From: Actinobacteria bacterium RBG_16_68_21
GTDB taxonomy: Bacteria; Actinomycetota; Acidimicrobiia; Spongiisociales; UBA11373
Direction of reading: 5' to 3'
NCBI GenBank assembly: GCA_001767695.1
Contig: MELR01000015.1
Coordinates: 39,887 to 103,886 of the forward strand
Length of the DNA: 64,000 nt
Shown here one piece after another: positions 1 through 64,000 of this stretch; within the stretch, counting starts at the first letter, position 1, and each line of letters begins with the position of its first letter. Made by a program: the position numbers and the translations under genes. Below the pieces are notes generated by a model. That model was not told the DNA's origin. It did not search any database and was given only the letters and a program-made list of their open reading frames with translations.

Positions 1-678
1 GCCGGGAGCGACACCATCTACGGAGGTGATGCCGACGACGTCATCGAGGGCGGGGGAGGGCGCGACGTCATCTACGGTGAGAACGGCGACGACCGGCTCG
101 TCGGGAACCGCGGAAGCGATACCGGCGACGGCGGCGACGGAACCGACACCTGCAAGTCGATCGAGACCGCCACATCGTGTGAAACGGGGACCGGCACGAC
201 GACCACCACCACGGTCCCTGCGGGAGCCCGCCTCGACTACACCCTGCCCGCGGCGATGAGTGTCACGTTGCCCACCAACTTCCCCCTCCCCGATCCGAGG
301 GTGTTCGGCATAGTCTCCGGCGGGGACATCAGCACGGCCTACCTCAACACGGACCCGCTGCACCGCAGCGGCGATTGCACCGGATTCGCGATCCAGAACC
401 CCGATTTCGAGCTGACCTATGCCGCCGGTATGGGGACCCAGCCGCTGCTTCGCTTCTGGTGGAGTTCGAACGACGGAACCGGCAACGCCGTGCTGATCAT
501 CAACGCTCCCAACGGGAAGTGGTTCTGCAACGACGACTCGTTCGGCACGCTCCATCCGACCATCGAATTCGACAACCCCACCACCGGGGTGTACGACGTG
601 TATGTGGCGAGCCGTACCGCGGGCAGCGGCCGGCCCGGCATGCTGAGGGTCACGGAACTCACCGGAAGTCACCCCTAG
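1..678 (+). CDS. Secreted calcium-binding repeat (RTX-type GGxGxD) protein. It is 5'-truncated by the window edge. The C-terminal part is a PPC (pre-peptidase C-terminal)-like beta-sandwich domain.
   Basis: Frame 1 is open from base 1 to the TAG at 676-678. The translation begins AGSDTIYGGDADDVIEGGGGRDVIYGENGDDRLVGNRGSDTGDGGDGTD, which is a set of nonapeptide GGxGxD repeats. The tail (LLRFWWSSNDGTGNAVLIINAPNGKWFCNDDSFG...VYDVYVASRTAGSG) resembles a PPC-type domain. The track ORF 256..678 is the in-frame internal Met. Confidence 0.6.
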   Translation, partial: AGSDTIYGGDADDVIEGGGGRDVIYGENGDDRLVGNRGSDTGDGGDGTDTCKSIETATSCETGTGTTTTTTVPAGARLDYTLPAAMSVTLPTNFPLPDPRVFGIVSGGDISTAYLNTDPLHRSGDCTGFAIQNPDFELTYAAGMGTQPLLRFWWSSNDGTGNAVLIINAPNGKWFCNDDSFGTLHPTIEFDNPTTGVYDVYVASRTAGSGRPGMLRVTELTGSHP

Positions 679-764
679 GTCCGAGAGTGCTGGAGAGCGG
701 GAGTCCGGTCTTCCGAGATACCGGGGTCACGGACGCCTGGGGTCGCTGAGTTAGGTTTCGAGCC

Positions 765-1481
765 TTGTCTAGGGTGCCTGCGATGAAGTCCATCAAGGCA
801 CTCAGTGTCATCGTGGTCCTCTCTGTGGCGACGTTCGCTCCGGGCGCATCCGGGGCCGAGGGTCCGGTGACCCACGGGAGCCGCGGCATGTCGACTTGTT
901 TCGGCCGGACGGCGACGCTTGTAGGAACCAACGGCGATGACCTCCTCGAGGGAGGACCTGGCTCGGACGTGATCGACGGTCGGGGCGGGAACGACACGAT
1001 CAACGGTCTCGGCGGCAAGGACTACCTGTGCGGTGGAGCCGGTGACGACACGATCAACGGCGGCGGCGGGCGGGACCGTATCAAGGGGCAGGGCGGAGAC
1101 GACGCCATAGATGGCGGGGCGGGCACAGACTTCGCCAACGGTGGCTCCGGTACCGACGAGTGCCTGGCCGAGTCGACCAGGAGATGTGAGGAGTCGGCGG
1201 TCCCGGACACCGTCGAGGTCTCGATCAAGAGCCTGGCATTCCATCCAGCCACGCTCACCGTTGTGGCGGGCACGACCGTCAGATGGACCAACAACGAGAG
1301 CAGCGACTACTACGGCGGCGGTGCTCTCACGCACACGGTGACCTCGACCAGTGAGCTGTGGGAGGAGCAGGTCCTGGGTGGTGGGGCGGCCTACGAGTTC
1401 ACGTTTGAGGCCCCGGGGACCTACGCCTACATGTGCACCATCCACCCGTCGATGACCGGGACGGTCACGGTCACCGGGTGA
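765..1481 (+). CDS. Secreted fusion protein: RTX-type calcium-binding repeats followed by a C-terminal type-1 (blue) copper cupredoxin domain.
   Basis: N-terminal signal peptide MKSIKALSVIVVLSVATFAPGASGA. Repeats GGPGSDVIDGRGGNDTINGLGGKDYLCGGAGDDTINGGGGRDRIKGQGGDDAIDGGAGTD. The C-terminus (FHPATLTVVAGTTVRWTNN...HTV...GTYAYMCTIHPSMTGTVTV) carries the His, Cys, His and Met ligand spacing of plastocyanin/pseudoazurin-like cupredoxins. Confidence 0.7.
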   Translation: MSRVPAMKSIKALSVIVVLSVATFAPGASGAEGPVTHGSRGMSTCFGRTATLVGTNGDDLLEGGPGSDVIDGRGGNDTINGLGGKDYLCGGAGDDTINGGGGRDRIKGQGGDDAIDGGAGTDFANGGSGTDECLAESTRRCEESAVPDTVEVSIKSLAFHPATLTVVAGTTVRWTNNESSDYYGGGALTHTVTSTSELWEEQVLGGGAAYEFTFEAPGTYAYMCTIHPSMTGTVTVTG

Positions 1482-1509
1482 CGGCGGGGGCCTCGTATTC
1501 GACGCAGTC

Positions 1510-1748
1510 TTCGGCGGGGACGTCCATGCTCCGCTTCTGATGGAGTTCGAACGGCGGAACGGGCAACGCGGTTCTGATCATCAACGCTCTCAACGCGAAG
1601 TGGTATCGCAGCGACGACTCGCTCGGCGCGCTCCATCCGGTCGACTTCAACGGCTCGGCCACGGAGATATCCGACGTGCATGTGGCGAGCTGACGGCGGG
1701 AGGTACGACATGCTGAGGGTCACGGAACTCAACGGAAGTCACCCTTGA
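1510..1748 (+). pseudogene. Decayed duplicate of the 3' end (about nt 438-678) of the upstream RTX/PPC gene. It is a gene fragment, not an intact CDS.
   Basis: Nucleotide similarity is visible by eye. Compare ccgcttctgatggagttcgaacggcggaacgggcaacgcggttctgatcatcaacgctctcaacgcgaagtgg... here with cgcttctggtggagttcgaacgacggaaccggcaacgccgtgctgatcatcaacgctcccaacgggaagtgg... at 448+. The copy ends ...gctgagggtcacggaactcaacggaagtcacccttga, against ...gctgagggtcacggaactcaccggaagtcacccctag for the original. The copy has an in-frame TGA (ttctgatgg) and indels. Confidence 0.6.
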
Positions 1749-1981
1749 ATCCCCGGGGAGGCGAGTGATCTGGCAGTCACAGCTCGGCGCCCGCGACGCG
1801 CGTGCATGCGAGAGATCGCCCTTTCAGGGTTGACTGGCTCCTGCCGACGGAGCCGGACGGTCTGGCTGCGCGAGAAAGGGCCGTCGTGCCTGACGCTCCA
1901 GGAAGCCCGCTGCGACCGGTTGAGGAGCCGGAGCCGGACCAGTGATCAGGGTGAAACCTACGATTGACTGCAGGTGCGGAA

Positions 1982-2623
1982 ATGAATGCGACGGTTGCGA
2001 CGACCGTGTTCAGCGGTGTAGCCGTGGTCTGGCTGCTGGTAACGGAGGCTCGGGATGGCCGGTGGCGACGCCCGGCCAAGATGGCGGCTTCCAGCGGTTT
2101 CATCGCGGTGGCGATCGCCGCCGGTGCCCTGGGATCGGGGTTCGGGAGACTGGTGGTCGCCGGGCTGGCGCTCTCCTGGGTGGGTGACCTCTTGCTGACC
2201 CTCCCGGCGCCGATGGCATTCCTCGGCGGGCTGGCGGCATTCCTCTGCGGGCACGTCGCCTACATCGCCGCCTTCGTGGTACGAGGAGTGGGCATGGCGG
2301 TCGTCGCCATCGCCGCGGCGATTGTTGCCCTCACCGCGGCGCTGGTATGGCGCTGGCTGTCGCCCCACGTGTCGGGGGTGATGCGACCGGCAGTGGTCGC
2401 CTATGTGATCGTGATCTCGATCATGGTGATCGCTGCCGCCGGGACGACGGCCCGTCATGGTGACGCCCGGGTGCTCCTCGGGGCGGCCGCCTTCTTCCTT
2501 TCTGATCTTGCCGTTGCCCGGGAACGGTTCGTCACTCCCGGGTTCGCCAACCGGGCGTGGGGGTTGCCCCTCTACTACCTCGGTCAGGTGCTGCTGGCGC
2601 TGGCGGCGGGTGCGACCGGATGA
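1982..2623 (+). CDS. Lysoplasmalogenase (YhhN) family integral membrane protein.
   Basis: Multi-TM hydrophobic protein with YhhN-like motifs LSWVGDLLL, CGHVAYIAAF and FFLSDLAVARE. The frame matches track ORF 1964..2623. I use the ATG at 1982; the track start is a TTG at 1964. Confidence 0.6.
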   Translation: MNATVATTVFSGVAVVWLLVTEARDGRWRRPAKMAASSGFIAVAIAAGALGSGFGRLVVAGLALSWVGDLLLTLPAPMAFLGGLAAFLCGHVAYIAAFVVRGVGMAVVAIAAAIVALTAALVWRWLSPHVSGVMRPAVVAYVIVISIMVIAAAGTTARHGDARVLLGAAAFFLSDLAVARERFVTPGFANRAWGLPLYYLGQVLLALAAGATG

Positions 2624-2692
2624 CCACGTCGGCTGTCTCTCGGCGGCCCGGCACGGACCGGTAGCCTGGCCCGAGTTGCTGAGGGGGAGCAG

Positions 2693-3301
2693 ATGACTGA
2701 TCTTCAGATCGTCGGAGGGTGGCTTCTGTTGGTGGTGCCGCTGATGGTGGTCGAGGCGACCGCCTATGTGCCGGCCGGATTCGACTCGGCGTTCTGGGCG
2801 TTGCCCCTGGCCGAGAAGCTTCCCCGCATCGCCGCCGAGGAGCACCGGTGGCTGCGCATGGCGCGGGTGTGGATCGTGATCCCGGTGGTCGTGGCGGCCG
2901 GGCTTCTTGCCGGCTCGGTGGTGGCACTGGGGGTTGATGTCTGGGTGTGGCTGGGCACCGGCATCGCCCTGGTGTGTGCCGCCGTCGCCGTGTTGATGTT
3001 CGCGACTCAGGGCGCAGCCGCGATTGCCGCCGCCCGCCGCGGCACGGCCCCCGACTGGCTCGAGGCGACCTGGGGGGTGCTCTCCGACGTGGAGCGAACC
3101 TACGTGGTCGGCACCAGCGTGGCATCCGTCCTCATCGGCATCGGTTTGACTGACGGAGCGGTTCTCGGTACCTGGGTGGCGTGGTCGATGATCGCGGCCC
3201 CTGGGCTTGTGGCAGCTTCCGCACTGATCACCGGATCCTTCTTCCCCCACATGGCTCTGCTCGGACCGCTCATCCTTGCGGTCGGGATGATGCTGTCGTG
3301 A
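2693..3301 (+). CDS. Hypothetical integral membrane protein.
   Basis: ATG start. About six hydrophobic segments. GC3-rich coding frame. I recognise no family. Confidence 0.5.
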   Translation: MTDLQIVGGWLLLVVPLMVVEATAYVPAGFDSAFWALPLAEKLPRIAAEEHRWLRMARVWIVIPVVVAAGLLAGSVVALGVDVWVWLGTGIALVCAAVAVLMFATQGAAAIAAARRGTAPDWLEATWGVLSDVERTYVVGTSVASVLIGIGLTDGAVLGTWVAWSMIAAPGLVAASALITGSFFPHMALLGPLILAVGMMLS

Positions 3302-3343
3302 CGGCGGCTGAGGGGCCGGCCGCGGCGCGATAGCCTGAGCGGG

Positions 3344-5044
3344 ATGTCGAACCCACTGGTCGAGTGCGTCCCCAACTTCTCCGAAGGCCGCGACCCCAAG
3401 GTACTCGACGCCATCGCCGCCGCCATCACCTCGGTGGACGGCGTGGCGCTGCTCGATGTCGATCCCGGGGCTTCCACCAACCGCACCGTGGTCACCTTCG
3501 TCGGCTCGCCCGAGGCGGTGGTCGAGGGGGCGGTCCGGGCGGGACGGGCCGCCGCCCAGCACATCGAAATGAGCCGTCATCACGGCGCCCACCCTCGGTT
3601 CGGGGCGATGGACGTATGCCCCTTCGTCCCGGTGCGCGACATCACGATGGACGAGGTGGTGACGCTGGCCCGGGAGGCGGCCCGCCGGCTCGCCGACGAG
3701 GTCGGCCTCACCGTCTTCCTCTACGAACATGCCGCCTCCTCCCCCCGGCGGAGGAATCTGGCCGAGGTGCGCCAAGGCGAATACGAGGGACTGGCGGCCC
3801 GGCTGGCCGATCCCGAATGGCAACCCGACTTCGGCCCGGCGACGTTCAACCCCCGCAGCGGGGCGACCGCGGTCGGAGCCCGGGAGTTCCTCGTCGCCTA
3901 CAACGTCAACCTCAACACCACCTCGACCCGCCGGGCCAACGCGGTGGCCTTCGATGTTCGGGAGCGGGGGAGGGTGAAGCGGATCGGCGACCCGCTCACC
4001 GGCGAGGTGGTGCGCGGTCCCGACGGCGAGCCCGAGTGGGAACCGGGAGAACTCGCCGGTGTCAAGGCGATCGGCTGGTACATCGCGGAGTACGGGGTCT
4101 GCCAGGTGTCGATGAACCTCACCGACATCTCGGTGACCCCGATCCACGTCGCCTTCGACGCGGTGGCGGAGCACGCCGCCGCCCGGGGGATGCGGGTCAC
4201 CGGATCGGAGATCGTCGGATTGGTGCCGCTGCGGGCGATGCTCGACGCCGGCCGGCACTACCTGGCCCGCCAGCAGCGCTCGCTGGGGATCCCCGACGAG
4301 GAGATCGTCCACATCGCGGTGCGTTCCCTCGGTCTCGACGACCTGACGCCGTTCGACCCGCGCGAAAAGATCATCGAGTGGCGGGTCGCCGAGCAGGGGT
4401 CGCGGCTGGTCGACCGCAGCGTCGCCGGGTTCGTCGGGTCGGTGGCCGCGGAGGCACCCGCCCCCGGCGGCGGCTCGGTGGCGGCCCTCGCCGGGTCGCT
4501 CGGGGCGGCGCTGGGGACGATGGTCGCCAACCTGTCGGCGCACAAGCGGGGATGGGACGACCGATGGGAGGAGTTCTCCGACTGGGCGGTGCGGGGCAAG
4601 GACCTCCACGCCCGGCTGCTCCGTCTGGTCGACGAGGACACCACCGCCTTCGACGCGCTCCTCACCGCCCACCGCATGCCCCGCGGCTCCGAAGCCGAGA
4701 TCGCCGCCCGGGACGAGGCCGTCGCCGCGGCGACCCGGGGAGCCATCGAGGTGCCGCTGGCGGTGATGGCGGCGTCGTTGGAGGCGATGGCGGTGATCGC
4801 GGCAATGGCCGCCACCGGTCTCGACACCTCCGTCAGCGACGCCGGCGTCGGTGCCCTGATGGCGCGTGCCGCGGTTCGTGGCGCCCAACTCAACGTCGCC
4901 ATCAACGCCGCCGGGCTCGCCGACGCCGCCCTCCGCGACGACTACCTGGGGCGGGCGTCCCTCATCGCGGAACGGGCCGCCTCCGAGGAGGCCCGGATCC
5001 TGGCGGTGGTGGCGGCACGGATGCCTGCGGAGACCTCCCGCTGA
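3344..5044 (+). CDS. ftcD: Bifunctional glutamate formimidoyltransferase / formimidoyltetrahydrofolate cyclodeaminase.
   Basis: The N-terminus MSNPLVECVPNFSEGRD is the hallmark of formiminotransferases. The C-terminal half (APAPGGGSVAALAGSLGAALGTMVANLS) matches the cyclodeaminase domain. The alternative frame 3364..5136 is Arg/Gly/Pro junk. Confidence 0.85.
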   Translation: MSNPLVECVPNFSEGRDPKVLDAIAAAITSVDGVALLDVDPGASTNRTVVTFVGSPEAVVEGAVRAGRAAAQHIEMSRHHGAHPRFGAMDVCPFVPVRDITMDEVVTLAREAARRLADEVGLTVFLYEHAASSPRRRNLAEVRQGEYEGLAARLADPEWQPDFGPATFNPRSGATAVGAREFLVAYNVNLNTTSTRRANAVAFDVRERGRVKRIGDPLTGEVVRGPDGEPEWEPGELAGVKAIGWYIAEYGVCQVSMNLTDISVTPIHVAFDAVAEHAAARGMRVTGSEIVGLVPLRAMLDAGRHYLARQQRSLGIPDEEIVHIAVRSLGLDDLTPFDPREKIIEWRVAEQGSRLVDRSVAGFVGSVAAEAPAPGGGSVAALAGSLGAALGTMVANLSAHKRGWDDRWEEFSDWAVRGKDLHARLLRLVDEDTTAFDALLTAHRMPRGSEAEIAARDEAVAAATRGAIEVPLAVMAASLEAMAVIAAMAATGLDTSVSDAGVGALMARAAVRGAQLNVAINAAGLADAALRDDYLGRASLIAERAASEEARILAVVAARMPAETSR

Positions 5045-5158
5045 GCAGAGCCGGGTGCGGTCATATCGATGGATCGGCGACACTACGGTTGGCACCGCCG
5101 CTGTGGTCCCCGGGACGATGCGGGCAGTACCAGTGACCAGCCCGGAGTAGCCGCCGTC

Positions 5159-5920
5159 ATGCCCCAGCCTCGGATCGTCATCTCCCCCGACCGCTTCGAC
5201 GCGGTGATCTTCGACCTGGACGGGGTGATCACCGACACCGCCCGGGTCCACCTCGTCGCCTGGAAGCGCCTGTTCGACGAGTACCTGGCGGTTGTGGATC
5301 CGGATGCGACGGGATTCAGCGACGACGACTACCTCCGCTTCGTCGACGGCCGGGCGCGCATCGACGGGGTCGAAGCGTTCCTCGCCTCACGGGGAATCCA
5401 CCTCGACCACGGCGACGCCGACGATCCACCCGACGCCCCCACCGCCTGGGGCCTGGCCAACCGCAAGAACGGCTACTACCTGGACGCCCTCGCCGTGGAG
5501 GGCGTCGACGTCTTCGCCTCGTCGGTGGGGGTGGCCGAACAGGCGCGCGCCGCCGGGATGGGCACCGCGGTGGTCACCGCCAGCAAGAACCGGGATCAGG
5601 TGCTCGCCATCGCCGGCCTCGCGCGCCTGTTCGACGCCCACGTCGACGGCATCGACGCCGAGCGAATCGGTCTGGCGGGAAAACCGGACCCGGCAACCTT
5701 CCTCGAAGCGGCCCGGCGTCTCCAGGTCGACCCGGAGCGTGCGGTGGTGGTTGAGGACGCCATCGCCGGGGTGGAAGCGGGACGACGGGGCGGGTTCGGC
5801 CTGGTGATCGGCGTCGACCGCCGCCACCAGGGCGCTGCCCTGCTGAGCGGCGGGGCGGACGTGGTCGTCGCCGACCTCGCCGAGGTCGCCGTCGCCGCCG
5901 TACCGGGAGGGACCTGGTGA
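5159..5920 (+). CDS. HAD-superfamily hydrolase, beta-phosphoglucomutase-like.
   Basis: Motif I FDLDGVITDT. Downstream GKPDPATF and VVEDAIAGVEAG. ATGA overlap (5917-5920) with the GH65 gene. The start is the internal Met MPQPRIV of track ORF 5069..5920. Confidence 0.75.
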   Translation: MPQPRIVISPDRFDAVIFDLDGVITDTARVHLVAWKRLFDEYLAVVDPDATGFSDDDYLRFVDGRARIDGVEAFLASRGIHLDHGDADDPPDAPTAWGLANRKNGYYLDALAVEGVDVFASSVGVAEQARAAGMGTAVVTASKNRDQVLAIAGLARLFDAHVDGIDAERIGLAGKPDPATFLEAARRLQVDPERAVVVEDAIAGVEAGRRGGFGLVIGVDRRHQGAALLSGGADVVVADLAEVAVAAVPGGTW

Positions 5921-8331
5921 CCGGGAGTCCCTGGGTGATCGAGTTCGACGGGTTCGTGCCCGCTGAGGAGGGACGCCGCGAGGCGCTGTGCACGCTGGGC
6001 AACGGGGTGTTCGCCACCCGGGGCGCCGCCGCCGAATCCCGCGCCGATGGGATCCACTATCCGGGCACCTATGCCGCCGGCCTCTACAACCGGCTGATCT
6101 CTGAGGTCCACGGACGGGTACTCGAGCACGAGAGCGTTCCCAACCTCCCCAACTGGCTGGTGATGACGCTGCGCGCCGACGATGAGGCGTGGCTCGGCGA
6201 GCCCGGCGCCGAGGTGGCCGATCAACATCTCTCCCTGGATCTGCGGGAGGGCATTCTCAATCGCCGGTTCTCGGTGACCGATCCCTCAGGGCGGATCACC
6301 GCGGTGCGGGAGCGGCGGCTGGTGTCGATGGACTCTCCTCATCTCGCCGCCCTGGAATGGTCGATCACACCCCAGAACTGGGAGGGATCTCTCTCCATCC
6401 GGTCGCTGCTCGACGGCGGCGTCGAGAACCGCAACGTTGCCGACGAACGCGAACTGTCCGGGCGGCACCTGCAGGTGATCGCCGCCGGCGAGGGAGATCC
6501 CGGGACGTGTTGGCTGGAGGTGGAGACCGTGCAATCACACCACAGATGCGCCGAGGCGGCGCGCGTCCGCATCGTGATCGACGACCAGATGGCGGCTGTC
6601 CCGTTGGCGCCCTACCGGAACGGGGACGCAGTGGGCTACGAGGCGACCATCCCGGTGCGCCCCGGGGAGACCGTGGTGGTGGAGAAGGTGGTCGCCCTCT
6701 TCACCGGCCTCGACCGGGCGATCTCCGAGCCGCGTTCCGCCGCGGTCGAGGCCCTTGCCGTTGCCGGCGGATTCGACGACCTGGCCGCCGCTCATCGGGT
6801 CGCCTGGCGGCAGCTGTGGGAACAGCACGCCCTGGCGCTGGACGATGCCGACCCCGACGCCGCCCGGATCCTCAACCTGCACATCTTCCACGTGTTGCAG
6901 ACCCTCTCGCCCCACACCGCCGATCGCGACGCCGGCGTCGGCCCGCGCGGACTCCACGGCGAGGGCTATCGGGGGCACATCTTCTGGGATGAGCTGTTCA
7001 TCTTCCCGTTCCTCAACATGCGCACCCCACAGCTCACCCGGGCATTGCTTCTCTACCGCTACCGGCGTCTTCCCGCGGCGCGACGCGCCGCCGCCGATGT
7101 GGGACAGCGCGGCGCGATGTTCCCCTGGCAGAGCGGCAGCGACGGACGGGAGGAGACGCCCACCCAGTTCTTCAATCCGGTCTCGCAGCGATGGATGGCG
7201 GACAACTCGCGGCGGCAGCGCCACGTCGGCCTCGCCGTGGCCTACAACGTGTGGCAGTACTACACCGTGTCGGCCGACACCGACTTCCTCGTCACCTACG
7301 GAGCGGAGATGCTCGTCGAGATCTCCCGGTTCTTCCTCTCCCTGGCCCACTACGACGAGGCCGACGACCGATTCCACATCCGGGGGGTGATGGGACCCGA
7401 CGAGTTCCACGATGGATATCCGGATCGTCCCGGCGAGGGAATCGACGACAACGCCTACACCAACGTGATGGTCTCGTGGCTGCTGCAGATCACGATCGAT
7501 GCCCACCGGCTGCTCAGCGGGCTCCACACCGAGAACCTGTGGGAACGCCTCGGAGTCACCCCCGAGGAGATCGCCGACTGGGACCGGGTGAGCCGCCGCC
7601 TGGCGGTCCCCTTCTTCGACGGCGGGATCATTGCCCAGTTCGCCGGGTACGAGTACCTCGCCGATCTCGACTGGGAGGCCTACCGGCGCCGCTTTCCGAA
7701 CATCGGCCGGCTCGACCTCATCCTGGAAGCCGAGGGCGACAACACCAACTGCTATCAGCTCTCCAAACAGCCGGACGTGCTGATGCTCCTCTACTTGTTC
7801 TCGGCGGACGAACTGACGATGCTCCTCGACCACCTCGGCTACGAATTCGATCCGGAGGTGATCCCGGAAACGATCGAGTTCTATCTGGCGCGCACCACCA
7901 ACGGCTCGACCCTGAGCCGGGTGGCCCACGCCTGGGTCTTGGCCCGCTACGACCGGGAGCGCTCCTGGCAGACCTTCCTCGAGGCGCTGGTCAGCGACGT
8001 CGCCGACATCCAGGGCGGCACCACCCCTGAGGGCATCCATCTCGGGGCGATGGCGGGGACCATCGACCTGGTACAGCGGTGCTACATGGGCATCGAGCCG
8101 CGCGGCGATGTGCTGTGGTTCGATCCCACTCTGCCCGAAGACCTCGACACCATCGGTCTGACGCTGCGGTACCGGGGTCACTGGCTCGACGTGCTCGCCG
8201 CCGACGGGACACTGCAGGTGAGCCTGCGTCCCTCCGAAGCCGCCCCGGTGCACATCGGGCTGATCGATCATGTGGTGGAGGTGGGCCCGGGCGAGTCGGT
8301 GAGCATTGCCATAGTCGATCCGTCCGGCTGA
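5917..8331 (+). CDS. Glycoside hydrolase family 65 disaccharide phosphorylase (maltose, trehalose or kojibiose phosphorylase type).
   Basis: 804 aa. GH65 catalytic region GHIFWDELFIFPFLNMRTPQLTRALLLYRYRRL...FPWQSGSDGREET. Operonic with a beta-PGM-like HAD gene, which is the classic pairing. Confidence 0.85.
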   Translation: MTGSPWVIEFDGFVPAEEGRREALCTLGNGVFATRGAAAESRADGIHYPGTYAAGLYNRLISEVHGRVLEHESVPNLPNWLVMTLRADDEAWLGEPGAEVADQHLSLDLREGILNRRFSVTDPSGRITAVRERRLVSMDSPHLAALEWSITPQNWEGSLSIRSLLDGGVENRNVADERELSGRHLQVIAAGEGDPGTCWLEVETVQSHHRCAEAARVRIVIDDQMAAVPLAPYRNGDAVGYEATIPVRPGETVVVEKVVALFTGLDRAISEPRSAAVEALAVAGGFDDLAAAHRVAWRQLWEQHALALDDADPDAARILNLHIFHVLQTLSPHTADRDAGVGPRGLHGEGYRGHIFWDELFIFPFLNMRTPQLTRALLLYRYRRLPAARRAAADVGQRGAMFPWQSGSDGREETPTQFFNPVSQRWMADNSRRQRHVGLAVAYNVWQYYTVSADTDFLVTYGAEMLVEISRFFLSLAHYDEADDRFHIRGVMGPDEFHDGYPDRPGEGIDDNAYTNVMVSWLLQITIDAHRLLSGLHTENLWERLGVTPEEIADWDRVSRRLAVPFFDGGIIAQFAGYEYLADLDWEAYRRRFPNIGRLDLILEAEGDNTNCYQLSKQPDVLMLLYLFSADELTMLLDHLGYEFDPEVIPETIEFYLARTTNGSTLSRVAHAWVLARYDRERSWQTFLEALVSDVADIQGGTTPEGIHLGAMAGTIDLVQRCYMGIEPRGDVLWFDPTLPEDLDTIGLTLRYRGHWLDVLAADGTLQVSLRPSEAAPVHIGLIDHVVEVGPGESVSIAIVDPSG

Positions 8332-8482
8332 CACTGCCGTAGAACTTTCAGACTCCTCTTGGTCCTCTCTTCACACGCCCTTAAGAATCGGTCTGCCATT
8401 GTCCGATGAGAGATGCTGGGCCGTGCTCTCGAGAACTCGCCCCCAGCCGGGAAACGCACATAACGCAACAAGGGGGGCAGAG

Positions 8483-9238
8483 ATGCTTCGAAGAATCCTC
8501 AGATTGGCAATGGTCCTCGGTGTGATCACTGCCCTGTTCCCGATGGCTTCGGCCATCGCCACCATCCCGAGGACCGTCACCTGTGATGGTCTGACGGCGA
8601 CGATCGTCGGCACTCCCGGCGATGACGTCATCGACGGCACCAACGGAGATGACGTGATCGTCGGGCTCGGCGGTGACGACGTCATCGACGGTGGCGGTGG
8701 TGACGACGTCATCTGCGGCGGTGCGGGGAACGATGACCTGACCGGCGGCTCGGACGCCGACACGCTAGAAGGCGGCAACGGCCGAGATGTGCTGTCCGGC
8801 GGCGACGGCGACGACTCCCTCGACGGGGGGCGGGGACGTGACCGCATCGAAGGCGATGTGGGCAACGACACAGCTCACGGGTTCAACGGCAACGACAGGG
8901 TCCTCGGCGGCCCCGGCGACGACGACCTGTTCGGCGAAGCCGGCAACGACACCCTTCGCGGGGGCAGCGGCACCGATTCGATCTCCGGCGGCGAGGACGA
9001 TGACACCATCGACGGTGGTGGTGACGACGACGTGATCAGCGGTGACGACGATGACGATGAGATCTCCGGCGGCGAGGGCGACGACGAGATCGACGGTGGT
9101 GAAGGCGACGACACCCTCGACGGTGACGAGGGTGATGACAGCGTCGACGGTGGTGAGGGCGACGACACCCTCGACGGTGACGAGGGCGATGACACCCTCG
9201 ACGGTGGCGACGGCGACGACGTCGAAGTCGACGACTGA
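8483..9238 (+). CDS. Secreted RTX-type calcium-binding repeat protein with a highly acidic C-terminal repeat array.
   Basis: ATG at 8483 preceded by aggggggcagag. Signal peptide MLRRILRLAMVLGVITALFPMASAIA. Many GTPGDDVIDG / GGDDVIDGGGGDDVICGGAGNDDL nonapeptides. The tail is DGGEGDDTLDGDEGDDSVDGGEGDDTL... Confidence 0.7.
   Translation: MLRRILRLAMVLGVITALFPMASAIATIPRTVTCDGLTATIVGTPGDDVIDGTNGDDVIVGLGGDDVIDGGGGDDVICGGAGNDDLTGGSDADTLEGGNGRDVLSGGDGDDSLDGGRGRDRIEGDVGNDTAHGFNGNDRVLGGPGDDDLFGEAGNDTLRGGSGTDSISGGEDDDTIDGGGDDDVISGDDDDDEISGGEGDDEIDGGEGDDTLDGDEGDDSVDGGEGDDTLDGDEGDDTLDGGDGDDVEVDD
9085..9230 (+). repeat. Tandem 27-nt repeats (about 5 copies) encoding DGGEGDDTL / DGDEGDDSV nonapeptides inside the RTX gene.
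   Basis: gacggtggtgaaggcgacgacaccctc, gacggtgacgagggtgatgacagcgtc, gacggtggtgagggcgacgacaccctc and gacggtgacgagggcgatgacaccctc follow one another directly. Confidence 0.6.
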
Positions 9239-9248
9239 CACCACCCAG

Positions 9249-9343
9249 AAGCGACACACTCCGCTCAGGGGGGTGGCTCGACGGGCCGCCCCCTGATGTT
9301 CGGCTCGCGAAATCGGGTCCATCGGGCCTGAGCGGAGTGAAAC
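9249..9343. terminator. Nested inverted repeats downstream of the RTX gene. Putative terminator or structured RNA.
   Basis: The 12-nt arms actccgctcagg (9250-9261) and cctgagcggagt (9331-9342) are exact reverse complements. They enclose an inner hairpin, tcagggggg...ccccctga. Confidence 0.35.
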
Positions 9344-9364
9344 GCCCTCCCTAGCCTGACGGTC

Positions 9365-10252
9365 ATGACCGATGTGATCTCCATTGCCGGGTTGACCAAG
9401 TCGTTCGGTGCCACCCGGGCGCTCGACGGGCTCGATCTCACCGTGGCCGCGGGCGAGGTGCATGGTTTCCTGGGTCCCAACGGGGCCGGGAAGACCACCA
9501 CCCTGCGCATCCTCCTCGGGCTGCTCCACGCCGACGGGGGCGTGGTCCGGCTGTTGGGCGGCGACCCGTGGACCGATGCCACCGAACTGCATCGCCGCCT
9601 CGCCTACGTCCCCGGTGACGTGACCCTGTGGTCGAACCTCACCGGCGGCGAGGTGATCGACCTCCTCGGGCGGCTGCGGGGCGGGCTCGACCCGCGACGG
9701 CGGGCCGACCTCCTTCAGCTGTTCGATCTCGACCCGACCAAGAAGGGCCGCACCTACTCCAAGGGCAACCGCCAGAAGGTCGCCCTGGTGGCGGCGCTCG
9801 CTTCGGATGTCGAGTTGCTGCTATTGGACGAGCCCACCGCCGGGCTCGATCCCCTCATGGAGGCGACCTTCCGCGACTACATCAACCAGGAGGTGCGGGA
9901 CGGTCGCACCGTGCTGCTCGCCAGCCACATCCTCTCCGAGGTGGAGGCGCTGTGCGATCGGGTGAGCATCGTGCGCGAGGGGAAGATCGTGGAGAGCGGC
10001 ACGCTCGTCGAGCTGCGCCACCTCACCCGGACCTCGGTCGAGGTGCAGCTCGCCGGACCGGCCGACGGGTTGACCGGGCTCGCCGGGGTGCACGATCTCC
10101 ATGTCGACGGCGATGGCGTGCGGTTCACGGTCGAACCCGACGCCATGGACCGGGTACTACAACATCTCACTACCGTCGGGGTGCGGTCCCTGGCGGCACG
10201 ACCGCCCACCCTGGAGGAGCTCTTCCTGCGCCACTACCGGACGGGGACGTGA
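9365..10252 (+). CDS. ABC transporter ATP-binding protein (ABC-2 / DrrA-like exporter).
   Basis: Walker [10 protein letters not shown]. Signature [15 protein letters not shown]. Walker [13 protein letters not shown]. The following gene begins inside its stop, a GTGA overlap. Confidence 0.85.
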
Positions 10253-11838
10253 AGAGCCTGACGGGGACCTGGGCACTGGTCCGCTTCACGCTGCGGCGCG
10301 ACCGGTTGCTCCTCCCGCTGTGGGTTGCCGCGGTTTCGGTCGTCCCGTTGGCGACCGTCTCCGGGTTCCGGACCCTGTATCCCACCGAGGAGGCGCTGGT
10401 CACCGCGGCGGAGGGCCTGGGCACCAATCCGGCCTTTCGGGCGATGTTCGGGCCGGTGTACGCCCCGAATCTGGGGGCACTGGTGGCATGGCGGGCCTCG
10501 ATCGCCCTGGTGATCATCGCCGTCATCAGCCTGCTGACGGTGATCCGTCACACCAGGGTCGAGGAGGACAGCGGGCGGCGCGAACTGGTCGGGTCGACGG
10601 TGGTGGGGCGCCACGCCCCGCTCACCGCGGCGCTCATCGTGGTGGTCCTCGGCGACCTGGCGGTCGGGGTCGTCGCCGCTGCGGGCGTCATGGCGCAGGG
10701 TCTTGCCGTCACCGGTTCGATCGCCTTCGGCATCCAGCTGGCTGCGGCGGGAATCATCTTCGCCATCGTGGGCGCGCTCGCCGCTCAGCTCACCGAGGGA
10801 GCCGGTGCCGCTCGCGCCATCGGGCTGTCGGTGGTCGGCTTCGCCTACGCGCTTCGGGCGGCGGGCGACGCCGGCGACACCGCGTGGCTGTCGTGGGTGT
10901 CACCGATCGGCTGGGTGCAGCGACTGCGACCATTCGCCGCCGAGCAGTGGTGGGTGCTCCTCCTCGTGGCGGTACTCGGCGGCGTCGTGGTCGTCGGCGC
11001 GTACGCCCTCGCCTCCCGGCGTGACGTCGGGGGAGGAGTGCTCCGACCCCGTCCCGGTCCCGCCGTCGCCGGACCTCGCCTGGGCAGTCCACTCGGCCTG
11101 GCATGGCGGATCCATCGCGGCTTGCTCTACGGGTGGACGGCGGGCCTCATCGCGCTCGGCGGCATCTACGGAAGCGTCGCCCAGGGGGTCGGAGATCTCC
11201 TCAAGGACAACCCCGACCTCGCCAGGATCTTCGAACGGATGGGGGGAACATCGGCGACGATCATCGACATGTACCTCTCCGGAGTCATCGGCGTGCTCGC
11301 CCTCTTCGCCGCCGCCTACGCGGTGCAGGCGGCGCTGCGACTACGCGTCGAGGAGGAGGCTCAGCGGGTCGAGCAGGTGCTCGCCACTGCGGTGCGCCGG
11401 CCCCGGTGGACTATCGCCCACTTGACGTTCGCCTTCGGCGGCCCGGCGGTGGCGATGGCCGGAGCCGGCCTGGGGGTGGGGATCACCTACGGGGCGATCA
11501 CCGGTGACCTCGGGGGACAGGTGCCACGGGTGCTGGCGGCGGCTCTCGGTCGGCTTCCCGCGGTGTGGCTGCTGGCGGCGATCGTCGTCGCCCTCTTCGG
11601 GGTGCGGCCCCGGCTGTCCTCGTTCGGATGGGCGGTCTACGGAGCGGTGGTGTTCATCACCTTCATCGGGGCGATCCTCCAGCTGGGGCAGTGGTTCATG
11701 GACCTGTCGCCGTTCACCCACATCCCCAACCTGCCCGGAGGCGAGGTTCTGGCCCTCCCGTTGGTGGCCCTGATCGCGATCGCCGCGTCGCTGGCCGCCG
11801 TCGGTGTGGCGGGCTTCACCAGGCGCGATCTCGGCTGA
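10249..11838 (+). CDS. ABC-2 family transporter permease.
   Basis: GTG at 10249 overlaps the stop 10250-10252 of the ATPase gene. It is in the same frame as track ORF 9628..11838. At least ten hydrophobic helices. The upstream part of the track ORF is R/G/P-rich junk. Confidence 0.7.
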
Positions 11839-11846
11839 TCAGACGC

Positions 11847-12254
11847 TCAGGTCGGCACGCCGAGGCTCGCCAACAGTCCCCTAACCCGCTGCTCGATCTC
11901 GTCCCGCACCGCCCGGACCACTGCGACGGGCTGTCCGGCCGGGTCCGTCACTTCCCAGTCCTCATACCGCTTGCCGGGATAGACCGGGCAAGTGTCACCG
12001 CAGCCCATCGTGACGATCACGTCGGCGGCGCGCAGCACCTCATCCGTCCACGGTTTGGGGACCTCGGCGGCGATGTCGATGCCTGCCTCGGCCATCGCCG
12101 CGACCGCCATCGGATTGAGATTCAAACCCGGCTCGGAGCCTCCGGAGAACACGTCGACCGTGTCTCCGGCGAGGTGGCGCGCCCATCCCGCCGCCATCTG
12201 TGACCGGCCGGCGTTGTGGACGCAGAGGAAGGCCACCGCGGGGCGACTATTCAC
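11847..12254 (-). CDS. Low-molecular-weight protein tyrosine phosphatase / ArsC-type arsenate reductase family.
   Basis: VNSRPAVAFLCVHNAGRSQMAAGWA is a CX5R P-loop of the LMW-PTP/ArsC type. GTG start 4 nt after the LLM gene stop. The longer track ORF to 12473 would overlap the LLM gene. Confidence 0.65.
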   Translation of the reverse strand: MNSRPAVAFLCVHNAGRSQMAAGWARHLAGDTVDVFSGGSEPGLNLNPMAVAAMAEAGIDIAAEVPKPWTDEVLRAADVIVTMGCGDTCPVYPGKRYEDWEVTDPAGQPVAVVRAVRDEIEQRVRGLLASLGVPT

Positions 12255-12258
12255 GTCT

Positions 12259-13092
12259 TCAGTCCCGGAGCGGGGCCAGTGCCCGGGCCAGGGGGGCGAG
12301 CACCGCCGGATCGTGGGGCGCCCCGAGCAGCATGATCGCGTGGCCGGCTCCGGCGGCGCGATATTCGGCGGCCAGCTCGGCGGCCTCCCCAGGGCTCTGG
12401 TCGCGCAGCTGGATGGAGATCTCGATGTCGTCGGGATCGCGTCCGACATCGGCGCAATGCCCGTATAGGACATCGACGAGTCGTCGGAACTCCTCGAGGC
12501 TCCCGCCCGGGTAGTTCCATTGGTCGGCCCAGCGGGCAGCGGCCCGCAGGGTGCGGCGCTCGCCCTTGCCGCCGATGACGATGGGCGGTCGGGGGACCTG
12601 AACGCCCTTGGGCTCGCAGCGGGCGCCGTGCAATCGGTAGTAGCGGCCTTCGAAGTCGGAGATCTCCTGGGTGAGGAGGAGATGGATGACCTCGAGTGCC
12701 TCGTCGAGGCGGTCGAAGCGCTCCTGCAGCGGCGGCAGCGTTATCCCGTATGCGTCGTGTTCCTCCTGATGCCACCCGGCGCCGATGCCCAACTCGAGCC
12801 GACCATCGGAGATCTGGTCGAGCGCCGCCGCCATATTGGCCAGCACCGCCGGGTGGCGGTACGTGTTGCCGATCACCATCAGCCCGAAGCGGAGACGGTT
12901 GGTGACGGCGGCCAGGGCGGTGGTCGTGGTCCATCCCTCCAGGCAGGGACCCTCGATCTCGGTGCGCAGCGGATAGAAGTGGTCGAAGGTCCACCCGGCA
13001 TCGAACACCGGGATGGCGTCGGCCTCCCTCCAGAGATCGCGCAGCGCCGTCCAGGTGGTGTGCTGCGGCGCCGTCTTGAAGGAGATCCGCAT
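12259..13092 (-). CDS. LLM-class (luciferase-like monooxygenase) F420-dependent oxidoreductase.
   Basis: MRISFKTAPQHTTW...RLELGIGAGWHQEEHDAYGI...PPIVIGGKGE, typical of the LLM family. Confidence 0.75.
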   Translation of the reverse strand: MRISFKTAPQHTTWTALRDLWREADAIPVFDAGWTFDHFYPLRTEIEGPCLEGWTTTTALAAVTNRLRFGLMVIGNTYRHPAVLANMAAALDQISDGRLELGIGAGWHQEEHDAYGITLPPLQERFDRLDEALEVIHLLLTQEISDFEGRYYRLHGARCEPKGVQVPRPPIVIGGKGERRTLRAAARWADQWNYPGGSLEEFRRLVDVLYGHCADVGRDPDDIEISIQLRDQSPGEAAELAAEYRAAGAGHAIMLLGAPHDPAVLAPLARALAPLRD

Positions 13093-13096
13093 GCGC

Positions 13097-14245
13097 CTAG
13101 TACAGGAACATCGGCTTGCCGGGGACGTGGCGCACCTTGGGGCGATAGGCGTCCACGTCGTAGAGCTCGCCGACGTCGACCCGCTTGACCCCCTCGCCTG
13201 TCACCGAGAGCGGCACCGCGGTGTAGGTGCCGCCGCGCAGGGCCACCATCCGGCCGGTGGCGCCCTCCATGGCGAGGTCGGCGGCCATCACCGCGTAGTT
13301 GGTGGCGACCATCAGGTCGAGAGAATCGGGGCGGCCGGAGCGGGCCAGGTAGGCGATGTTCTGGTTGATGATGCCGACACCGGTCTTCTGCTTGAGCAGG
13401 GCGCCGACGTGCTCGCCGATCCCGCCCAGCTTCTGGTGGCCGAAGGCGTCTGCCTCGCCGCTGAGCATCATGTCCCCACCCTCGATGGTGGCGCCTTCCG
13501 AGACGGTGCAGATGGCGTAGTTGGATGGGTTGCGCCCGCGGTCCTCCATCAACAAGGCGGTCAGCTTGTCGATGTCGAACGGAACCTCGGAGATGAGCGC
13601 CCGGTCGACGCTCGACAGGTAGGCGGTGATCAGCGAGGTCTCTCCCGAGTAGCGGCCGAACAGCTCGATGACCGCGATCCGTTCGTGACTTCCTGCAGCC
13701 GTGCGGAGGTTGTGGACGAAGTCGACCCCCCGGGTCACCGCGGTCGAGAACCCGATGCAGTAGTCGGTGCCGTGGACGTCGTTGTCCATCGTCTTGGGGA
13801 TGGCGATGACGTGCATGCCCTCGTTGTGGAGGCGGAGGCCGTAGGAGAGCGTGTCGTCGCCCCCGATGGGAATGAGGACGTCGATGCCCTGGCTCTCGAG
13901 CACCTTGAGGACGTGTTCGGTGAGGTCGTGCGGTCCGTCGCCCTGGACGCTTGCGGCGAGGAAGTCGGGCACGGCGCCGGATTTCACCTTGGATGGATTG
14001 GTTCGGCTGGAGTGGAGCACGGTCCCGCCGCTGCGGTCGATGGTGCGCACCGATGCCGGGTCGAGCGGCACCAGGTTCTCGGCGATCGATGCCGGGTCGT
14101 CTGGGTTGGTGGCGACGAGCCCTCCCCAGCCACGGCGGATGCCCACCATCGAGTGACCGGCCTCGGCGACCCGGATGACTGCCGCCTTGATGCTCGGATT
14201 CAGCCCGGGGACGTCGCCGCCCCCGGTGAGGATGCCGATTCGCAT
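13097..14245 (-). CDS. pfkA: 6-phosphofructokinase.
   Basis: [26 protein letters not shown] and IPKTMDNDV are canonical PFK motifs. Confidence 0.85.
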
Positions 14246-14320
14246 GTTCCTCCTCCTGACTCGCAGACTAGGGCGTCCGCGGGCAGCACCGGCGGCTGGT
14301 GCGGACTCCGGGGCGCGGGC

Positions 14321-14800
14321 CTAGGAGACCTTGCGGGGCACCTTCCCGGTCAGCGTGAAGATGGTCTTCATCACCTTATGGGCCCCATCCGCGGTCGGCT
14401 CGAACATCAGGGGGCAGCCTCCGTCGATCACGGTGATGCCGTGGCGTCTACCCAACTCGGTGGCCGAGTCGCAAACGCTTCCCTTGCCGAAGGCACGGTG
14501 CATCCACACATGACCGATCCCCAGATCGACGCACTCCTGCACCGCGGCGTCGGCCCGGTCGGGCTTGGTGCCGATCACGACGGCGCCCACTCCTCCGGGA
14601 ATAGCACCGATACTCGGATAGGCAGGGTCACCTTCGACCTGGTCGGCGTTCGGGTTCACCGCAAACACCTCGTAGCCCCTCTCCCGGAGCCGCTTGTACA
14701 CCGCATTGCTCCCGTGACCAGCTGGATTGCGCGACACGCCGGTCACCGCGATTCGCTTCTGGGCGAGGAACTCGGCTGCGGCTTGCTTGACCGATTGCAT
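14321..14800 (-). CDS. CoA-binding domain protein (YccU/YneT-like).
   Basis: KRIAVTGVSRNPAGHGSNAVYKRLRERGYEVFAVNPN. I place the start at the internal Met MQSVKQ of the track ORF. When I tried to count bases I found a 1-nt disagreement, so the ends may be off by plus or minus 1. Confidence 0.6.
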   Translation of the reverse strand: MQSVKQAAAEFLAQKRIAVTGVSRNPAGHGSNAVYKRLRERGYEVFAVNPNADQVEGDPAYPSIGAIPGGVGAVVIGTKPDRADAAVQECVDLGIGHVWMHRAFGKGSVCDSATELGRRHGITVIDGGCPLMFEPTADGAHKVMKTIFTLTGKVPRKVS

Positions 14801-14878
14801 GGGACTCCCTGGTTCGTCCCCGGATGAATACCCGCGGTCGGGGAACGCCACTAGGGGCGATCGGCCGGGCGCCTTCGG

Positions 14879-15136
14879 CTAGTGGTCCTCTTCGGTCCGT
14901 TCGACGCGGATGGTGCAGTCGGTGAGTACCGCGGCGAGCGCCCCCACCGCGGCAGCCATCGGCAGCAGCAACGCCCCGACCACTCCTACGGTGAGGGGGA
15001 TCTCCACGATGGTCTTGCCCTCCTCGTTCTGGATGATGAGGCGGCGGACGTTGCCCTCCCGGACCAGGTCTTTCACCTTGGCGAGCACCTCGTCGCCCTT
15101 GACCTTGAACTCTTCCCAGCGCGAGTCGTTGTTCAT
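14879..15136 (-). CDS. DUF4342-like small protein.
   Basis: 85 aa. MNNDSRWEEFKVKGDEVLAKVKDLVREGNVRRLIIQNEEGKTIVEIPLTVGVVGALL. Confidence 0.5.
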   Translation of the reverse strand: MNNDSRWEEFKVKGDEVLAKVKDLVREGNVRRLIIQNEEGKTIVEIPLTVGVVGALLLPMAAAVGALAAVLTDCTIRVERTEEDH

Positions 15137-15250
15137 CGCATCTCCCTTCTCTTCGGTTGTGTTACCGGCGGCGACGCAGGGTCGCCAGGGACGGAGGCCT
15201 CAACCGAGACGTCGCCTGACGGAAGGTCGTGGAGCCGGAGGCGGCCCGGC

Positions 15251-15484
15251 TCAGACGTTGACGACGGGGCAGGTCAGGGTGCGGGTGACGCCCTCGACTC
15301 CCTGGATCCCGGTGGCGATCAGCCTCCCCAGGGCATCCATGTCGGCGGCCGCCACCTGGGCGATCACGTCGTACGGTCCGGTCACGACCTCGGCGGCGCT
15401 CACCCCCGCCACCCTGCGGACATCGGTGCACACCTGGGTGTGCCTCCCGAGTTCGGCTTGGATCAGCACGAAAGCAGAGACCAC
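15251..15484 (-). CDS. Stand-alone Lrp/AsnC-type ligand-binding (RAM) domain protein.
   Basis: 77 aa. MVSAFVLIQAELGRHTQVCTDVRRVAGVSAAEVVTGPYDVIAQVAAADMDALGRLI resembles the C-terminal domain of AsnC regulators. No HTH is present. Confidence 0.6.
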   Translation of the reverse strand: MVSAFVLIQAELGRHTQVCTDVRRVAGVSAAEVVTGPYDVIAQVAAADMDALGRLIATGIQGVEGVTRTLTCPVVNV

Positions 15485-15586
15485 GGCACCTCCCGGTGTG
15501 ACGACGGAAGCTCAAGCTACACCGCGCCGATCGGGCGCGAGTAGCAACCCGCCTCTCCCTACCATCCCCCGGTCACAGGAGGGGCA

Positions 15587-16600
15587 ATGTCGGTGCTGGA
15601 ACTCGTCGAATTGGGAATGCCCTGGATGGGCCTCGACCCGTTCATCTTCACGGTGCATCACGTCGACGACTACCCGGCAGGCGACGACGACCTCGGGCCG
15701 TCGGTTTCGCTCGACGGTCGCAGGATCGGCGCCGACTTCTCCTACATCGACGGGTGGAGCATGTATCACGGGGAGCGGATCCCCGGGTTTCCCCAGCATC
15801 CCCACCGCGGGTTCGAGACCGTCACCGTCGTCCGCCGCGGCTACGTGGATCACTCCGACTCGCTGGGCGCCACCGCCCGCTACGGGCAGGGTGATGTGCA
15901 GTGGCTCACCACCGGCGGCGGCATCCAGCACGCCGAGATGTTCCCCCTCCTCGACCCCGAGGGCGCCAACCCGCTGGAACTCTTTCAAATCTGGCTCAAC
16001 CTGCCCCCGGAGTCGAAGATGGTCCCGGCGCACTTCGGGATGCTTTGGGGAGAGGACATTCCCACGCTCGACCCGGCACCCGGGGTGAGCGTCACCGCCA
16101 TCGCCGGGTCCCTCGGCGGCTCGCGGCCGCCCTCCCCGCCCCCCGACTCGTGGGCATCTCGTCCCGAATCCCACCTGGCGATCTGGCTGATCCGCCTCGC
16201 CCCCGATGCCACCTGGACCGTCCCGCAGGGGGCGCCGGGGGTCAACCGGATGCTCCACTTGTTCACAGGTGACCACGTTGCGGTCGATGCCACCCGGATC
16301 GGGGCAAGGACCGGAGCACGGGTTCGGCCGGATGCCGACGTCGTTCTCGCCAATCACGGCGAACCCGCCGAATTCCTCATGCTCCAGGGGATGCCGATCG
16401 GGGCCCCGGTGTTCCAGATGGGTCCCTTCGTGATGAACTCTGCCGAGGAGTTGCGGCGAGCCGTCGACGACTACCACCGCACCGGTTTCGGGGGCTGGCC
16501 GTGGGCGGGGCGGGCTCCGGTCCACGCCCGGACCGAGGGCCGGTTCGCCCTCCACGCCGACGGAAGGGTCGAGCACCGGGAGATGCAGGCAACCCGGTAG
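15587..16600 (+). CDS. Pirin family protein (bicupin).
   Basis: HPHRGFETVTVV pirin N-domain motif. ELFQIWLNLP. Confidence 0.8.
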   Translation: MSVLELVELGMPWMGLDPFIFTVHHVDDYPAGDDDLGPSVSLDGRRIGADFSYIDGWSMYHGERIPGFPQHPHRGFETVTVVRRGYVDHSDSLGATARYGQGDVQWLTTGGGIQHAEMFPLLDPEGANPLELFQIWLNLPPESKMVPAHFGMLWGEDIPTLDPAPGVSVTAIAGSLGGSRPPSPPPDSWASRPESHLAIWLIRLAPDATWTVPQGAPGVNRMLHLFTGDHVAVDATRIGARTGARVRPDADVVLANHGEPAEFLMLQGMPIGAPVFQMGPFVMNSAEELRRAVDDYHRTGFGGWPWAGRAPVHARTEGRFALHADGRVEHREMQATR

Positions 16601-16603
16601 CTT

Positions 16604-16690
16604 CGTCCGTCTCCCGTCTCCCGTCTCCCGTCTCCCGTCGCCCGTCTCCGGTCGCCCGTCGCCCGTTGTTGCCAGTTGCCAGTTGCTCGG
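16604..16690. repeat. Heptanucleotide microsatellite: (CCGTCTC)n about 8 units with point variants, then (GTTGCCA) x 2.5.
   Basis: cgtctcc cgtctcc cgtctcc cgtctcc cgtcgcc cgtctcc ggtcgcc cgtcgcc cgttgtt gccagtt gccagtt gc. It sits between the pirin stop and the chagasin-like gene. Confidence 0.8.
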
Positions 16691-16767
16691 AACCAACGAT
16701 GCCCTTGCCGCCGTCTCACCCGGTGAGGGGGGAGAGAACCAAGGTTTGTCGAGACAAGGGAATCGCC

Positions 16768-17181
16768 ATGACGAAACGGAACATCATCATCGTGGGAGTC
16801 CTCCTCGTCGCGCTGATCGCCGCCGGCGCCCTGGTGGCGCTGGCGATGTCGGGCGACGAGCCGAGCGGGCCCCTCGTCTATTCGGCTGGGGACGACGGCC
16901 GGTCCATCGAGGTGAAGGTGGGGGAGTCCTTCACCGTGGTCCTGGAAGGCAACCCCACGACCGGTTACAGCTGGCAGGTGGAGGGCGTCGACGAGGCGAT
17001 CCTCTCCGTCGGAGAACCGGACTACAAGAGCGACTCGGATCTGGTCGGCTCCGGGGGAACCTTCACCTTCACCTTCACGGCGCTCTCCGCCGGGGAGAGC
17101 CAGGTGCGCCTCGGCTACAGCCGGCCGTGGGAGAGTGTCGCCCCGCTGCAGAGCTTCACCTTGAACGTGACCGCTCGCTGA
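16768..17181 (+). CDS. Chagasin-family (I42) cysteine-peptidase inhibitor. Membrane-anchored or secreted.
   Basis: ATG at 16768. N-terminal TM or signal IIIVGVLLVALIAAGALVALA. The diagnostic NPTTGYSW motif, then GGTFTFTFTA. The upstream part of the track ORF is R/P-rich junk. Confidence 0.7.
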   Translation: MTKRNIIIVGVLLVALIAAGALVALAMSGDEPSGPLVYSAGDDGRSIEVKVGESFTVVLEGNPTTGYSWQVEGVDEAILSVGEPDYKSDSDLVGSGGTFTFTFTALSAGESQVRLGYSRPWESVAPLQSFTLNVTAR

Positions 17182-17192
17182 GGAACCCGGCT

Positions 17193-17228
17193 TCCGCGAA
17201 GAGGCCCCGGCGTGCCGGGGCCTTCTCG
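17193..17228 (+). terminator. GC hairpin after the chagasin-like gene.
   Basis: gaggccccggc gtg ccggggcctTc. Confidence 0.35.
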
Positions 17229-17461
17229 CGACCGGGCAACCCGAGGCGGGGCGAGAAAGCGGGACACGCGACGCGGTAGGGGTCCGCAACTGCTACAGTT
17301 CGTGCCCGCACACGCCGTATTGCGTGTGACGCCGGTCTTCGCTCCTTCAGTCCCGTCGAGTGAAGTCGCCGCAGCCCCCCAGCCACGGTCTTCGACTCTG
17401 GCGACCGGGGGACTCGCTGCGGGGCGTTTCCCTAGGACGGTCGATATTGAGGAGCAATCCA

Positions 17462-17716
17462 ATGGCAACCAACATCTACGTGGGCAATCTGGCGTTCGGC
17501 ACTGCGTCTGGAGATCTGCAAACGCTGTTCTCCGAGCACGGAACGGTCACCAGTGCCCAGGTCGTAGCCGATCGCGAGACCGGTCGCTCACGGGGCTTCG
17601 GCTTCGTCGAGATGGCCGATGACAACGAGGCGGCTGCGGCGATCAAGGCAATCGACGGTCGCAACGTCGACGGGCGTCAGCTCAAAGTCAACATCGCCAA
17701 GGATCGCAGGGCCTAA
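17462..17716 (+). CDS. RRM-type RNA-binding protein (Rbp).
   Basis: MATNIYVGNLAFGTAS (RNP2) and SRGFGFVEM (RNP1). 84 aa. It has a long upstream untranslated region, about 17230-17461. Confidence 0.8.
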   Translation: MATNIYVGNLAFGTASGDLQTLFSEHGTVTSAQVVADRETGRSRGFGFVEMADDNEAAAAIKAIDGRNVDGRQLKVNIAKDRRA

Positions 17717-17736
17717 GGCCTAGAGCGCGTTCAATA

Positions 17737-17779
17737 GATCGGGGTCGGAGGCTTGCCTCCGACCCCGATCTCTTTTGGG
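17737..17779 (+). terminator. Rho-independent terminator.
   Basis: gatcggggtcggaggc ttg cctccgaccccgatc followed by tcttttggg. Confidence 0.6.
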
Positions 17780-17796
17780 CAAGCCGCCGCGCGCAC

Positions 17797-18480
17797 TCAG
17801 TGGCCGACGCCGCCATCACCTTCGACGGGATCAACGACGTGCTCCCCGCGACGGGCCGCCGACACCCCTTCCCTGTTGAGGGCGGTCATGACCCAGTAGT
17901 AGGTGATGGCCAGCCCGAGTACCGCGTAGGTGTAGGTGGAACCGACATAGCCCAACCCTGCACCGCCGGCGAGGACGACGAGGATGGCGGTCGCGGATCG
18001 ATTCTCCCTCCTGATGAAACGCTCCTGGAGACGTGGATCCACCAGCCGGCGTTTCCGGGAGGCGTAGGCGAACATCGCTGCGTTGGATGCCGCCGCCAGG
18101 AAGACGCTGGACCCGTAGATGATCGCCGCCAGCCGCTCGTCCGGATTGGCGGTGACCAGGGCCGAACTGAAGGGTGTGATCGACACGGCGAAGAGGAAGA
18201 AGACGTTGAGGGTGAGCAGCGTCCCGTCCGCTCTCTGGATGTAGCGGAAGACGTTGTGGTGGTAGAGCCACAGCAATCCCACGAGGAAGAAGCTCACCGC
18301 GTACCCGAGCGTCTCCCGCCACAGGCTGCGGAGCTCGGGCCAGAGGCCCTCCGAACCGGAGATCTCCGCAACCACGGGCACGGTCAACTCGAGCACGAGG
18401 AGCGTGATCACGATGGCGATCACGCCGTCGGTGAGTGCCTTCAGTCGATCCGTGGAGAAGGTCGTTGCGTCCTGCGTCAT
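17797..18480 (-). CDS. TMEM175 / DUF1211 family membrane protein (putative K+ channel).
   Basis: FSTDRLKALTDGVIAIVITLLVLEL is the TMEM175 helix-1 signature. About six TM helices. Confidence 0.7.
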   Translation of the reverse strand: MTQDATTFSTDRLKALTDGVIAIVITLLVLELTVPVVAEISGSEGLWPELRSLWRETLGYAVSFFLVGLLWLYHHNVFRYIQRADGTLLTLNVFFLFAVSITPFSSALVTANPDERLAAIIYGSSVFLAAASNAAMFAYASRKRRLVDPRLQERFIRRENRSATAILVVLAGGAGLGYVGSTYTYAVLGLAITYYWVMTALNREGVSAARRGEHVVDPVEGDGGVGH

Positions 18481-19220
18481 CCGTCACCTCCGGGAATTCC
18501 CTTCACGCCCGATGGGTTGAGCCGGACTGCGGTGTAGTAGATCCGGGCAGTGGTGTCACACCCGATGCGGACGATCGCCGGCACCGCGGCGCAGCGCACC
18601 CGCATGTCGTGGAGGAAACCGGCGTCGACCCGGTCCTTGTTCTCCACCTGCCAGGTGGGCACGTCGGCGCGGTCGATGTTCTTCAGGTTCCGCCACCCGA
18701 AGTCATGGCGATTGCAGGCGAGTGTGAAGTCGAACGGTCCCCGCCCGAGAACGGGAGCCGAGCAGCCGTCGCTGTCCCACAGCAAGTACTCGGGGCGGGG
18801 ACGGGTGGGATCGGAGGGCGGTCCGGAGTATCGGAAGTCGCCCTCGAATCCGTCCGTTCCCGAGATCGGGATGTCGAGCCGGACGTCGATGGATTCACAA
18901 ACCGTGTCGAGTGTCACCTGAGCGATGGGCTCTCCAAGGATGGGATCGGGCACGTCGGCACAGACGTCGGCGGCGGGCGGTGCGGGGCCCACCGATCCGC
19001 TGATCCAGAATGCCGCCCCGACCGCGCCGATGACTCCAGTGGCCAGGCCGAGCAGGGTCGCGCGGAGCACCCGGTAGAGCCAGGTGTGCTTCGGCGCGGA
19101 ATCCTGCCCCGCCCGGGCGGCGGCCTTGGTCCGCCGTGCCTTCGTTTCCGGCGGTGGCGGTGGCGGGGGAGGCGGCGGTGGCGGTGGCGGGGGAGGTGGG
19201 GGAGGGGGAGGTACGGTCAT
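18477..19220 (-). CDS. Membrane-anchored protein with a 22-residue polyproline N-terminus and a C-terminal prokaryotic phospholipase A2-like domain.
   Basis: MTVP(22 x P)ETKARRTKAAARAG..., then a TM helix LLGLATGVIGAVGAAFWI. The domain contains WDSDGCSAP...FTLACNRHDFGWRNL, a Cys-rich His-Asp dyad like secreted PLA2. ATGA overlap with the upstream gene at 19217-19220. Confidence 0.5.
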   Translation of the reverse strand: MTVPPPPPPPPPPPPPPPPPPPPPETKARRTKAAARAGQDSAPKHTWLYRVLRATLLGLATGVIGAVGAAFWISGSVGPAPPAADVCADVPDPILGEPIAQVTLDTVCESIDVRLDIPISGTDGFEGDFRYSGPPSDPTRPRPEYLLWDSDGCSAPVLGRGPFDFTLACNRHDFGWRNLKNIDRADVPTWQVENKDRVDAGFLHDMRVRCAAVPAIVRIGCDTTARIYYTAVRLNPSGVKGIPGGDG

Positions 19221-20446
19221 CTCGAGCCCACCGTGAAGTCGAAGGAGAACCTCTCGCCCTGGGTGGCGAGAGTGTGCCGCTGCTGATGGACAACTGTTCC
19301 ACCGACCTGGACGATCAGGTCGAAGGTCTGGGAGCCCTCGCCGAGGCAGTCGCTGGTGAATACCACCGTCGCCGTGTACGAGCCCTCGGGCGCCTGTCCG
19401 GTGGGCCAGAAGATGTTCTCCGCGGCCGGTGAGGACGAGTCGGAATTGCAGGGAAAGTTGGCATCCCGGTCGAGAGTCCCGCCTGAGGCAACGGTGCGGT
19501 TGTTGTAGAACACCTCATCGAGCGCCGGGTCGGTCACCATGAGATCGAGGTCGGCCTTGGAGCTCCAGATCAGGGTCACCTGCACATCGCCGCTTCCCAG
19601 CCCGGAGGGAAGCTCTGGCCGGCCGGCTTGGGGGATCAGGGTCTCGAGTTGGGCCCGGTTGCGAGCGACGAACTCCGGAGCCAGCCGCTCGGCGACCGTG
19701 CGGGTCGCCGGGTCGAGGGTCCGATTGCGGCATGCGAAGTCGTCGGCGGCGATTCGTAGCTCCTCCACGCCCAGACTCCGAGCGGCGTCTCCCCCCACGG
19801 CTGCCAGGGACGCCCGCTGCCGTTCGAGGAGATCGTCGGGCGACGCCGCGGTGTACCCGCGCTCGGCCATGCAGGCCGCCCAGGCGTCCAAGGCGGCGAC
19901 ATACACCGGGTCGGAGAGGGCATCGGCCTCCAACTGGTCGATCGGGTAAGGCAGGTTCTCGAGGCCGTCGACGGCTGCGGCCAGCGTCTGGTAGCCGATT
20001 GCGGCGCATCCACCGTCCCCGCCTCCCTCGGCATCCAGGGGCGCGCCGTAGAGAGCGATCTCATAGGCGGGCCGCTCATCCACGGAAGGCCCGCCGCTCC
20101 CCAGGGTGGGCCGAGGCGTATCGCCTCCCGCGGCGATTCCGTAGCCGTCGCGAGACGGATCGAGGATCGCGTAGATGTCCTCGGCCACGGCCGGCCCGCG
20201 GAAGTCCTGCCCGCGCTCTGCCATGCACGAGCGCACGGCCTCGGTCACCTGCATCTCCACGGCGGTGCCGAGAATCCCCGGATCGGTGAACAGCGCGGTG
20301 GGATCCTCCCAGATCACGGCCGGGTCGGTGCGCCCGGCGAGATCGGGAGTCCGGGTCGCCGATCGGTAGAGGAGCAGGGCAACCCCTGCCACGACCGCGG
20401 TCGTAGCCAGCCAGATCCAGACGAGAGTTCTTCTGTTGCGGTCCAT
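19217..20446 (-). CDS. Membrane-anchored exported hypothetical protein with an internal CMAERG-containing repeat and a C-terminal beta-rich domain.
   Basis: N-terminal TM LVWIWLATTAVVAGVALLLY. The repeat appears as VRSCMAERGQDF and WAACMAERGYTAASPDD. C-terminus DLDLMVTDPALDEVFYNNRTVASGGTLDRDANFPCNSD...NIFWP. Translationally coupled to the PLA2-like gene. Confidence 0.5.
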   Translation of the reverse strand: MDRNRRTLVWIWLATTAVVAGVALLLYRSATRTPDLAGRTDPAVIWEDPTALFTDPGILGTAVEMQVTEAVRSCMAERGQDFRGPAVAEDIYAILDPSRDGYGIAAGGDTPRPTLGSGGPSVDERPAYEIALYGAPLDAEGGGDGGCAAIGYQTLAAAVDGLENLPYPIDQLEADALSDPVYVAALDAWAACMAERGYTAASPDDLLERQRASLAAVGGDAARSLGVEELRIAADDFACRNRTLDPATRTVAERLAPEFVARNRAQLETLIPQAGRPELPSGLGSGDVQVTLIWSSKADLDLMVTDPALDEVFYNNRTVASGGTLDRDANFPCNSDSSSPAAENIFWPTGQAPEGSYTATVVFTSDCLGEGSQTFDLIVQVGGTVVHQQRHTLATQGERFSFDFTVGSR

Positions 20447-20618
20447 GGCGCCGGGCTCCCAAGATACCCGTCCGACTCAGAGCGTGGCGCCTGCCGCGGA
20501 TCGCTTCTGGCTCTGCCGGGTCGAAGGGCAGGCTTCCCGGGCCGAAGGCCCCTGCGAACCGGCCGCTCCCTGCCCTACCGTCTGTGGCACTGGTTGTTTC
20601 GATGGAGAGGGGTGCGCG

Positions 20619-21221
20619 ATGAGAGGGGTGTCGAGCCGGCTCGGCTATGTACTGGCGGTGGTGGCGATGGTCGCCGCTGCCTGCACCCTGCCGTCCCCCA
20701 CCGGCTCCTATGTCCCTGACGACCCGGTCGACACCCCCATCGTTCCGCCCTTTGTCAACCCGAGCGACGACTCGCTACCCCTGTCGGAATACCAGATCAC
20801 GGTGAACATCGAACTCACCGACACCGGATTCGAACCCGCCACCATCTACATCCCCGAGGGCCGGGGTATCCAGCTGGTGCTGCGCAACCGGGGGACCACG
20901 GAACACCACTACCGGGTCGCCGGGCTCGTCCCCACCCATCTCACCTGGCTGGCCACAGCGGAGTACAACCTGAGCCAGCTGCAGGACAGACCCGAGGACA
21001 TCTCCGAAGCGGAGCACCTGCTCCACCACTTGATCGCCTTCGTTCCCTTCCGTGACGAGTCGCCCTTTGGCGTGCAGCCCCTTGGTACCGAGGTTCACGG
21101 ATACGCTGGACCCCGGGACCGGGAGATCATGCGGTTCATCGCGGTCAACACTGGAACGTTCCCGGTCGAGGACGTGCTGCATCCCGAGATCACCGGTCGG
21201 GTCGTCGTCTTCGCACCCTGA
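20619..21221 (+). CDS. Lipoprotein with a cupredoxin-like fold and a His-rich motif.
   Basis: ATG at 20619. Signal plus lipobox-like VAMVAAAC. ITVNIELTDTGFEPATIYIPEGRGIQLVLRNRGTTEHHYRV resembles cupredoxin-like (PF13473-type) domains. His cluster AEHLLHHLIAF. Confidence 0.5.
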   Translation: MRGVSSRLGYVLAVVAMVAAACTLPSPTGSYVPDDPVDTPIVPPFVNPSDDSLPLSEYQITVNIELTDTGFEPATIYIPEGRGIQLVLRNRGTTEHHYRVAGLVPTHLTWLATAEYNLSQLQDRPEDISEAEHLLHHLIAFVPFRDESPFGVQPLGTEVHGYAGPRDREIMRFIAVNTGTFPVEDVLHPEITGRVVVFAP

Positions 21222-21332
21222 CCGTGCATCCGGTCGTGCCACGCCAGCAACTCGGGTCTCGGGGCCGTGCCGTTGGCCCCTACCTCGGCGTCGGGCCGTT
21301 GCGGACAATCAATCAGTAGGGGAGGGAGGCGG

Positions 21333-22436
21333 ATGCGGGAGTACATCGACGGGTCTACGGCGATAGTGCGCGGGGCACTCGACGCCGGGTGCACCTTCTT
21401 CGCCGGATACCCGATAACTCCGGCTTCGGGGATCCTCATGGCGATGATGCGCGAGCTCCCCAAGGTGGGCGGCGTGGCGATCCAGGGAGAGGACGAAATC
21501 GCCTCGATCGGCATGTGCATCGGGGCGACCCTCGCCGGATCCAGGGCGATGACGGCCACCAGCGGTCCCGGCATCAGCCTCTACAGCGAGAACATCGGGC
21601 TGGCGGTGATGGGCGAGGTGCCGCTGGTCATCGTGGACGTGCAGCGGCTCGGTCCCTCGACGGGAGGGGCGACCACGGTCTCCCAGGGCGACGTCCAATT
21701 CGTGCGATGGGGGACCGGAGGCGGGTTTCCAATCATCGCCCTCGCCCCATCGACCGTCACCGAGTCGTACTGGCTCACCGCCAAGGCATTCGACCTGGCC
21801 GAGCGCTTCCGGTGTCCGGTGTTCGTCGTCACCGACAAAGAGCTGGCCACCACTCTGACCACCGTCGACCTCGAGTCCTATCCGACGATCCAGGTCCGTG
21901 ACCGGGAGGTCGGGTCGGGTGGGCCGCCGTACCGCTACGCCCCCGCCGACGAAGTGGCGCCGCTGCACGAGTTCGGTCGCGGGGCGACCGTGCGGTTCAC
22001 CGGCTCGACCCACGACACCGGGGGGTACATCACCAAGCACCTCCCCACCGTCGACGCCCTCAACCGCCATCTATCCGAGAAGATCGAGGACCATCGCGAC
22101 GAGATCGAGCTCGCCGACGCGGACCTGGAGGACGGCGCCCCGACCCTTGTCATCGGTTACGGCGTCACCGGGGGAGCGGTGCGCGCCGCCGTTGCCGAGG
22201 CGAGGCGCCGGGGAATCAGAGTCTCCGGGCTGGTGGTGCAGAGTCTGTGGCCGATTCCGGAGACGGTGATCCGCCGCGCCATGGAGGGAGTGGACCGGGT
22301 GGTCGTCCCCGAGTTGAACCTGGGGCTCTACCGGCGCGAGGTGGAGAGGATCGCCGCAGGTAGATCGGTGGTCGGGGTGAACCGGGTGGATGGCGAACTG
22401 ATCGACGTGGACCAGATCGTGGAGGCTGTGACGTGA
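21333..22436 (+). CDS. korA: 2-oxoglutarate (2-oxoacid):ferredoxin oxidoreductase subunit alpha.
   Basis: MREYIDGSTAIVRGALDAGCTFFAGYPITPAS...ATSGPGISL. An RBS ggagggagg lies 5 nt upstream. Confidence 0.85.
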   Translation: MREYIDGSTAIVRGALDAGCTFFAGYPITPASGILMAMMRELPKVGGVAIQGEDEIASIGMCIGATLAGSRAMTATSGPGISLYSENIGLAVMGEVPLVIVDVQRLGPSTGGATTVSQGDVQFVRWGTGGGFPIIALAPSTVTESYWLTAKAFDLAERFRCPVFVVTDKELATTLTTVDLESYPTIQVRDREVGSGGPPYRYAPADEVAPLHEFGRGATVRFTGSTHDTGGYITKHLPTVDALNRHLSEKIEDHRDEIELADADLEDGAPTLVIGYGVTGGAVRAAVAEARRRGIRVSGLVVQSLWPIPETVIRRAMEGVDRVVVPELNLGLYRREVERIAAGRSVVGVNRVDGELIDVDQIVEAVT

Positions 22437-23743
22437 CCGTCGACATCACCCCGCTGCGCCGGTACCGCAACGAGACTCCCTACCCGTTCTGTCCCGGCTG
22501 TGGGCACGGCAGCATCCTCGACAAACTGTCCGAGGCGCTGGCGACCATCGACATCGATCCGGCGAGCGTCGTTGTGGTGAGCGACATCGGGTGTGCCGGG
22601 CTCTCCGACCAGTACTTCGACACCAGCGCGTTCCATGGACTCCACGGGCGCAGCATCACCTACGCCACCGGCGTCAAGCTGGCACGTCCCGAGCTGACCG
22701 TGATAGTGATCATGGGCGACGGCGGTACCGGCATCGGCGGAACCCATCTGATCAACGCGGCGAGACGGAACGTCGGCATCACGGTCCTCGTGTTCAACAA
22801 CCTCAACTTTGGGATGACCGGAGGTCAGCACTCGACAACCACACCAGATGGGGCGGTGACCGCCACGACCCCGGGAGGGAATCTGGAGCATCCGCTCGAC
22901 ATCTGCGCCACGGTCGGGGTCAACGGTGCCGGGTACGTGTATCGGGGGACCAGCTTCGACGACGATCTCTCGACGCGTATCGTCGAGGCGATCCGGCACC
23001 CCGGGTTTGCCCTCCTGGACATTTGGGAGCTGTGCACCGCGTATTTCGTGCCGGCGAACAAGTTCACCCGCCGCGGGCTGGAGTCGACCATCGAGCGGCT
23101 CGGGCTGGCGACCGGCGTCCTGTATCAGCACGACGTCGCCGAGTACGCCACGGCGTATCGGGCGGCATCGCGGGACCTGCCCTCCCGGATGCGGCCGGTG
23201 GGCATTCCCACCACCCACCCATCGCCGCTCACCGACACGACGTCCCTGGTCGTCGCCGGTTCGGCCGGCGCCAAGGTCCGTTCGGCGGCACGGCTGGTAG
23301 GCGAGGCGGCGATCAGGTCGGGGCTGTGGGCGACCCAGCGCGACGACTACCCGGTGACCGTGAAGACCGGGCACAGCCTCTCCGAAGTGGTGCTCGGCCC
23401 GCGCCCGGCGGCGCCGGTTGGGGTGACCGTTCCGGACGTGGCCGTCGTCGTCTCCGCCGATGGCCTGCGCAAGGTCCAGCCGATGCTGGCGGCGATGGGA
23501 CTGAACGGCGTGGTCTTCACCATCCCCGAGTTCGCCGACGTGGTGACCGGAGCCCGGTTGGTGGTGATCGATCCGACGGCATCCCCGGTGCGGATCCCCA
23601 AGGCGCAGCTCGCCCTGGTCCTGCTCACCGCCGCCGTCGCCCGTCTGGGTCTGTTTCCGGTGGAGGCCATGACCGAGGCGGCCGCCGCCGGAGCCTTCGC
23701 CGAGGAGAACCTGGCGGCGATAGAGGCGGGGCGGGGACTCTGA
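22433..23743 (+). CDS. korB: 2-oxoacid:ferredoxin oxidoreductase subunit beta (TPP-binding) with a C-terminal gamma-like extension.
   Basis: GTGA overlap with korA. FCPGCGHGSI...VSDIGCAG...IMGDGG is the TPP/Fe-S region. Confidence 0.85.
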   Translation: MTVDITPLRRYRNETPYPFCPGCGHGSILDKLSEALATIDIDPASVVVVSDIGCAGLSDQYFDTSAFHGLHGRSITYATGVKLARPELTVIVIMGDGGTGIGGTHLINAARRNVGITVLVFNNLNFGMTGGQHSTTTPDGAVTATTPGGNLEHPLDICATVGVNGAGYVYRGTSFDDDLSTRIVEAIRHPGFALLDIWELCTAYFVPANKFTRRGLESTIERLGLATGVLYQHDVAEYATAYRAASRDLPSRMRPVGIPTTHPSPLTDTTSLVVAGSAGAKVRSAARLVGEAAIRSGLWATQRDDYPVTVKTGHSLSEVVLGPRPAAPVGVTVPDVAVVVSADGLRKVQPMLAAMGLNGVVFTIPEFADVVTGARLVVIDPTASPVRIPKAQLALVLLTAAVARLGLFPVEAMTEAAAAGAFAEENLAAIEAGRGL

Positions 23744-23847
23744 GGCGAGCTCTCTTGTCGGGTTCGCGCTCTGGTTGACATCCCTCATGAACGGCGATAA
23801 CTTACTATCGCTAACTTACTGTCGATAAGTCACACGGGAGAGGTGTC

Positions 23848-26016
23848 ATGGAGAAGCTGGGTCGGTTCGTCGTTCGGTTGCGCTGGCCGGTGGTGATCGC
23901 CGCCCTCGTGTTCATGGCGGTGGCGGGAGCCGTCGGTGGCGGCGTCGCCGACTCCCTGTCCAACGGCGGGTTCCTCGATCCCAACGCCGAGTCGACCCTG
24001 GCGAGCGACCTCCTCGAGGACGGTTTCGGTGTGTCGGATCCGGCGGTCATCCTGGTGGTGAGCGCTCCCGGGGGTTCGGTGGACGATCCCGCGGTTGCCG
24101 CCGACGGCATCGCTCTCACTCAGGTCCTCGCCGCCGAGGAGGGCGTCACCGCGGCCTCGTCCTATTGGACGTTGGGGAGCCCACCGCCACTGCGAAGCTT
24201 CCGGGGCGATCGCGCCCTGGTGTTCGCCTCGATCGAGGGCGACCAGGGGGAGGTGCTCGATCACTCGGCAGCCATCTCGGACGAGTACCGAGGAAGCTTC
24301 GGTTCGCTCGAGGTGCTCGTCGGGGGCGTGGGGCCGCTCTTCTCCGAGGTGCAGGCGACGGTCGAGGCCGACCTGGCCCGGGCGGAACTGATCGCCTTCC
24401 CTCTGACCGCGGTGCTGCTCATCGTCGTCTTCGGCAGCCTGGTGGCCGCCTCCTTGCCGCTGGCCATGGGAGGACTCGCCATCGTCGGCTCACTCCTCAT
24501 CCTCCAGGTCCTCACCGGCTTCACCGAGGTCTCCATCTTTGCCCTCAACCTGACGACCGCGCTCGGCCTCGGTCTGGCGATCGACTACTCGCTCTTCATT
24601 GTGTCCCGCTTCCGTGAGCAACTCGGCCGGGGCGACCAAACCGGGGACGCGGTGGTGGCCACGGTGCGCACTGCCGGACGGACCGTGCTGTTCTCCGCAG
24701 CCACGGTTGCCGTCTCGCTGGCGGCGATGATCATCTTCAAGCTCGCCTTCCTGCGCTCGTTCGGATATGCCGGCATCGCCGTCGTCCTCATGGCGGCGAT
24801 CGGGGCGGTCGTCGTGTTGCCGGCGATCCTCGCCATCCTTGGCTCCCGGGTGGAGAAGGGCCGGGTGCGCAAGGCGCGGCAGAGCGCGGTGGAGGACGGC
24901 GTCTGGCACCGGGTGGCCACGTTTGTGATGCGGCGCCCGATTCCCATCGCCACCGCCGCCCTGCTGTTCCTCGTGGTTCTCGGGTTGCCGTTCCTGGGCG
25001 TGAACCTCGGGCAATCAGACGACCGGATGCTGTCGACGACGTCCAATGCCCGCACCACCGGCGACGTGATGCGCGCCGAGTTCTCGGCGTTCGAGTCGGC
25101 TCCGGTCGACGTCATCTTCCCCGGCCTCGCCGACACCTCCGAGGCCGACGCGCTGGCGGTCACGCTGTCCCGGCTCGACGGGGTGGCGCGAGTCGATGGT
25201 CCCACCGGGTCCTACATCGCGGGCTTCAACGTGATCTCCGGGGGCCCGGCATACGGTCGCTTCACCGCGGATGCCGGCATGTTCTTCTCGGCGATACCGT
25301 CGGTGGAGCCCAACGGCCCGGAGGCCGAGGCACTGGTCGACGAGATCCGGAGTCTCGACGTCGGCCGCACTCTCCTGGTGGGGGGAACGTCGGCGTTCCT
25401 CCACGACACCAAGGCATCACTGCTCGGCGACCTTCCCTGGACCCTGGGAGTCATCGCCGTCGTCACGTTCGTGCTGCTCTTCCTGATGTTCGGATCCGTC
25501 GTGGTTCCGGCCAAGGCGCTGGTACTCAACGTGCTCTCCCTCTCGGCGACCTTCGGCGCCCTCGTCTGGGTGTTCCAGGAGGGGCACTTCGCCGACCTGC
25601 TCGGTGTCACCGCCACCGGGTCTCTGGAGATCACGATGCCGATCCTCATGTTCTGCATCGCCTTCGGGCTCTCGATGGACTACGAGGTGTTCCTGCTCAG
25701 CCGCATCAAAGAGGAGCACGACCTCGGTGCGGACAACGTCGCTTCGGTGGCCCGCGGGCTGGAGCGGACCGGGCGGATCGTCACCGCGGCCGCGGTGCTG
25801 ATCGCGGTCGTGTTCCTGGCGTTCGCCACGTCCGAGGTGTCGTTCATGAAGATGTTCGGCGTCGGCATGACACTCGCCGTCCTCGTGGATGCCTTCGTGG
25901 TGCGGGCGACGCTCGTGCCCGCGTTCATGAGGCTCGCCGGCAATGCCAACTGGTGGGCGCCGCGGTGGATGAAGCGGATCTACAACCGGTTCGGGATCAG
26001 CGAGGTGACCGAGTGA
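23848..26016 (+). CDS. MMPL family (RND superfamily) transporter.
   Basis: 722 aa. Two 6-TM bundles. GLAIDYSLFIVSRFRE and GLSMDYEVFLLSRIKEE duplicated motifs. Confidence 0.85.
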   Translation: MEKLGRFVVRLRWPVVIAALVFMAVAGAVGGGVADSLSNGGFLDPNAESTLASDLLEDGFGVSDPAVILVVSAPGGSVDDPAVAADGIALTQVLAAEEGVTAASSYWTLGSPPPLRSFRGDRALVFASIEGDQGEVLDHSAAISDEYRGSFGSLEVLVGGVGPLFSEVQATVEADLARAELIAFPLTAVLLIVVFGSLVAASLPLAMGGLAIVGSLLILQVLTGFTEVSIFALNLTTALGLGLAIDYSLFIVSRFREQLGRGDQTGDAVVATVRTAGRTVLFSAATVAVSLAAMIIFKLAFLRSFGYAGIAVVLMAAIGAVVVLPAILAILGSRVEKGRVRKARQSAVEDGVWHRVATFVMRRPIPIATAALLFLVVLGLPFLGVNLGQSDDRMLSTTSNARTTGDVMRAEFSAFESAPVDVIFPGLADTSEADALAVTLSRLDGVARVDGPTGSYIAGFNVISGGPAYGRFTADAGMFFSAIPSVEPNGPEAEALVDEIRSLDVGRTLLVGGTSAFLHDTKASLLGDLPWTLGVIAVVTFVLLFLMFGSVVVPAKALVLNVLSLSATFGALVWVFQEGHFADLLGVTATGSLEITMPILMFCIAFGLSMDYEVFLLSRIKEEHDLGADNVASVARGLERTGRIVTAAAVLIAVVFLAFATSEVSFMKMFGVGMTLAVLVDAFVVRATLVPAFMRLAGNANWWAPRWMKRIYNRFGISEVTE

Positions 26017-26642
26017 CGGCCCGAGCGAGGTCGCGGGCGCGCAAAGGGGATGGCGACCTCCTCGCCGACCAGATCCTTGACGCTGCCGAGGCGCTGCTCG
26101 TCGAGCGGGGCTCGGTGGAGGCGGTGTCGATCCGGGAGGTCGCCCGCCGGGTAGGGGTGACCTCACCGGCCATCTACCTCCACTTCGCCGACAAGGAGGA
26201 TCTGTTCTACCAGTGCTGCCGCCGCGGCTTCGCCAACCTGGCGAGCCGGATGGAAGCGGTCCGCGGCGAAGGGAGTTCCCTCGATCAGCTGCGGCGCCTG
26301 GGGCGCGCCTACGTCGAGTTCGGCCTGAAGAAGGGCTCCCAGTACCGGGTGATCTTCGGGGGAGTGCCGCCCCACCCGGCCCATTCGGACGATCCGGGGG
26401 ATCTCCCCGGGGTACGCGCCTTCGAGATCCTGCTCGAGACGGTCGGGTCCGGCATCGCCGCCGGGGAGTTCCGCGACGACCTCGACCCCGTGGCGCTGGC
26501 GGTGGCGGTGTGGTCGGCGGTGCACGGCGCGGTGCTCATCCTCCTCTCCAAGGACGCCACCCACGACGCGGTGCCTATTCCCGATTCGGCAGCCGTGGTC
26601 GACGCGGTCCTGGGCGTCGTCGGCAGCGGGGTTCGCTCGTAG
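26013..26642 (+). CDS. TetR/AcrR family transcriptional regulator.
   Basis: GTG at 26013 overlaps the MMPL stop (26014-26016). HTH SIREVARRVGVTSPAIYLHFADKEDL. Confidence 0.8.
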   Translation: MTARARSRARKGDGDLLADQILDAAEALLVERGSVEAVSIREVARRVGVTSPAIYLHFADKEDLFYQCCRRGFANLASRMEAVRGEGSSLDQLRRLGRAYVEFGLKKGSQYRVIFGGVPPHPAHSDDPGDLPGVRAFEILLETVGSGIAAGEFRDDLDPVALAVAVWSAVHGAVLILLSKDATHDAVPIPDSAAVVDAVLGVVGSGVRS

Positions 26643-26709
26643 GGTGTGAGCCGCGAGGGAAGGGGCCGGATGACCGGCCCCTTCCCTCCGTTTGAAGCAC
26701 CCGATGCGG

Positions 26710-26907
26710 TCAGTGGGTGGCGGTGCCGGCAGTGTGTGCCAGCCAGGTGCCGACGACGATCAGGCCGTGCCCGATCGCGTGCCGGGCCCGGGCAATCGGC
26801 CCGGCACGGCCGTCGATGGTGTTCAGTACCCGGCGAGTGGCGGCTGCGCGTATGCGGTCGTCGATGATTGCCGAGGACAGTTCGCTCATCAGTTGCGGGT
26901 TGTTCAT
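26710..26907 (-). CDS. Small hypothetical protein (65 aa) with one C-terminal hydrophobic helix.
   Basis: An AGGAGA RBS lies 6 nt before the ATG. It sits immediately downstream of the ArsR-type fusion regulator on the same strand. MNNPQLMSELSSAIIDDRIRAAATRRVLNTIDGRAGPIARARHAIGHGLIVVGTWLAHTAGTATH. Confidence 0.4.
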   Translation of the reverse strand: MNNPQLMSELSSAIIDDRIRAAATRRVLNTIDGRAGPIARARHAIGHGLIVVGTWLAHTAGTATH

Positions 26908-26917
26908 TGCGTCTCCT

Positions 26918-28003
26918 CTATTCGTCTTCGAGAAACCCGGCCAGCAGACGGGCGGCGTCGGGGACCGCGCCACCGCGCAGGCTGTACTCCGATTCGGCGC
27001 CCAGGGTGATCCGGACCAGACCGGCCCGGCGGAGGACGCTGAGATGGTGGTGGACGGTGGACTTGGCGAGCGCGATGCGGGCGGTGATGTCGCTGAGCGA
27101 CGCCGGGCCGTCCCTGAGGATCTTGAGCAGGCGCAGTCGCCGCTCGTCGCCGAGGGCCTTGTAGACCTCGACCAGCCAGGCGGGCGGCGTGTCCGCGTCG
27201 GCGTCGAGGTGCTGTTCCGCCACCGGGTAGCAGAACACCCGGCTTCGCTCGTGTTCGGTGATGGTCACCCACGGTCGGATCACCACCGAGGGGATGAGCA
27301 CGATGCGGTCGACGTCGGGCACCATCGTGAATGTGACCCCGTTGGTTGCCGTCTCCACGAGTTGCGGCGACTCCATCGTGCCGGCGAGAGCGCGTTTGTG
27401 ATCGGCGTCGCGGGCGAGCACGATCCCGACCCCATCGCCATCGCCGAAGACGTCGCGGGCGAACGACAGCAGCGTCCCGGCAAGCAGTTCGGTCGACTCG
27501 GTAGGCGGTGTCTCGAGCAGCCGGCACAGTGCGTCGGGGATCTCGCACCCATCCCCGGACACGACCCGCTTGAGGGCGGAGGCATCGCCGGCGACCGCGG
27601 CGCCGACCAGATCCCTTTCTTCCTGGGTGTGGCAATGCTCCCGGGCCAGGCCGAGCAGGTCTTCCCAGAGCTTGGCGGGGTCCCTTTCCCGGAGACGGGT
27701 GGCGAGCGCCTCGGGTGACCGGTCCGGGCCGAGGGCGAGGGCTTCCCCGATGAGTGCGACCCACACCCCTCCCAGCCCGGCGAGTCGGTCGAGACCGGTA
27801 CTGAGATCGGGGCTCGCCTGCTCCCGCACCCGGTCATACCACGAAGGATCGACGGCGAAATCGGCGAGCTCGCCGGCGTCATGCGACGAGTAGACGAAGA
27901 GGCTGAGCAGCAGCTCGAACAGCGGGTCGGCGACGATGTCCACCGGGAGCCCCGATGCGGTTTCTCCGGTGTAGTCCTTGATGCGAGGGCCGGTGACCGT
28001 CAT
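26918..28003 (-). CDS. Two-domain regulator: an unknown N-terminal domain of about 250 aa fused to a C-terminal ArsR-type winged HTH.
   Basis: C-terminus EVYKALGDERRLRLLKILRDGPASLSDITARIALAKSTVHHHLSVLRRAGLV is ArsR/SmtB HTH_20. I do not recognise the N-terminal part. Confidence 0.65.
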   Translation of the reverse strand: MTVTGPRIKDYTGETASGLPVDIVADPLFELLLSLFVYSSHDAGELADFAVDPSWYDRVREQASPDLSTGLDRLAGLGGVWVALIGEALALGPDRSPEALATRLRERDPAKLWEDLLGLAREHCHTQEERDLVGAAVAGDASALKRVVSGDGCEIPDALCRLLETPPTESTELLAGTLLSFARDVFGDGDGVGIVLARDADHKRALAGTMESPQLVETATNGVTFTMVPDVDRIVLIPSVVIRPWVTITEHERSRVFCYPVAEQHLDADADTPPAWLVEVYKALGDERRLRLLKILRDGPASLSDITARIALAKSTVHHHLSVLRRAGLVRITLGAESEYSLRGGAVPDAARLLAGFLEDE

Positions 28004-28208
28004 GTTCGTGACCTTTCGAAGGTTCTATCGACGTAAGGCGTTCGATCAAGATCGAACATACGACATCAGCCGACGGTTGTCAAGGGGGAGTTGGCTTCGG
28101 GGCGTTTGGCCGTCGAGAAGGCGACCTTCCCGTGGGTAGTCTTGGTGGGACGATTCGGCCCGGAGGTGGGCCCCGATCGGCATCGAGGGCCGGAAAGGAT
28201 GGGATTCC

Positions 28209-29522
28209 ATGGGAGCGACGCGGGCCCTGTTCGCCCGGCGCGTCGCCGCCATCGGTACCGAGGAGGCGTTCGCCCTGGGGGCGCTCATCGCCGAGGTGGA
28301 AGCCGAGTCGGGTCCGGTGATCCGCTGCAATCTCGGCCAACCGGACTTTCCCCTTCCCACCCACATCGCCGATGCGGTGGTGGCGGCGATCCGTGCCGGC
28401 AAGACCACCTACTGCGATCCCCAGGGCCTCCCCGAGGTGCGCGCCGCGATCGCCGCCAAGGTGGGCACCGATCGCGGCCTCGACCTCGATCGCGAACGGG
28501 TCGTGGTCTTCGCCGGCGGGCGGCCGCCGATCGGTCTTGCCCAGCATGCGTATGTCGAGGAGGGTGACGAGGTGATCTACCCGTCCCCCGGCTACCCACT
28601 GTTCGAGTCGTTCATCCGCTACATCGGCGGGGTTCCGGTGCCGCTGCGGCTCCGTGAGGAATCCGGGTTCAACTTCACGGGCCCCGATCTCGGCGAGTTG
28701 ATCTCGGCGCGCACCAAGCTGATCTTCGTCAACTTCCCCTCCAACCCCACCGGGGGAGTCGCCAGCCGCGAGCAGCTCACCGAGATCGCCGAAGTGATCC
28801 TGGAGCGGACCGGTCCCGAAGTGCGGGTCTACTCGGACGAAGCCTACGAGGCGATCGTGTTCGACGGGGCGGTGCACGCCTCGATCGCATCGATCCCCGG
28901 CATGGCGGAGAGGACGATCATCGCTTCAGGGGCATCCAAGACCTACTCGTGGACCGGGGGACGGATCGGCTGGGGGGTATACCCGTCGGTCGACGAGGCC
29001 CTGGTGCAGCGGCGCCTCAACATCAACTACTTCGCCTCGATCCCGCCGTACAACCAGCTCGGCGTGCTGACCGCGCTGCAGTCACCGGAGTCCCCTGCTG
29101 CGATCGCCAAGATGGTGGAGGCATTCCAGCGGCGGCGCGACCTGGTGGTAGATGCCATCAACGCCATCGACGGGGTCACCTGCACGCGACCACTCGGGGC
29201 GTTCTATGTCTTTCCCAACGTGTCGGGCGCCCTCGAGCGCGTTGGGGCGTTCGAGGCGTTCGCCGCACTGCCCGAAGAGGTCAGGCGCAAGTCGTCACCG
29301 GCCACGCTCTTTCAGCTGTTCTTCCTGTACCGCTACCGGGTGGCGACCATGGACCGCCGATCGTTCGGCGTTCTCGGTTCGGAGGGGGAGAACTACCTGC
29401 GGGTGTCGATCGCCACCGGCGACGACGATCTGGCGGAGGCGATGGATCGGCTGGCCGCGGCCGCCGCCGACGTGTCCGGCTTCGAGGAGTTCGTGGCGTC
29501 CGGGCGGAGACTCACACTGTGA
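28209..29522 (+). CDS. Pyridoxal-phosphate-dependent aminotransferase, class I/II.
   Basis: SGASKTYSWTGGRIGW is the PLP-lysine region. NFPSNPTGG. 437 aa. Confidence 0.8.
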   Translation: MGATRALFARRVAAIGTEEAFALGALIAEVEAESGPVIRCNLGQPDFPLPTHIADAVVAAIRAGKTTYCDPQGLPEVRAAIAAKVGTDRGLDLDRERVVVFAGGRPPIGLAQHAYVEEGDEVIYPSPGYPLFESFIRYIGGVPVPLRLREESGFNFTGPDLGELISARTKLIFVNFPSNPTGGVASREQLTEIAEVILERTGPEVRVYSDEAYEAIVFDGAVHASIASIPGMAERTIIASGASKTYSWTGGRIGWGVYPSVDEALVQRRLNINYFASIPPYNQLGVLTALQSPESPAAIAKMVEAFQRRRDLVVDAINAIDGVTCTRPLGAFYVFPNVSGALERVGAFEAFAALPEEVRRKSSPATLFQLFFLYRYRVATMDRRSFGVLGSEGENYLRVSIATGDDDLAEAMDRLAAAAADVSGFEEFVASGRRLTL

Positions 29523-31873
29523 AGGACAACGCGGCGGCCGACATGGGAGCTGCCACGACCAGAGGGTTCGGTCCCCGCCGTGCGGTGTGGATCGATGTCG
29601 CCGCCGCCGAGGACGACTTCGAGCCCTCCACGATCGAGACGATCGAGCGTTTCGATCTGGTGTACCGCTCGCTGGTTTCGATCATGTTCAACTTCACCCA
29701 GTCGGGGCATCCCGGCGGCTCGGTGTCCTCCGGGCGGATCGTCTCATCGGTCCTCCTCGAGGGGCTCGACTACGACATCGGTGATCCCAATCGGCCGGAC
29801 GCCGACATCGTCTCCTATGCCGCGGGGCACAAGGCGTTGGGCCTTTATGCGATGCTCGGGCTCAGGGACGAGATCTGCAGGATCGCCGCCCCCGAGTTGC
29901 TGCCCGGCGCCGATAACCTCAGGCTGCGTTTCGAGGACATGCTGGGCTTCCGGCGCAATCCCACCCAGCCGACCCCGCTGTTCGGCAAGTTCGGGTCGAA
30001 AGCGCTGGACGGGCACCCGACACCGGCGACCCCGTTCGTCAAGCTGGCCACCGGGCCGTCCGGCGTGGGGGTGGCTTCGTCGATGGGCCTGGCGGTCGCA
30101 GCCGCCGACTACTACGGCACCGACGCCCCGCGCATCCACATCGTCGAGGGCGAGGGTGGCCTGACCCCGGGTCGGGTGGTCGAGGCGCTGGCGTTTGCCG
30201 GCACCGCGGGCCTGTCCAACGTAGTGATGCATCTCGACTGGAACCAGGCGTCCATCGACTCCGATACGGTCACCCGCGAGGGCGACCATCCCGGGGACTA
30301 CGTGCAGTGGGACCCGATGGAGCTCTTCTACCTCCACGACTGGAACGTCGTGGCGGTGCCCGACGGCTTCGACGTGGGCTTGGTGCTCACCGCGCAGCGC
30401 CGGGCTCAGCAGATCGACAACGGGCAACCGACCGCGATCGTCTATCGGACCACCAAGGGTTGGCGGTACGGGATCGAGGGGAAGAAGTCGCACGGCGGTG
30501 GTCACAAGATGGGCTCGGCGGCCTACCTCGACTCGCTCGCCCCCTTGTTCGGGGACGACGTCACCGGTTTGCCGTCGGCCGATGGCACAGACCCGATCGC
30601 CACCGAGGCCGCCTACTGGGCAACGCTGGAACGGGTGCGAGCGGTGCTCGCCTCCGATCCGATGACCCCGGCCGTTGCCGGGCGGGTGCGCGCCGCCTCC
30701 GATCGTCTCGCCTCCTGGAGGAGAATCCCCCGGGTGGGAGCCCCCGACGTCGAGGCGATCTACCGGGGGCTCGATCCGACCACCACGCCGGAGGGGCTGC
30801 AGCTCGAACCGGGAGGCGCCACCGCGCTTCGCCAGCAGCTGGGCAGAGTGCTCGGCCACCTGAATGCCGCCTCGGGAGGGGCCCTGCTCATCGCCGCGGC
30901 CGACCTGCTCGGATCGACCGCGATCTCCGACGCCGCGGCCGGGTTCCCTGCCGGGTTCTACCACCGCCGCGACAACCCGCTGTCGCGAACCCTGGCGGTG
31001 GGCGGAATCTGTGAGGACGGCCTCACCGGGGTGATGACCGGAGTATCGGGCTACGGCCGCCATGTCGGTGCCGGAGCTTCATATGGGGCGTTCATCGCAC
31101 CGCTCGGGCACATCGCCGCCCGGGTCCACGCGATCAGCGACCAGATGCGCCGCCAGACCGACCCCAGCCCGCCCCGGCCGGTGGTGATCGTGTGCGGGCA
31201 CGCCGGCCTGAAGACCGGCGAGGACGGCCCGACCCACGCCGATCCCCAGGCGCTGCAGCTCATGCAGGAGAACTTCGTCCCCGGTTCGGCGGTGACCCTC
31301 ACCCCGTGGGAACCCCAGGAGCTGTGGCCGATGGTCGCCGCGGCGTTCGCCGCCCGCCCGTCGGTGATCGTTCCGTTCGTGACCCGCCCCTCCGAAGCGA
31401 TCCTCGATCGGGCCGCACTCGGCCTGGCGCCGGCGGCCGAATCCACCCGGGGGGTGTACCGACTGAAGGCTGCCTCCGGCGACTCGGCGGGCGCGGTGGT
31501 GCTGCAGGGCTCCGAGGTGACCTACGCGTTCGTCCAGGAGACCATGCCTCTCCTCGAGGCGGCCGGGATCGATCTCGATGTCTACGTGGTGACCAGTCCG
31601 GAGTTGTTCGACCTGCTGGATCCCGCCGAGCGAGAGGCGACCTTCCCCGACTCCGTGGCTCGGAACGCGATGGGGATCACCGGCTTCACACTGCCGACCA
31701 TGTATCGGTGGGTTACCGGCGAGGTGGGTCGAGCCCACACGCTCCACCCCTTCCGGGGCGGCCATTACCTGGGGAGCGGGGTCGGGGCGATGGTGATCCA
31801 CGAGGCGGGCCTGGATGGCCCAGGGCAGTTCGCCGGCATCACGCGGTTCATTGCCGCGATGGACGCCCGGTAG
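29519..31873 (+). CDS. Divergent transketolase-family thiamine-diphosphate enzyme.
   Basis: GTG at 29519 overlaps the aminotransferase stop (GTGA). TQSGHPGGSVSSG...SYAAGHKALGLYAMLG is the TPP-binding N-domain. GEDGPTHADPQALQLMQ is the transketolase GEDGPTH motif. The track ORF start at 28949 is upstream junk in the same frame. Confidence 0.7.
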   Translation: MKDNAAADMGAATTRGFGPRRAVWIDVAAAEDDFEPSTIETIERFDLVYRSLVSIMFNFTQSGHPGGSVSSGRIVSSVLLEGLDYDIGDPNRPDADIVSYAAGHKALGLYAMLGLRDEICRIAAPELLPGADNLRLRFEDMLGFRRNPTQPTPLFGKFGSKALDGHPTPATPFVKLATGPSGVGVASSMGLAVAAADYYGTDAPRIHIVEGEGGLTPGRVVEALAFAGTAGLSNVVMHLDWNQASIDSDTVTREGDHPGDYVQWDPMELFYLHDWNVVAVPDGFDVGLVLTAQRRAQQIDNGQPTAIVYRTTKGWRYGIEGKKSHGGGHKMGSAAYLDSLAPLFGDDVTGLPSADGTDPIATEAAYWATLERVRAVLASDPMTPAVAGRVRAASDRLASWRRIPRVGAPDVEAIYRGLDPTTTPEGLQLEPGGATALRQQLGRVLGHLNAASGGALLIAAADLLGSTAISDAAAGFPAGFYHRRDNPLSRTLAVGGICEDGLTGVMTGVSGYGRHVGAGASYGAFIAPLGHIAARVHAISDQMRRQTDPSPPRPVVIVCGHAGLKTGEDGPTHADPQALQLMQENFVPGSAVTLTPWEPQELWPMVAAAFAARPSVIVPFVTRPSEAILDRAALGLAPAAESTRGVYRLKAASGDSAGAVVLQGSEVTYAFVQETMPLLEAAGIDLDVYVVTSPELFDLLDPAEREATFPDSVARNAMGITGFTLPTMYRWVTGEVGRAHTLHPFRGGHYLGSGVGAMVIHEAGLDGPGQFAGITRFIAAMDAR

Positions 31874-31972
31874 GGACGCGGGCAGAGACACCCTGGAAGG
31901 GGGCCATCCGGGGGCACCCCCGATGTCAAACGGCCCTGTCCTGCGTCGTCCTCGGAGAGTGAAGTCTGGTTC

Positions 31973-32422
31973 ATGTTCGTGCAGTACTACGGGTTGGTGC
32001 CGGTTCCGCTGGATCGCGCGGAGACGCGGCTGCTCGGGCTGCTCGACGGCCTCAGCGAGTCTGCCGACATCGCCTACCGCCACGGCGAAGAGATGCTCGC
32101 CCGGATCCGCGGGGGGGAGAGCAAGGTGGCCAAGACGGTCAAGCTCGAGGTAGGGGCCCCATCGCGGCGCGAGACCCAGGTCACCCTTCCCCTCTCGTGG
32201 TGGGCTACGGGGACTCCCTTCCTCTTCCCGACCATGGACGCCGAATTGGTGCTGGCCGCCATGGGACCGCAGCTCACCCAGGTGACGCTCCAGGGAACCT
32301 ACAAGCCGCCGATCGGCCCGGTGGGCCGCGCCCTCGACAAGGCCCTGCTGCACCGTTTTGCCGAGGCGAGTGTCAAGGACTTCGTCGATCGGGTGGTCGA
32401 GGGCCTCGGCGCCGACGGCTGA
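31973..32422 (+). CDS. Hypothetical protein.
   Basis: 149 aa. ATG start. Coding-like composition. No family recognised. Confidence 0.45.
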   Translation: MFVQYYGLVPVPLDRAETRLLGLLDGLSESADIAYRHGEEMLARIRGGESKVAKTVKLEVGAPSRRETQVTLPLSWWATGTPFLFPTMDAELVLAAMGPQLTQVTLQGTYKPPIGPVGRALDKALLHRFAEASVKDFVDRVVEGLGADG

Positions 32423-32455
32423 CAGCAACCGGACCAGCGGTACCATCCGGGTTCG

Positions 32456-34279
32456 GTGACCTCTCCCTCCTTCCGCAACGTCGCGCTCGTCGCGCACGTC
32501 GACCACGGCAAGACCACGCTCGTCGACGCGATGCTGCGCGCCACCGGGGTATTCGCCGCCCATCAGGCCCTGGTCGAAAGGGTGATGGACTCCAACGATC
32601 AGGAACGGGAACGGGGCATCACGATTCTCGCCAAGGCAGCTTCGGTGGAGTGGAAGGGCGTGCGGATCAATCTGGTGGACACGCCCGGTCATGCCGACTT
32701 CGGCGGCGAGGTGGAGCGAGCACTGGCCCTGGTCGACGGGATACTGCTGCTGGTCGATGCCGCCGAAGGTCCGATGCCCCAGACCCGCTACGTGCTCTCC
32801 AAAGCCCTGGCACGCGATCTCCCCGCGGTGGTGGTGGTCAACAAGGTGGATCGCGCCGATGCCCGCCCCGACGAGGTGGTCGACGAGGTCTACCAACTGT
32901 TCTTCGATCTCGATGCCGGCGAGCGGCACATCGAGTTCCCCATCGTCTCCACCATCGCTCGGCAGGGGAGGGCCATCGCCGGTATGGGCATGCCCTCCGA
33001 GGAGGCCGATCTCTCGGCGCTGCTCGACGCGATCGTGAACACGATCCCCGCTCCCGATGGAGATCCAACTGCTCCGCTGCAGGCACTGGTCACCAACCTC
33101 GACGCCTCCGACTATCTGGGTCGGCTGGCCATAGGCCGGGTGGCTCAGGGCACGCTGCGCGCCGACAGCCGGGTAGCCCTCTGTCATGCCAACGAGGAGG
33201 AGCCGCCGATCAAGAGACGCCTCACCCAATTGCTGGGGTTCGCCGGCCTTGACCGGGTCGAGGTGAGTGAGCGAGTGGCCGGGGACCTGTTCGTCGTTGC
33301 CGGCTTCCCGGAGGTGGAGATCGGCGACACCCTCGCCGATCCCGATGATCCCCAGCCGCTGCCCCGGCTGGAGGTGGACGAGCCGGTGTTGCGGATGACC
33401 TTCGGGGTGAGCACGTCTCCGCTCTCCGGCCGGGAAGGAAGCCTGCTGACCTCGCGGCAGATCCGCGACCGTCTGGACCGGGAGGTGCGGGGGAACGTCT
33501 CCATCAGGATCGGTCCGACCACTTCGCCGGACGTGATCGAGGTGGCCGGACGCGGTGAGCTGCAGTTGGCGGTGCTGATCGAATCGATGCGCCGCGAGGG
33601 ATTCGAGCTCCAGGTGAGTCGGCCCGAGGTGATCATCCGGCAGATCGAGGGGAAACCCCATGAGCCGATGGAACGAGCGGTGATCGACATCCCTGCCGAG
33701 TACGTCGGCACCGTCACCCAGGCGATCGCCCCGCGGCGGGGGAAGGTGACCGATCTGCGTCCCGGGGACTCGGGGAGAACCGTGGTCACCGTGGTGGCGC
33801 CGGCCCGCGGCCTGATCGGTCTCCGCTCGGCGTTGATCACCGCCACCAGGGGCACGGCGCTGATCCATCAGCATCACGACGGTTGGGAGCCCTGGGCGGG
33901 CGACATTCCCGGGCGGATCGGGGGAGCGATGATCGCCGATCGTCAGGGTGTCTCGTCGTCGTTCGCCCTCGACAACCTCCAGCTGCGCGGCACCCTGTTC
34001 ATCGGCCCCGGCGAGGACGTCTACGAGGGGATGATCATCGGGGAGTCGTCACGACCCGATGAGATGGTGGTGAATCCCACCAAGACCAAGGAGTTGACCA
34101 ACATCCGTACCCACGACCACGACGAGCAGGTGCGCCTCACTCCTCCCCGGCGCGCCACGCTGGAGACGGCCATCGAGTGGATCGCCGAGGACGAGCTGGT
34201 CGAGGTGACCCCACAGTCCGTGCGGATTCGCAAGCGGCATCTCTCCGAACAGCAGCGCAGATTGGCGCGCAAACGCTGA
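32456..34279 (+). CDS. typA: Translational GTPase TypA/BipA.
   Basis: FRNVALVAHVDHGKTTLVDAML, DTPGHADFGGEVER, NKVDR. 607 aa. Confidence 0.9.
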   Translation: MTSPSFRNVALVAHVDHGKTTLVDAMLRATGVFAAHQALVERVMDSNDQERERGITILAKAASVEWKGVRINLVDTPGHADFGGEVERALALVDGILLLVDAAEGPMPQTRYVLSKALARDLPAVVVVNKVDRADARPDEVVDEVYQLFFDLDAGERHIEFPIVSTIARQGRAIAGMGMPSEEADLSALLDAIVNTIPAPDGDPTAPLQALVTNLDASDYLGRLAIGRVAQGTLRADSRVALCHANEEEPPIKRRLTQLLGFAGLDRVEVSERVAGDLFVVAGFPEVEIGDTLADPDDPQPLPRLEVDEPVLRMTFGVSTSPLSGREGSLLTSRQIRDRLDREVRGNVSIRIGPTTSPDVIEVAGRGELQLAVLIESMRREGFELQVSRPEVIIRQIEGKPHEPMERAVIDIPAEYVGTVTQAIAPRRGKVTDLRPGDSGRTVVTVVAPARGLIGLRSALITATRGTALIHQHHDGWEPWAGDIPGRIGGAMIADRQGVSSSFALDNLQLRGTLFIGPGEDVYEGMIIGESSRPDEMVVNPTKTKELTNIRTHDHDEQVRLTPPRRATLETAIEWIAEDELVEVTPQSVRIRKRHLSEQQRRLARKR

Positions 34280-34288
34280 CGGGGGCAC

Positions 34289-34798
34289 TCAGGCCGGGGT
34301 CGACACTCCCACCCCACCGCGCGTCTGTCCTCCGAAGCGGGCCTTCTCCGCGGCCAGGTCCAAGCGGCGCAGCTGCATCTTCGCCGCCCGGGTGGCGTCG
34401 TCGATGAGGTCGGCGGGCACCAGCCAGCACACCTCGAACTCGATGCCGTCGGGATCCCGCCCGTAAACCGCCTTGGTGGTTCCGTGGTCGGTGGCGCCCA
34501 CCATCGCTCCCGCTTCGGTCAAACGGGTGGTGATCTCCTCCAGGGCGTCCAGGGTGTCGACCTCCCAGGCGAGGTGGTACAGGCCGACCGTGCTCCGGCC
34601 GGCATCGGATGGGGACGCCTGGCGTCCGATGGCGAACAGCCCCAGGTCGTGATCGTTGGACGACCCGGCGGCCTGCAGGAACGCTGCTCCCGGCGGACCG
34701 CCGAGGTTGCGGAAGCCGAGGGCCTCCTCGTAGAAGGAGACGCTGCGCTCCAAATCCGTTACGTATAGGACGGCGTGGTTGAGACGGGCGATCGGCAT
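34289..34798 (-). CDS. VOC (glyoxalase / bleomycin-resistance / dioxygenase) family protein.
   Basis: MPIARLNHAVLYVTDLERSVSFYEEALGF. I use the internal Met of the track ORF. Confidence 0.7.
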   Translation of the reverse strand: MPIARLNHAVLYVTDLERSVSFYEEALGFRNLGGPPGAAFLQAAGSSNDHDLGLFAIGRQASPSDAGRSTVGLYHLAWEVDTLDALEEITTRLTEAGAMVGATDHGTTKAVYGRDPDGIEFEVCWLVPADLIDDATRAAKMQLRRLDLAAEKARFGGQTRGGVGVSTPA

Positions 34799-34892
34799 GC
34801 ATCTCTGAACGCCTGCCCTGGAGCGGTATTCCTCCTCCGCAGGCCCGGCGACCCCGCTAGCGTCCGAGGGGAGGAAGTCGAGAGGAGGGCTC

Positions 34893-35207
34893 ATGCACGA
34901 CCACCTCCGCCCGGTCGAACGGCGGATCCTCGCCCTGCGCGCCTCCGGCGAGTCCACCGATCAGATCGCCGCCCGGCTCCGGCGCAGCCCGGCGCATGTG
35001 GAGCGAATCATCACCTGGACCGACATCCCCCGATCGGGTCCGGCCCCGATGCTGGCACCGATGGCGCGGGGCCGGGTCGTGCTGGCACTCCGGGGTGACG
35101 GCATGTCCCGTGAAGCCATCGCCGAGAAGTTCGGACGTTCCGCCGAGTCCATCCGCCGCCTCGAGGGTCTGGCGCACTACCGGCGGGCACTGGATCTTCT
35201 CGGCTGA
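34893..35207 (+). CDS. Small protein with two tandem LuxR/GerE-like HTH units.
   Basis: ERRILALRASGESTDQIAARLRRSPAHVERI and RGRVVLALRGDGMSREAIAEKFGRSAESIRRLEG. It lies at the start of a lower-GC3 stretch. Confidence 0.45.
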   Translation: MHDHLRPVERRILALRASGESTDQIAARLRRSPAHVERIITWTDIPRSGPAPMLAPMARGRVVLALRGDGMSREAIAEKFGRSAESIRRLEGLAHYRRALDLLG

Positions 35208-35419
35208 AGCCGCGGGATACTATCCGGCGGTGTCTTCGGCGTTGATGAGCTACTACCACACCTAGCGGGGGAGATGGGTCGAGGCCCTGCTGTTCGTGGT
35301 GGTGCTCTCCCTGGCGGTGGCGACGGCATTCGTCGACGTGGCGTGGTGGGTGCGGATCGTGCTCGACGGATCCGGCGATCGTCTACTACCTGCTGGTCGA
35401 CACGTTCACCCGGCTCAGG

Positions 35420-35863
35420 GTGCGAGTCGGAGGAGAAGTCCTACGAGTGAGCTTCGGCCAGCGTTGGCCGCGCAAGGTGATCCCCCTCGCAGCAATCACT
35501 GCGGTCGGTGCCCGCCGGGGGAAGTGTGGTGGTACGGCTGGGGCATCCGACGAATTCCCGACGGATGGTTGTGGAACGTGGCGGGCTTCGACTACGTCCG
35601 ACGCCGGCGATCCGGAAGCGCTCGGCGAGTTCATTGCACGGGCCATCCTTGACAATCTCCACAAGTTCATCGTTCCGGCTGTTGCCGGGCCCGCGCGCTT
35701 GGTACCCCTCGCTGCCCTGGAGACCCACGGCCTCTCGCGCAACGCTCTTCGCGTTGCGGCAATTCGTGGACGCCTCCAAGCGACCAAGGGTCCAGACGGT
35801 CAGTGGCGAAGCTCACGCAACTGGGTTGATCAGTACATCGAATCCCGATATCGACGCATCTAG
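35420..35863 (+). CDS. Excisionase-family / MerR-like HTH DNA-binding protein. Start uncertain.
   Basis: C-terminus LVPLAALETHGLSRNALRVAAIRGRLQATKGPDGQWRSSRNWVDQYIESR looks like the excisionase-family HTH. GC3 is about 60% against about 85% in core genes. Confidence 0.4.
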   Translation: MRVGGEVLRVSFGQRWPRKVIPLAAITAVGARRGKCGGTAGASDEFPTDGCGTWRASTTSDAGDPEALGEFIARAILDNLHKFIVPAVAGPARLVPLAALETHGLSRNALRVAAIRGRLQATKGPDGQWRSSRNWVDQYIESRYRRI

Positions 35864-35973
35864 TGCCGCTGGAAATCGGGTGACATTCCCGCACGCCGGC
35901 CGAGGGGACGGCTTGTGCCCAGTAGCCGGCACCCTAGGCTCGTCTTCTCGTTCGAGTCTGTGAGGAGGAAGCG

Positions 35974-36708
35974 ATGGCAACCACTGACGATCTGAGTTCG
36001 CAGCGGTTCTACCACGGTACGAAGGCCGACCTGAAGCCAGGGGACCTGATCGTGTCCGGCCAATCGCCCAACTCCGGTGAACAGGATCGGGCAACCGGCT
36101 ACGTCTACCTGACCGGCACCCTGGATGCGGCCGCCTGGGAAGCGGAGCTGGCACCCGGCGACGGTCCAGGCAGGATCTACATGGTCGAACCGACCGGCCC
36201 GATCATGGATGACCCGGACCTCACGGGTAAGAAGTATCCGGGTCCGGCGAAGTCATACCGCTCCCGAGAGCCGCTGCGGGTCACGGGTGAGGTCACGGAT
36301 TCGCAGGGGCGCCCGCTGCGGTTCTACCACGGCACGAAGGCTGACTTGAAGCCAGGGAACCTGATCGGGCCCGGCCACTCTCCCAACTTCGGTGAACAGG
36401 ATCGGGTAACGGACTACGTCTACCTGACCGGCACCCTGGATGCGGCAATCTGGGGGGCGGAGCTGGCACTTGGCGGTGGAGCGGGCAGGATCTACGAAGT
36501 GGAACCGACCGGCCCGATCATGGACGACCCCAATCTGACGAACATGAGGTATCGAGGCAATCCGACGAAGTCCTATCGCTCTCGAGAGCCGCTGCGGGTC
36601 ACGGGTGAGGTCACGGATTGGCAGGGGCACCCCCCGGAGACACTCCAGGCCATGAAGGACGGCCTGGAGCAACTCAAGAAGCTTGGTGTTGAGCCGATCG
36701 AGGACTGA
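35974..36708 (+). CDS. arr: Arr-family (NAD+:rifampin ADP-ribosyltransferase-like) protein. It contains two tandem Arr repeat units of about 105 aa each.
   Basis: RFYHGTKADLKPGDLI...YVYLTGTLDAAAWEAELA...RIYMVEPTGPIMDDPDLT...KSYRSREPLRVTGEVTD is repeated almost exactly from aa 117. The second copy ends ...DWQGHPPETLQAMKDGLEQLKKLGVEPIED, as in single-domain Arr proteins. The nucleotide repeats are 36007..36321 and 36322..36636. Confidence 0.75.
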   Translation: MATTDDLSSQRFYHGTKADLKPGDLIVSGQSPNSGEQDRATGYVYLTGTLDAAAWEAELAPGDGPGRIYMVEPTGPIMDDPDLTGKKYPGPAKSYRSREPLRVTGEVTDSQGRPLRFYHGTKADLKPGNLIGPGHSPNFGEQDRVTDYVYLTGTLDAAIWGAELALGGGAGRIYEVEPTGPIMDDPNLTNMRYRGNPTKSYRSREPLRVTGEVTDWQGHPPETLQAMKDGLEQLKKLGVEPIED

Positions 36709-36901
36709 GTCAAGCCGTCCTCTGATGACTGTGAGGATCACGTCCGCCGGCCGAGGGGACTGTTGCCTGTCGCACACCCTGCCCGAGGGTGCCGTCATCT
36801 GAAGGGGGTGTGCACCCAAGAACCGCCGCCCACGGCGTGGTCCCGGCACCGGTGGCGGTGCCGGGACGCGCTCGTCGAAGCCTACGAACGGGCTCCATCG
36901 G

Positions 36902-37735
36902 CTAACGGAACAGGTGCCTGCCGAGGAATGCGGTGATGTCACCGGCGTGGGGCAGAAAGCGGTCGAGGTCGCTGTGGCCGCCGCCGTCGACGATCAGCAC
37001 CTCGGCGTCGGGACGTGCCGCCGCCAACTGGTGGAGGTTCTCCAACGGCACCACCTGGTCGGCGGCGCCGTGCACCAGCAAGGTCGGGACCCGCACCAGA
37101 GGGATCCGGTTGCGGGGGGCGAAGTCCTCGAAAGGCTGGCCGATTGCCCTCTGCATGATGGCGAGGGCTGCGGCGCGCACCGGTCGCGGCGCCGACGCCA
37201 TCTGCTGGCGCATCAGCGCACCGGGATCTGCCGGCGACGCCACCGACACCAGGACCTGAAGTGCACCGCCCCGCGAGGCGCTGAGGATCGCTGCCCCGCC
37301 CCCGACCGAGTGGCCGACGACACCGATCGTGGTGACCTCCTCACGCCCCGAGAGCCAGCCGAGCGCCGCGTCGAGGTCGTCGGCGAAACGGGGCATCGAC
37401 ACGAACCGGCGACGATCCGAGAGGCCGTGGTTGCGGACGTCGAGGAACAGCGAGTGAAACCCGGCCCGGTGCAGATGGGGAGCCAGCGGGAGCATCAGGG
37501 ATGCGTTGCCGCCCCAGCCGTGAAGGACGACAACGGCGGGAGCGGAACCTGCGACCGGGATGAACCAGGCGTGGAGGCGGGGACCGCCCGGAGCCTGCAA
37601 CCACACCTCCTCCTCGGGAAGGCCGAGTGCGCTGGGGGCGGACACACCGCGAGCGACGCCAAGGCGGACGTGGTCGATGCGGTGGGGGGAGACCAACCAC
37701 AGCCACTTGCGCAGGCCGCGGAGTCGGGTGGTCAC
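36902..37735 (-). CDS. Alpha/beta-hydrolase fold protein.
   Basis: VVLHGWGGN and GHSVGG (nucleophile elbow). The GTG start overlaps the TetR stop (GTGA at 37732-37735). The longer track ORF would run through the TetR gene. Confidence 0.7.
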   Translation of the reverse strand: MTTRLRGLRKWLWLVSPHRIDHVRLGVARGVSAPSALGLPEEEVWLQAPGGPRLHAWFIPVAGSAPAVVVLHGWGGNASLMLPLAPHLHRAGFHSLFLDVRNHGLSDRRRFVSMPRFADDLDAALGWLSGREEVTTIGVVGHSVGGGAAILSASRGGALQVLVSVASPADPGALMRQQMASAPRPVRAAALAIMQRAIGQPFEDFAPRNRIPLVRVPTLLVHGAADQVVPLENLHQLAAARPDAEVLIVDGGGHSDLDRFLPHAGDITAFLGRHLFR

Positions 37736-38355
37736 GCCCGGGCGATCCCGACGTCGCCGACCTCGCCCAGGCCGGCGTCGAGGAGGTCGAAGCACCTGGC
37801 CATGAGGTCGGGTAGGGATGCCTGGCCGCCTCCGGCCAGCCACATGGCCATCGAGGCCCGCATGGCGGAGAGTGCTGCGCCGGCGAGCAGTCGGGGCACT
37901 ATTTGGAGGTCGGGGTCCGGCCTCAACCATCCGGCGACGATCCCGGCCACGGCGGCCTCCCACTCCGCCTGGAGCTTGAGGCTGCGGGCACCGACGGACG
38001 GCACCGTGGTGATGATCCGGAATCGACGCAGCATCTGCGCCCGCTCGCTCTCGTAGTCGGCCGACACGGCGACGAACGCCGCTCGCAGCGATCGCCATGG
38101 CGACTCGTCGGCGGGACCCTCCTCCAATTCCGATACCAACCGGCCCAGGCGGGCGGCGTAGTCGGCGAGGACCACGTCCTCCTTGGAGGGGAAGTAGTGG
38201 AAGAAGGTCCGAGGAGCGATGTCGGCGGCGGCGGCGACCTCGTCGACCGTGGTGCTGTTGAACCCTCGCTGCTCGAAGAGGTCGAGGGCGGCGCGCTCGA
38301 TGGCGCCCCGGGTGCGCGCCTTCTTGCGCTCGCGCAGGGTGGCGTCGCCGGACAT
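37732..38355 (-). CDS. TetR/AcrR family transcriptional regulator.
   Basis: RTRGAIERAALDLFEQRGFNSTTVDEVAAAADIAPRTFFHYFPSKED. Divergent from the MMPL gene at 38452. Confidence 0.8.
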   Translation of the reverse strand: MSGDATLRERKKARTRGAIERAALDLFEQRGFNSTTVDEVAAAADIAPRTFFHYFPSKEDVVLADYAARLGRLVSELEEGPADESPWRSLRAAFVAVSADYESERAQMLRRFRIITTVPSVGARSLKLQAEWEAAVAGIVAGWLRPDPDLQIVPRLLAGAALSAMRASMAMWLAGGGQASLPDLMARCFDLLDAGLGEVGDVGIARA

Positions 38356-38451
38356 GGGCTCAGAGTATCACGGATCGCTGCATGTCACGCATATTTGCGT
38401 TAACTGCGAAATTGCCTAGAGTGCACGCGACCTCGACACAAGGAACCGCAC

Positions 38452-40749
38452 GTGCTCGCTCGTCTCGGTCGCTTTGCCGCCGCCCACCCCTGGCGCTACG
38501 TCGCCGCCTGGATGCTCACCGCCGCCCTGCTGGTGGGCGGCGTGGTGACGGTCGGAGCGGCGTTCACTTCAAGAATCACCGCCCCGGCGTCGGAGAGCAG
38601 CGCCGGGCTCGACCTGCTGGCGAGCGAGTTCCCGGGCGCCGGCGGCGATGCCGGCTCGATCGTGTTCGTCGCCGAGCAGGGAGTCGAAGACCCCGAGGTG
38701 GCCTCCACCATGACCGGCCTCTTCGAGGCGGTGAAGGAGATCGATGGCGTCGTCAACGTGGTCAGCCCCTACTCCCCTGTGGGCGCCGGCCAGATCTCCG
38801 TCCTGGGCGACTCCGCCGGAAAGGTCGCCTACGCTCAATTGGCGCTCGAATCGGGCACCACCACCGACGACGGGGCGAGGATCTACGACGAGATCACCGC
38901 GCTCTCCCCCGACATCGCCGGGCTGGAGATCGCCCTCGGGGGCGACATGTTCCGCCACCGTGAACCCCCGAGCTCGGAGATGCTGGGACTGGCCTTCGCC
39001 ATCTTCGTGCTCATCCTCTCGTTCGGCTCCGTGCTGGCCATGGGACTGCCCATCGCCACCGCCCTGGCCGGGGTCGGGACCGGGGTGGCGGCGACCGCCT
39101 TGCTGAGCAACCTCATCGAGATGCCCGACTTCGCCGCCACGATCGGGGTGATGATCGGTCTCGGCGTGGGGATCGACTACGCCCTCTTCATCGTCACCCG
39201 GTACCAGCAGCACCTTGCCGCCGGAGCGTCGCCCCCCGAGTCGATGGCGGCAGCGCTCGACCGTGCTGGCCGGGCGGTGCTCTTTGCCGGGGTGACCGTG
39301 GTGGTCTCGCTCCTGGGCATGGTGCTGATGGGGGTCGGTTTCGTCACCGGCCTCGCCTTAGCCGCCGCCACGACAGTGGTACTCACCATGGCGGCGTCCG
39401 TCACGTTGCTCCCCGCCCTGGTCGGGCTGGCGGGACAGCGCATTCAGATCACCAGGTGGAGTGGCCTGATCGGCTCGCTCCTGGTCGCCGTCGCCATGAT
39501 CGGCGTCGCCCTCGGGGTGCCGGAGCTTCGCTTCGCCCTGGTCGCCGCGGTGGTGGTGCTGATCGCCGGCCGGTTCGGCAGCCCCCTCTCCAGGACGATC
39601 ACCCTGCGCAAGGAGAAGCCGCTCGAGGCCACCGCCTCGTACCGGTGGAGTCGCTTCGTGCAGCGGCGGGCGGCCATCATCACCGTCTCGGCGTCGCTGG
39701 TGCTGGCGATCGCCGCCCTCCCCTTGTTCTCGATCCAACTCGGGTTCACCGACGCCGGCAACGACCCGGAAGGCATTACGACCCGGCGAGCGTACGACCT
39801 GTTGGAGGCCGGATTCGGCGCCGGCGCCAACGGGCCACTGGTCCTGATCGCCACCCTCCCCGACGGTGCCGACCCGAGGGCGCTCCAGGGGGTGACGGCG
39901 ACCCTGGGCGAGGTGGAAGGCGTCGCCCAGGTGTCGGTGGGCATCCCCAACGACCCGCAGCAGCCCACCGCGATGCTGTGGCAGCTGACCCCCGAGACCG
40001 GACCGCAGGACGAGGCGACCACCTACCTGGTCCACCGGCTGCGCGACGAGGTGATCACCGGAATCGACGCCGACTTGGGCACTGAGATCCTGGTGGCCGG
40101 CTCGGTGGCGGCCAACATCGACTTCTCCGACTACCTGGCGGAGCGCATCTGGTACTTCTACGGAGCGGTGCTGCTGATCTCGTTCCTGTTCCTCTTGGCG
40201 GTGTTCCGTTCGGTGTTGGTGCCGTTGAAGGCGGTCTCCATGAACCTGCTGGCGATCGGCGCCGCCTACGGCGTGGTGGTGGCGGTGTTCCAGTGGGGCT
40301 GGGGAGGGTCGCTGCTCGGGATCGAGCCGGGCCCGATCGAGCCGTTTGTCCCGATGATGCTGTTCGCCATCGTCTTCGGGCTCTCCATGGACTACGAGGT
40401 GTTCCTCCTCACCCGGATCCGGGAGGAGTACGACCGGACCGCCGACAACACGAGTGCCGTCGCCGACGGGCTGGCGGCCACCGCCCGGGTGATCACCGCC
40501 GCCGCCCTGATCATGGTGTTCGTCTTCGCCTCCTTCGTGCTCGAAGACACGCGGACGGTCAAAGTCCTCGGCCTCGGACTGGCGGCGGCAGTAGCCATCG
40601 ATGCCACCGTTATCCGCATGCTGCTCGTCCCGGCGACCATGGAGCTGCTCGGCGACAGGAACTGGTGGATCCCGAAGTGGCTCGACCGTGTGCTACCTAA
40701 CCTGGTGGTGGAGCCGCGGAAGGTCTCCGCCGAGTCGCAAGCGGGGTGA
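38452..40749 (+). CDS. MMPL family (RND superfamily) transporter, second copy in the window.
   Basis: 765 aa. GVGIDYALFIVTRYQQ and GLSMDYEVFLLTRIREE. Confidence 0.85.
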   Translation: MLARLGRFAAAHPWRYVAAWMLTAALLVGGVVTVGAAFTSRITAPASESSAGLDLLASEFPGAGGDAGSIVFVAEQGVEDPEVASTMTGLFEAVKEIDGVVNVVSPYSPVGAGQISVLGDSAGKVAYAQLALESGTTTDDGARIYDEITALSPDIAGLEIALGGDMFRHREPPSSEMLGLAFAIFVLILSFGSVLAMGLPIATALAGVGTGVAATALLSNLIEMPDFAATIGVMIGLGVGIDYALFIVTRYQQHLAAGASPPESMAAALDRAGRAVLFAGVTVVVSLLGMVLMGVGFVTGLALAAATTVVLTMAASVTLLPALVGLAGQRIQITRWSGLIGSLLVAVAMIGVALGVPELRFALVAAVVVLIAGRFGSPLSRTITLRKEKPLEATASYRWSRFVQRRAAIITVSASLVLAIAALPLFSIQLGFTDAGNDPEGITTRRAYDLLEAGFGAGANGPLVLIATLPDGADPRALQGVTATLGEVEGVAQVSVGIPNDPQQPTAMLWQLTPETGPQDEATTYLVHRLRDEVITGIDADLGTEILVAGSVAANIDFSDYLAERIWYFYGAVLLISFLFLLAVFRSVLVPLKAVSMNLLAIGAAYGVVVAVFQWGWGGSLLGIEPGPIEPFVPMMLFAIVFGLSMDYEVFLLTRIREEYDRTADNTSAVADGLAATARVITAAALIMVFVFASFVLEDTRTVKVLGLGLAAAVAIDATVIRMLLVPATMELLGDRNWWIPKWLDRVLPNLVVEPRKVSAESQAG

Positions 40750-41016
40750 GGACGGTCATCGCCTCAGGGAGTTCCGACTTCAGCCGCAGCGCTCCGTTTG
40801 CCTCGGGAGCCACCCGGTGCCATCACGCTGCTCGATCATCACCCGGCCCTGGCGGTGCCCGTAGGCACCTCGGTGGACGAAGGCAACCTCGCTGGAGATC
40901 TCTGGCTCCATTTCTGGAGTGCCGGGTGGCACGAGATCATCGGCGCGTAGGATGAGTGCGTCGGCGGGCGATTGGACGGCTGCGTCGGGTACCTGGCGGC
41001 CTGCAGTTGGCCCCAC

Positions 41017-41619
41017 TCAGCCGCGCAACAGGCGAATCGCCTCCCTGCGAACCCTCGAAAGCACGTCGGGAAGCACCTTCCCAGCAAACGACTTGTCGTC
41101 CACAGCGTGCTCCGCTCGTTCTTCGAGCTTCTTCCAGTCGATGCGTTCGTAGGCCGCGACCCCCAGCCGGACCGCCTCGTCGAATGCCACCGGCTCTTCC
41201 CCAGTTGCCTGCAGGAGCCGATCCATGATCAGGTCGTTCAGCGAGATCACCGCCAGTTCTCCTGGTGCCAGGTCGATCACCTGCGGCCGTTCGGTGTCGA
41301 AGTCGCCCAAGCTGTCTCCAGGTACCTCGATCGCGAGTCTTTCCTCATCGTCGAAGGAGAACAACCAGCGCCGCCCGTCCTTCTTGAAGCCGAGTTCTCT
41401 GAGTGATCGGGCCTGGTCGGGCTTGCGATGCCCGACCAGATCGATGTCGGTGGGTCGATATGAGCCAGTGTGGAGCTCCACTGCCGCCCCACTCACGAGC
41501 ACCGCTCCCTCGAGGCCCGCGCTGGCGAAGGCTGCCGCGGTGAGCAGCTTCCGTCGAATGGAGTTCTGTGGCGCGTCTGACGCCCGTCGCAGCAGCTCGG
41601 TTGCCTGCGCGTCAGGCAC
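41017..41619 (-). CDS. Nucleotidyltransferase-fold protein. Candidate toxin or effector partner of the upstream XRE HTH.
   Basis: ELHTGSYRPTDIDLV fits the pol-beta-type hG[GS]x(5-13)DhD motif. The GTG start overlaps the stop of the HTH gene by 8 nt (GTGCCTGA). Confidence 0.5.
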   Translation of the reverse strand: MPDAQATELLRRASDAPQNSIRRKLLTAAAFASAGLEGAVLVSGAAVELHTGSYRPTDIDLVGHRKPDQARSLRELGFKKDGRRWLFSFDDEERLAIEVPGDSLGDFDTERPQVIDLAPGELAVISLNDLIMDRLLQATGEEPVAFDEAVRLGVAAYERIDWKKLEERAEHAVDDKSFAGKVLPDVLSRVRREAIRLLRG

Positions 41620-41986
41620 CGGCGTTCAACAGCGTTTGTTCGACTGTGATGTCGATCCCAAGACGCTGCCTCGCGTCGAGTCGCTCTTGCGGAGACGAAG
41701 CACCGAGTCCGGCCGCGACAAGTCGTGCGCGACCCCGCTCGGATGACGCGACAACCTCATCAATCGAGACCCGAGTGGTCCGAGGCACTAGTTGGATTTC
41801 GAGTCCCAGCGCATCCAACACCCTTTCGAGAGTGCTGAGGCGGAGGTCCACCTTGCCGCTCTCGATCTTGGAGAGGTTGGGAACAGCGATGCCTGACGCT
41901 CGAGATACCGCGGACTGTGTCAGTCCGGTGGCCTCTCGGGCCAGGCGCAGTCTGCTGGCAAGGTTGATTCTCAGGTCCTCTGTTAT
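41612..41986 (-). CDS. XRE (Cro/C1)-family HTH protein with a C-terminal extension. The start codon is uncertain.
   Basis: LASRLRLAREATGLTQSAVSRASGIAVPNLSKIESGK is a textbook XRE HTH. The frame is open up to a TGA at 42017-42019, but the first canonical start (GTG at 41851) lies after the HTH. An ATA, CTG or ATC start near 41970-41986 is therefore implied. Confidence 0.5.
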   Translation of the reverse strand: MTEDLRINLASRLRLAREATGLTQSAVSRASGIAVPNLSKIESGKVDLRLSTLERVLDALGLEIQLVPRTTRVSIDEVVASSERGRARLVAAGLGASSPQERLDARQRLGIDITVEQTLLNAGA

Positions 41987-41991
41987 GGAGT

Positions 41992-42020
41992 ACGCTAAGT
42001 TATCGAATAGTATAAGTCAA
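41992..42020 (-). promoter_or_regulatory. Putative sigma-70-type promoter: TTGACT - 17 nt - TAGCGT, in an AT-rich stretch.
   Basis: Reverse strand reads cTTGACTtatactattcgataactTAGCGTactccataacagaggacctgag. This is the most AT-rich 60 nt in the window. Confidence 0.35.
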
Positions 42021-42168
42021 GACCTGACTGGCTTCTCCCCGGGAGTGTGTGGGCAGACCTTGGCTGAGACGGCCAATCTCGTGTGCGCTTCCCGGACCCT
42101 GGCGACGCCTGCGGACCACACCAGATCGACGGTGCCATCCGAGGTCAGCCCGACGGCGAGCCAGGCTG

Positions 42169-42654
42169 TCAGCCCGCCGCCTTCTTCACGAGCGCGCCGA
42201 TCCGCTTCTCCTCGGCGGCGGTCAACTCCTTCAGTGCGAATGCGGTCGGCCACATGGCGCCTTCGTCGAGGTCTGCCTTGTCGCTGAACCCGAATGTCGC
42301 ATACCTCGTCTTGAACTTGTGTGCGCTTTGGTAGAAGCAAATGACTGTGCCGTCCTTGGCATACGCCGGCATCCCGTACCAGGTCTTCGGCGACAGAACT
42401 GGCGCGCTGGCCTTGACGATCGCATGGATCCGCTCGGCCATGGCGCGATCGGGTTGCGGCATCTCGGCTATCTTGGCGAGCACGTCGCTTTCTCCGTCCG
42501 CCTTGCCCGCGCCGCGGCGGGCGGCCGCCTTTTGCTCTTGGGCACGCTCCTTCATCGCGGCGCGTTCCTCGTCCGTGAACCCCTTGGACCCCCTGCCAGT
42601 TGTGCTCTTGGCGGGTCGCGGCGTGCCTCTTGTCGCAGGTTTTCTCTCAGCCAT
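42169..42654 (-). CDS. DUF1801 (YdhG-like) domain protein with a Lys/Arg-rich N-terminal extension.
   Basis: [35 protein letters not shown]. Confidence 0.55.
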
Positions 42655-43093
42655 TGCGATTCACCTCCGTGCGTCGAACGGGCACCACAGCTGCGCGGGC
42701 AGTGGGCGAAGGCGGTTGACGCTACTGCCTTGAGAGAGACCACACGGAGAGGGCGGTCACTGCGAGGCTCAGAAACCCGGTCAGATACCGGGGAGACACG
42801 CTCAGTGCCAACGCCCGTGCCGGCGCTCCGGTGTCACGATCCAACACCGACCGATGCGATGGGGTACGTCGCGGCTGCTCCAGCGGTCGACGGGAGTCGG
42901 CCATGGGTACGCCAAGCGGTCGCCCTCAACAGCTTCGGCAAGTCGAAGTCTTCGAAAAGAGCGAAGTCCCAGCAGGGTGTTGATTGTCTCCGCGTGAGGA
43001 CGCAGAGCCGCCAGGGTCGATCGCGCTGTTGGCTCGATCGACGCCGCGACCTCGTCGAAGGTCGGCTGTCTCGATTAACGTGCCGGTTCGCCC

Positions 43094-44056
43094 ATGATCC
43101 CGACCGAATGGCTGCTCGACTCCGATCCTGCGATCCGCTGGCAGGTGATGCGCGATCTCCTCGATGTCACTGAGACCGAGTGGGCAGCCGAGAGAGCCCG
43201 AGTGGAGAGGGAGGGATGGGGTGCCCGACTGCTTGCTCTCGAGGATGAGGATGGGCAGTGGGCCGGCGGTGCCTTCTTCCCCAGCGGTTTCGACTTCCGC
43301 GGGCCGGAGGCTGAGCCGGGTGCGGGCCAGCCCTGGACCACCACCACTCATGTGCTCACCCAGCTCCGGGAGTTCGGGCTCGACCCTCGATCGGCCCGTG
43401 CCCAACGAGCCGTGGAACTGATCGGCGTCAACTCCCGTTGGGACGAAGGCGGCCAGCCGTTCTGGGAAGGTGAGGTCGAGCCGTGCATCAACGGCAGGAC
43501 CGTTGCCGACGGTGCCTACTTCGGAGTCGAGGTGCGTCGGATCGTCGACCGACTGGTCGGGGAGAGGCTGAAGGACGGCGGCTGGAACTGCGAGGCCGAG
43601 AACGGTTCGGTTCGATCGTCGTTCGACACGACGATCAATGTCCTCGAGGGCCTCTTGGAGTATGAGCGGGTCACCGGTGGAACCCCCGATTCGCAGGCGG
43701 CACGCCGGTCCGGCGAGGAGTACTTGCTGGCACGGTCGCTGTTCAGGCGTCTCAGCACCGGCGAGCCCGCCGATGAGCGGTACCTGCGTTTCATCCATCC
43801 GTCCCGCTGGTTCTACGACGTGCTGCGCGGTCTGGACTACTTCCGATCCGCCGGCATCCTCATGGCGACGTCACCCGACTCGCGGCTCGCGGAGCCGATC
43901 GAGCACGTCCGCTCACGTCGCCGGGACGATGGCACCTGGGAGCTGGATTGGAATCCGACCGGGCGTGCGTGGTTCGAGGTCGACGATGGACCCGGCAAGC
44001 CTTCGCGTTGGGTGACCCTTCGGGCGCTCCGCGTCCTGAGGTGGTGGCAGGGTTAG
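43094..44056 (+). CDS. Alpha/alpha-toroid (prenyltransferase / terpene-cyclase-like) repeat protein.
   Basis: Recurrent DGxW modules, DGQWAGGAFFPSG, DGGWNCEAENGS and DGTWELDWNPTG, like the QW repeats of squalene-cyclase and prenyltransferase beta-subunit folds. Confidence 0.45.
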   Translation: MIPTEWLLDSDPAIRWQVMRDLLDVTETEWAAERARVEREGWGARLLALEDEDGQWAGGAFFPSGFDFRGPEAEPGAGQPWTTTTHVLTQLREFGLDPRSARAQRAVELIGVNSRWDEGGQPFWEGEVEPCINGRTVADGAYFGVEVRRIVDRLVGERLKDGGWNCEAENGSVRSSFDTTINVLEGLLEYERVTGGTPDSQAARRSGEEYLLARSLFRRLSTGEPADERYLRFIHPSRWFYDVLRGLDYFRSAGILMATSPDSRLAEPIEHVRSRRRDDGTWELDWNPTGRAWFEVDDGPGKPSRWVTLRALRVLRWWQG

Positions 44057-44342
44057 GTCGCGGTCGATGTTCCCAGGGCCCGCGAGTGGGTGGCACGGGC
44101 AGGGCAGGCAGAGGCTCGTCAGCGTCCCTTGTCGTCCTCACGTCGCGGGGCGAGCCCGGCCTGTGCCTCCGAGTCCGGCGAGGAGTCCATTGATCATACC
44201 CGCACCGCGGTCCCCGTCGTCGGCCGTGAGAACCAGATCAGGACGATCGGCACGACGGATTCGCAGCGGGTTCCCGCCCCGCACGACGACGGCTCTGGTC
44301 CCGGGGCGCACCCGGTAGCCCTCACCGGAGCCGGGGCGGTAA

Positions 44343-44603
44343 CCAGCCTCCGCGTCTGCGATCGGGACCGGAATCGCCGAACCGGTCGCGTCCGCACTGT
44401 TCTCCCCATTCGTGCATACCCCATCCCCGACACGGGCGCGCACCTCAATCGGTCTCGGATTGTCGGTGTCGCGCCGTCTGGCACGCGCCATGCAGGGCAC
44501 TCTGACCTACCGCCACGATGACGGCGAGACGGTATTCGACCTCACCCTCCCCACCGCGGTCGGAAGCACCCCACGGACAGCAGGGGCGGGTATCAGAGCC
44601 TGA
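44343..44603 (+). pseudogene. Remnant of the C-terminus of a sensor histidine kinase (HATPase_c G2-box end).
   Basis: GTGIAEPVASALFSPFVHTPSPTRARTSIGLGLSVSRRLARAMQGTLTYRHDDGETVFDLTLP. The open frame is only 86 codons and begins right after a TAA. No HisKA or sensor region lies upstream. Confidence 0.45.
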
Positions 44604-44978
44604 TCGCTCGACCTCCCAAGCCACCGTCGGTTACTCACCGAGCAGACCCAACAACAAACTCGACGGGGACCGGACGCACAAGAGGCAGCTCGTCGTCGCG
44701 GTGGTTTCCGAGTCGCGGTTGGCATCAATGCCGCTGCCGGGTCAAAGGCCGCTTTCGTAGATGGCCGTGACCAGACCCACTCGGTCGTCGCGGGCCTCAC
44801 CACCCTGGGGCATCCCTTGATGGCAGCGCCCCCATGCAGATGGCGAAACATGTCGTCGTGAGTCCCCGCCGGTTGAAGGGCCGGACGCTCATGCCCCAAG
44901 TAGGGGGCCGCCGGTCAGTTCCTACTCGGGCCTTGGTGGATAACGTGCCGTGATCGATGTCGATGGAGGCGTCCGATC

Positions 44979-45311
44979 ATGACTGTCGACCAGTATCTGG
45001 ATGGGGCCCCTGAACCGCAGCGGAGCACTCTGATCCGGCTTCGCGCCACCCTGCGGGAGATCCTGCCCGATGCGACCGAAGGGATCTCCTACGGTGTGCC
45101 GGCATTCCTGGTCGAAGGGACGCCGATCGCCGGCTACGCCTACCTCAAGGATTCCTGCACTTACTACCCGCACTCGGGTTCGGTGCTCCCCGGGCTCGCC
45201 GCGGAGTTGGAGTCCTACCAGTGGTCGAAGGGGGCCTTGCGGTTCCCGATCGACCAACCCCTTCCCCGCGCATTGCTGGCGCGTCTCGTGGAGGCCAGAC
45301 TCCGACTGTGA
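44979..45311 (+). CDS. DUF1801 (YdhG-like) domain protein.
   Basis: ISYGVPAFLVEGTPIAGYAYLKDSCTYYPHSG. Confidence 0.6.
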   Translation: MTVDQYLDGAPEPQRSTLIRLRATLREILPDATEGISYGVPAFLVEGTPIAGYAYLKDSCTYYPHSGSVLPGLAAELESYQWSKGALRFPIDQPLPRALLARLVEARLRL

Positions 45312-45407
45312 GTGGCAATGGCAGGGTGGCGGCGGCGTGCCCATCACCTCGGAAAGGCGCTCCGTCGTAGGCTCACTGGGGGAGCCGGCGGATTCCAGGA
45401 GGCAATC

Positions 45408-46160
45408 ATGATCGACATGTCGGTCGTCGTCACCGGCAGCAGCAGCGGCCTCGGCGCCCACATCACCCGTCGCCTGGTAGGCGAGGGAGCCCGGGTGGTG
45501 GCGGCGGCCCGGCGCCTCGACCGGCTCACTGCCTTGGTCGATGAACTCACCGATGCCCCCGGCCGCGTCGTCGCCGTGCAGGCCGACGTGACCAGTGCCG
45601 AGGACGCCGCCAGGATCGCCCAGACGGCGGCCGATACCTTCGGCGGAATCGATGCGCTGGTCAACAACGCGGGCATGGAGGTCCGGGGATCCATCGAGAA
45701 TCTGGAAGAGGCGGACTTCGAGTCGATGCTGCGAACCAATGTCATCGGGTACTACCTGTGCACCCGGGCGGCGCTGCCCTACCTGAAGCGAAACGGTGGG
45801 TCGGTGGTCAACATCGGCTCGACGGTGGTGGCCCGTGCTCCCCGTGACCGCTTCGGCTACGTGGCTACGAAGGGTGCCGTCGATGCGATGACGCGGGCAC
45901 TGGCCGGGGACCTGGGCAAACATCGCATCCGGGTCAACGTGGTCCGGCCGGGGCTGGTGCCTTCCGAGTTTCGCGGCGGCAGCGAGGAGGAGGCCGAAGA
46001 GCTGCTGGCGAGGATCGCTCCGCCGATGCAGGCGCTGCAGGCGGTCGGCGCCGGAGCCGACGTCGCCGCCATCGTGGCTTTCCTGGTCTCCGCCGATTCC
46101 GCCTGGATGACCGGGGCCGTCATCGATGTCGACGGCGGGTACGCCCTGGGGACCCCCTAA
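45408..46160 (+). CDS. SDR family NAD(P)-dependent oxidoreductase.
   Basis: An AGGAGG RBS lies 6 nt before the ATG. TGSSSGLGAHITRRL is the Rossmann motif and NNAG follows. Confidence 0.8.
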   Translation: MIDMSVVVTGSSSGLGAHITRRLVGEGARVVAAARRLDRLTALVDELTDAPGRVVAVQADVTSAEDAARIAQTAADTFGGIDALVNNAGMEVRGSIENLEEADFESMLRTNVIGYYLCTRAALPYLKRNGGSVVNIGSTVVARAPRDRFGYVATKGAVDAMTRALAGDLGKHRIRVNVVRPGLVPSEFRGGSEEEAEELLARIAPPMQALQAVGAGADVAAIVAFLVSADSAWMTGAVIDVDGGYALGTP

Positions 46161-46267
46161 CCGGCACTTGTGGCAGGCGGGCGTCGTGTAGGCGATCACC
46201 GGCTGAGGCCAACCGACTGTTCCGAGCCCTCGCCGACGCCACGCGGCGAGACATCCTCGTTCGGACG

Positions 46268-46534
46268 ATGCAGGAGGAGCACTCGGTCTCGGCTCTCGCC
46301 GGTCGCTATCCGATGAGCTTCGCCGCAGTTCAGAAACACGTCGCCGTGCTGGAACACGCCGGACTGGTGAGCAAGAGGAGAGAGGGTCGCGAGCAACTGG
46401 TACCCGGCAACGTCAATGCGGTGCTTGCGGCGCGACGTCTCCTCGACCAACTGGAAGCGGTGTGGCGCGACCGCCTCGACCGAATCGGCGAGATCCTCGC
46501 CACCGACACCCAGAATGAAGGAGCCGACGCATGA
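46268..46534 (+). CDS. ArsR/SmtB family regulator. As written, the N-terminal helix lies in another frame, so the gene is apparently frameshifted.
   Basis: In-frame: MQEEHSVSALAGRYPMSFAAVQKHVAVLEHAGLVSKRR. Upstream, in the -1 frame (46214-46260), it reads RLFRALADATRRDILV, the conserved ArsR helix. An extra T in gtttcgg near 46258-46261 separates the two frames. Confidence 0.5.
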   Translation: MQEEHSVSALAGRYPMSFAAVQKHVAVLEHAGLVSKRREGREQLVPGNVNAVLAARRLLDQLEAVWRDRLDRIGEILATDTQNEGADA

Positions 46535-47031
46535 CGGTGATCAGCATCGACAAGGACCCCGGGGCAATGACGATGACCATCGTCGCCGAATTCGACGCCC
46601 CCGCACGGCGCGTCTGGGAGGTGTGGGCGAACCCTCGCCAGTTGGAGAAGTGGTGGGGGCCGCCGACGTACCCGGCGACGGTCGTCGATCATGACCTCTC
46701 CCCGGGGGGAAAGGTCGGCTACTTCATGACCGGCCCCGAGGGAGACCGCCACCGGGGTTGGTGGCGCATCCTCATGGTCGACGGCCCGCATCGCCTCGAG
46801 TTCGAGGACGGTTTCGCCGACGAGGCGGGCACGCCCGACCCGGCCATGCCGACGACGACCGCCCGTGTGTCGCTCAGCGAACAGCCGGGTGGCGGTACCC
46901 GCATGACCATCGAGACGACCTTCCCCTCCCTGGAGGCGATGGAACAGCTGATCGCGATGGGCATGGAGGAGGGCATCGGCTTGGCGGTGGGTCAGATCGA
47001 CGGGCTCCTCCGAGCCGCACCCAACGGGTGA
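46531..47031 (+). CDS. SRPBCC / AHSA1 (activator of Hsp90 ATPase homologue-like) domain protein.
   Basis: ATGA overlap with the ArsR gene. FDAPARRVWEVWANPRQLEKWWGP. Confidence 0.75.
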   Translation: MTVISIDKDPGAMTMTIVAEFDAPARRVWEVWANPRQLEKWWGPPTYPATVVDHDLSPGGKVGYFMTGPEGDRHRGWWRILMVDGPHRLEFEDGFADEAGTPDPAMPTTTARVSLSEQPGGGTRMTIETTFPSLEAMEQLIAMGMEEGIGLAVGQIDGLLRAAPNG

Positions 47032-47101
47032 CCCTTCGGTCGTGGCACTCGCGTGTCGCTGACACGACGCAATCGTCACTCGCAATCGCCGACGATTCGG
47101 A

Positions 47102-47458
47102 TCACTCGCCGGCGTCGATGACGCAGAAGCGGTTGCCTTCCGGGTCGGCGAGGATGACATAGTCGGCATCCGCCGGTCGTTTGTCCCAGTGCACCTCGGT
47201 GGCGCCGAGCGTGATCAGCCGTGCGACCTCGGCGGGCTGATCGTCGGCATACAGGTCGAGGTGAATGCGCGGCGGAGTCGGCGCTTCCGAGTGATGCATG
47301 TCGAGCGACAGATTGGGTCCCACTCCGTCGCGGGGACGCAGCAAGACGAAGTCGTCACTGTCATCCTGGCGCGCCACGTAGTCGAGGGCAGCCGCCCAGA
47401 ACTCGGTCTGGCGCCGCAGGTCATCGACGCGCAGAACGATCGAACCCACCCGGATCAT
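47102..47458 (-). CDS. VOC (glyoxalase/bleomycin resistance) family protein.
   Basis: MIRVGSIVLRVDDLRRQTEFWAAALDY...IHLDLYADD...PEGNRFCVI. Confidence 0.7.
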   Translation of the reverse strand: MIRVGSIVLRVDDLRRQTEFWAAALDYVARQDDSDDFVLLRPRDGVGPNLSLDMHHSEAPTPPRIHLDLYADDQPAEVARLITLGATEVHWDKRPADADYVILADPEGNRFCVIDAGE

Positions 47459-47836
47459 GGCTTTCGATGGTATCCCTGGCAGGGACTTCGGGTTCCCGCG
47501 GAGGCCCGAGGTGGCGACAGCTTGGTGGCACCCAGAAGATCGCCACCAGAGTGCGTGATCGCATCGGTGTGCTTTGGCGTTGCCGGAGTGCTCTTTGCGA
47601 TCACAGCCCCGCGCAACGCCGAACCCGGGTCGGGCCTCAATCATATGCTGTCCGTGCTGCTGGGCGTCGCCGGGTCCATCGTGGCCTCGTCGTTCGCCCT
47701 GAGCGTTACAGGCAGGTACCTCGGAGTCGGACGGACCGACAACCTCCCAGTCGGTGTTCCCGGTGCCAATCCTCGGCGGGCACCACCACGACTGACCCCC
47801 TCGGGTGATCGATGCCTGTCCCGAGGGGGTCGGTCG

Positions 47837-49558
47837 ATGGTCGCTCGCCTGTTGCTCGCAACCTTAGAGGCGAGGCGGCCACGGCCGGAAGACGCTGCCT
47901 CGACTTGGGCCGGCGTGACGCGTGGCCAAGTGGGGGATTCGGCTACCTTGACGATCGTGGCCGACGGCACCTGTTCCGAACCCACTCGGGGGCGCGACCG
48001 CGCGCTTCTCGCGGCCGCCATGTCCCTCGTCGTCCCCGGTGCGGGGCAGTGGTTCGCCGGTCGGCGGCGTCGTGCCGTTCCCTTTCTCGCGGGCACTGCC
48101 GCCCTGCTGGGCATAGCCATCGTGATGGTCGCCAGGGGGGAGGTCTATGCCCTGCGGCTGCTGGTGCAGCCGCGGTGGCTGACGACCTTCATCGTTGCCG
48201 ACGTCGCCGTGGCCGTCTTCCGCCTGGTGGCGGCGATCGACGCCTACGTGGTGGCCGCGGCCGGAACGGGGTTCAACCGTCCCGCGGTGCATGCCGCGGT
48301 TGTCGTGGTCCTCGTCGGCGCGTTGGTCGTTCCCCATCTCTTGCTCGGTGCCCGTGCCGCACGGCTGCTCGATCTCCTCGACCGGGTTTTCGTCGAAGAC
48401 ACCCAAGTCACCACCGATCAGCTACGGGCCCGTTTCTCCGCCGAGGCGGCGCGCAGCGGCGGTGTGATCCCGACCGTGTCGACCTCGACCACCAGCGCGG
48501 GTACGGACCTGTATCCCGAGTATCCCGATGGGCTCCCGCTTCCCGTGCGCACCCACTACGGAGAGGTGAGCGAAGCCGTCATCGAACCTATCGACATCGA
48601 CCGGATCACGGTGCTGCTGGTTGGCGGCGACGCCGGGCCGGGGAGGACGGGGCTGCGCACCGACGTCATGGTCCTCGCCAGCCTGGACCCGGTCACGCAC
48701 CAGGCCGTCCTGGTGAGCGTCTCCCGCGAGCTCACCGGTTTCCTGCTTCCCAGGGAATTGCAGCAGCCGCTCGAGTGGCGTCAGGACACGATCTGGTCGC
48801 TCGCCGAGCAGGCGGAGAAGAACGGCACGTCCCAGGCGACAGATCCCCTCCCCGCGGAACGAGATCCCGGAGTGTGGCTTGACCGAATCAACGCCATCTA
48901 CCCGTTCAGTCAAACCTTCGACCGCCTGTACCCGGGTGGTGTCGATCCCGGAATGGAGGCCCTTCGCCAGACCTTCCAGCAGACGCTAGGTGTCCGCATC
49001 GACTTCTACGTGCTGGTGGACTTCGCCGGATTCGTGGACGTCATCGACGCCATCGGTGGGATCGACGTCACCGCCCACGAGCCGATGCACGTGCTCTTCT
49101 CGCCCGCCAAGCCGGGGGAGGACGAGACCCTGATCGACATCGAGCCGGGAAGGCACCACTTCGACGGGCGCACCGCGCTCGCCTATGTGCGGAATCGCAG
49201 TGACTCGAGCGACATCGTGCGAACCCGCCGCCAGCGCTGCCTGCTGCGCGAAGTCGCCGCCCGACTGGACCCGCTGACCGTGCTGGTCAACTTCGATGCC
49301 CTCGCCACCGCGGTGGAGGACCACACCACCACGAATCTCCCGTTGCGGCTTCTCCCCGACCTGATCGGCGCGGTCGCCGAACTCGACCCCGGTCAGATCG
49401 GTACCTGGGCGATCCAACAAGGTTCGTCGGCGGACGGAAAGGTGGACTACCGGAATCTGCCGATCATCGATGTGGCGGGGACCCGGAGCCGGTTGGCGGC
49501 GATCCTGAGAGGCGTCGAGGAAGGTGCCCCGGTCGTGGGTGCCGACGAGTGCGGGTAG
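47837..49558 (+). CDS. LytR-CpsA-Psr (LCP) family cell-envelope phosphotransferase with a multi-TM N-terminus. Start uncertain.
   Basis: ITVLLVGGDAGPGRTGLRTDVMVLASLDP and YVRNRSDSSDIVRTRRQR are LCP core motifs. The open frame continues upstream to about 47540 with further hydrophobic segments. Confidence 0.7.
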   Translation: MVARLLLATLEARRPRPEDAASTWAGVTRGQVGDSATLTIVADGTCSEPTRGRDRALLAAAMSLVVPGAGQWFAGRRRRAVPFLAGTAALLGIAIVMVARGEVYALRLLVQPRWLTTFIVADVAVAVFRLVAAIDAYVVAAAGTGFNRPAVHAAVVVVLVGALVVPHLLLGARAARLLDLLDRVFVEDTQVTTDQLRARFSAEAARSGGVIPTVSTSTTSAGTDLYPEYPDGLPLPVRTHYGEVSEAVIEPIDIDRITVLLVGGDAGPGRTGLRTDVMVLASLDPVTHQAVLVSVSRELTGFLLPRELQQPLEWRQDTIWSLAEQAEKNGTSQATDPLPAERDPGVWLDRINAIYPFSQTFDRLYPGGVDPGMEALRQTFQQTLGVRIDFYVLVDFAGFVDVIDAIGGIDVTAHEPMHVLFSPAKPGEDETLIDIEPGRHHFDGRTALAYVRNRSDSSDIVRTRRQRCLLREVAARLDPLTVLVNFDALATAVEDHTTTNLPLRLLPDLIGAVAELDPGQIGTWAIQQGSSADGKVDYRNLPIIDVAGTRSRLAAILRGVEEGAPVVGADECG

Positions 49559-49677
49559 CAGGTGATCGGGTGCGGTCTCAGCGGGACTGTTTGGGATCGT
49601 TGGAGGCGCGACGCGACCACAGGGAGGAACCCGCCCGCCTCCGGGTCGGATGATCCTAGGCACCGAAGCGGCGCCAC

Positions 49678-49857
49678 TCAGACGGTGGATCGCTGCCTGA
49701 TCGGTTCGAGGTAGGCGCCGGTGACCGACGAGAGGTGCCCGTCGTCCCAGCGGATCTCGACCGTGGGGCCGCGCACCGCGACCACGCTCCCCTGACGGGG
49801 AATCTGACCGACGCGCTTGGTGAGCTCCTGGACCCGCATGCCCTTTCGGAGTCTCAT
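49678..49857 (-). CDS. DUF1918-like small protein (59 aa). Not in the supplied ORF track.
   Basis: MRLRKGMRVQELTKRVGQIPRQGSVVAVRGPTVEIRWDDGHLSSVTGAYLEPIRQRSTV. ATG to TGA. It fits the gap between the LCP and malic enzyme genes. Confidence 0.45.
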   Translation of the reverse strand: MRLRKGMRVQELTKRVGQIPRQGSVVAVRGPTVEIRWDDGHLSSVTGAYLEPIRQRSTV

Positions 49858-49905
49858 GGCGCCAGCGTAGGACCGGGCAGCCGAGCCCGGCGAGGGTCCT
49901 TCGGC

Positions 49906-51606
49906 CTAGACCGCCCGATACGGCAGGTAGCAGGGCCTCCACATGGCATGGTCCATCGCTGCGGGAAGATCCTCGATCGGATCGGCCACGCCTTCCGCGA
50001 TCGCCGCCTCCGCCACCTTGACTGCCACGTGACGGGACACCGACCGCACCTCGGTGATCGGCGGGAACAGCGCTCCCACCTTGAGGCAGTCGTCGGTCAC
50101 CGAGTCGGCCAGCGCCCGGGCGGCGGCGAGGAACATCCCCACCGTTACCATTCGTGCCCGGCTCACCATGGTCCCCAGGCCCACTCCGGGGAAGACGAAC
50201 ACGTTGTTCGCCTGCCCGATGCGGTGGGTGGCTCCGTCGAAGACGACGTCATCGAAGGGGCTTCCGGTCGCCACCAGGGCACGGCCCTGGGACCAAGGGA
50301 TGATGTCGGCAGGTTTGGCCTCCGTCATGGCCGTCGGGTTGGACAGCGGCATGATGATCGGTCGGTCATGGACGGCCGAGATCGCCTCCACGATCGAACG
50401 GGTGAACGACCCCGGAGTCCCGGTGACCCCGATCAGGATCGACGGCAGGTGATTGCGAACACAGGTCTCCAGGTCGACGTAGTCGCCGCGTGCTCCCCAC
50501 CCGGCAATCTGCGCGGGGTCGATGGCGAATTCACGTTTCCGGTCGACCAGATCGGTCCGGTCGGCAACCAGCAATCCGCGGCTATCGGTCATCAGGACCC
50601 GCTGCTTGGCCTCGGCGGAGCTGAGTCCGTCTTCGACCATCGCCGCGGTGATCTGGCGGGCGATGCCGATTCCGGCCGAGCCCGATCCGGCAATGAGTAC
50701 CCGCTGTCGGGAGATGCCCTCGCCGAGCAGCCGCATCGCCGCGTAGAGTCCGCCCACAACCATCGCCGCGGTCCCCTGGATGTCGTCGTTGAACGACGGC
50801 AGGGTCTCCCGGTAGGTGTCGAGATGGTGGAAGGACGTGCCGTTGGCGAAGTCCTCCCACTGGAGGATCGCCCCCGGGTACAGCGTCCGCACCGCGGTGA
50901 CCAGCTCGTCGACCAGCTCCCAGTAGGTGTCGCCCCGCACCCGATGACCCGGGTATCCGAGGTAGAGCGGATCGTCGTGGAGGTCCTGGTTGTCGGTTCC
51001 GACGTCCAGGGACACCGGCAGGCACACCGCCGGGTGGATTCCGGCGGCCGCCGTGTAGAGCGCGAGCTTGCCGATCGGGATGCCCATCCCGCCGGCACCC
51101 TGATCACCGATGCCGAGGATGCGCTCGTTGTCGGTGACCACGATCACCTTGGCGTCGGCGACCCCGCTGTTGCGGAGCCGGGCCGCCACCCATCCGAAGT
51201 CGTCGGGGGTGATGTACACCCCGCGGGCGCGGCGGAAGATGTGGCTCCAGGTGCGGCACGCCTCGGCGACGGTTGGCGTGTAGATGAGCGGGACGGTCTC
51301 CTCGAGGTTCTCGGCGACAAGGCGGTAGAAGAGGTGTTCGTTGCGATCGTGAAGGCTTGCCAGATAGATGTGCTTCTGCAGGTTGGTGTCCTTGGCCCGC
51401 ATCTGGTCGAGGCACCGCGCAACCTGCTGCTCGTGGGTCGAGACGTGGCTGGGAAGGAGTCCGGCGAGACCGAGGGTTAGCCGCTCATCGAGGGGGAATG
51501 CGGTTCCCTTGTTGAGCAGAGGATCCTCGAGCACCTGCCGACCCCGCTCGACGACCGGCAAGTACTCCTGGCCGGTCTCAGGGTCAAAAAGGGGTTGGTA
51601 GCGCAT
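49906..51606 (-). CDS. NAD(P)-dependent malic enzyme.
   Basis: LNKGTAFPLDER, YTPTVAEAC, GIGDQGAGGMGIPIGKLALYTAAAGI. 566 aa. Confidence 0.9.
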   Translation of the reverse strand: MRYQPLFDPETGQEYLPVVERGRQVLEDPLLNKGTAFPLDERLTLGLAGLLPSHVSTHEQQVARCLDQMRAKDTNLQKHIYLASLHDRNEHLFYRLVAENLEETVPLIYTPTVAEACRTWSHIFRRARGVYITPDDFGWVAARLRNSGVADAKVIVVTDNERILGIGDQGAGGMGIPIGKLALYTAAAGIHPAVCLPVSLDVGTDNQDLHDDPLYLGYPGHRVRGDTYWELVDELVTAVRTLYPGAILQWEDFANGTSFHHLDTYRETLPSFNDDIQGTAAMVVGGLYAAMRLLGEGISRQRVLIAGSGSAGIGIARQITAAMVEDGLSSAEAKQRVLMTDSRGLLVADRTDLVDRKREFAIDPAQIAGWGARGDYVDLETCVRNHLPSILIGVTGTPGSFTRSIVEAISAVHDRPIIMPLSNPTAMTEAKPADIIPWSQGRALVATGSPFDDVVFDGATHRIGQANNVFVFPGVGLGTMVSRARMVTVGMFLAAARALADSVTDDCLKVGALFPPITEVRSVSRHVAVKVAEAAIAEGVADPIEDLPAAMDHAMWRPCYLPYRAV

Positions 51607-51673
51607 GTCTCCTTCACCCTACGCCGGGGGCCTCGGGTTCGCACGGGCATTTCGTCCTACGGCGATCGGTCGG

Positions 51674-52297
51674 TCATCGGAGCGCCACCAGCACCGCCAG
51701 GCCGGCCACGACGAGGTTGCCGACGATGCTCGCCCCGATCCTGAATCGTGCCGGGAGGCTGCTGTGGGCCATCCCGCCCACCGCAGCGAGGGCGGTCTGC
51801 CAGGACAGGGAGGCGACGAAAGCCGCCCCCACGAATACGGCTCCCTCCGCGGCGCTCAAACCGGCGGCGAGACCGGAGCCCACGACGAATACCGTGAAAT
51901 AGATCACCGTGAGCGGGTTGAGGATCGTCAGTCCCACGAACGTGCGGTAGGTGCGCAGCAGTTCGTTCCGGTCGACGTTCACAGAAGCTGCGGCGGACGA
52001 CGGCTGTCGCCGGCGAATGGCGCGGACCACTCCGACCACGGCCATGGCCATCAGGACGGCGGCGCTGGCGTAGCGGAAAGGCGTCTCCACCGACGAGATC
52101 GCCGAGGCGATGGCTGCCCCGCCGGTCACGGCCAAGGCGGAGTAGACGAGGTCGGCGGTGGCGGCACCGGCACCGGCGGCGGAGGCGCACCGGAAGCCGC
52201 ACCTGATGCCGGTCTCGACGATGAGCACGCTGATCGCTCCGACGGGAATGGCAATGCCGTATCCGGCGAGGAGTCCGTGGGCCAACGCGCTCATCAT
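51674..52297 (-). CDS. LysE/RhtB family amino-acid exporter.
   Basis: 207 aa. Six TM segments. The N-terminus MMSALAHGLLAGYGIAIPVGAISVLIVETGIR is LysE-like. Confidence 0.7.
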   Translation of the reverse strand: MMSALAHGLLAGYGIAIPVGAISVLIVETGIRCGFRCASAAGAGAATADLVYSALAVTGGAAIASAISSVETPFRYASAAVLMAMAVVGVVRAIRRRQPSSAAASVNVDRNELLRTYRTFVGLTILNPLTVIYFTVFVVGSGLAAGLSAAEGAVFVGAAFVASLSWQTALAAVGGMAHSSLPARFRIGASIVGNLVVAGLAVLVALR

Positions 52298-52406
52298 TCC
52301 GCCACCCCAGAACCCGGGAATGTCACGTCCCCGGTCTCTGGCCCGGGGACGTGACTGGGTCGGAGGGTTCGCCGTGGGCGTCCCTCACTCCGCTGGCGGG
52401 AATCTA

Positions 52407-53363
52407 TCAGTCCGACGATGGTCTCGTCCCGTCGAGCCGCTCCAGGGCGCGGGCGAGCTCGGCATGGAGCGAGCGGATCCGATCGAGGGCCCACTCCGCC
52501 GGATCGTCCCTGAGGAACGACGTGCGATCCACGCGGTTGTCGAAGCGCTGCACGGGCACGGCGATCGTGGCGGCATCGGCCTTCACCAGGATCGCCCCCG
52601 GTTGCGGTGAGGTCTTTTCCAGCCACTCGATGTCATCCATGCCGTAGTCGGCGCGCAACACCTGTTCCGGCACGCCGTGGTGGAGGATCGTGGCGTCGCC
52701 CTCCGGGCCGGCGACGGCGCGCTCGCGGTTGCGACGACGGCTCTCCTCGGGAGAGACCCACACATAGAGAATCGCCGCCCGGGTGAGGATCGCCGCCGAG
52801 AGCGCGGCGAGCGACGCCCGATATCCGATCGGATGGGGCAGCGGGGCGGCCGCCCCGGTCGGACCTCCCCGGGCGAACTCGATGACCACCGTGCTCCGGG
52901 TCAGCGTCTCCCCGGTGACGACCGGGAGCGATTCCGCAAGTTCGGCGGCATCGCCGGCAAGCGCTCGGGCAACCCGCTCTCGCTGGCGGGGGACGCTTCC
53001 GCCGCTGATTCCAGCGCGACATCGCGCGGCATCGATCCGATCGAACAGGTCCTCCGGCTGGGGACTCGGTCTCTCCGGAGTGCCCAGGGAGGCGAAGTCC
53101 TCATTGAGCAGGTGGATCAGCGTCAGCCAGTCCCTGGGATCGGTGAAAGAAGAGTCGACGGAGTCGAAGAATGTCGGGGCGATGCCCGCATCGAGCTGCT
53201 CCTGGGAGATCCGGCGCATGATGTGCACGTAGGGATAGTCGTCGAGCTGGATCGTTGGCCCCACGGGGAGTGAGGGCAGGCTCGGGTCGGGGTGCTCCAG
53301 GTAGCGCCGGATCTCCGATTTGCCCGAGGCGGGAAGCGCCAGCAGGAGGAGTACCGGGATCAT
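52407..53363 (-). CDS. Uncharacterised P-loop (Walker A) protein.
   Basis: The N-terminus MIPVLLLLALPASGKSEI has a Walker A GxxxxGKS motif. The rest is unrecognised. 318 aa. Confidence 0.45.
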   Translation of the reverse strand: MIPVLLLLALPASGKSEIRRYLEHPDPSLPSLPVGPTIQLDDYPYVHIMRRISQEQLDAGIAPTFFDSVDSSFTDPRDWLTLIHLLNEDFASLGTPERPSPQPEDLFDRIDAARCRAGISGGSVPRQRERVARALAGDAAELAESLPVVTGETLTRSTVVIEFARGGPTGAAAPLPHPIGYRASLAALSAAILTRAAILYVWVSPEESRRRNRERAVAGPEGDATILHHGVPEQVLRADYGMDDIEWLEKTSPQPGAILVKADAATIAVPVQRFDNRVDRTSFLRDDPAEWALDRIRSLHAELARALERLDGTRPSSD

Positions 53364-53476
53364 GGTGGGGATCTTGGAACGATCTCACCGCCTTGGCAAT
53401 CGGGGTTCGGAGGCGGTTATCGCCCACTAGCGGCGCCGGCCGCCTTAGATTGGCGGACCCACCAACCGGAGACACC

Positions 53477-54049
53477 ATGCCGCAGCGCAAGCAGACCCCA
53501 CCGGCGACTCGATCCCGAGCGCCCCGAACCCGGCGTTCCTGGAGGACGTGGCTGATCGGGGGACTCGGGGTGGTGATACTCGGAGCGCTGGTGGTGTTCA
53601 TCGCCCGGGACGTGAGCACCAAACCCCAGGACGATGTCGCCCCTCCCGCCGGGGTCGAGACGTTCGAGGTGGCGAGCGCCGATCACACCACGGACTCGGT
53701 GGACTATCCGCAGACCCCTCCGGTGGGCGGGCCGCATTCTGCGGCCACGCTGGCGTGCGGCGCCTACGACGCCCCGGTGCGCAACGAGGAGGCGGTCCAT
53801 TCGCTTGAGCACGGGGCGGTGTGGATCACCTACCAGCCCGACCTGGATACGGCCGCAATCGCCGATCTCGACCGGTTCGCCCGCCAGTCGGAGGTCCTCG
53901 TCAGCCCGTACCCGGGACTCGACGTGCCGGTGGTGCTCAGCACGTGGGGGACCCAGCTTCGGCTGGACACCGTGGACGACGCCACAATCACCCAGTTCAT
54001 CGGCGCCTTCAAGAACAAGACTGCGCCCGAGGGTGCGGCGACCTGCTGA
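53477..54049 (+). CDS. DUF3105-like membrane-anchored protein.
   Basis: ATG at 53477. TM LIGGLGVVILGALVVFIA. LEHGAVWITYQPD. The upstream part of the track ORF is junk. Confidence 0.5.
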   Translation: MPQRKQTPPATRSRAPRTRRSWRTWLIGGLGVVILGALVVFIARDVSTKPQDDVAPPAGVETFEVASADHTTDSVDYPQTPPVGGPHSAATLACGAYDAPVRNEEAVHSLEHGAVWITYQPDLDTAAIADLDRFARQSEVLVSPYPGLDVPVVLSTWGTQLRLDTVDDATITQFIGAFKNKTAPEGAATC

Positions 54050-54053
54050 TGCG

Positions 54054-55223
54054 ATGAGGCGGCGTCTGGCGCTCCATCTGTCGGTGCTCGTGGTGGGCGC
54101 GGCGGTGGTGCGGGTGGCGGTCGTCCCCGCCGAAGTGTGCCCCCCGGTCACCTCCGGTGAGGTGCGGGCGGCGGTCGACGCCGCCGCCGGATGGCTGGAG
54201 CGCGGGGTGCAGCCGAGTGGCCGGTACACCTACGGGTACGACCGGGACGCCGACGTCGTATCACCCGACTACAACGAGGTGCGTCACGCCGGCCTCGTCA
54301 TGGTCTTGTACCAGGCGTTTGCCGCCACCAGTTCGTCCGAGGCATTGCGGGCCGGCGATGCCGGCCTGCAGCGAGCACTCGGCCAGCTGCTGGATCACGG
54401 TGACTGGATCGCATGGGCGCCCCCCGGCGAGGTGACCTCGGGCGGTAACGGGTTGCTCCTCGCCGGGATGGCGATCAGGAGGGCGGCGACGGGTGATACC
54501 ACCCACGACGGGATCATGAGGGGGATCGGTCGGTTCTTGAAGGAGATGCAGTTCCCCGACGGGAGCGTCAGCTCCGATTGGCGGGAAGGGACGGGACCGA
54601 TCGACAACCACTCGCTCTACTCGACGGGCGAGACTGCCTGGGCCCTCGTCCTGATGGATCGGGAGTTTCCCGGCGAGGGGTGGGGCGAGGCGGCGGTGCG
54701 CACCATCGACTACATGGTCTCCGATCGCGATCGGGCCGAGGGCCGGTTCTCCCGGCTTCCCGACCACTGGGCGGCTCACGCGCTGGCGGATCTCCGGTCC
54801 GACCTGCGCGCCGATCCTCGGCTGGACTACGCGCGCCGACTGGCGGGCTACTTCTCCATCAGGCTCAGGTTCGAGTCGCAGCGCCTCGGCAAGGGCATCA
54901 ACCTCCTCGTGCGGTGGTACCCGGGAACCCCGGCCGGAGTGGGCACCGCCGGTGAGGGCATGGGGGCGTTGCACCGACTGGCCGTGGACGATCCCCGGCT
55001 GTCCGATCTCGCCGAGGGCATCGACGACCGGATAGTGTGCACCGCCGGGCTCATGGTGGATCGCCAGGTCACGCCGGCGGAGTCCGCCGATGGCGCCCAC
55101 CCGCTCCTCGAAGAGGGAGCCTGGTTCTACCGGGGGTACACCCAGATGGACGACCAGCAACACACGATCACCGCCCTGCTCGAGGCGCTTCCCGTGCTCG
55201 CTGCCCGGGAGGCGGGCAGATGA
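54054..55223 (+). CDS. Hypothetical exported protein. Weak resemblance to alpha/alpha-toroid repeat proteins.
   Basis: ATG 4 nt after the previous stop. Signal-like LALHLSVLVVGAAVVRVAVVPA. DW, GW and TAWAL motifs. Confidence 0.45.
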   Translation: MRRRLALHLSVLVVGAAVVRVAVVPAEVCPPVTSGEVRAAVDAAAGWLERGVQPSGRYTYGYDRDADVVSPDYNEVRHAGLVMVLYQAFAATSSSEALRAGDAGLQRALGQLLDHGDWIAWAPPGEVTSGGNGLLLAGMAIRRAATGDTTHDGIMRGIGRFLKEMQFPDGSVSSDWREGTGPIDNHSLYSTGETAWALVLMDREFPGEGWGEAAVRTIDYMVSDRDRAEGRFSRLPDHWAAHALADLRSDLRADPRLDYARRLAGYFSIRLRFESQRLGKGINLLVRWYPGTPAGVGTAGEGMGALHRLAVDDPRLSDLAEGIDDRIVCTAGLMVDRQVTPAESADGAHPLLEEGAWFYRGYTQMDDQQHTITALLEALPVLAAREAGR

Positions 55224-55771
55224 GCAGCGCACTGCTCGTGGTGGCTTTCCTCGCCGCGGCCAATCCCTTCCGATCACGAGGGTCGATTCCCGAGGAGGCA
55301 TCGGGCAGAGCCCGCCTGGTTCCGGTTCTCGTCGGAGGGGCGCTTCTGATCGGGTCGGTGGCCGCCCTGGCGTGGTGGTCGGGGCCGATGCTGCGGGCCC
55401 TGCAGATCACTCCGGAGACGTTCAAGATCGCCGCCGGGTTCGTGGCGGTGCTGGCCGGGGGATACGCATTCGTGGTCCCCACCCCTTCCACCGAGCCGGA
55501 ACTCGCCGGCTGGCGGGCGGGGGTGTGGCCGGTGTGGTACCCCCGACTGTTCGCTCCCGAGGTGATGGCATTGGCGGTCACCGCCGGCACCGGGAACGGG
55601 GTGGCCGCCTCGGCCGGGGCGGCCGCGGTGGCCGTGGGCGGACTGCTGGCTCTGGTGCCGGTGCGCGGGCAGGTGGCGCGCCGACTCGTCGTATGGCTGG
55701 GTCGGATCCTGTCGGCAGCCCTGGTCGTGGTCGGCATCTGGCTCACCATCGACGGCATCAGGGACGTCTAG
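55220..55771 (+). CDS. Small polytopic membrane protein (MarC/UPF0056-like).
   Basis: ATGA overlap at 55220-55223. MSSALLVVAFLAAANPF... Five or six TM helices. Confidence 0.45.
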   Translation: MSSALLVVAFLAAANPFRSRGSIPEEASGRARLVPVLVGGALLIGSVAALAWWSGPMLRALQITPETFKIAAGFVAVLAGGYAFVVPTPSTEPELAGWRAGVWPVWYPRLFAPEVMALAVTAGTGNGVAASAGAAAVAVGGLLALVPVRGQVARRLVVWLGRILSAALVVVGIWLTIDGIRDV

Positions 55772-55868
55772 GAAGCGCTGGCCGGCTTCCGGCTGCCCGC
55801 TACTCGCCGGCCGGTGCCCATTGCTCATTGCGTGTTGCGTATCGACGGGCTCGCTAGCCTCGCCGGTC

Positions 55869-56789
55869 ATGGTCAAGCGGCTGGCATTCCTCGGTGTCCC
55901 CTTCGACGGGGCGGCCACCCTGGGGTGGCCGGGATCCCGCTATGCCCCCGACGAGGTCCGGCGCAATCTGGCGTGGATGCGGATGCGGGTCGAGGACGGC
56001 CGCATCTATTGGATCGACCGCGACGAGGTCGTGCCGTTCGATCCCGACTCGTTCGAGGATGCCGGTGACGTGGCCGTGGTGCCGCACGACCTGATGGCGA
56101 CCTTGGCGGCCACGCGGAGCCGGGTGACGGAACTCGCCGCCGCCGGCTGGGTCCCCATCGTTGTCGGCGGCGACGATTCGATCCTGTTTCCCGCAGTGGC
56201 GGGCGTGCACGACGCGGTCGAGGGGACCGTCGCCGTGGTCCACTTCGACGCCCATCTCGATCTCACCGACGGCAACCCCGCTCAAGGAACCCACAGTCAA
56301 TCGAGCGGGATGCGCCGCGCTCTCGAGCTGGAGCGAGTCGATCCGCGGCGATGCGTCCAGGTGGGCACCCGCAACTTCAACTTCCCCTCGTCTAAGGCCT
56401 TCATCGATTCGATCGGCCTCACCGAGATTCCCGCCGCCCGGGTCCTCTCCGACGGGGTGGCCGCCTCCTTGGAGACCATTGACGCGGTCACCGCCGGCGC
56501 CGACCACGTGCTCGTGAGTGTCGACATCGACGTGCTCGATCCGGCCTTCGCCCCCGGGGTTGGGTGGCAGGAACCGGGCGGACTGAGCTCCCGGCAACTG
56601 CTCGACCTCCTGGTGGCGCTGGCACCGACGGCGGGCGGTCTGGCGGTCAACGAGGTGAATCCGATGACCGACCACCGGTCCCAGACGTCGATCCTGGCCG
56701 CCAACCTGATCTTTCAGTTCGCGGTGGCCGCCGGTATCGGGAGCCGACCGGCTAACCCGTCCGGCAGCCGGGCTGGAGATCGCCGTTGA
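55869..56789 (+). CDS. Arginase/agmatinase/formiminoglutamase (ureohydrolase) family protein.
   Basis: GGDDSI, HFDAHLD and SVDIDVLDPAFAPG are the Mn-binding motifs of the arginase fold. Confidence 0.8.
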   Translation: MVKRLAFLGVPFDGAATLGWPGSRYAPDEVRRNLAWMRMRVEDGRIYWIDRDEVVPFDPDSFEDAGDVAVVPHDLMATLAATRSRVTELAAAGWVPIVVGGDDSILFPAVAGVHDAVEGTVAVVHFDAHLDLTDGNPAQGTHSQSSGMRRALELERVDPRRCVQVGTRNFNFPSSKAFIDSIGLTEIPAARVLSDGVAASLETIDAVTAGADHVLVSVDIDVLDPAFAPGVGWQEPGGLSSRQLLDLLVALAPTAGGLAVNEVNPMTDHRSQTSILAANLIFQFAVAAGIGSRPANPSGSRAGDRR

Positions 56790-58575
56790 CCCCGATCCCG
56801 CGGGGGTTGTACTCCCTGATCTCCCAGTAGCCCTCATAGTGCCACGTCCACTCGTCGATGGTCTCGTATCCCTCGGGATGCGTGACGTAGCGGTAGACGT
56901 CGACTGTCCACCCCGGGGTGCCGGCCTGGGTGACGGTGGCGGTCCCAGGCGTGCAGTTGAGCTCTGCGTCGTCGGTGTTCTCCCGGGTCTCCTTGCGGGG
57001 AGACGTGTAGTTGTAGCGGTCCGAAAGACCGGCCGTGATCTCGAGACCCCCGTTGTCCCCGTAGATCTTGACGGTCACCGAAGTGTCGGTATACGAGGTG
57101 CGGATCAGGATGGCGTTGGCCGTGTTGTTCCTGAAGATGAGCTCGGGGTCGCGCCACCCGAGGGTTGCCTCCCGTCCTTCCGGGTATCGGCTGAACCAGA
57201 TGGTGTGCGGCATGTGGTAGACGTCTTCGAGCCCTGCAAAGAACGACGCGTTGTAGATCGTGGTGGTGAACTGGCTGGTGCCGCCTCCGATGCAGATCTC
57301 CCCCTCCTCGACGATCTCGCCGCCGATGAGGGCTCCGGCGCACACATATCCCTTGGCGACCGTGCGCTTGCCGACGACGTCGTTGAGCGAGAAGTTCTCA
57401 CCCGACATGATCATCGTCCCGTCTACGTCGTCGGCGATCTGGTGGATGTTGGTCACCCGCGCCGCGCAGCACGGGTGGAAGGTGGTGAATTCCCCGATGA
57501 GCCCGCTGATGCCCAGGGCTTTGGCGTCCGCGGTCGAAAACGGCGCCTCGCGCCCGTCGTGGTAGGGGAGATCTCCGGTGCGCCCCGGGTTGGCGGCCGC
57601 GCTCAACACCGCATCGACGAGGGCGGCCGGGTCGGGTTCCTGGACCGGCGTGCTCGGCAGGATCGTCACCTCGTCGGTCTCGACGTCCGCCTGGATCTCG
57701 GCGTCGGCCGGGGCGGTCTCGAGTGAGGGACCGAATGCGGCGACATAGTTGCCGATGACTCCGGGATCGAGCGTGATCAGGAAGCTCGGCGCTTCGCCCG
57801 AGTCGTCGCGTGTCACCCGCAGAGCTTCTCCGATCACGTTGTCGGGGATCGTTATCGACCTGTCGAATTCCGAATTGACGAGCGTCACGTCCCCGTCGAT
57901 GAGGTGGCGGGCTTCTACGACCGCGGCGTCGATGTCACCGCTCTGCAACGGTGCGGGAAGAACCCGCGTGGGCAGGGTGACCACCGGTGCGTCTGGGACC
58001 GCCAGCACGGCGGCAAGTGCCTGCACGGCCTGATCGGAGTCGATGCCGATGCCGTCGGCGGGGTACTGGTAGACGATGGCTCCGTCCTCGACCGTGACAT
58101 CGCCGGGGAAGGGCGGATCGGCGATGCCCTCGGCTTCCCACCCGGCGACGATGCTCGCCAGGGCTGCCTGGTCGTAGTCGTAGCTCACCGCGATGTCGCG
58201 ACTCCCCGAGCCAAACCGGGTCAGCCAGGAGCCGAACTGGCGGAAGACGCTGCCGGTGCGGCCGTTGTGCAGCGCCTCGTCGAGGATCGCCTGCTCATCG
58301 ATGCCGAATCCGATCTGGCGCGGATCGAGATCGAACCGATGTCCGGCGACCACCGCCGGGACGGGGCGGGAGGCAAGGGATTCCTCAAGACCGCGAACGC
58401 GGGCGAGAGCGGCGTTCTCGTCGAGACCGCCGATGTCCACCCCGTCCACGGTGACGCTTCCCAGCACCTCGCCCCCGTTGGAGACCCGGTCGATGCCGTA
58501 GACGAGCACCACCATCGCCACCAGCGAACCGGCGACCAGAAGTGCGAGACGGAGGGGTGCGGGGACGTTCAGCAT
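56752..58575 (-). CDS. VanW family protein (membrane-anchored, with an upstream peptidoglycan-binding-like region).
   Basis: FSLNDVVGKRTVAKGYVCAGALIGGEIVEEGEICIGGGTSQFTTTIYNASFFAGL is the VanW core. N-terminal TM. Confidence 0.75.
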   Translation of the reverse strand: MLNVPAPLRLALLVAGSLVAMVVLVYGIDRVSNGGEVLGSVTVDGVDIGGLDENAALARVRGLEESLASRPVPAVVAGHRFDLDPRQIGFGIDEQAILDEALHNGRTGSVFRQFGSWLTRFGSGSRDIAVSYDYDQAALASIVAGWEAEGIADPPFPGDVTVEDGAIVYQYPADGIGIDSDQAVQALAAVLAVPDAPVVTLPTRVLPAPLQSGDIDAAVVEARHLIDGDVTLVNSEFDRSITIPDNVIGEALRVTRDDSGEAPSFLITLDPGVIGNYVAAFGPSLETAPADAEIQADVETDEVTILPSTPVQEPDPAALVDAVLSAAANPGRTGDLPYHDGREAPFSTADAKALGISGLIGEFTTFHPCCAARVTNIHQIADDVDGTMIMSGENFSLNDVVGKRTVAKGYVCAGALIGGEIVEEGEICIGGGTSQFTTTIYNASFFAGLEDVYHMPHTIWFSRYPEGREATLGWRDPELIFRNNTANAILIRTSYTDTSVTVKIYGDNGGLEITAGLSDRYNYTSPRKETRENTDDAELNCTPGTATVTQAGTPGWTVDVYRYVTHPEGYETIDEWTWHYEGYWEIREYNPRGIGVNGDLQPGCRTG

Positions 58576-58630
58576 GCGCGGGGAGCGGGATTGTACCGGC
58601 GACCAGTGCTATCGAAGGTGATCGCCGGGG

Positions 58631-59092
58631 TCACGGGACGAGTTCGGCGACGAGCCGCCCGGCGTGTCCTTTCGCCTTGACGTTTCTCCAGACTCGCTCG
58701 ATCAGGCCGTCGGCACCGATGACGAAGGTGGAGCGGATGATCCCCTGGTACTCGCGGCCGTAGTCCGTCTTGGTTCCCCATGCGCCGTAGGCGGCGGCGA
58801 CCGTGTGGTCGGCGTCCGACAGCATCGGAAACGACAGTCGGTGCTCCCGGCGGAACCTGGCGAGTACCGCGACCGGGTCCGGGCTCACGCCGGCGATGGC
58901 GTACCCCGCCCGGTCGAGCGAGGTGGTCGCGTCGCGGAAGTCACATGCCTCGGTGGTGCAGCCGGGAGTGAATGCTTTGGGGTAGAAGTAGAGGACGAGA
59001 CCTTTTCCCGAGAAGTCCGCCAGCGAGACCTGAGTCCCGGCGTCGTCGGGAAGGCTGAAGTCCGGCGCCCGATCCCCGATGTCGATGGTCAT
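58631..59092 (-). CDS. bcp: Thiol peroxidase Bcp (peroxiredoxin Q).
   Basis: GDRAPDFSLPD...VLYFYPKAFTPGCTTEACDFRD. Confidence 0.85.
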   Translation of the reverse strand: MTIDIGDRAPDFSLPDDAGTQVSLADFSGKGLVLYFYPKAFTPGCTTEACDFRDATTSLDRAGYAIAGVSPDPVAVLARFRREHRLSFPMLSDADHTVAAAYGAWGTKTDYGREYQGIIRSTFVIGADGLIERVWRNVKAKGHAGRLVAELVP

Positions 59093-59122
59093 CCCGCGAT
59101 GGTGGCACAAACCCGGACGCGG

Positions 59123-60148
59123 TCAACCGCCGGAACTCACCCGGAGTTGGCCGCAGGCGGCATCGATCTCGATGCCGCGGGTGTCGCGCAGAGTCACGGT
59201 CGCTCCGGTTCGGCGAACCTCATCGACGAATTGGTCGATGCGTGCCTTCGGGGGACGCTTCTGCGGGGCCAGCGGCGTCGGATTCATGGGGATCACATTC
59301 ACGTGCGCCCTGAGCTCACGGGCAATCGCTCCCAGAGCACGAGCCTGATCGGGGGTGTCGTTGACCTCGCTCATCAGCGTCCACTCCAGGGTCACCCGCC
59401 TGCCCTTCTCCGCTCGGAACCGGGCGGCGGCGGCGAGGATGTGATCGAGCGGGTAGCGGTGGTTCAGCGGTACCAGGGTCTCCCGGAGGTGGTCGTCGGC
59501 GGCATGGAGGCTCAGTGCCAGCGTTACCGGCCAGGGCTCGGTCGCCAGCCGGTCGATTCCCGGCGTCACGCCGACGGTGGAAACCGTGATCGAACGCGCC
59601 GACAACCCCATCACCTCGACGATGCGGCGAATCGCCTCGCGTACGTTGGGGTAGTTGGCCAGCGGCTCCCCCATGCCCATGAACACCACGTTGCCGACCC
59701 GCGCAGGCGAACGCGGCATCGGGTTCGCCCGGAGATGAGCGGCGGCGTATGCCACCTGGGCGACTATCTCGCCCGCGGTGAGGTGTCGGTCGAAGCCGAA
59801 CTGCCCCGTAGCGCAGAAGGTGCAGGCCATCGCACATCCCGCCTGACTGCTGATGCACAGGGTCGTGCGATGGGGATAGCCCATGAGCACCGCCTCGATG
59901 GCCGCTCCGTCGCCGGCGCGGAACAGCCACTTGATCGTCGCCCCGTCGTCGGTGGTGCGTTCGGCCTCGACACGAAACGGCCACAGACGATCGGCCAGAT
60001 CGCGTCGCAGCGACAGGGGGAGGTTGGTCATCTGTTCGGCGTCGAGCACTGGGTGCAGGTAGAGCCACTCGCGAAGCTGATCGATTCGATACCGGGGCTC
60101 GCCGGGGAGAAGCGCCCCCAGGGCATCGGGGTCGGTGGCGTAGGGCAT
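59123..60148 (-). CDS. rlmN: 23S rRNA / tRNA (adenine-C2)-methyltransferase RlmN (radical SAM).
   Basis: CISSQAGCAMACTFCATGQ is the CxxxCxxC cluster. VFMGMGEPL. Confidence 0.85.
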   Translation of the reverse strand: MPYATDPDALGALLPGEPRYRIDQLREWLYLHPVLDAEQMTNLPLSLRRDLADRLWPFRVEAERTTDDGATIKWLFRAGDGAAIEAVLMGYPHRTTLCISSQAGCAMACTFCATGQFGFDRHLTAGEIVAQVAYAAAHLRANPMPRSPARVGNVVFMGMGEPLANYPNVREAIRRIVEVMGLSARSITVSTVGVTPGIDRLATEPWPVTLALSLHAADDHLRETLVPLNHRYPLDHILAAAARFRAEKGRRVTLEWTLMSEVNDTPDQARALGAIARELRAHVNVIPMNPTPLAPQKRPPKARIDQFVDEVRRTGATVTLRDTRGIEIDAACGQLRVSSGG

Positions 60149-60156
60149 CGCCGCGA

Positions 60157-60513
60157 TCAATCGGTGAGCCGGCGGGCCAGGTCGATCCACTCGATCGCCC
60201 TGGCTTCGGGAACCCCGGCGGCCTCGGCGACCCTCGCCGCAGGTGTCGCCACCAGATCGACGAAGCGGTTGATGCCCGCGGCCGCCAGCCTGGCCCGGTA
60301 GGCCGGTCCGATGCCCCGGATCAGCGTGAGGTCGTCCCCGGCGACGGAGGAGTGCGGATCAGAAGTCGGCACCACCCGAAAAACCGGAGGGCGCGGCGGT
60401 GCCGACGGCAGGATTTCCGGCCCCATCAGCCGATCGCGCAGCATCCAGACGACCGCTACCACGCCGGCCCCGATCCCGATGAGGACACCGGCAATCTTCG
60501 AAGTTCTGCGCAC
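60157..60513 (-). CDS. Membrane-anchored helix-hairpin-helix (DUF4332-like) protein.
   Basis: N-terminal TM. DDLTLIRGIGPAYRARLAAAGINRFVDL is an HhH. Confidence 0.55.
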   Translation of the reverse strand: MRRTSKIAGVLIGIGAGVVAVVWMLRDRLMGPEILPSAPPRPPVFRVVPTSDPHSSVAGDDLTLIRGIGPAYRARLAAAGINRFVDLVATPAARVAEAAGVPEARAIEWIDLARRLTD

Positions 60514-60591
60514 CAGCCGATTCTACGGCTCCCGGGGTCATCGAACCGGCGGTGGATCCGAGCCCTGAATTGGCATCGTTACGATTGCCGG

Positions 60592-61737
60592 ATGGACCGC
60601 ATGTTCGGCTTGGCAGTCATCATCGCCATGTTGCTCGACCCGGCGGGCGGGGCCGTCGCCCAGCAGTCGGCAGGTCGATGCGGTGAGCGCTTCGGGGACT
60701 CCGTGTTCGAGACGTCGGCAGCCGCCGGCACGGTGCTGGTCTACGGCTCGGGACTGGTGCCCGAGTTGACCGACCGGTTTGCGGCCGATTTCGCCGAGCT
60801 GGCGATTCCCCTCCAGGCGGAGATGGGCGGCTTGGACGACGACGTTGCGGTGTGCATCTTCGCGGACGGTATCCCCCTGGACGGGCAGGCGCTCGGATGG
60901 CCGGAGGGGCAGCGGCTCCACGCGGTTGCCTTTGGTGAGGAACGCCTGGTGGTGCTCTCGTCGTACATGATCCGGGTGGTGCCGGATGCCGGACGAGCGG
61001 GACTGCTGCACGTGGCGATGTGGCAAGTCTCCGGGGGCAGCTACCCGCAGCCCTTCGGGACCGACGTGGCCGGGTGGTACCGCAACCGAATCGGCGATCA
61101 GGTCGAGATCGTCCATCGGCAGTTCGTCCGTCTCAACATCGGGCTCAGTGAGCCGTGGCCTCCGTCCCAGTGGGCGGTGGGGCGCATGGTGGAGCCCCTC
61201 CTGTGGAACCCCGAGTTCGGCTACGGCGGAAACGGCGACTTCACCAACTACGCCGTGGCGACCGCGGGAAACACCGTGTTGTCCAACCCTCTGGGCTCGA
61301 ATCTCGACACGCTGGATGCAGGGTGGCGGCAGCTGTTGTGGGAGGAGTCCGACCCGATCCCCGGCGGAAGCAAGGGATGGGTGACCGGACTGGTCCTCAT
61401 CATCCTCGCGGTCGTCGCCGGGATCGCCATGGCCTGGTGGGGGCACGCCACCCGCAAACGGCTGGAGCGAGAGCTCCGCGAGGCGGTGGCGCGAGAGCGG
61501 CGCACTGCGATGCCGGTTCCCGAGCTTGTGGCGGTGCGGCCGTCAGACCCCGTCGGCAAGGGCCGAGGAGACGCGGGGATCGGCGGCGGCGTGTCGAGTG
61601 CCGTCGGGCGAAAGCCGGATCACGGAAACCGGGCCCCATCCCTGGGGAACCGCCGGGCCCCGGCCGACAATGTGCCCCCGCCGGGTGAGTCCGGAGACGA
61701 CCTCTTCCGACATCCCGGGTTCGACGAGCAGAGCTGA
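60592..61737 (+). CDS. Hypothetical exported protein with a C-terminal TM helix. The 3' end overlaps ggt convergently, so its extent is doubtful.
   Basis: ATG at 60592. Signal-like MFGLAVIIAMLLDPAGGAVAQQ. A TM helix at WVTGLVLIILAVVAGIAMAWW. The last 65 codons, about 195 nt, run antisense to ggt. Confidence 0.4.
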   Translation: MDRMFGLAVIIAMLLDPAGGAVAQQSAGRCGERFGDSVFETSAAAGTVLVYGSGLVPELTDRFAADFAELAIPLQAEMGGLDDDVAVCIFADGIPLDGQALGWPEGQRLHAVAFGEERLVVLSSYMIRVVPDAGRAGLLHVAMWQVSGGSYPQPFGTDVAGWYRNRIGDQVEIVHRQFVRLNIGLSEPWPPSQWAVGRMVEPLLWNPEFGYGGNGDFTNYAVATAGNTVLSNPLGSNLDTLDAGWRQLLWEESDPIPGGSKGWVTGLVLIILAVVAGIAMAWWGHATRKRLERELREAVARERRTAMPVPELVAVRPSDPVGKGRGDAGIGGGVSSAVGRKPDHGNRAPSLGNRRAPADNVPPPGESGDDLFRHPGFDEQS

Positions 61738-63129
61738 CCGCTCACCCTCGCCTGTCTGGTCGCTGTGCCATCGCGGCGAAGCCTGGGCGTCGGTCGGCTC
61801 GAGACCGACGTGGAGCAGCAGAGCACCCATCTGGGCGAGGTACTGCGGCTGCTGGTGACCGCCGCGCGTGCCCAGCGTCATTGCCACCCGATCACCCCGG
61901 GTCCACAGCGTCGGTGCCAGCGTGTGGAGGGGCCGCTTTCCCGGCGCTGCCTCGTTGGGATGTTCGGGCACCAAGCTGAAGCCGGCGCCGCGATTGTGGA
62001 GGAACACTCCGGTGGCCCCGGCGGCGATGCCGCTCCCGATGCCGGTGAAGTTCGACTGGATCAGCGACACCGCCATGTCATCACGGTCGACCACGCACAG
62101 GAAGGCGGTGCCTCCCGGGGCCGGCTGAAGATCCGGCCAGGTGGCCACTCCGTCGGGGACGATGAACCTGGCCCGCGCCATCACCCGCTCCGGGTCGAGG
62201 AGCACCGCTGCCGAGAGGGGGATGTGGCGGGGATCGGCGACCAGGCCATCGCGCTCCCATGCCACCGCTCGGTACGCCTCGATGACCGTGTGGTGGAAGG
62301 CGGGATCCTCCGGGTCGGGCGGAGGGCCCAGTGCCTCGATGAGCATCAGGGCGGCGATGGTCAGGTAACCCTGGCTGTTGGGGGGAACCGTCCACCCGGT
62401 CAGCCCGAACAGGTCGGCCCCGGCCGGTTCCACCCAGTCGGAGGTGTTTGCGGCCAGGTCGTCGGCGGTGAGGATCCTGCCGGTGGCGGCAACGATCGCT
62501 TGGGCAACCGGTCCCTCATAGAAGGCGGCGCGGCCGGCGGCGGCGATTCCGGCGAGGGTGCGGGCGAGGTCGGGCCGACGGAGGACGGCGCCGGACGCCG
62601 GTGGCCCGTCGCCCGGGTAGAGGGCAGTGGCGGACGGCTGACCGAAGACGATCGACTGGGAGCGGGTCAGGTCGGAGGCCAGTTCGGCGGTGACCTCGAA
62701 GCCCTGCTCGCCGAAGGCGATTGCCGGCGTCAGCAGCTCGGCGAGCGGGCGAGTGCCGTGACGGGCCGCCAGCGCTTCCCATCCGTCGACGCATCCGGGA
62801 ACGGTGATCGCCGCCGGATCTCGCAGCGGGATCGTCGCGTGACCGGCGGCGCGTATTGCGGAGGCATCGAGCCCGGAGCCGCCACGCCCCGATGCATTGA
62901 GGACCTCCGGCCGGGTCATCCCGGGGCGGTGCACGATGGCGAACAGGTCCCCGCCGACGCCGCAGGTGGTGGGGAGCACCATGCCGAGGACCGCATTGGC
63001 CGCGATCGCGGCATCGACCGCGTTGCCGCCCGCCCGTATCACGTCGAGGGCGGAGGAGGTGGCGAGCCGGTGCGGAGTCACCGCGACTCCGCCCCTTCCT
63101 GTGAACGCGCTCACCCGGTGGTCGACCAT
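61543..63129 (-). CDS. ggt: Gamma-glutamyltransferase.
   Basis: 528 aa. The GGT catalytic-threonine region RPLHTLAPTLW and GTRGGHQQPQ. Confidence 0.85.
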   Translation of the reverse strand: MVDHRVSAFTGRGGVAVTPHRLATSSALDVIRAGGNAVDAAIAANAVLGMVLPTTCGVGGDLFAIVHRPGMTRPEVLNASGRGGSGLDASAIRAAGHATIPLRDPAAITVPGCVDGWEALAARHGTRPLAELLTPAIAFGEQGFEVTAELASDLTRSQSIVFGQPSATALYPGDGPPASGAVLRRPDLARTLAGIAAAGRAAFYEGPVAQAIVAATGRILTADDLAANTSDWVEPAGADLFGLTGWTVPPNSQGYLTIAALMLIEALGPPPDPEDPAFHHTVIEAYRAVAWERDGLVADPRHIPLSAAVLLDPERVMARARFIVPDGVATWPDLQPAPGGTAFLCVVDRDDMAVSLIQSNFTGIGSGIAAGATGVFLHNRGAGFSLVPEHPNEAAPGKRPLHTLAPTLWTRGDRVAMTLGTRGGHQQPQYLAQMGALLLHVGLEPTDAQASPRWHSDQTGEGERSALLVEPGMSEEVVSGLTRRGHIVGRGPAVPQGWGPVSVIRLSPDGTRHAAADPRVSSALADGV

Positions 63130-63227
63130 GGGAGAACCCTAGGCCCGTCCTGCCCCATGCCTGGCTCGCGTCCCGGGGGAGGCGACCCTCCCCGGGTGAC
63201 GAGGCATCGGCGTCAGGTCGTGTTTTC

Positions 63228-63968
63228 TCAGGACCGGCTGATTCTCCGATTGAGGGCGTCGAGAACGGCGCGCACGGTGGCCTCCGAGTCGTCACCGTGA
63301 CTCAACGCCGACCCTACCGAGACCTCCTCGCCGCGCTCACCGGTGGAGACGACGACCACCACCATGACGGTCCGCATTCCGACGGCAGGGGAGCCGACCG
63401 CATCGAGAGCGAGGGCCTCATCGGGGAGGAGGTCCTCCACTGCCCGCAGGGCGGCCTCGCCGACGAGGCGCAGCCGGGCCGAGGGTGCCGCCGGGCCGGT
63501 GGCGGTGCCGACGTACTCCTGACCGTGCCAGCCGAGCGTCACCGCCACGGTGGTCCGGGCACCTTCGGGAATCTCGTGGACTCCCATGATCGCCGGGCGA
63601 TCGTCTCCGGGATCGATCCGATCCGGACCGATCTGCACCACTGAGATGGCGCGCCGGTCGATGGTGATCCCGAAGCGGGCGAGGGCCAGCGTCTGCACGT
63701 CGCGCACCACCTGCTTGGGAGCCTTGTCGGGAGAGGCGAGCACGTGCACCTCACGGATGCCGTCCTTGCCGCCGGCGACTCGCACCGCGTTCACCGACGG
63801 CAGGCGGGCCAGCGTCTCCTCGAGCTCATGCATGTCCACCGTGTTCGACTCCCCGACCTGGACGGCCGCAACGCCTCGCCACCACCACATAGCGTAGTCA
63901 TATCGGTCACCGAGTGTCAGGACGAGTTGTGGTCCGGAGGCGGCGGCACGACGACCCCCGAAGGTCAC
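63228..63968 (-). CDS. Hypothetical protein. The N-terminus may extend beyond the window.
   Basis: 246-aa ORF with coding-like composition. No family recognised. Confidence 0.35.
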   Translation of the reverse strand: MTFGGRRAAASGPQLVLTLGDRYDYAMWWWRGVAAVQVGESNTVDMHELEETLARLPSVNAVRVAGGKDGIREVHVLASPDKAPKQVVRDVQTLALARFGITIDRRAISVVQIGPDRIDPGDDRPAIMGVHEIPEGARTTVAVTLGWHGQEYVGTATGPAAPSARLRLVGEAALRAVEDLLPDEALALDAVGSPAVGMRTVMVVVVVSTGERGEEVSVGSALSHGDDSEATVRAVLDALNRRISRS

Positions 63969-64000
63969 CGGCCGCCCGAGATCGCGAAATCCAACACCAC

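Follow-up and report, generated by a model that had tools for sequence, protein, structure and literature searches.

A two-core Arr-family gene in an Acidimicrobiia-related genome and its widespread tandem relatives

Described Arr enzymes and the tandem protein of the window

The closest described relatives of the protein reported here are the rifampin ADP-ribosyltransferases Arr-ms of M. smegmatis (MSMEG_1221; PDB 2HW2 and 9IAF) and the integron-borne Arr-2 (PDB 9IBA), single-domain enzymes of 140-150 aa, and all functionally verified members of the family are likewise single-domain proteins of about 140-150 aa (PMC8492726). Residues H19, Y49, D84 and F39 of Arr-ms and the M[RK][DE]XL motif of its helix alpha2 are needed for catalysis or rifampin binding; half of the rifampin pocket is contributed by alpha2 (M126, L130 and L133; M[RK][DE]XL) and F39, and F9 in the N-terminal arm forms part of the 'hydrophobic 2' rifampin contact (PMC6092378). 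The work on Arr-X (eLife 2026, PMC13246000) covers mycobacterial and other Arrs in which the triad is kept, the drug cleft is altered and the rifamycin preference differs, so Arr subfamilies can differ in substrate range. Arr-X is single-domain, unlike the protein described below, and tandem or duplicated Arrs are not mentioned in that paper. A regulatory landmark that bears on the genomic context considered below is the rifamycin-associated element (RAE), a 19-bp palindrome (PMC10194278).

The gene analysed here lies in a 64-kb stretch of DNA (the window) from Actinobacteria bacterium RBG_16_68_21, an Acidimicrobiia-related MAG of the Rifle aquifer. Its 244-aa product differs from Arr-ms and Arr-2 in that an extra Arr-like core of 105 aa stands in front of the canonical one and in that the SN[YF] motif reads PNF; it differs from Arr-ms in having an inter-core linker in place of the N-terminal arm with the rifampin-contacting F9. 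The features of the locus, in window coordinates, are as follows.

35880..35909, plus strand: left flanking element of ~30 nt, GTGACATTCCCGCACGCCGGCCGAGGGGAC, a direct repeat (D3) that abuts the putative -35 box
35913..35940, plus strand: putative promoter, identified by eye, with TTGTGC (35913-35918), a 16-nt spacer and TAGGCT (35935-35940)
35964..35969, plus strand: Shine-Dalgarno sequence GGAGGA, read from the sequence, 4 nt ahead of the ATG
35974..36708, plus strand: tandem-Arr coding sequence with an ATG start, 244 aa plus stop
36007..36321, plus strand: N-terminal Arr-like core (N-core), aa 12-116, PF12120 model positions 1-98 of 99
36322..36639, plus strand: C-terminal canonical Arr core (C-core), aa 117-222, NF033144 model positions 5-131 of 131
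36634..36705, plus strand: C-terminal helix alpha2 and tail, aa 221-244, with a helix at 221-236 by DSSP of the AF2 model, aligned with Arr-ms 118-141
36731..36760, plus strand: right flanking element, GTGAGGATCACGTCCGCCGGCCGAGGGGAC, right after which homology to other tandem-arr loci stops
36840..36867, no strand assigned: perfect 12-bp inverted repeat (I10) with a 4-nt loop, GTCCCGGCACCG GTGG CGGTGCCGGGAC

Both Arr profiles matched the whole protein in two stretches, PF12120 (Arr-ms) with 270 bits (E 8.4e-82, cut-off 25) and NF033144 (rifampin_ARR) with 332 bits (cut-off 130). Each half was also recognised by itself: the N half (aa 1-115) scored 128.5 bits with PF12120 and 140.2 bits with NF033144 (cut-off 130), and the C half (aa 116-244) scored 145.9 and 195.9 bits (cut-off 130), respectively. 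The C-core region could be aligned to residues 17-141 of Arr-ms (2hw2/9iaf) with an E-value of 1e-44. These results bear out the original prediction, made from the DNA sequence, that the gene belongs to the Arr family, has its core duplicated internally head to tail and has a PF12120 match in each half. The motifs on which it was based (FYHGTKA, YVYLTGTLDAAxWxAELA, EPTGPIMDDPxLT and KSYRSREPLRVTG) were found in both units, and the tail WQGHPPE...LKKLGVEPIED does follow unit 2 only.

Other details of that prediction required revision. The units had been called near-identical, and we found them to share 82/105 amino acids (78%) and 84% of nucleotides, with a longest exact run of 37 nt; their self-alignment scored 370, whereas shuffled sequences averaged -197 and reached -161 at most. 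A one-codon indel (YPG-PAK vs YRGNPTK) changes the period from 315 nt to 318 nt, and given this indel unit 2, which had been placed as ending at 36636, ends at about 36639; the boundaries of unit 1 (36007-36321) were correct. The end of the N-core, EVTDSQGRP-LR, is homologous to EVTDWQGHP-PE of the C-core, so the duplicated unit extends from just before beta1 to the turn preceding alpha2. What was copied is thus a core of ~105 aa that excludes the rifampin-binding helix at the C-terminus, and the supposition that the whole Arr domain had been duplicated does not hold. The tandem protein has the Arr fold (a minimal ART fold plus alpha helices) and, with 244 aa and two cores, departs from the single-domain format of ~140-150 aa; from N- to C-terminus it is made up of a leader (MAxTDDL), a degenerate N-core that lacks alpha2, a canonical C-core attached by a short linker, and alpha2.

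How common this layout is was assessed in a search of 5.8 billion proteins. The best 120 clusters were all 233-270 aa in length, with at least 95% query coverage (100% for most) and 65-90% identity, and at least 140 homologues of ~240 aa with the two-core architecture were recovered from Cyanobacteria, Acidobacteriota, Gemmatimonadota, Bacteroidota, Myxococcota, Chloroflexota and Actinomycetota. In GTDB species genomes, the tandem form was present in at least six phyla, including the cyanobacterial taxa Nodosilinea, Nostoc, Trichormus and Synechococcales as well as Thermoanaerobaculia, Gemmatimonadales, Bacteroidetes, Polyangiaceae, Nannocystaceae, Bradymonadales and proteobacterial MAGs. In a library clustered at 50% identity, which holds about 1,555 Arr-related clusters in total, the core family collapses to one representative (P0103, 353 bits), so the tandem form is one well-populated subfamily. 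The database check proposed in the original prediction thus revealed a widespread old subfamily and no singular oddity, and the accompanying statement that known Arrs are single-domain holds for characterised enzymes and fails for the sequence databases, where tandem forms are numerous. Several tandem clusters have been named automatically by NCBI as 'NAD(+)--rifampin ADP-ribosyltransferase'. In the searchable Arr literature, which includes a survey of genomic epidemiology, a study of Arr in metagenomes and the Arr-X paper, a tandem, duplicated or pseudoenzyme Arr is not described; one survey obtained matches of 36-679 aa that were later filtered by identity and coverage relative to Arr-ms (PMC8492726). 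Tandem Arr is therefore best described as a known enzyme family in an undescribed but common two-core architecture.

Residues, divergence and history of the two cores

When mapped to Arr-ms, the C-core was found to carry H119, G120, T121, N138, F139, Y150, D185, P186, N187, L188, R192, Y193, N196, P197, T198, S200, W216 and H219, and the tail (aa 221-244) carries the rifampin-pocket motif M227-K-D-G-L231 together with L234 and I242. The H19-Y49-D84 triad and HGT motif have counterparts in both cores, namely H119-G-T, Y150 and D185 in the C-core and H14-G-T, Y45 and D80 in the N-core. The rifampin-binding elements (F39, DPN[VL], the K91/L92/N95/P96/T97/S99 beta5-beta6 loop and alpha2) are present in the C-core and tail and missing from the N-core, which reads DPDL and has no alpha2. 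The N-core of the window retains H14, G15, T16, N33, Y45 and D80, and shows S34 for F39, D82 for N86, a deletion of N95, A92 for T97, S110 for W115 and R113 for H118; in helix alpha1 it has E56 in place of the G60 of catalytic cores. Retention of the Arr-ms contact residues in both copies, a point raised with the prediction, therefore held for the C-core, and in the N-core extended to the triad and not to several invariant residues.

The same asymmetry was evident across the family in a set of 349 cores, comprising 141 tandem proteins cut into N- and C-cores and 67 single-domain Arr cores. A complete H-Y-D triad was found in 140/141 C-cores, 66/67 single-domain Arrs and 35/141 N-cores, so that the window N-core belongs to a triad-keeping minority. 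These comparative data fit the suggestion, already made from the sequence of the gene, of one catalytic and one decoy or regulatory domain. Residues N38, N95, T97, W115 and H118 show 99-100% conservation among catalytic cores, whereas N-cores are degenerate at these positions and vary at position 39 (V30 A13 S11). In the nearest relatives the N-core triad reads Y-Y-D (P0001, 90% identical to the window protein), Y-Y-A (P0002, 87% identical) and Y-Y-V (P0006).

In a neighbour-joining tree of the 349 cores all N-cores (141/141) fell on one side of a single bipartition, opposite the C-cores and the 67 single-domain Arrs; the exact N-core split had a bootstrap value of 56/100 (349 taxa, 106 columns), which we regard as moderate support for N-core monophyly. 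The nearest neighbour of every N-core, that of the window included, was another N-core. Tandem cores of both kinds also part from most single-domain Arrs, the best split holding 285 tips of which 278 are tandem cores. This topology fits a single old in-frame duplication inside an Arr lineage, probably followed by vertical and horizontal spread. C-cores are on average 79% identical between proteins and N-cores 63%, and among six relatives with available DNA dN/dS was 0.12-0.28 for C-cores and 0.29-0.91 for N-cores. The N-core is thus under purifying selection (dN/dS below 1), which shows that it has some function.

Two other accounts of the resemblance between the halves were weighed. Intragenic gene conversion (concerted evolution) could keep the cores similar, the N-C identity then reflecting homogenisation and not shared function, and it would accommodate a within-gene N-C identity of 77-81% in the clade of the window (49-65% in distant members), a within-gene dS of 0.28-0.37 that is no larger than the dS of orthologues at ~80% amino acid identity, and exact runs of 33-37 nt common to both copies. 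However, the fraction of identical codons was 0.80 between the window N-core and its own C-core and 0.76-0.83 between the window N-core and the C-cores of other genomes, the low dS plateau is explained by strong GC3 codon bias, and each N-core is nearest to another N-core as noted above. With the two halves of a gene no more alike than halves taken across genes, and a codon-level signal absent, we rejected conversion between the halves as quite improbable.

We also rejected, as extremely unlikely, the possibility that the duplication arose during assembly or is a very recent event of one strain that lacks functional meaning. L091, a separate assembly of almost the same genome that differs by 8 mismatches in 8.3 kb, does favour such an event in that it stops 375 nt into the gene with the end of core 1 joined straight to the alpha2 tail, as though the gene had a single core (...REPLRVTG running into WQGHPPEALKAM, from the N-core end to the WQGHPPE tail), and the exact 244-aa product is absent from the gene-position index. 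However, the L091 tail is mosaic and closer to another allele (59/62 matches to L082), and since it lies at a contig end the junction is likely a strain-chimeric collapse; a genuine single-core deletion allele is possible. The 100% nucleotide identity proposed beforehand as the mark of an artefact was not seen in the self-alignment, where 16% of nucleotides and a codon indel distinguish the copies and no exact run exceeds 37 nt. Moreover, the N-cores are orthologous across organisms (the window N-core is 85% identical to that of L082 vs 80% to its own C-core), and the homologues, at least 140 in number, come from independent assemblies, P0002 having been assembled independently in three samples.

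Genomic context, flanking elements and a possible link to rifamycin

The start codon at 35974 is supported by the MATTDDL N-terminus, which is conserved family-wide in the tandem-Arr alignment. The promoter block and 5' UTR are near-identical in L082, L087 and L090, where the upstream genes differ. A scan of the locus for the E. coli-type sigma-70 consensus and for intrinsic terminators produced no calls, and the promoter assignment is for that reason a putative one. The inverted repeat at 36840-36867 lies where arr and the alpha/beta hydrolase gene on the minus strand converge, in the space between them, and represents a possible bidirectional terminator hairpin, which the terminator scan did not call because a T-run is absent. 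No Rfam family was matched between 34500 and 37500, and the Arr protein had no match among the PADLOC defence models.

The gene is bracketed by a repeated element, the exact 16-nt core of which (CGCCGGCCGAGGGGAC) has only two occurrences within the 64-kb window. The same flanking element was found on both sides of the gene in L087 and downstream of it in L082. Homology between the window, L082, L087 and L090 starts at the left element and stops just past the right one, with different flanking genes in each case, and promoter and gene together look like a transferable cassette of ~0.87 kb. GC content drops from 68-72% to 63.5-65% across 35100-36900. On one side of arr there is a small double-HTH gene (34893-35207) and a stretch of ~770 nt without a convincing gene, including an ORF at 35420-35863 with only a sub-threshold match to HTH_17 (E 0.12); on the other side there is a convergent group of alpha/beta hydrolase, TetR and MMPL genes. 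No conserved neighbourhood was found, the seven distinct homologue contexts all being different. RNA folding of the flanking element and the 3' region was no more stable than that of shuffled sequences (z -0.9 to +1.2). The flanking element is characterised by the sequence TGAYATTCCCGCACGCYGGCCSAGGGGAC.

The genomic link to rifamycin comes from orthologous loci. The palindrome GGGGCTTGCGGCAAGCCCC, which we take to be the RAE consensus, is found in exact form upstream of the single-domain arr genes in L021 and L037, and its position ahead of arr in these loci supports the assumed consensus. A tandem-arr orthologue in L083 (83% identical) is preceded, 80 nt upstream, by the 19-bp palindrome GGGGCTTGCAGCAAGTCCC, which has 1 mismatch to GGGGCTTGCGGCAAGCCCC. 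A connection between tandem arr and rifamycin is supported indirectly by this L083 palindrome. At up to 3 mismatches to the assumed consensus, there was no RAE-like palindrome upstream of the window arr or elsewhere in the window.

Possible functions of the two cores

The explanation that we favour, at a probability of about 0.62, is that rifamycins are ADP-ribosylated by the C-domain, with the N-domain as a degenerate accessory domain. An in-frame internal duplication of ~315 bp, spanning the Arr core between beta1 and the WxGHP turn, would have placed a second core ahead of alpha2, giving a product with the order leader, core 1, core 2, alpha2. Core 2 would still be packed on alpha2, with all known Arr-ms contacts to NAD+ and rifampin retained as judged from sequence and model, and would act as the working enzyme in the NAD+-dependent ADP-ribosylation of rifamycins, a reaction that in Arr enzymes modifies the C23 hydroxyl and raises the rifampicin MIC. 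Core 1 appears to have lost alpha2, and with it half of the drug pocket, together with several residues found invariably in catalytic Arrs; it seems to be under weaker yet purifying selection, and the H-Y-D triad is gone in most family members. Because alpha2, the invariant residues and mostly the triad have been lost, the N-core is most likely a non-catalytic accessory domain. Expressed from its own promoter, the gene would serve as a stand-alone resistance determinant.

What the accessory domain might contribute is suggested by its placement. The inter-core linker of ~10 residues (5 residues shorter in cyanobacterial-type members) probably takes the place of the Arr-ms N-terminal arm with its F9 region; since that arm touches rifampin, the N-core could stabilise or shape the substrate site, and selection may retain it for stability or for such shaping. 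As the linker stands where the F9 arm of Arr-ms is, the N-core is also expected to sit near the drug cleft of the C-core. The AF2 model of the two-domain chain has a pTM of 0.77, and this value and the short linker, which together form the basis for the point, suggest that the two domains form a fixed, tightly packed pair. Given H14, Y45, D80 and N33, the N-core of the window may still bind NAD+.

The N-core could instead be a second catalytic domain, the protein forming a pseudo-dimeric enzyme with two NAD+-dependent sites in which the N-core acts on rifamycins or another substrate, possibly borrowing parts of the C-core for its missing alpha2. We regard this as unlikely, although the window N-core keeps H14-G15-T16, N33, Y45 and D80, scores 140 bits on NF033144 by itself (over the cut-off of 130) and evolves under purifying selection relative to close relatives (dN/dS ~0.3-0.6). 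It lacks alpha2, the bearer of the pocket residues M126, L130 and L133, as well as F39, N86, N95, T97, W115 and H118, all with 89-100% conservation among catalytic cores, and the triad survives in only 35/141 orthologous N-cores. Moreover, the two nearest relatives carry H->Y, and D->A or V, in the N-core, so N-core catalysis is not what selection maintains. It is likewise doubtful, though conceivable, that the N-core is a functional specificity or capture module near the drug cleft which binds NAD+ and shifts the substrate range, or that it provides a second, non-rifamycin ADP-ribosylation activity; a capture module could, for example, permit action on bulky or Arr-evading rifamycin congeners. 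A non-rifamycin substrate was also among the early suggestions for this gene, and nothing in the analysis points to one.

A catalytic C-domain behind a degenerate N-domain, as in the reading that we prefer, has parallels. The nearest in mechanism are the binary actin-ADP-ribosylating toxins VIP2, iota toxin Ia, C2I and CDTa, which consist of two ART-fold domains that arose by an ancient duplication; their C-domain is catalytic and their N-domain, with its catalytic residues lost, an inactive adaptor. Tandem Arr would resemble them in having a catalytic C-terminal copy and an N-terminal copy that has in most members lost catalytic residues. We also found Arr cores behind SRPBCC/AHSA1, GNAT, isochorismatase, SDR and Imm5-like domains (P0137, P0142, P0146, P0190, P0151 and P0213). 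Like tandem Arr, these proteins have a canonical Arr core and alpha2 at the C-terminal side of an accessory module, but the module is not Arr-derived, and some of the proteins may be gene-call fusions. Because unrelated N-terminal domains also precede Arr cores, an N-terminal add-on ahead of a C-terminal Arr is a recurrent layout.

Arr confers clinically relevant rifamycin resistance, and it is the single-domain structure that guides the design of new rifamycins and Arr inhibitors. Resistome surveys restricted to Arr-ms-like sequences of ~140-150 aa may drop Arrs of unusual length or fail to distinguish them. The tandem-Arr family offers a natural series of enzyme-to-pseudoenzyme decay, in which triad keepers occur beside close triad-less relatives. 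If the extra domain is inert, the protein is simply an Arr with a structural appendage; if it reshapes the drug cleft, there would be consequences for substrate range and inhibitor design, and if it proved to be a capture module or to have a second activity, tandem Arr would represent a functionally distinct class of resistance enzyme in environmental bacteria.

Repeats bracketing the arr segment

The tandem-Arr gene and its promoter are enclosed by two copies of a direct repeat of approximately 30 nt with the core CGCCGGCCGAGGGGAC, and a 13-nt inverted repeat lies immediately inside both ends of the segment so bracketed:

35880-35909 and 36731-36760, direct repeat of about 30 nt
35903-35915 and 36711-36723, arms of the 13-nt inverted repeat

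The same direct repeat was found at two loci that carry tandem-arr homologues in other assemblies, with copies at about 1395-1425 and about 2250-2280 in L087 and a copy at about 4765-4795 in L082. Because the element encloses both promoter and arr in the window, and also forms the boundary of the conserved segment in the homologues despite their differing genomic contexts, these observations suggest that the arr segment of about 0.87 kb is a mobile or recombination-delimited cassette.

N-core to alpha2 junction in L091 and Arr fusions

L091, assembled independently from almost the same genome, terminates within arr, its positions 8519-8893 being the counterpart of window positions 35974-36348. 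There the end of the N-core is joined straight to the alpha2 tail (RVTG followed by WQGHPPEALKAM). This junction has two readings: a genuine allele from which one core was deleted, or a strain-chimeric collapse where the contig ends.

Canonical Arr cores were also observed as C-terminal fusion partners in seven database proteins (P0137, P0142, P0146, P0190, P0151, P0213 and P0189), where the N-terminal partners were SRPBCC/AHSA1, GNAT acetyltransferase, isochorismatase, short-chain dehydrogenase, Imm5-like and alpha/beta-hydrolase-like; part of these architectures may be gene-call fusions.

Flanking sequences and GC content

Downstream of arr the following features were identified:

36840-36867, perfect 12-bp stem closing a 4-nt loop (GTCCCGGCACCG-GTGG-CGGTGCCGGGAC), in the gap where arr and the alpha/beta hydrolase gene converge
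36902-38098, minus strand, alpha/beta hydrolase ORF listed as 398 aa
37732-38355, minus strand, TetR (MftR-type) ORF

The stem-loop, which is without a T-run, may be a bidirectional terminator. The two ORFs overlap by about 370 nt and the N-terminal 180 aa of the hydrolase ORF are of low complexity; translation of the hydrolase probably begins far past the first ATG. A TetR and MMPL transporter pair comes next.

A 19-bp palindrome, GGGGCTTGCGGCAAGCCCC, was found upstream of arr genes, with perfect copies at two single-domain arr loci of actinobacteria (L021, 2848-2866; L037, 2762-2780) and a one-mismatch copy upstream of the tandem arr in L083 (3921-3939). It matches the rifamycin-associated element and is absent from the window.

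Two ORFs lie directly upstream of arr:

34893-35207, plus strand, gene for a small protein (104 aa) that carries two HTH/sigma-70 region-4-like motifs, called in other assemblies
35420-35863, plus strand, ORF not called there, its C-terminus weakly but not significantly like excisionase-type HTH_17 (E 0.12)

Both lie in a patch of lower GC content (35100-36900; 63.5-65% versus 68-72% in the flanks) that spans arr and an upstream region of ~770 nt without a convincing gene, a dip consistent with horizontal acquisition.

Follow-up and report, generated by a model that had tools for sequence, protein, structure and literature searches.

No 4.2-kb stretch of the window, by which we mean the whole 64-kb piece of DNA analyzed, is less gene-dense than the interval 40750-44980. 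It is flanked by MMPL and SDR genes and contains, on the minus strand, a nucleotidyltransferase gene, an XRE-family HTH gene, and a gene for a DUF1801-type protein and, on the plus strand, a gene for an alpha/alpha-toroid protein and a histidine-kinase remnant, with a second DUF1801 gene at its right edge. The coding fraction is 0.49, or 0.57 when the HTH gene is counted, compared with a median of 0.83 for 4.2-kb stretches of the window, in agreement with an earlier sequence-only reading that had described a density far below that of the rest of the window. The low density results mostly from a 922-nt stretch around the kinase remnant and a 439-nt divergent spacer. The patch has a G+C content of 0.654 versus 0.681 (rank 6 of 598 from the lowest), and its third-position G+C content is 0.66 to 0.80, versus 0.86 to 0.92 in the flanking MMPL and SDR genes.

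The toxin-antitoxin (TA)-like pair noticed previously is present at 41017-41968 on the minus strand. Its first gene (41612-41968) encodes a putative antitoxin or repressor of the XRE-HTH family with 118 codons; the 79-codon ORF given by a canonical-start scan was dropped in favor of this extent. The encoded protein matches HTH_31 (46.6 bits) and HTH_3 (43.1 bits) from residue 3, and its best NCBIfam match is the Y4mF/HipB antitoxin family TIGR03070, at 46.5 bits, which is below the cut-off of 71.65. The second gene (41017-41619) encodes a 200-amino-acid (aa) MenT/AbiEii-like protein with a nucleotidyltransferase fold, for which we infer a toxin function from the fold and the gene arrangement. 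The two genes form a conserved, mobile, translationally overlapping operon. The overlap of the HTH gene with the transferase start is 8 nt in the window and ranges from 8 to 20 nt across the window and loci L173, L174-L179, and L180; in L183 the HTH gene likewise lies immediately upstream of the transferase gene; the overlapping unit recurs in five unrelated neighborhoods. A Shine-Dalgarno sequence, GAGGA, lies 7 nt upstream of the HTH gene. Further upstream, a promoter-like element read from the sequence (41992-42020, minus strand, TTGACT-17 nt-TAGCGT) carries a TTCGATAAC operator-like motif and a repeated ATAAC-type motif, and nearly every base of it is conserved in L173 and L183, with a strict sigma-70 consensus scan not reporting it. 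So far, the pair has been found only in Acidimicrobiia/Actinomycetota metagenome bins.

DUF1814 toxins include MenT1 to MenT4 of Mycobacterium tuberculosis and AbiEii of Streptococcus agalactiae. Like MenT structures, the window transferase has a bi-lobed nucleotidyltransferase fold, and the HTH gene directly precedes it in a shared operon, where a cognate antitoxin gene would lie. Pol-beta motifs I and II were sought as the pattern hG[GS]-x9-13-Dh[DE]h with a third acidic residue; G44, D58, D60, and E98 are invariant in the family, and G43 is present in 44 of 44 homologues. The window protein has its full length and retains the catalytic acidic residues. Profile searches returned no match of the window transferase to Pfam PF08843 (AbiEii) and no significant match of the pair to the PADLOC models; among 45 family members, 8 matched PF08843 (E of 0.005 or worse) and 20 matched DUF6036 (E of 0.012 or worse), all below threshold. 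MenT3 has C-terminal motifs III and IV with a catalytic Lys and Asp, K189 and D211 (PMC7450476). These motifs were not identified in the window transferase; its C-terminal half has no invariant Lys in the family, and the invariant D133, R134, A138, and T139 might be the counterpart of motifs III and IV. The antitoxins of MenAT and AbiE systems are MazE-like (MenA1), COG5340 (AbiEi/MenA3), or COG4861 proteins, whereas the partner here is an XRE-HTH protein; the window copy also differs from these systems by its G43S substitution and by the absence of a canonical start codon in the partner gene. As in XRE/HipB antitoxins, the HTH protein has an N-terminal Cro/C1-type HTH (HTH_31, HTH_3) and its gene opens the operon, preceded by a conserved promoter; however, it scores below the curated cut-offs of specific antitoxin families, approximately 55 C-terminal residues match nothing known, and the start codon is ATC. 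The pair probably works, or once worked, as an autoregulated TA-type module. By analogy with MenT (PMC7450476 and PMC10435456), the transferase would modify tRNA 3' ends, and the HTH protein would act as repressor of the conserved promoter and as antidote to the toxin.

The first codon of the HTH gene is ATC both in the window and in the conspecific locus L004, and the aligned codon is GTG or ATG in L173, L174, L180, and L183. ATC is able to start translation at low efficiency, and both ORFs of the pair are still open. The transferase reads S43-G44 in catalytic motif I yet keeps the acidic residues, and three other near-invariant sites have changed. The window lineage carries 11 substitutions versus 4, and 4 versus 1 at conserved sites, the 11-versus-4 asymmetry not being significant (one-sided binomial test, ~0.06); in three other family members, the number of changed conserved sites is equal or higher. 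Because the canonical HTH start is lost and the transferase combines G43S with changes at three near-invariant sites, the pair seems to be losing function in this lineage, as far as the sequences suggest.

Both DUF1801 genes described previously were confirmed. The 110-aa protein at the right edge (44979-45311, plus strand) is intact and a standard member of the DUF1801 (YdhG-like) family, matching PF08818 at 50.0 bits (E of 3.9e-13; Pfam gathering cut-off of 27.2 bits). The intact 161-aa protein (42169-42654, minus strand) differs by a basic N-terminal extension and by a score of 22.4 bits, below the cut-off. Its gene has a clear codon-phase G+C signal and shares 73% to 78% DNA identity over approximately 415 nt with genes annotated as "DUF1801 domain-containing protein" on Deinococcus, Streptomyces, and Embleya replicons, including Streptomyces and Deinococcus plasmids. 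Because it is so similar to annotated genes in spite of its sub-cut-off score, the 161-aa protein is assigned to a divergent DUF1801 subgroup.

The 320-aa protein encoded at 43094-44056 on the plus strand is intact and is labeled "squalene cyclase" by NCBI. Its earlier description as an alpha/alpha-toroid protein holds, since the AlphaFold2 model is all-helical (pTM of 0.82) and the top Foldseek matches are monodomain type II terpene cyclases. The best match is MstE (PDB 6sbb; E of 1.7e-4, probability of 1.0), and drimenyl-diphosphate synthase and SHC also reach a probability of 1.0 with TM-scores of approximately 0.45 to 0.5; toroids of thioester-domain and glycoside-hydrolase proteins have scores almost as high as the cyclases. 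The family has more than 8,000 homologues, with 73% to 79% identity to proteins of Acidimicrobiia, Rhizobium, Ensifer, and Chelativorans, an identity level that holds even in Rhizobiales. All 97 invariant columns of the family, which include Cys131, Cys166, and a D-x-D-G motif, are kept by the window copy. The protein had no Pfam, NCBIfam, or PDB sequence match, and among 43 family members none matched Pfam SQHop_cyclase or Prenyltrans except one at an E of 0.2. It resembles the MstE/squalene-hopene cyclase superfamily in its toroid fold of approximately 320 to 350 residues and its DGGW/DGxW-type repeat motifs but differs in its TM-score of approximately 0.45, identity of approximately 16%, and lack of the canonical DxDD, which is absent from the family, the nearest motif being the invariant D51-E-D53-G54 in EDEDGQW. 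Unlike the cyclase genes, the toroid gene has no isoprenoid-pathway neighbors; it is a singleton in differing contexts in Acidimicrobiia, Rhizobium, and plasmids of Pararhizobium and Mycolicibacterium.

The remaining recognizable coding sequence is a histidine-kinase pseudogene remnant (44315-44603, plus strand; HMM and tblastn), which comprises the end of the ATP-binding domain with its G1, F, and G2 boxes and the C-terminal tail. An 86-codon kinase C terminus without HisKA had been reported here, and Pfam and phmmer support it far beyond chance. The 86-codon frame (44343-44603) runs from stop to stop, and the remnant reaches upstream to approximately 44315 across a frameshift at approximately 44362-44364, inside the G1-box D-x-G-x-G. 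The Pfam HATPase_c score rises from 26.2 bits (E of 1e-5) to 43.2 bits (E of 6e-11) after frameshift repair, with which alone model positions 35 to 109 of 111 are recovered, and a custom 303-node kinase-core HMM matches through nodes 234 to 301 at 100 bits and, after repair, through nodes 217 to 301 at 112 bits. In a phmmer search of 1.84 billion proteins, the frame matched the end of a 700-aa kinase (E of 3.5e-20). Identity to the closest relative, a kinase of about 700 aa, is 62%, and a tblastn alignment of 86 residues with the C-terminal end of the kinase P0223 (700 aa) shows 59% identity (E of 6e-23). Nodes 1 to 216 had no match in any frame of 43700-44700, and tblastn with three full-length kinase relatives found only the C-terminal piece. 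The remnant lacks the H-box, the N box, and a start codon for its frame. A functional two-component sensor kinase was ruled out by the missing DHp/H-box, the incomplete, frameshifted HATPase_c, and the missing start. No response-regulator remnant was detected nearby, there being no Pfam matches in the gap frames.

It is extremely improbable that a real small protein is encoded by the kinase-derived frame or by the 63-codon sub-ORF within it that starts with GTG (44412-44603). No stop interrupts the frame for 86 codons, its sequence is the same in three conspecific contigs, and kinase-tail proteins of 63 to 130 aa, such as P0225, occur among the database matches. However, identity among strains that are 99.7% identical is uninformative about selection, most of the short matches probably derive from truncated contigs, and the best matches of all are C termini of 350- to 900-aa kinases. 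In addition, the full frame is without a start codon, the G1 and F boxes are missing from the GTG sub-ORF, and the homology goes on upstream in another frame, which indicates a frameshifted gene. The alternative of a conserved small kinase-derived protein shared by syntenic relatives found no support among the collinear sequences, all of which are conspecific (99.7% identity). The remnant is the one certain pseudogene of the patch, representing the final ~85 codons of a gene for a large sensor kinase and truncated upstream of the G1 box, and, as a frameshifted HATPase_c fragment in an oversized intergenic region, it is like other bacterial sensor-kinase pseudogene remnants and in no way unusual. 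The kinase would have been destroyed by a deletion, possibly linked to the arrival of the toroid gene immediately upstream, and the rest of its sequence would be gone or decayed beyond recognition.

Apart from this remnant, no convincing ORF was found in 42655-43093 and 44057-44978, as the sequence-only reading had stated; these gaps show no stable codon-phase G+C signal and no Pfam match in any frame. The 258-nt stretch between the toroid gene and the remnant (44057-44314) retains a residual codon-phase signal, with a phase-1 G+C content of 0.78 to 0.84 at 44195-44315 in the frame that carries the upstream portion of the remnant, and matches neither nodes 1 to 216 of the kinase-core HMM nor Pfam. 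The 439-nt divergent spacer (42655-43093) and the 375-nt noncoding spacer upstream of the 110-aa DUF1801 gene (44604-44978) are unusually long, which, together with the conserved promoter and operator upstream of the HTH gene, would fit functional noncoding elements such as small RNAs or riboswitches. We consider such elements very unlikely, since Rfam gave no match on the gaps even at an E of up to 1 and folding energies lie within 1.3 standard deviations of shuffled controls on both strands (z-scores of -1.24 and -0.78 for the 439-nt spacer and -0.02 and -1.23 for the 375-nt spacer). Moreover, among the loci compared, similarity was limited to conspecific contigs and the promoter of the pair.

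The patch had been characterized as containing decayed and poorly conserved genes in general, from which the small genes would mostly be remnants or poorly conserved ORFs nearing loss. The lowest coding density and near-lowest G+C content of the window, the kinase pseudogene, the HTH gene without a canonical start, and the unusual transferase substitutions agree with such decay of the whole interval. However, four intact genes, those for the transferase, the 161-aa and 110-aa DUF1801 proteins, and the toroid protein, are full length and well conserved elsewhere, and all four have a codon-phase G+C signal and, compared with orthologues, are free of frameshifts and premature stops. The term "poorly conserved" is incorrect for the 320-aa protein, which keeps 97 of 97 invariant positions in so large a family, for the 161-aa DUF1801 gene, with its close DNA-level relatives in other phyla, and for the 200-aa protein family; the transferase retains its acidic residues and the 110-aa protein scores 50 bits. 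Decay of the whole interval is thus very unlikely and is largely refuted already by these conservation data. The patch is not an array of uniformly decayed genes.

Both halves of the patch recur, 99.7% identical and free of indels, in conspecific contigs obtained from three other samples. The source of the window is the MAG RBG_16_68_21. Three other assemblies, for which different assemblers were used, have contigs that end at 43000/43001 and others that start at 43038-43074, and no independent assembly spans the join at 43001-43038. The patch could therefore be partly an assembly artifact in which the left half (MMPL, TA pair, and DUF1801) is misjoined to the right half (toroid gene, kinase remnant, DUF1801, and SDR). 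This is unlikely, since the same two samples yield both halves with an equal identity of ~99.7%, the contig ends face each other 36 to 73 nt apart, as a local break rather than unrelated loci would produce, and the join sequence is not repeated elsewhere in the window. The SNP density is raised at the join (5 differences in 42949-43073), which alone can break de Bruijn graphs. No syntenic relatives were found in the collections searched, the sole collinear sequences being conspecific; the nearest relatives of the flanking MMPL and SDR genes are 73% and 76% identical yet have different neighbors. Because such relatives are lacking, the lost kinase and its regulator are not reconstructible and acquisition cannot be polarized against deletion.

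The patch is not a classical genomic island: no tRNA that could serve as a target was found within the 64 kb, the patch has no integrase or transposase ORF, and the only repeats, in place of flanking direct ones, were short and at chance level. Gene flux, as proposed by the sequence-only reading, is supported by the XRE-transferase unit in unrelated neighborhoods, the toroid singleton in varied contexts, and the low G+C content; the decay proposed alongside it is firm for the histidine-kinase remnant only and is suggested for the TA-like pair. With a probability of about 0.72, the patch represents a small accessory region in the genome of an uncultured Acidimicrobiia-like actinobacterium and arose piece by piece through horizontal gain and local deletion. 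Such a patch is an ordinary outcome of gene gain and loss.

A more tentative proposal, to which we give somewhat less than even odds, is that the pair represents a new MenT-like TA family and, at the same time, the toroid protein is an uncharacterized mobile monodomain enzyme. If this is true, the pair would be a TA family that the Pfam, NCBIfam, and PADLOC models do not recognize, and the toroid protein would belong to an undescribed enzyme family that keeps approximately 75% identity between actinobacteria and Rhizobiales.

The interval 40750-44980, between an MMPL gene and an SDR gene, is an ordinary accessory patch shaped by the gain of genes and by local deletion. Within it are one certain pseudogene, a mobile MenT-like toxin-antitoxin (TA)-type module, and three intact accessory genes, one of which is strikingly conserved. 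The layout was read from a six-frame open reading frame (ORF) list and a codon-phase G+C plot. The MMPL gene ends at 40749 on the plus strand and is followed on the minus strand by a 200-aa ORF (41017-41619), an HTH gene (41612-41968), and a 161-aa DUF1801-type gene (42169-42654), and then on the plus strand by a 320-aa gene (43094-44056), a kinase-like frame (44343-44603), a 110-aa DUF1801 gene (44979-45311), and the SDR gene (45408-46160). The MMPL frame stays open for 66 codons past its stop (40750-40947), with moderately raised third-position G+C; this is probably due to chance, as the C-terminal tail is not kept in the 73%-identical orthologue. The SDR ORF has two possible starts, GTG at 45312, which abuts the DUF1801 stop, and ATG at 45408. 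The latter is the likely start, given that the public call and a 76%-identical homologue (locus L093) both start at the ATG that encodes the M of MIDxSV....

A crude gene finder using third-position G+C gave the patch a coding fraction of 0.49, or 0.57 with the addition of the HTH gene, which was missed because it has no canonical start. This fraction is the lowest among all 4.2-kb windows (median, 0.83), and the anatomy and low gene density described in the sequence-only reading are real. The G+C content of the patch is 65.4%, compared with 68.1% for the window, and ranks sixth lowest among 598 same-size sliding windows. Third-position G+C is 0.66 to 0.80 in the patch genes, compared with 0.92 in the MMPL gene and 0.86 to 0.88 in the SDR and AHSA1 genes, which is consistent with a foreign origin of the patch genes. 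Of the four gaps in the patch, the first (267 nt) separates two convergent genes, the second (200 nt) carries the HTH gene's promoter, the third (439 nt) lies between divergent genes, and the fourth (922 nt), which contains the kinase remnant, is the only clearly abnormal one. No Rfam family was found in the gaps at E values up to 1, no tRNA was found, and none of 14 stop-to-stop frames from the four gaps matched Pfam. RNA folding z-scores of the gaps were unremarkable (-0.02 to -1.24). Consensus scans returned 0 promoters and three terminator-like sites (2.0 expected), all three within a DUF1801 gene. Among the fetched comparison loci, the gap sequences resembled only the conspecific contigs and the TA promoter. 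The minus strand at 44930-44976 could encode an SDR-like peptide, IDIDHG, which was dismissed as a chance match.

The stop-to-stop frame 44343-44603 contains ...AIGTGIAEPVASALFSPFVHTPSPTRARTSIGLGLSVSRRLARAMQGTLTYRHDDGETVFDLTLPTAVGS..., and its 63-codon GTG sub-ORF is matched by Pfam HATPase_c at 26.2 bits. Just upstream, in a different reading frame, ...HPVALTGAGAVTSLRVCDR was found. Fusing the two frames at about 44362-44364, where the G+C phase also changes frame, recreates a G1 box (D-R-G-T-G-I), and the frame-repaired remnant reaches 43.2 bits in Pfam (E value, 6e-11; model positions 35-109). The kinase remnant spans 44315-44603. When the repaired fragment was used in a word-indexed homologue search, no match was obtained at E values up to 1e-3, so an exhaustive phmmer search was required, which returned 2839 matches among 1.84 billion cluster representatives. 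The best of these fell at the C terminus of a PAS-type kinase of 700 aa (62% identity; E value, 3.5e-20), of which residues 614-699 alone aligned with the window in tblastn. A kinase-core HMM of 303 nodes, built from 88 phmmer relatives of the remnant, matched the window over nodes 234-301 (100 bits), or nodes 217-301 after repair (112 bits), and nodes 1-216 had no match in any frame of 43700-44700. Searches of all frames with full-length relatives and the custom HMM found no H-box, N-box, or response-regulator remains, and 44315-44603 includes no sensor domain. Since the H-box, N-box, sensor domain, and start codon are absent and the G1 box is broken by the frameshift, the remnant is, as judged from its sequence, certainly a pseudogene and the only certain one in the patch.

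In the 258 nt upstream of the remnant (44057-44314), the codon-phase signal persists weakly in the same frame, but the sequence has no recognisable homology. A minus-strand ORF of 117 to 120 aa at 44138-44500, present in the public gene call, was rejected as an antisense shadow of the kinase homology; its codon phase disagrees with the G+C phase signal at 44195-44315, and Pfam gave no match for it. Many database 'proteins' of 63 to 130 aa consist solely of the C-terminal tail of this kinase subfamily (e.g., P0225, with 85 aa and 55% identity). Most of these entries are probably calls truncated at contig ends, and comparable kinase remnants may exist in other places.

The HTH frame from ATC at 41968 encodes a complete Cro/C1-type HTH (HTH_31, 46.6 bits from residue 3), which the canonical-start ORF list shortens to 79 codons; its match to the Y4mF/HipB antitoxin model was below threshold. 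The true HTH gene was left uncalled in public annotation because it starts with ATC, and the proteins that the public gene calls on conspecific contigs place here, one of 212 aa (41649-42287, plus strand) and one of 117 aa (44138-44491, minus strand), are antisense shadows of existing or former genes. The plus-strand ORF of 212 to 239 aa at 41568-42287, called in the conspecific contig L004, was rejected as an antisense shadow of the HTH and DUF1801 genes. About 100 full-length homologues of the 200-aa protein were found, all in metagenome bins of Actinomycetota/Acidimicrobiia and none with a Pfam domain. In an alignment of 45 sequences of this family, G44, D58, D60, and E98 are invariant, which is a pol-beta nucleotidyltransferase signature. 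The AlphaFold2 model of the protein (pLDDT, 92.8) matched the MenAT1 complex in Foldseek (E value, 8e-4). MenT toxins resemble AbiEii; they are enzymes that lengthen tRNAs at the 3' end and prevent aminoacylation (PMC7450476, PMC10435456). In sequence, the 200-aa family only grazes the DUF6036 and AbiEii profiles, below threshold, and it has no model in PADLOC.

An HTH gene of 118 to 133 codons lies ahead of the transferase gene in five homologous loci (L173, L174-L179, L180, L183, and the window), with an overlap of 8 to 20 nt in the loci checked, and the gene neighbourhoods of the five all differ. The promoter (TTGACT, 17 nt, TAGCGT) and the TTCGATAAC motif are kept almost base for base between the window and loci L173 and L183. 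From this comparison, the pair can be regarded as a conserved, mobile two-gene module that is probably autoregulated, which makes the label 'TA-like' fair.

The module in the window may be in early decay. The HTH start codon is GTG or ATG in four relatives, whereas it is ATC in the window and L004, and two codons upstream of the start there is ATG in L183 and CTG in the window. Weak initiation at the ATC would be possible, since GAGGA lies 7 nt before it. Position 43 of the transferase, in motif I, is Ser in the window copy alone among the 45 sequences and Gly elsewhere, and the window copy also deviates at three sites conserved at 90% or more (H84R, G92E, and T145A). With substitutions polarised using the 88%-identical L183 copy, 11 were private to the window lineage (4 at conserved sites), compared with 4 (1 at a conserved site) in the L183 copy. 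The pattern would fit a toxin inactivated first and an antitoxin then free to decay, on small numbers and with both frames still open.

The 320-aa protein has at least 8000 homologues. The best 120 of these are 73% to 100% identical and include those of Rhizobium jaguaris, Ensifer, Sinorhizobium, and Chelativorans, with the NCBI name 'squalene cyclase'. Identity between Acidimicrobiia and Rhizobiales members is about 75%, and the window copy keeps every one of the 97 invariant columns in an alignment of 43 sequences; C131, C166, and the D51-x-D53-G and DGGWNC motifs are invariant in the family. No match to the protein was found in Pfam, NCBIfam, PADLOC, or PDB sequences. In the structural model, which has a pTM of 0.82 and a mean pLDDT of 75.8, the protein folds entirely as helices into a toroid, and four loops are of low confidence. 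The top structural match was MstE, a monodomain type II terpene cyclase, and the other best Foldseek matches were an Actinoplanes protein, drimenyl-diphosphate synthase, and SHC, with E values of 1.7e-4 and above and TM scores of about 0.45 to 0.5. The DxDD motif is not present in the protein, whose nearest sequence to it is the invariant D51-x-D53-G. The gene occurs as a singleton, each time in an unrelated context: in an Acidimicrobiia relative, in R. jaguaris, and on Pararhizobium and Mycolicibacterium plasmids. Sequence conservation this strong is unusual for an uncharacterised singleton that is also carried on plasmids. The closest relative is the copy in locus L086 (79% identity), where an intact response regulator and a 393-aa kinase, together at 2876-4731, lie 3.3 kb upstream; this two-component pair was ruled out as kin of the kinase remnant, the sequences being unrelated.

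The 161-aa DUF1801-type gene scores below the Pfam threshold and shares 73% to 78% DNA identity over about 415 nt with DUF1801 genes on Deinococcus, Streptomyces, and Embleya replicons, and the 110-aa DUF1801 gene is a standard family member. What the sequence-only reading observed is largely right, but its blanket description of the patch genes as decayed and poorly conserved is not supported, the toroid and DUF1801 genes being intact and conserved. The gene flux proposed in the same reading is supported by the mobile TA-type module and by the singleton toroid gene in unrelated contexts.

The adjacent MMPL protein is nearest to those of Acidimicrobiia/Ilumatobacteraceae bins (73% identity to the best species representative and at most 57% to the rest). 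A genome-collection scan with it gave 80 loci (the best, L006, at 73% identity), none of which contained patch genes or the window's flanking genes. The only relative from a metagenome scan with the SDR protein was L093 (76%), whose neighbouring genes are unrelated, and exact-protein look-ups returned only conspecific contigs or homologues in other contexts. No synteny beyond the species level was found in the collections searched, flanking genes included. Contigs of the same species, assembled from three other samples, match 36455-43001 and 43038-54056 at 99.6% to 99.9% identity with zero indels, and they reproduce the kinase remnant and the ATC codon. They validate each half of the patch separately and are silent on selection. 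SNPs among them number 0 to 3 per patch gene and at most 6 in the MMPL gene alongside, too few for a selection test. The left end of L004 (36455) falls within a tandem duplication at 35999-36670 (about 315 nt; two copies, 79% to 84% identical; within ORF 35974-36708), which is the probable cause of that contig break. Positions 43001-43038 are spanned by the window assembly alone. Contigs of MEGAHIT ERZ27256843, JGI 3300030613, and Logan SRR8538899 end or begin within 75 nt, at 43000-43074, and the interval 42949-43073 contains five of the few SNPs relative to the window, a locally high density. The breaks, which come from three different assemblers, are likely to reflect a strain-variable spot; a chimeric join in the metagenome-assembled contig is less likely.

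The patch is a textbook example of a pseudogene, accessory genes, and a selfish module of two genes accumulating between core genes, and such accumulation depresses local gene density in a high-G+C genome. Canonical-start scans and automatic callers mis-annotate it, with a truncated HTH gene, antisense ORFs, and a gene across the kinase remnant. The MenT-like nucleotidyltransferase family and the very large alpha/alpha-toroid family are still without profile models, and just these two families are mildly novel. In addition, the mutated toxin motif and lost antitoxin start codon of the TA-like pair may represent an early stage of module inactivation.

Follow-up and report, generated by a model that had tools for sequence, protein, structure and literature searches.

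On the minus strand of the window, by which is meant the whole 64,000-nucleotide stretch of contig MELR01000015.1 of Actinobacteria bacterium RBG_16_68_21, the gene for an XRE-family helix-turn-helix (HTH) protein overlaps the gene for a 200-aa protein with a nucleotidyltransferase (NTase) motif (Table 1). Both genes can be read, in the order described in the original prediction, and the 8-nt overlap between the NTase GTG and the HTH stop, part of the same prediction, is read directly as GTGCCTGA. Such a start/stop overlap suggests that translation of the two genes is coupled. Both reading frames are intact, and the arrangement is that of type II toxin-antitoxin systems: two small, adjacent, co-oriented genes with overlapping frames, the DNA binder being the first. 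Near the pair lie genes for Arr (rifampin ADP-ribosyltransferase), a glyoxalase/bleomycin-resistance-type protein, and an MMPL transporter. The 78-aa ORF immediately downstream (40780–41016) was rejected as spurious; it has no family match and is uncalled in the sister contig. No RNA family of Rfam was found within 40500–42700, no tRNA gene and no paralogous copy of either gene occurs in the window, and no marks of mobile elements were found in the neighbourhood of the pair.

Table 1. Positions of the genes, conserved residues, and upstream elements (window coordinates)
Feature	Positions	Strand	Remarks
XRE-family HTH gene	41612–41968	-	118 codons and stop when read from ATC
HTH domain	41968–41774	-	residues 1–65, numbered from ATC
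Conserved C-terminal extension, 53 aa	41773–41615	-	residues 66–118, numbered from ATC
NTase gene, 200 aa, GTG start	41017–41619	-	contains VLVSGAAVELHTGSYRPTDIDLV
Start/stop overlap, 8 nt	41612–41619	-	GTGCCTGA; GTG 41619–41617, HTH stop TGA 41614–41612
Motif I S43-G44	41493–41488	-	G44 invariant in family
D58	41448–41446	-	invariant in family
D60	41442–41440	-	invariant in family
E98	41328–41326	-	invariant in family
ATC codon at the family's ATG/GTG start position	41966–41968	-	placed by aligned start codons of relatives
Shine-Dalgarno GAGGA	41976–41980	-	7 nt upstream of the ATC codon
-10-like hexamer TAGCGT	41992–41997	-	17 nt after -35; weakened form of the family's TATCGT
-35-like hexamer TTGACT	42015–42020	-	conserved position; TTGACA or TTGACT in relatives
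Operator-like AT-rich region	41982–42017	-	ACTTATACTATTCGATAACTTAGCGTACTCCATAAC; promoter spacer and -10; degenerate TTAT/ATAA half-site dyads

The two proteins

The HTH protein is matched by the Pfam families HTH_31 (4.7e-12) and HTH_3 (5e-11) at residues 9–65 of the minus-strand frame 41986–41612, and its score against the NCBIfam model TIGR03070 (couple_hipB), 46.3 bits, is below the cut-off of 71.65. The AF2 model, of moderate confidence (pLDDT 74.7), consists of the four helices of the HTH and three C-terminal helices. According to Foldseek, the nearest structural neighbours of the HTH domain are HipB, DdrO, and C-proteins, with an E-value of 8.5e-4 and a TM-score of 0.78 over the target for HipB; the C-terminal extension has no structural match in the same search. 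This extension, which had been put at about 60 aa, is real, and its motif G-R..L..G.G.S.P..RL..K..RG.D..VE is conserved across 29 partner proteins; a few clades (L016, L017, and L018; L-numbers denote homologous loci) have Arg where the others keep Ser.

For the second protein, structure prediction gives a pol-beta-type alpha/beta core, the fold on which the original prediction depended (pLDDT 92.9, pTM 0.87), with the elements in the order strand, helix, DxD strand, and E98 strand, so that the third catalytic carboxylate, E98, is located on a later beta strand. The predicted pol-beta-type motif is present as well: the family keeps G-G-x13-D-x-D plus E98, and its consensus V-G-G-x13-D-I-D-L fits the pol-beta motif hG[GS]-(9-13)-Dh[DE]h. 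The window protein itself reads V-S-G at motif I (G43S), with D58 and D60 intact. Residues G44, D58, D60, E98, D133, and R134 are invariant among homologues, and in the C-terminal part D129, D133, R134, Q137, and T139 are conserved. Scans of the 200-aa protein with Pfam, NCBIfam, and PADLOC gave no family, and sequence and profile searches of PDB chains returned chance matches only and recovered no MenT. Sequence search found 102 homologues (about 133 were compared for G43S), and the profile search with the family reached 743 clusters at 50% identity, where remote clusters match DUF6036 (29/51), DUF2204 (21/51), and NTP_transf_5 (6/51) with E-values down to about 2e-8. The window NTase has no match to any of these three families even at E <1; sub-threshold DUF6036 matches were obtained for 19 of 39 close relatives. 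Among solved structures, the model resembles MenT1, MenT3, ANT(2''), and LnuA (Foldseek). MenT1 is the best functionally characterised match (E 7.5e-4); a fungal NTase-like protein without known function scores slightly above it, and the similarity to ANT(2'') and LnuA nearly equals that to MenT. Judged by its predicted structure, the protein is a minimal pol-beta-fold nucleotidyltransferase of an unannotated family, uncaptured by Pfam, which is remotely related to DUF6036 and DUF2204, through its remote relatives alone.

Promoter and start codon

The pair had been said to follow the most AT-rich segment of the window, which holds at scales of 40, 60, and 100 nt (GC 0.325 at 41983–42022 versus 0.68 in the window overall). 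The proposed promoter TTGACT-17-TAGCGT is present as a sequence but fails a sigma-70 scan because TAGCGT fits just three of the six consensus positions. Homologous promoters of relatives, TTGACA/T-17-TATCGT, pass the scan with 9–10 of 12 positions, and TATCGT serves as the -10 in L039, L048, L001, and L007. Relatives also carry perfect palindromes over the spacer and -10, with 16-nt arms in L007, 9-nt arms in L001, and the form ACTTAT-N8-ATAAGT in L006. In the corresponding region of the window, perfect inverted repeats of 6 nt or more are absent, and only degenerate dyads are present. Upstream of the start, close relatives have GAGGA or AGGAG at a distance of 6–8 nt.

A TGA (42019–42017) within the -35 hexamer closes the HTH reading frame upstream. 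From there to the GTG at 41851, which falls past the recognition helix, the frame contains no ATG, GTG, or TTG; the HTH thus precedes the first canonical start, as had been noticed. The open codons upstream of this GTG number 55, 39 of them from the ATC, and not 36 as originally counted. In frame with the HTH are ATA (41986), CTG (41974), and ATC (41968). The last of these aligns with the start codon of the relatives, GTG in L001, L011, L039, and L048 and ATG in L006, L007, L009, L010, L012, L002, and L013. With ATG or GTG at this position in every close relative, the absence of a start is no trait of the family but a recent lesion. The earlier view of an obligatory non-canonical initiation codon therefore gives way to a recent lineage-specific loss, GTG to ATC, with other lesions alongside. 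The suggested near-leaderless transcript does not hold either, because the predicted leader is about 17 nt long and bears the GAGGA Shine-Dalgarno sequence. By its position, the ATC would be a start site that is either dead or still used weakly as a non-canonical codon. Weak initiation of the HTH protein at this codon is possible; in E. coli, AUC initiates at about 1–2% of the AUG level, with the N-terminal Met confirmed (10.1101/063800). The other candidates were rejected: ATA 41986 is situated upstream of the Shine-Dalgarno sequence, CTG 41974 is merely 1 nt past GAGGA, a start at GTG 41851 would sacrifice the recognition helix and lacks a good Shine-Dalgarno sequence, and TTG 41961 is out of frame and yields a 13-aa peptide. 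Public gene callers miss the HTH gene because its start codon is lost; they call a spurious antisense ORF and shorten the NTase to 161 aa. The locus illustrates cleanly that one lesion can spoil the annotation of an entire module.

Conservation and lesions of the module

Of 37 homologous loci, 36 have an XRE gene immediately upstream of the NTase gene, its product bearing the same conserved C-terminal extension, and nearly all relatives have an overlap of 8 nt (RTGCCTGA/RTGCCTAG) or 4 nt (NTGA). The pair, the overlap, and the upstream region are kept across dozens of independent contigs, while the flanking genes vary from locus to locus; in L004 and L005, the module has glyoxalase and SnoaL genes as its neighbours. 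A search of 185,579 species genomes found 32 loci, and the hosts are mainly uncultured Acidimicrobiia, together with other Actinomycetota. In remote members of the superfamily, too, the NTase gene is preceded by that of a small partner, often an HTH protein, and the type of partner varies (a 120-aa HTH protein, a 67-aa HTH protein, and an 86-aa unknown protein) while the layout persists. The distribution is patchy, with several copies per genome and with decayed copies. The MAG Old_saline.mb.35 carries an intact copy (L011) and a second one (L027) with an intact HTH gene and an NTase that ends just after the DID motif, and L036 holds fragmented copies. Such decay patterns are typical of toxin-antitoxin modules. 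Searches of plasmid and phage collections with tblastn gave no homologues of the module, and the IMG/VR scan gave two weak partial matches only. No HEPN gene or other candidate toxin is present in the operon of the window or in those of its relatives.

Several changes distinguish the copy in the window. Both substitutions that turned the start GTG into ATC are derived in the window lineage, as are the T-to-G change at 41995, which converts the -10 from TATCGT to TAGCGT, and a G-to-A change at 42011 in the operator-like region. The symmetry of the operator is reduced relative to relatives, and an ATG near the start is replaced by CTG. Within 41960–42020, six of the seven differences from L039 are window-derived, and the one at 41963 could not be polarised; this clustering has a binomial p of 0.0016. 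L039 is 97% identical to the window at the nucleotide level and yet has GTG at the start. In the NTase, G43S of motif I is unique to the window lineage among about 133 homologues, and other conserved residues are changed as well (H84R, M131I, G141E, and T145A). Of 49 columns conserved to at least 90%, the window departs from the family in 5, against a median of 1. The ATC, CTG, TAGCGT, and AGT (S43) states recur identically in L038, an independent contig of ENA (sample ERZ27256843); over about 1080 positions, it and the window show 2 differences.

Other observations speak against decay. Both ORFs are intact. Between the window and L001, dN/dS is 0.21–0.26 for the HTH gene (0.21 for the N-terminal 39 codons) and 0.41 for the NTase gene, which indicates that constraint held over most of this divergence. 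The NTase branch of the window is longer than that of its sister (24 versus 10 changes, p 0.016), but the nonsynonymous and synonymous changes are similarly distributed (16:8 and 7:3), and relaxed selection on the NTase is therefore not demonstrated. Derived amino-acid changes of the window and L001 are equal in number as well (17 versus 16). From the sequence we infer the functional consequence of the lesions, that of G43S included: the module in this genome is probably attenuated or in early decay. The derived changes in promoter, operator, start codon, and catalytic motif give a picture of how a module of this kind may fall silent with neither frameshifts nor stops.

Proposed function and relation to known systems

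The reading that we favour, and hold to be somewhat better than an even bet, is that the conserved coupled XRE-NTase operon constitutes a type II toxin-antitoxin-like module, attenuated in this genome. In the proposed mechanism, the HTH protein would bind the promoter-overlapping dyads and thereby repress the operon, and neutralisation of the NTase would fall to its C-terminal extension. The free NTase would add nucleotides to a cellular target via its G-G...DxD...E active site and so arrest growth; the likeliest target would be the tRNA 3' end, by analogy with MenT. Toxicity, neutralisation, and target are thus what we infer for the module, and the extension could instead serve dimerisation alone, as in DdrO. 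The weak signs of mobility and the fold similarity to ANT(2'') and LnuA also count against a toxin-antitoxin role. A broader version of this proposal is rather speculative. It assumes that XRE-NTase pairs are a new and sizeable toxin-antitoxin or abortive-infection family of uncultured Actinomycetota, with a target or control unlike that of MenT, and that in the window the AUC-level supply of antitoxin is tolerated through a compensating attenuation of the toxin by G43S. Such control might, for example, involve insertion of the HTH extension into the NTase active site or its modification there, or the invariant T57 beside D58 might act as an auto-phosphorylation switch.

The NTase could alternatively be a non-toxic, repressor-controlled enzyme that inactivates antibiotics or xenobiotics, comparable to ANT(2'') and Lnu, with the HTH protein as repressor and its extension used for dimerisation or ligand sensing. 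The Arr, glyoxalase/bleomycin-resistance-type, and MMPL genes nearby, the glyoxalase and SnoaL genes around L004 and L005, and the dimerisation of DdrO-like XRE proteins through C-terminal helices agree with such a role. To our knowledge, it is not usual for an antibiotic NTase gene to follow a small HTH gene with a 4- or 8-nt overlap. The differing flanks of the loci, the retention of the HTH gene in L027 after loss of the NTase, and the swapping of partners in a persistent layout, as with the varied MenA antitoxins (PMC10435456), also speak against a small-molecule substrate, and we consider it unlikely. It is far less probable that the roles are reversed or different and that the NTase is a regulator which covalently modifies the HTH protein or a third protein, in the manner of type VII systems. 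In HEPN-MNT systems, MNT AMPylates HEPN, and these MNT antitoxins are likewise minimal NTases; the well-conserved Ser-x-Pro and the charged motif of the extension could be a modification site. Against this stand the operon's lack of a HEPN gene or of any other toxin candidate, the Arg in place of the conserved Ser in L016, L017, and L018, and the position of the DNA binder, which comes first as in the order antitoxin-then-toxin; moreover, we know of no XRE HTH protein that acts as a toxin.

The state of the start codon can be interpreted in other ways, too. An AUU start acts as a translational throttle for infC and pcnB, and the ATC might similarly be a selected non-canonical start through which both proteins of a module that is fully active are kept very scarce. 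It occupies the ancestral start position behind a good GAGGA at 7-nt spacing, AUC does initiate at the low level cited above, the N-terminal 39 codons are constrained, the ORFs are intact, and two contigs share the state. However, this state is confined to one shallow lineage, as every relative, L039 included, has GTG or ATG; the low dN/dS mostly predates the mutation; and the weak -10, the lost symmetry, the replacement of ATG by CTG, and G43S together fit erosion better than tuning. Selection for the ATC is accordingly a minority view, to which we give some weight but not much. That the start is missing through an assembly or sequencing artefact and that the real genome has a normal GTG might be suspected from the metagenomic origin of the sequence and from the change of two bases in one codon. 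The changes are substitutions rather than indels, and the identical ATC, CTG, TAGCGT, and S43 states of L038 make a sequencing error unlikely; the chance of an artefact is very slight.

NTase toxins such as AbiEii and MenT1-4, a class understood only recently, extend the 3' ends of tRNA and thereby block translation; their antitoxins are strikingly diverse. If the preferred toxin-antitoxin reading is correct, new to this field would be a family uncaptured by Pfam that combines a MenT1-like minimal fold with an XRE/HipB-like putative autoregulator and that appears to be common in environmental Acidimicrobiia. A toxic NTase of this kind would widen the partner repertoire of NTase toxins and offer a compact system for study.

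When known systems are compared with the module, HEPN-MNT (type VII) requires an adjacent HEPN partner, and none is located beside the NTase of the window or its relatives. ANT(2'')-Ia and LnuA have no sequence-family match to the NTase and are stand-alone resistance genes without an overlapped HTH partner. By sequence, the nearest families are DUF6036, DUF2204, and NTP_transf_5, but membership in them would not explain the mechanism because they have no known function; a search of the literature on DUF6036 and DUF2204 found nothing relevant. TM1012 (PDB 2ewr), a small putative NTase of solved structure, is also among the fold matches. The XRE-type antitoxins HipB, HigA2, and Xre of Xre-RES share with the window HTH gene a promoter-proximal position; their operators overlap the promoter, as does the operator-like region of the window. 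Their partners, in contrast, are HipA kinase, RelE/HigB, or RES toxins and not an NTase, and the resemblance to HipB is at the level of fold and of the HTH domain only.

The original prediction pointed to AbiEi/AbiEii- and MNT-type systems. The layout of a DNA binder followed by an NTase stands: in AbiEi/AbiEii and in MenAT3/MenAT4 (COG5340 with DUF1814), a DNA-binding, autoregulating antitoxin is encoded upstream of an NTase-fold toxin. Neither membership by sequence nor the type of partner agrees. The partner here is an XRE/HipB-like HTH protein with a short helical extension, whereas AbiEi belongs to the winged-helix proteins of COG5340 and has a large C-terminal domain. The NTase is shorter than AbiEii, as had been stated, by about 90 aa. 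PF08843/DUF1814 has no match in the window NTase and is sub-threshold in 6 of 39 relatives (E 0.01 or worse). DUF1814 NTases have four signature motifs, of which the C-terminal motif IV is DUF1814-specific (PMC10435456); motifs I–III are present in the NTase family, and no motif IV-like Lys/Arg pattern was recognised by sequence. With MenAT1 of M. tuberculosis (MenT1/Rv0078A, MenA1/Rv0078B; PDB 8an4, 8an5), there is no detectable similarity of the NTases in sequence, and the essential K137 of MenT1 has no obvious Lys counterpart here, where D133-R134 is invariant instead. MenA antitoxins are varied in type, and MenA1 has 68 aa and no DNA-binding domain (PMC10435456), unlike the 118-aa XRE DNA-binding protein of the window. 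Both systems, nevertheless, come from actinobacterial hosts and combine a small upstream partner gene with a minimal NTase of about 190–200 aa, built of a pol-beta core and a helical C-terminal part. Both NTases also have a conserved Thr beside the catalytic Asp (T57-D58 here, T39-x-D41 in MenT1; PMC11375011), placed at -1 from the Asp in the window NTase and at -2 in MenT1.

Layout of the module and its surroundings

As the original prediction described, the XRE-type HTH gene and the 200-aa nucleotidyltransferase (NTase) gene overlap by 8 nt on the minus strand, and no part of the 64-kb window is richer in AT than the segment just upstream of them (GC 0.325 at 41983-42022 vs 0.68 overall). 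The proposed TTGACT-17-TAGCGT promoter is present, but its -10 hexamer agrees with the consensus at only 3/6 positions, which is why the sigma-70 scan was negative. The HTH domain indeed precedes the first canonical start, GTG 41851, which sits behind the recognition helix. No ATG, GTG or TTG occurs in the HTH frame from the upstream TGA, located inside the -35 hexamer, to this codon, and the frame is open there for 55 codons, not 36 as first counted.

Features of the module and changes derived in the window lineage
Feature	Position	Strand	Evidence or remark
XRE-type HTH gene	frame ends TGA 41614-41612	minus	Pfam HTH_31 4.7e-12, HTH_3 5e-11
200-aa NTase ORF	GTG 41619 to 41017	minus	ORF reading
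Gene overlap, 8 nt		minus	GTGCCTGA; HTH stop/NTase start
-35-like hexamer TTGACT	42020-42015	minus	sequence; contains TGA closing HTH frame upstream
-10-like hexamer TAGCGT	41997-41992	minus	17-nt spacer from TTGACT
GAGGA	41980-41976	minus	upstream of ATC codon
Derived change	42011	minus	operator
Derived change TATCGT to TAGCGT	41995	minus	-10
Derived change ATG to CTG	41974	minus
Derived changes GTG to ATC	41968 and 41966	minus	HTH start codon
Derived synonymous change	41960	minus

The module is flanked by genes of an ordinary chromosomal kind (Arr, alpha/beta hydrolase, MMPL transporter, DUF1801 protein). Neither a tRNA gene nor a paralogue of either gene was found in the window, nor an Rfam match in 40500-42700. 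The DUF1801-like gene (42169-42654, minus; 161 aa; sub-threshold match, E 1.7e-4, 22.4 bits, cut-off 27.2) stops ~150 nt upstream of the module promoter; its transcripts might conceivably read through into the module. Immediately downstream, and convergent, lies a 765-aa MMPL-family transporter (38452-40749, plus), followed in L038, an independent ENA contig (sample ERZ27256843), by a divergent TetR regulator (4647-4985), in what looks like a TetR-MMPL efflux unit. The 244-aa Arr ORF (35974-36708, plus) carries an Arr-ms (rifampin ADP-ribosyltransferase) domain at residues 117-216 (E 8.4e-82; two matched stretches reported) behind a ~115-aa N-terminal extension to which no domain is assigned. 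Segment 23775-23834 ranks second in AT content within the window (GC 0.42 over 60 nt); it lies just upstream of a 722-aa ORF (23848-26016, plus) and is presumably a further promoter region.

The NTase family and its conserved partner

The 200-aa protein has no family match in Pfam, NCBIfam or PADLOC and matched no PDB chain by sequence; its ~100 close homologues are all unnamed and come nearly all from Acidimicrobiia/Actinomycetota metagenome bins. The NTase fold proposed for it is well supported. The family consensus V-G-G-x13-D-I-D-L is the classic pol-beta NTase pattern, with G44, T51, P56, T57, D58, D60, E98, D133 and R134 invariant. The AlphaFold2 model, built with the family alignment as input, is confident (pLDDT 92.9, pTM 0.87), and Foldseek matched it to the NTase-like protein 5uvd and MenT1 (8an5, 8an4) with E ~5e-4 to 2e-3. 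Searched with a family profile, 1.84 billion representative proteins yielded 743 clusters, and among the 51 remote ones examined, DUF6036 (29), DUF2204 (21) and NTP_transf_5 (6) were matched. Close relatives reach DUF6036 and AbiEii below threshold only; membership in DUF1814/AbiEii by sequence was rejected, and the suggested kinship of the module with AbiE or MNT systems lacks support. The protein thus falls in an outlying and uncurated branch within the small-NTase clan.

Of 37 homologous loci, 36 have an XRE gene immediately before the NTase gene; the remaining one is cut by a contig end. Stop and start overlap by 8 nt in the near clade (RTGCCTGA or RTGCCTAG) and by 4 nt (NTGA) in the far clade. 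The C-terminal extension noticed earlier in the HTH protein is real, spans ~53 aa and is conserved among the partner proteins (G-R..L..G.G.S.P..RL..K..RG.D..VE..L). AlphaFold places three helices in it with moderate confidence (overall pLDDT 74.7, pTM 0.46), and structure comparison gave no match for it; the HTH domain itself is nearest to HipB antitoxins, DdrO and restriction-modification C-proteins. In remoter relatives of the NTase, too, a small protein is encoded upstream: an HTH of 120 aa or 67 aa, or an unknown protein of 86 aa. In the relatives, the upstream region holds a scan-positive promoter, TTGACA/T-17-TATCGT, overlapped by perfect palindromes (16-nt arms in the homologous contig L007, 9-nt arms in L001, the closest annotated relative; ACTTAT-N8-ATAAGT in several loci), which points to an autoregulated module.

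Loss of the start codon and probable decay of copies

The absence of a canonical HTH start was correctly read, but a functional non-canonical start is not the best explanation of it. All close relatives have a canonical start at the codon matching the window ATC (41968-41966), either GTG (contigs L001, L011, L039, L048) or ATG (L006, L007, L009, L010, L012, L002, L013), with GAGGA or AGGAG 6-8 nt upstream. L039, with 97% nucleotide identity, has GAGGAC ATG AGA GTG vs GAGGAC CTG AGA ATC in the window. Seven of the 18 differences between them fall inside 61 nt (41960-42020; binomial p 0.0016). With L001 as outgroup, six of these seven are derived in the window lineage and none in L039, the seventh (41963) not being polarisable. 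Assembly error was rejected as their source, since L038 differs from the window by 2 positions in ~1080 nt and carries every lesion state. The missing start is, judging from these alignments, best seen as a recent lineage-specific lesion. In L038, its loss led public gene calling to miss the HTH gene, to call a spurious 212-aa antisense ORF instead (715-1353, minus) and to begin the NTase (1500-1985, plus) at an internal GTG, so that only 161 aa remain (P0001); this is an annotation artefact.

The NTase is altered as well. GGT to AGT at 41493, a state that L038 shares, replaces the first glycine of motif I (G43S), a change unique among ~133 homologues with a recognisable motif, and the protein departs from 5 of 49 columns at least 90% conserved (G43S, H84R, G92E, G141E, T145A; median 1). 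Both ORFs are intact, and dN/dS against L001 (0.26 for the HTH gene, 0.21 for its codons 1-39; 0.41 for the NTase gene) indicates that the genes stayed under constraint for most of the time since they diverged. The window NTase branch has 24 derived changes vs 10 in L048 (Tajima p 0.016), with the same nonsynonymous-to-synonymous ratio (16:8 and 7:3), and in comparison with L001 the derived amino-acid counts are equal (17 vs 16). The position of the changes hints at relaxed selection, which the rates do not demonstrate. In E. coli, AUC reaches ~1-2% of the initiation at AUG (10.1101/063800), so that small amounts of HTH protein, and of the coupled NTase, may still be made. An attenuated or recently silenced copy is the coherent reading; the weakened promoter, near-dead antitoxin start and altered catalytic motif, acting together, would explain why loss of antitoxin translation was tolerated.

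Other copies are also damaged. In L027, the second copy in MAG Old_saline.mb.35 (that in L011 is intact), the HTH gene (69-425) is intact and the NTase frame (418-627) stops nine codons past the DID motif, ending in RPTDIDGELAPDPLA; the next gene, unrelated and of 437 aa, is on the opposite strand. In L036 (2513-3957, Acidobacteriota MAG) the module is fragmented and partly duplicated, and consists of a shortened HTH, two N-terminal pieces of the NTase, the second of them degraded, and separate C-terminal pieces. L001 also encodes a PemK/MazF-type toxin with a small upstream partner (76-360, minus) ~3.3 kb from the HTH-NTase module, and together they may form a small cluster of toxin-antitoxin modules.

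A toxin-antitoxin reading and its comparison with MenT

The genes are arranged as in a type II toxin-antitoxin module: the DNA binder comes first, translation is probably coupled, a candidate operator covers the promoter, the second-gene enzyme has intact catalytic residues, partner type varies across the superfamily, the distribution is patchy and copies have decayed. The closest functionally characterised structures to the NTase are the MenT toxins, which add nucleotides onto tRNA 3' ends (PMC10435456, PMC11375011). Given both, the NTase would be a MenT-like toxin and the XRE protein its antitoxin and the repressor of the operon. The main rival is that the NTase modifies a small molecule under repressor control, because the scores of ANT(2'') and LnuA against the model are nearly those of MenT; the HTH extension could merely dimerise the repressor. 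The toxin-antitoxin or Abi-like function originally proposed is thus a plausible candidate, with comparative and structural backing.

NTase-toxin-type modules are already known; new here are one with an XRE partner and the uncurated NTase family. MenT toxins are controlled by diverse antitoxins, partly via auto-phosphorylation of a Ser/Thr beside the catalytic Asp (PMC10435456, PMC11375011). This residue, whose phosphorylation switches the toxin off, is T39 in MenT1 and S78 in MenT3, two positions before the Asp. In the family alignment, the residue just before the first catalytic Asp is always Thr (P-T-D-I-D; T57-D58, window 41448-41451), so that T57 stands one residue nearer the Asp (-1) than its putative MenT counterparts.
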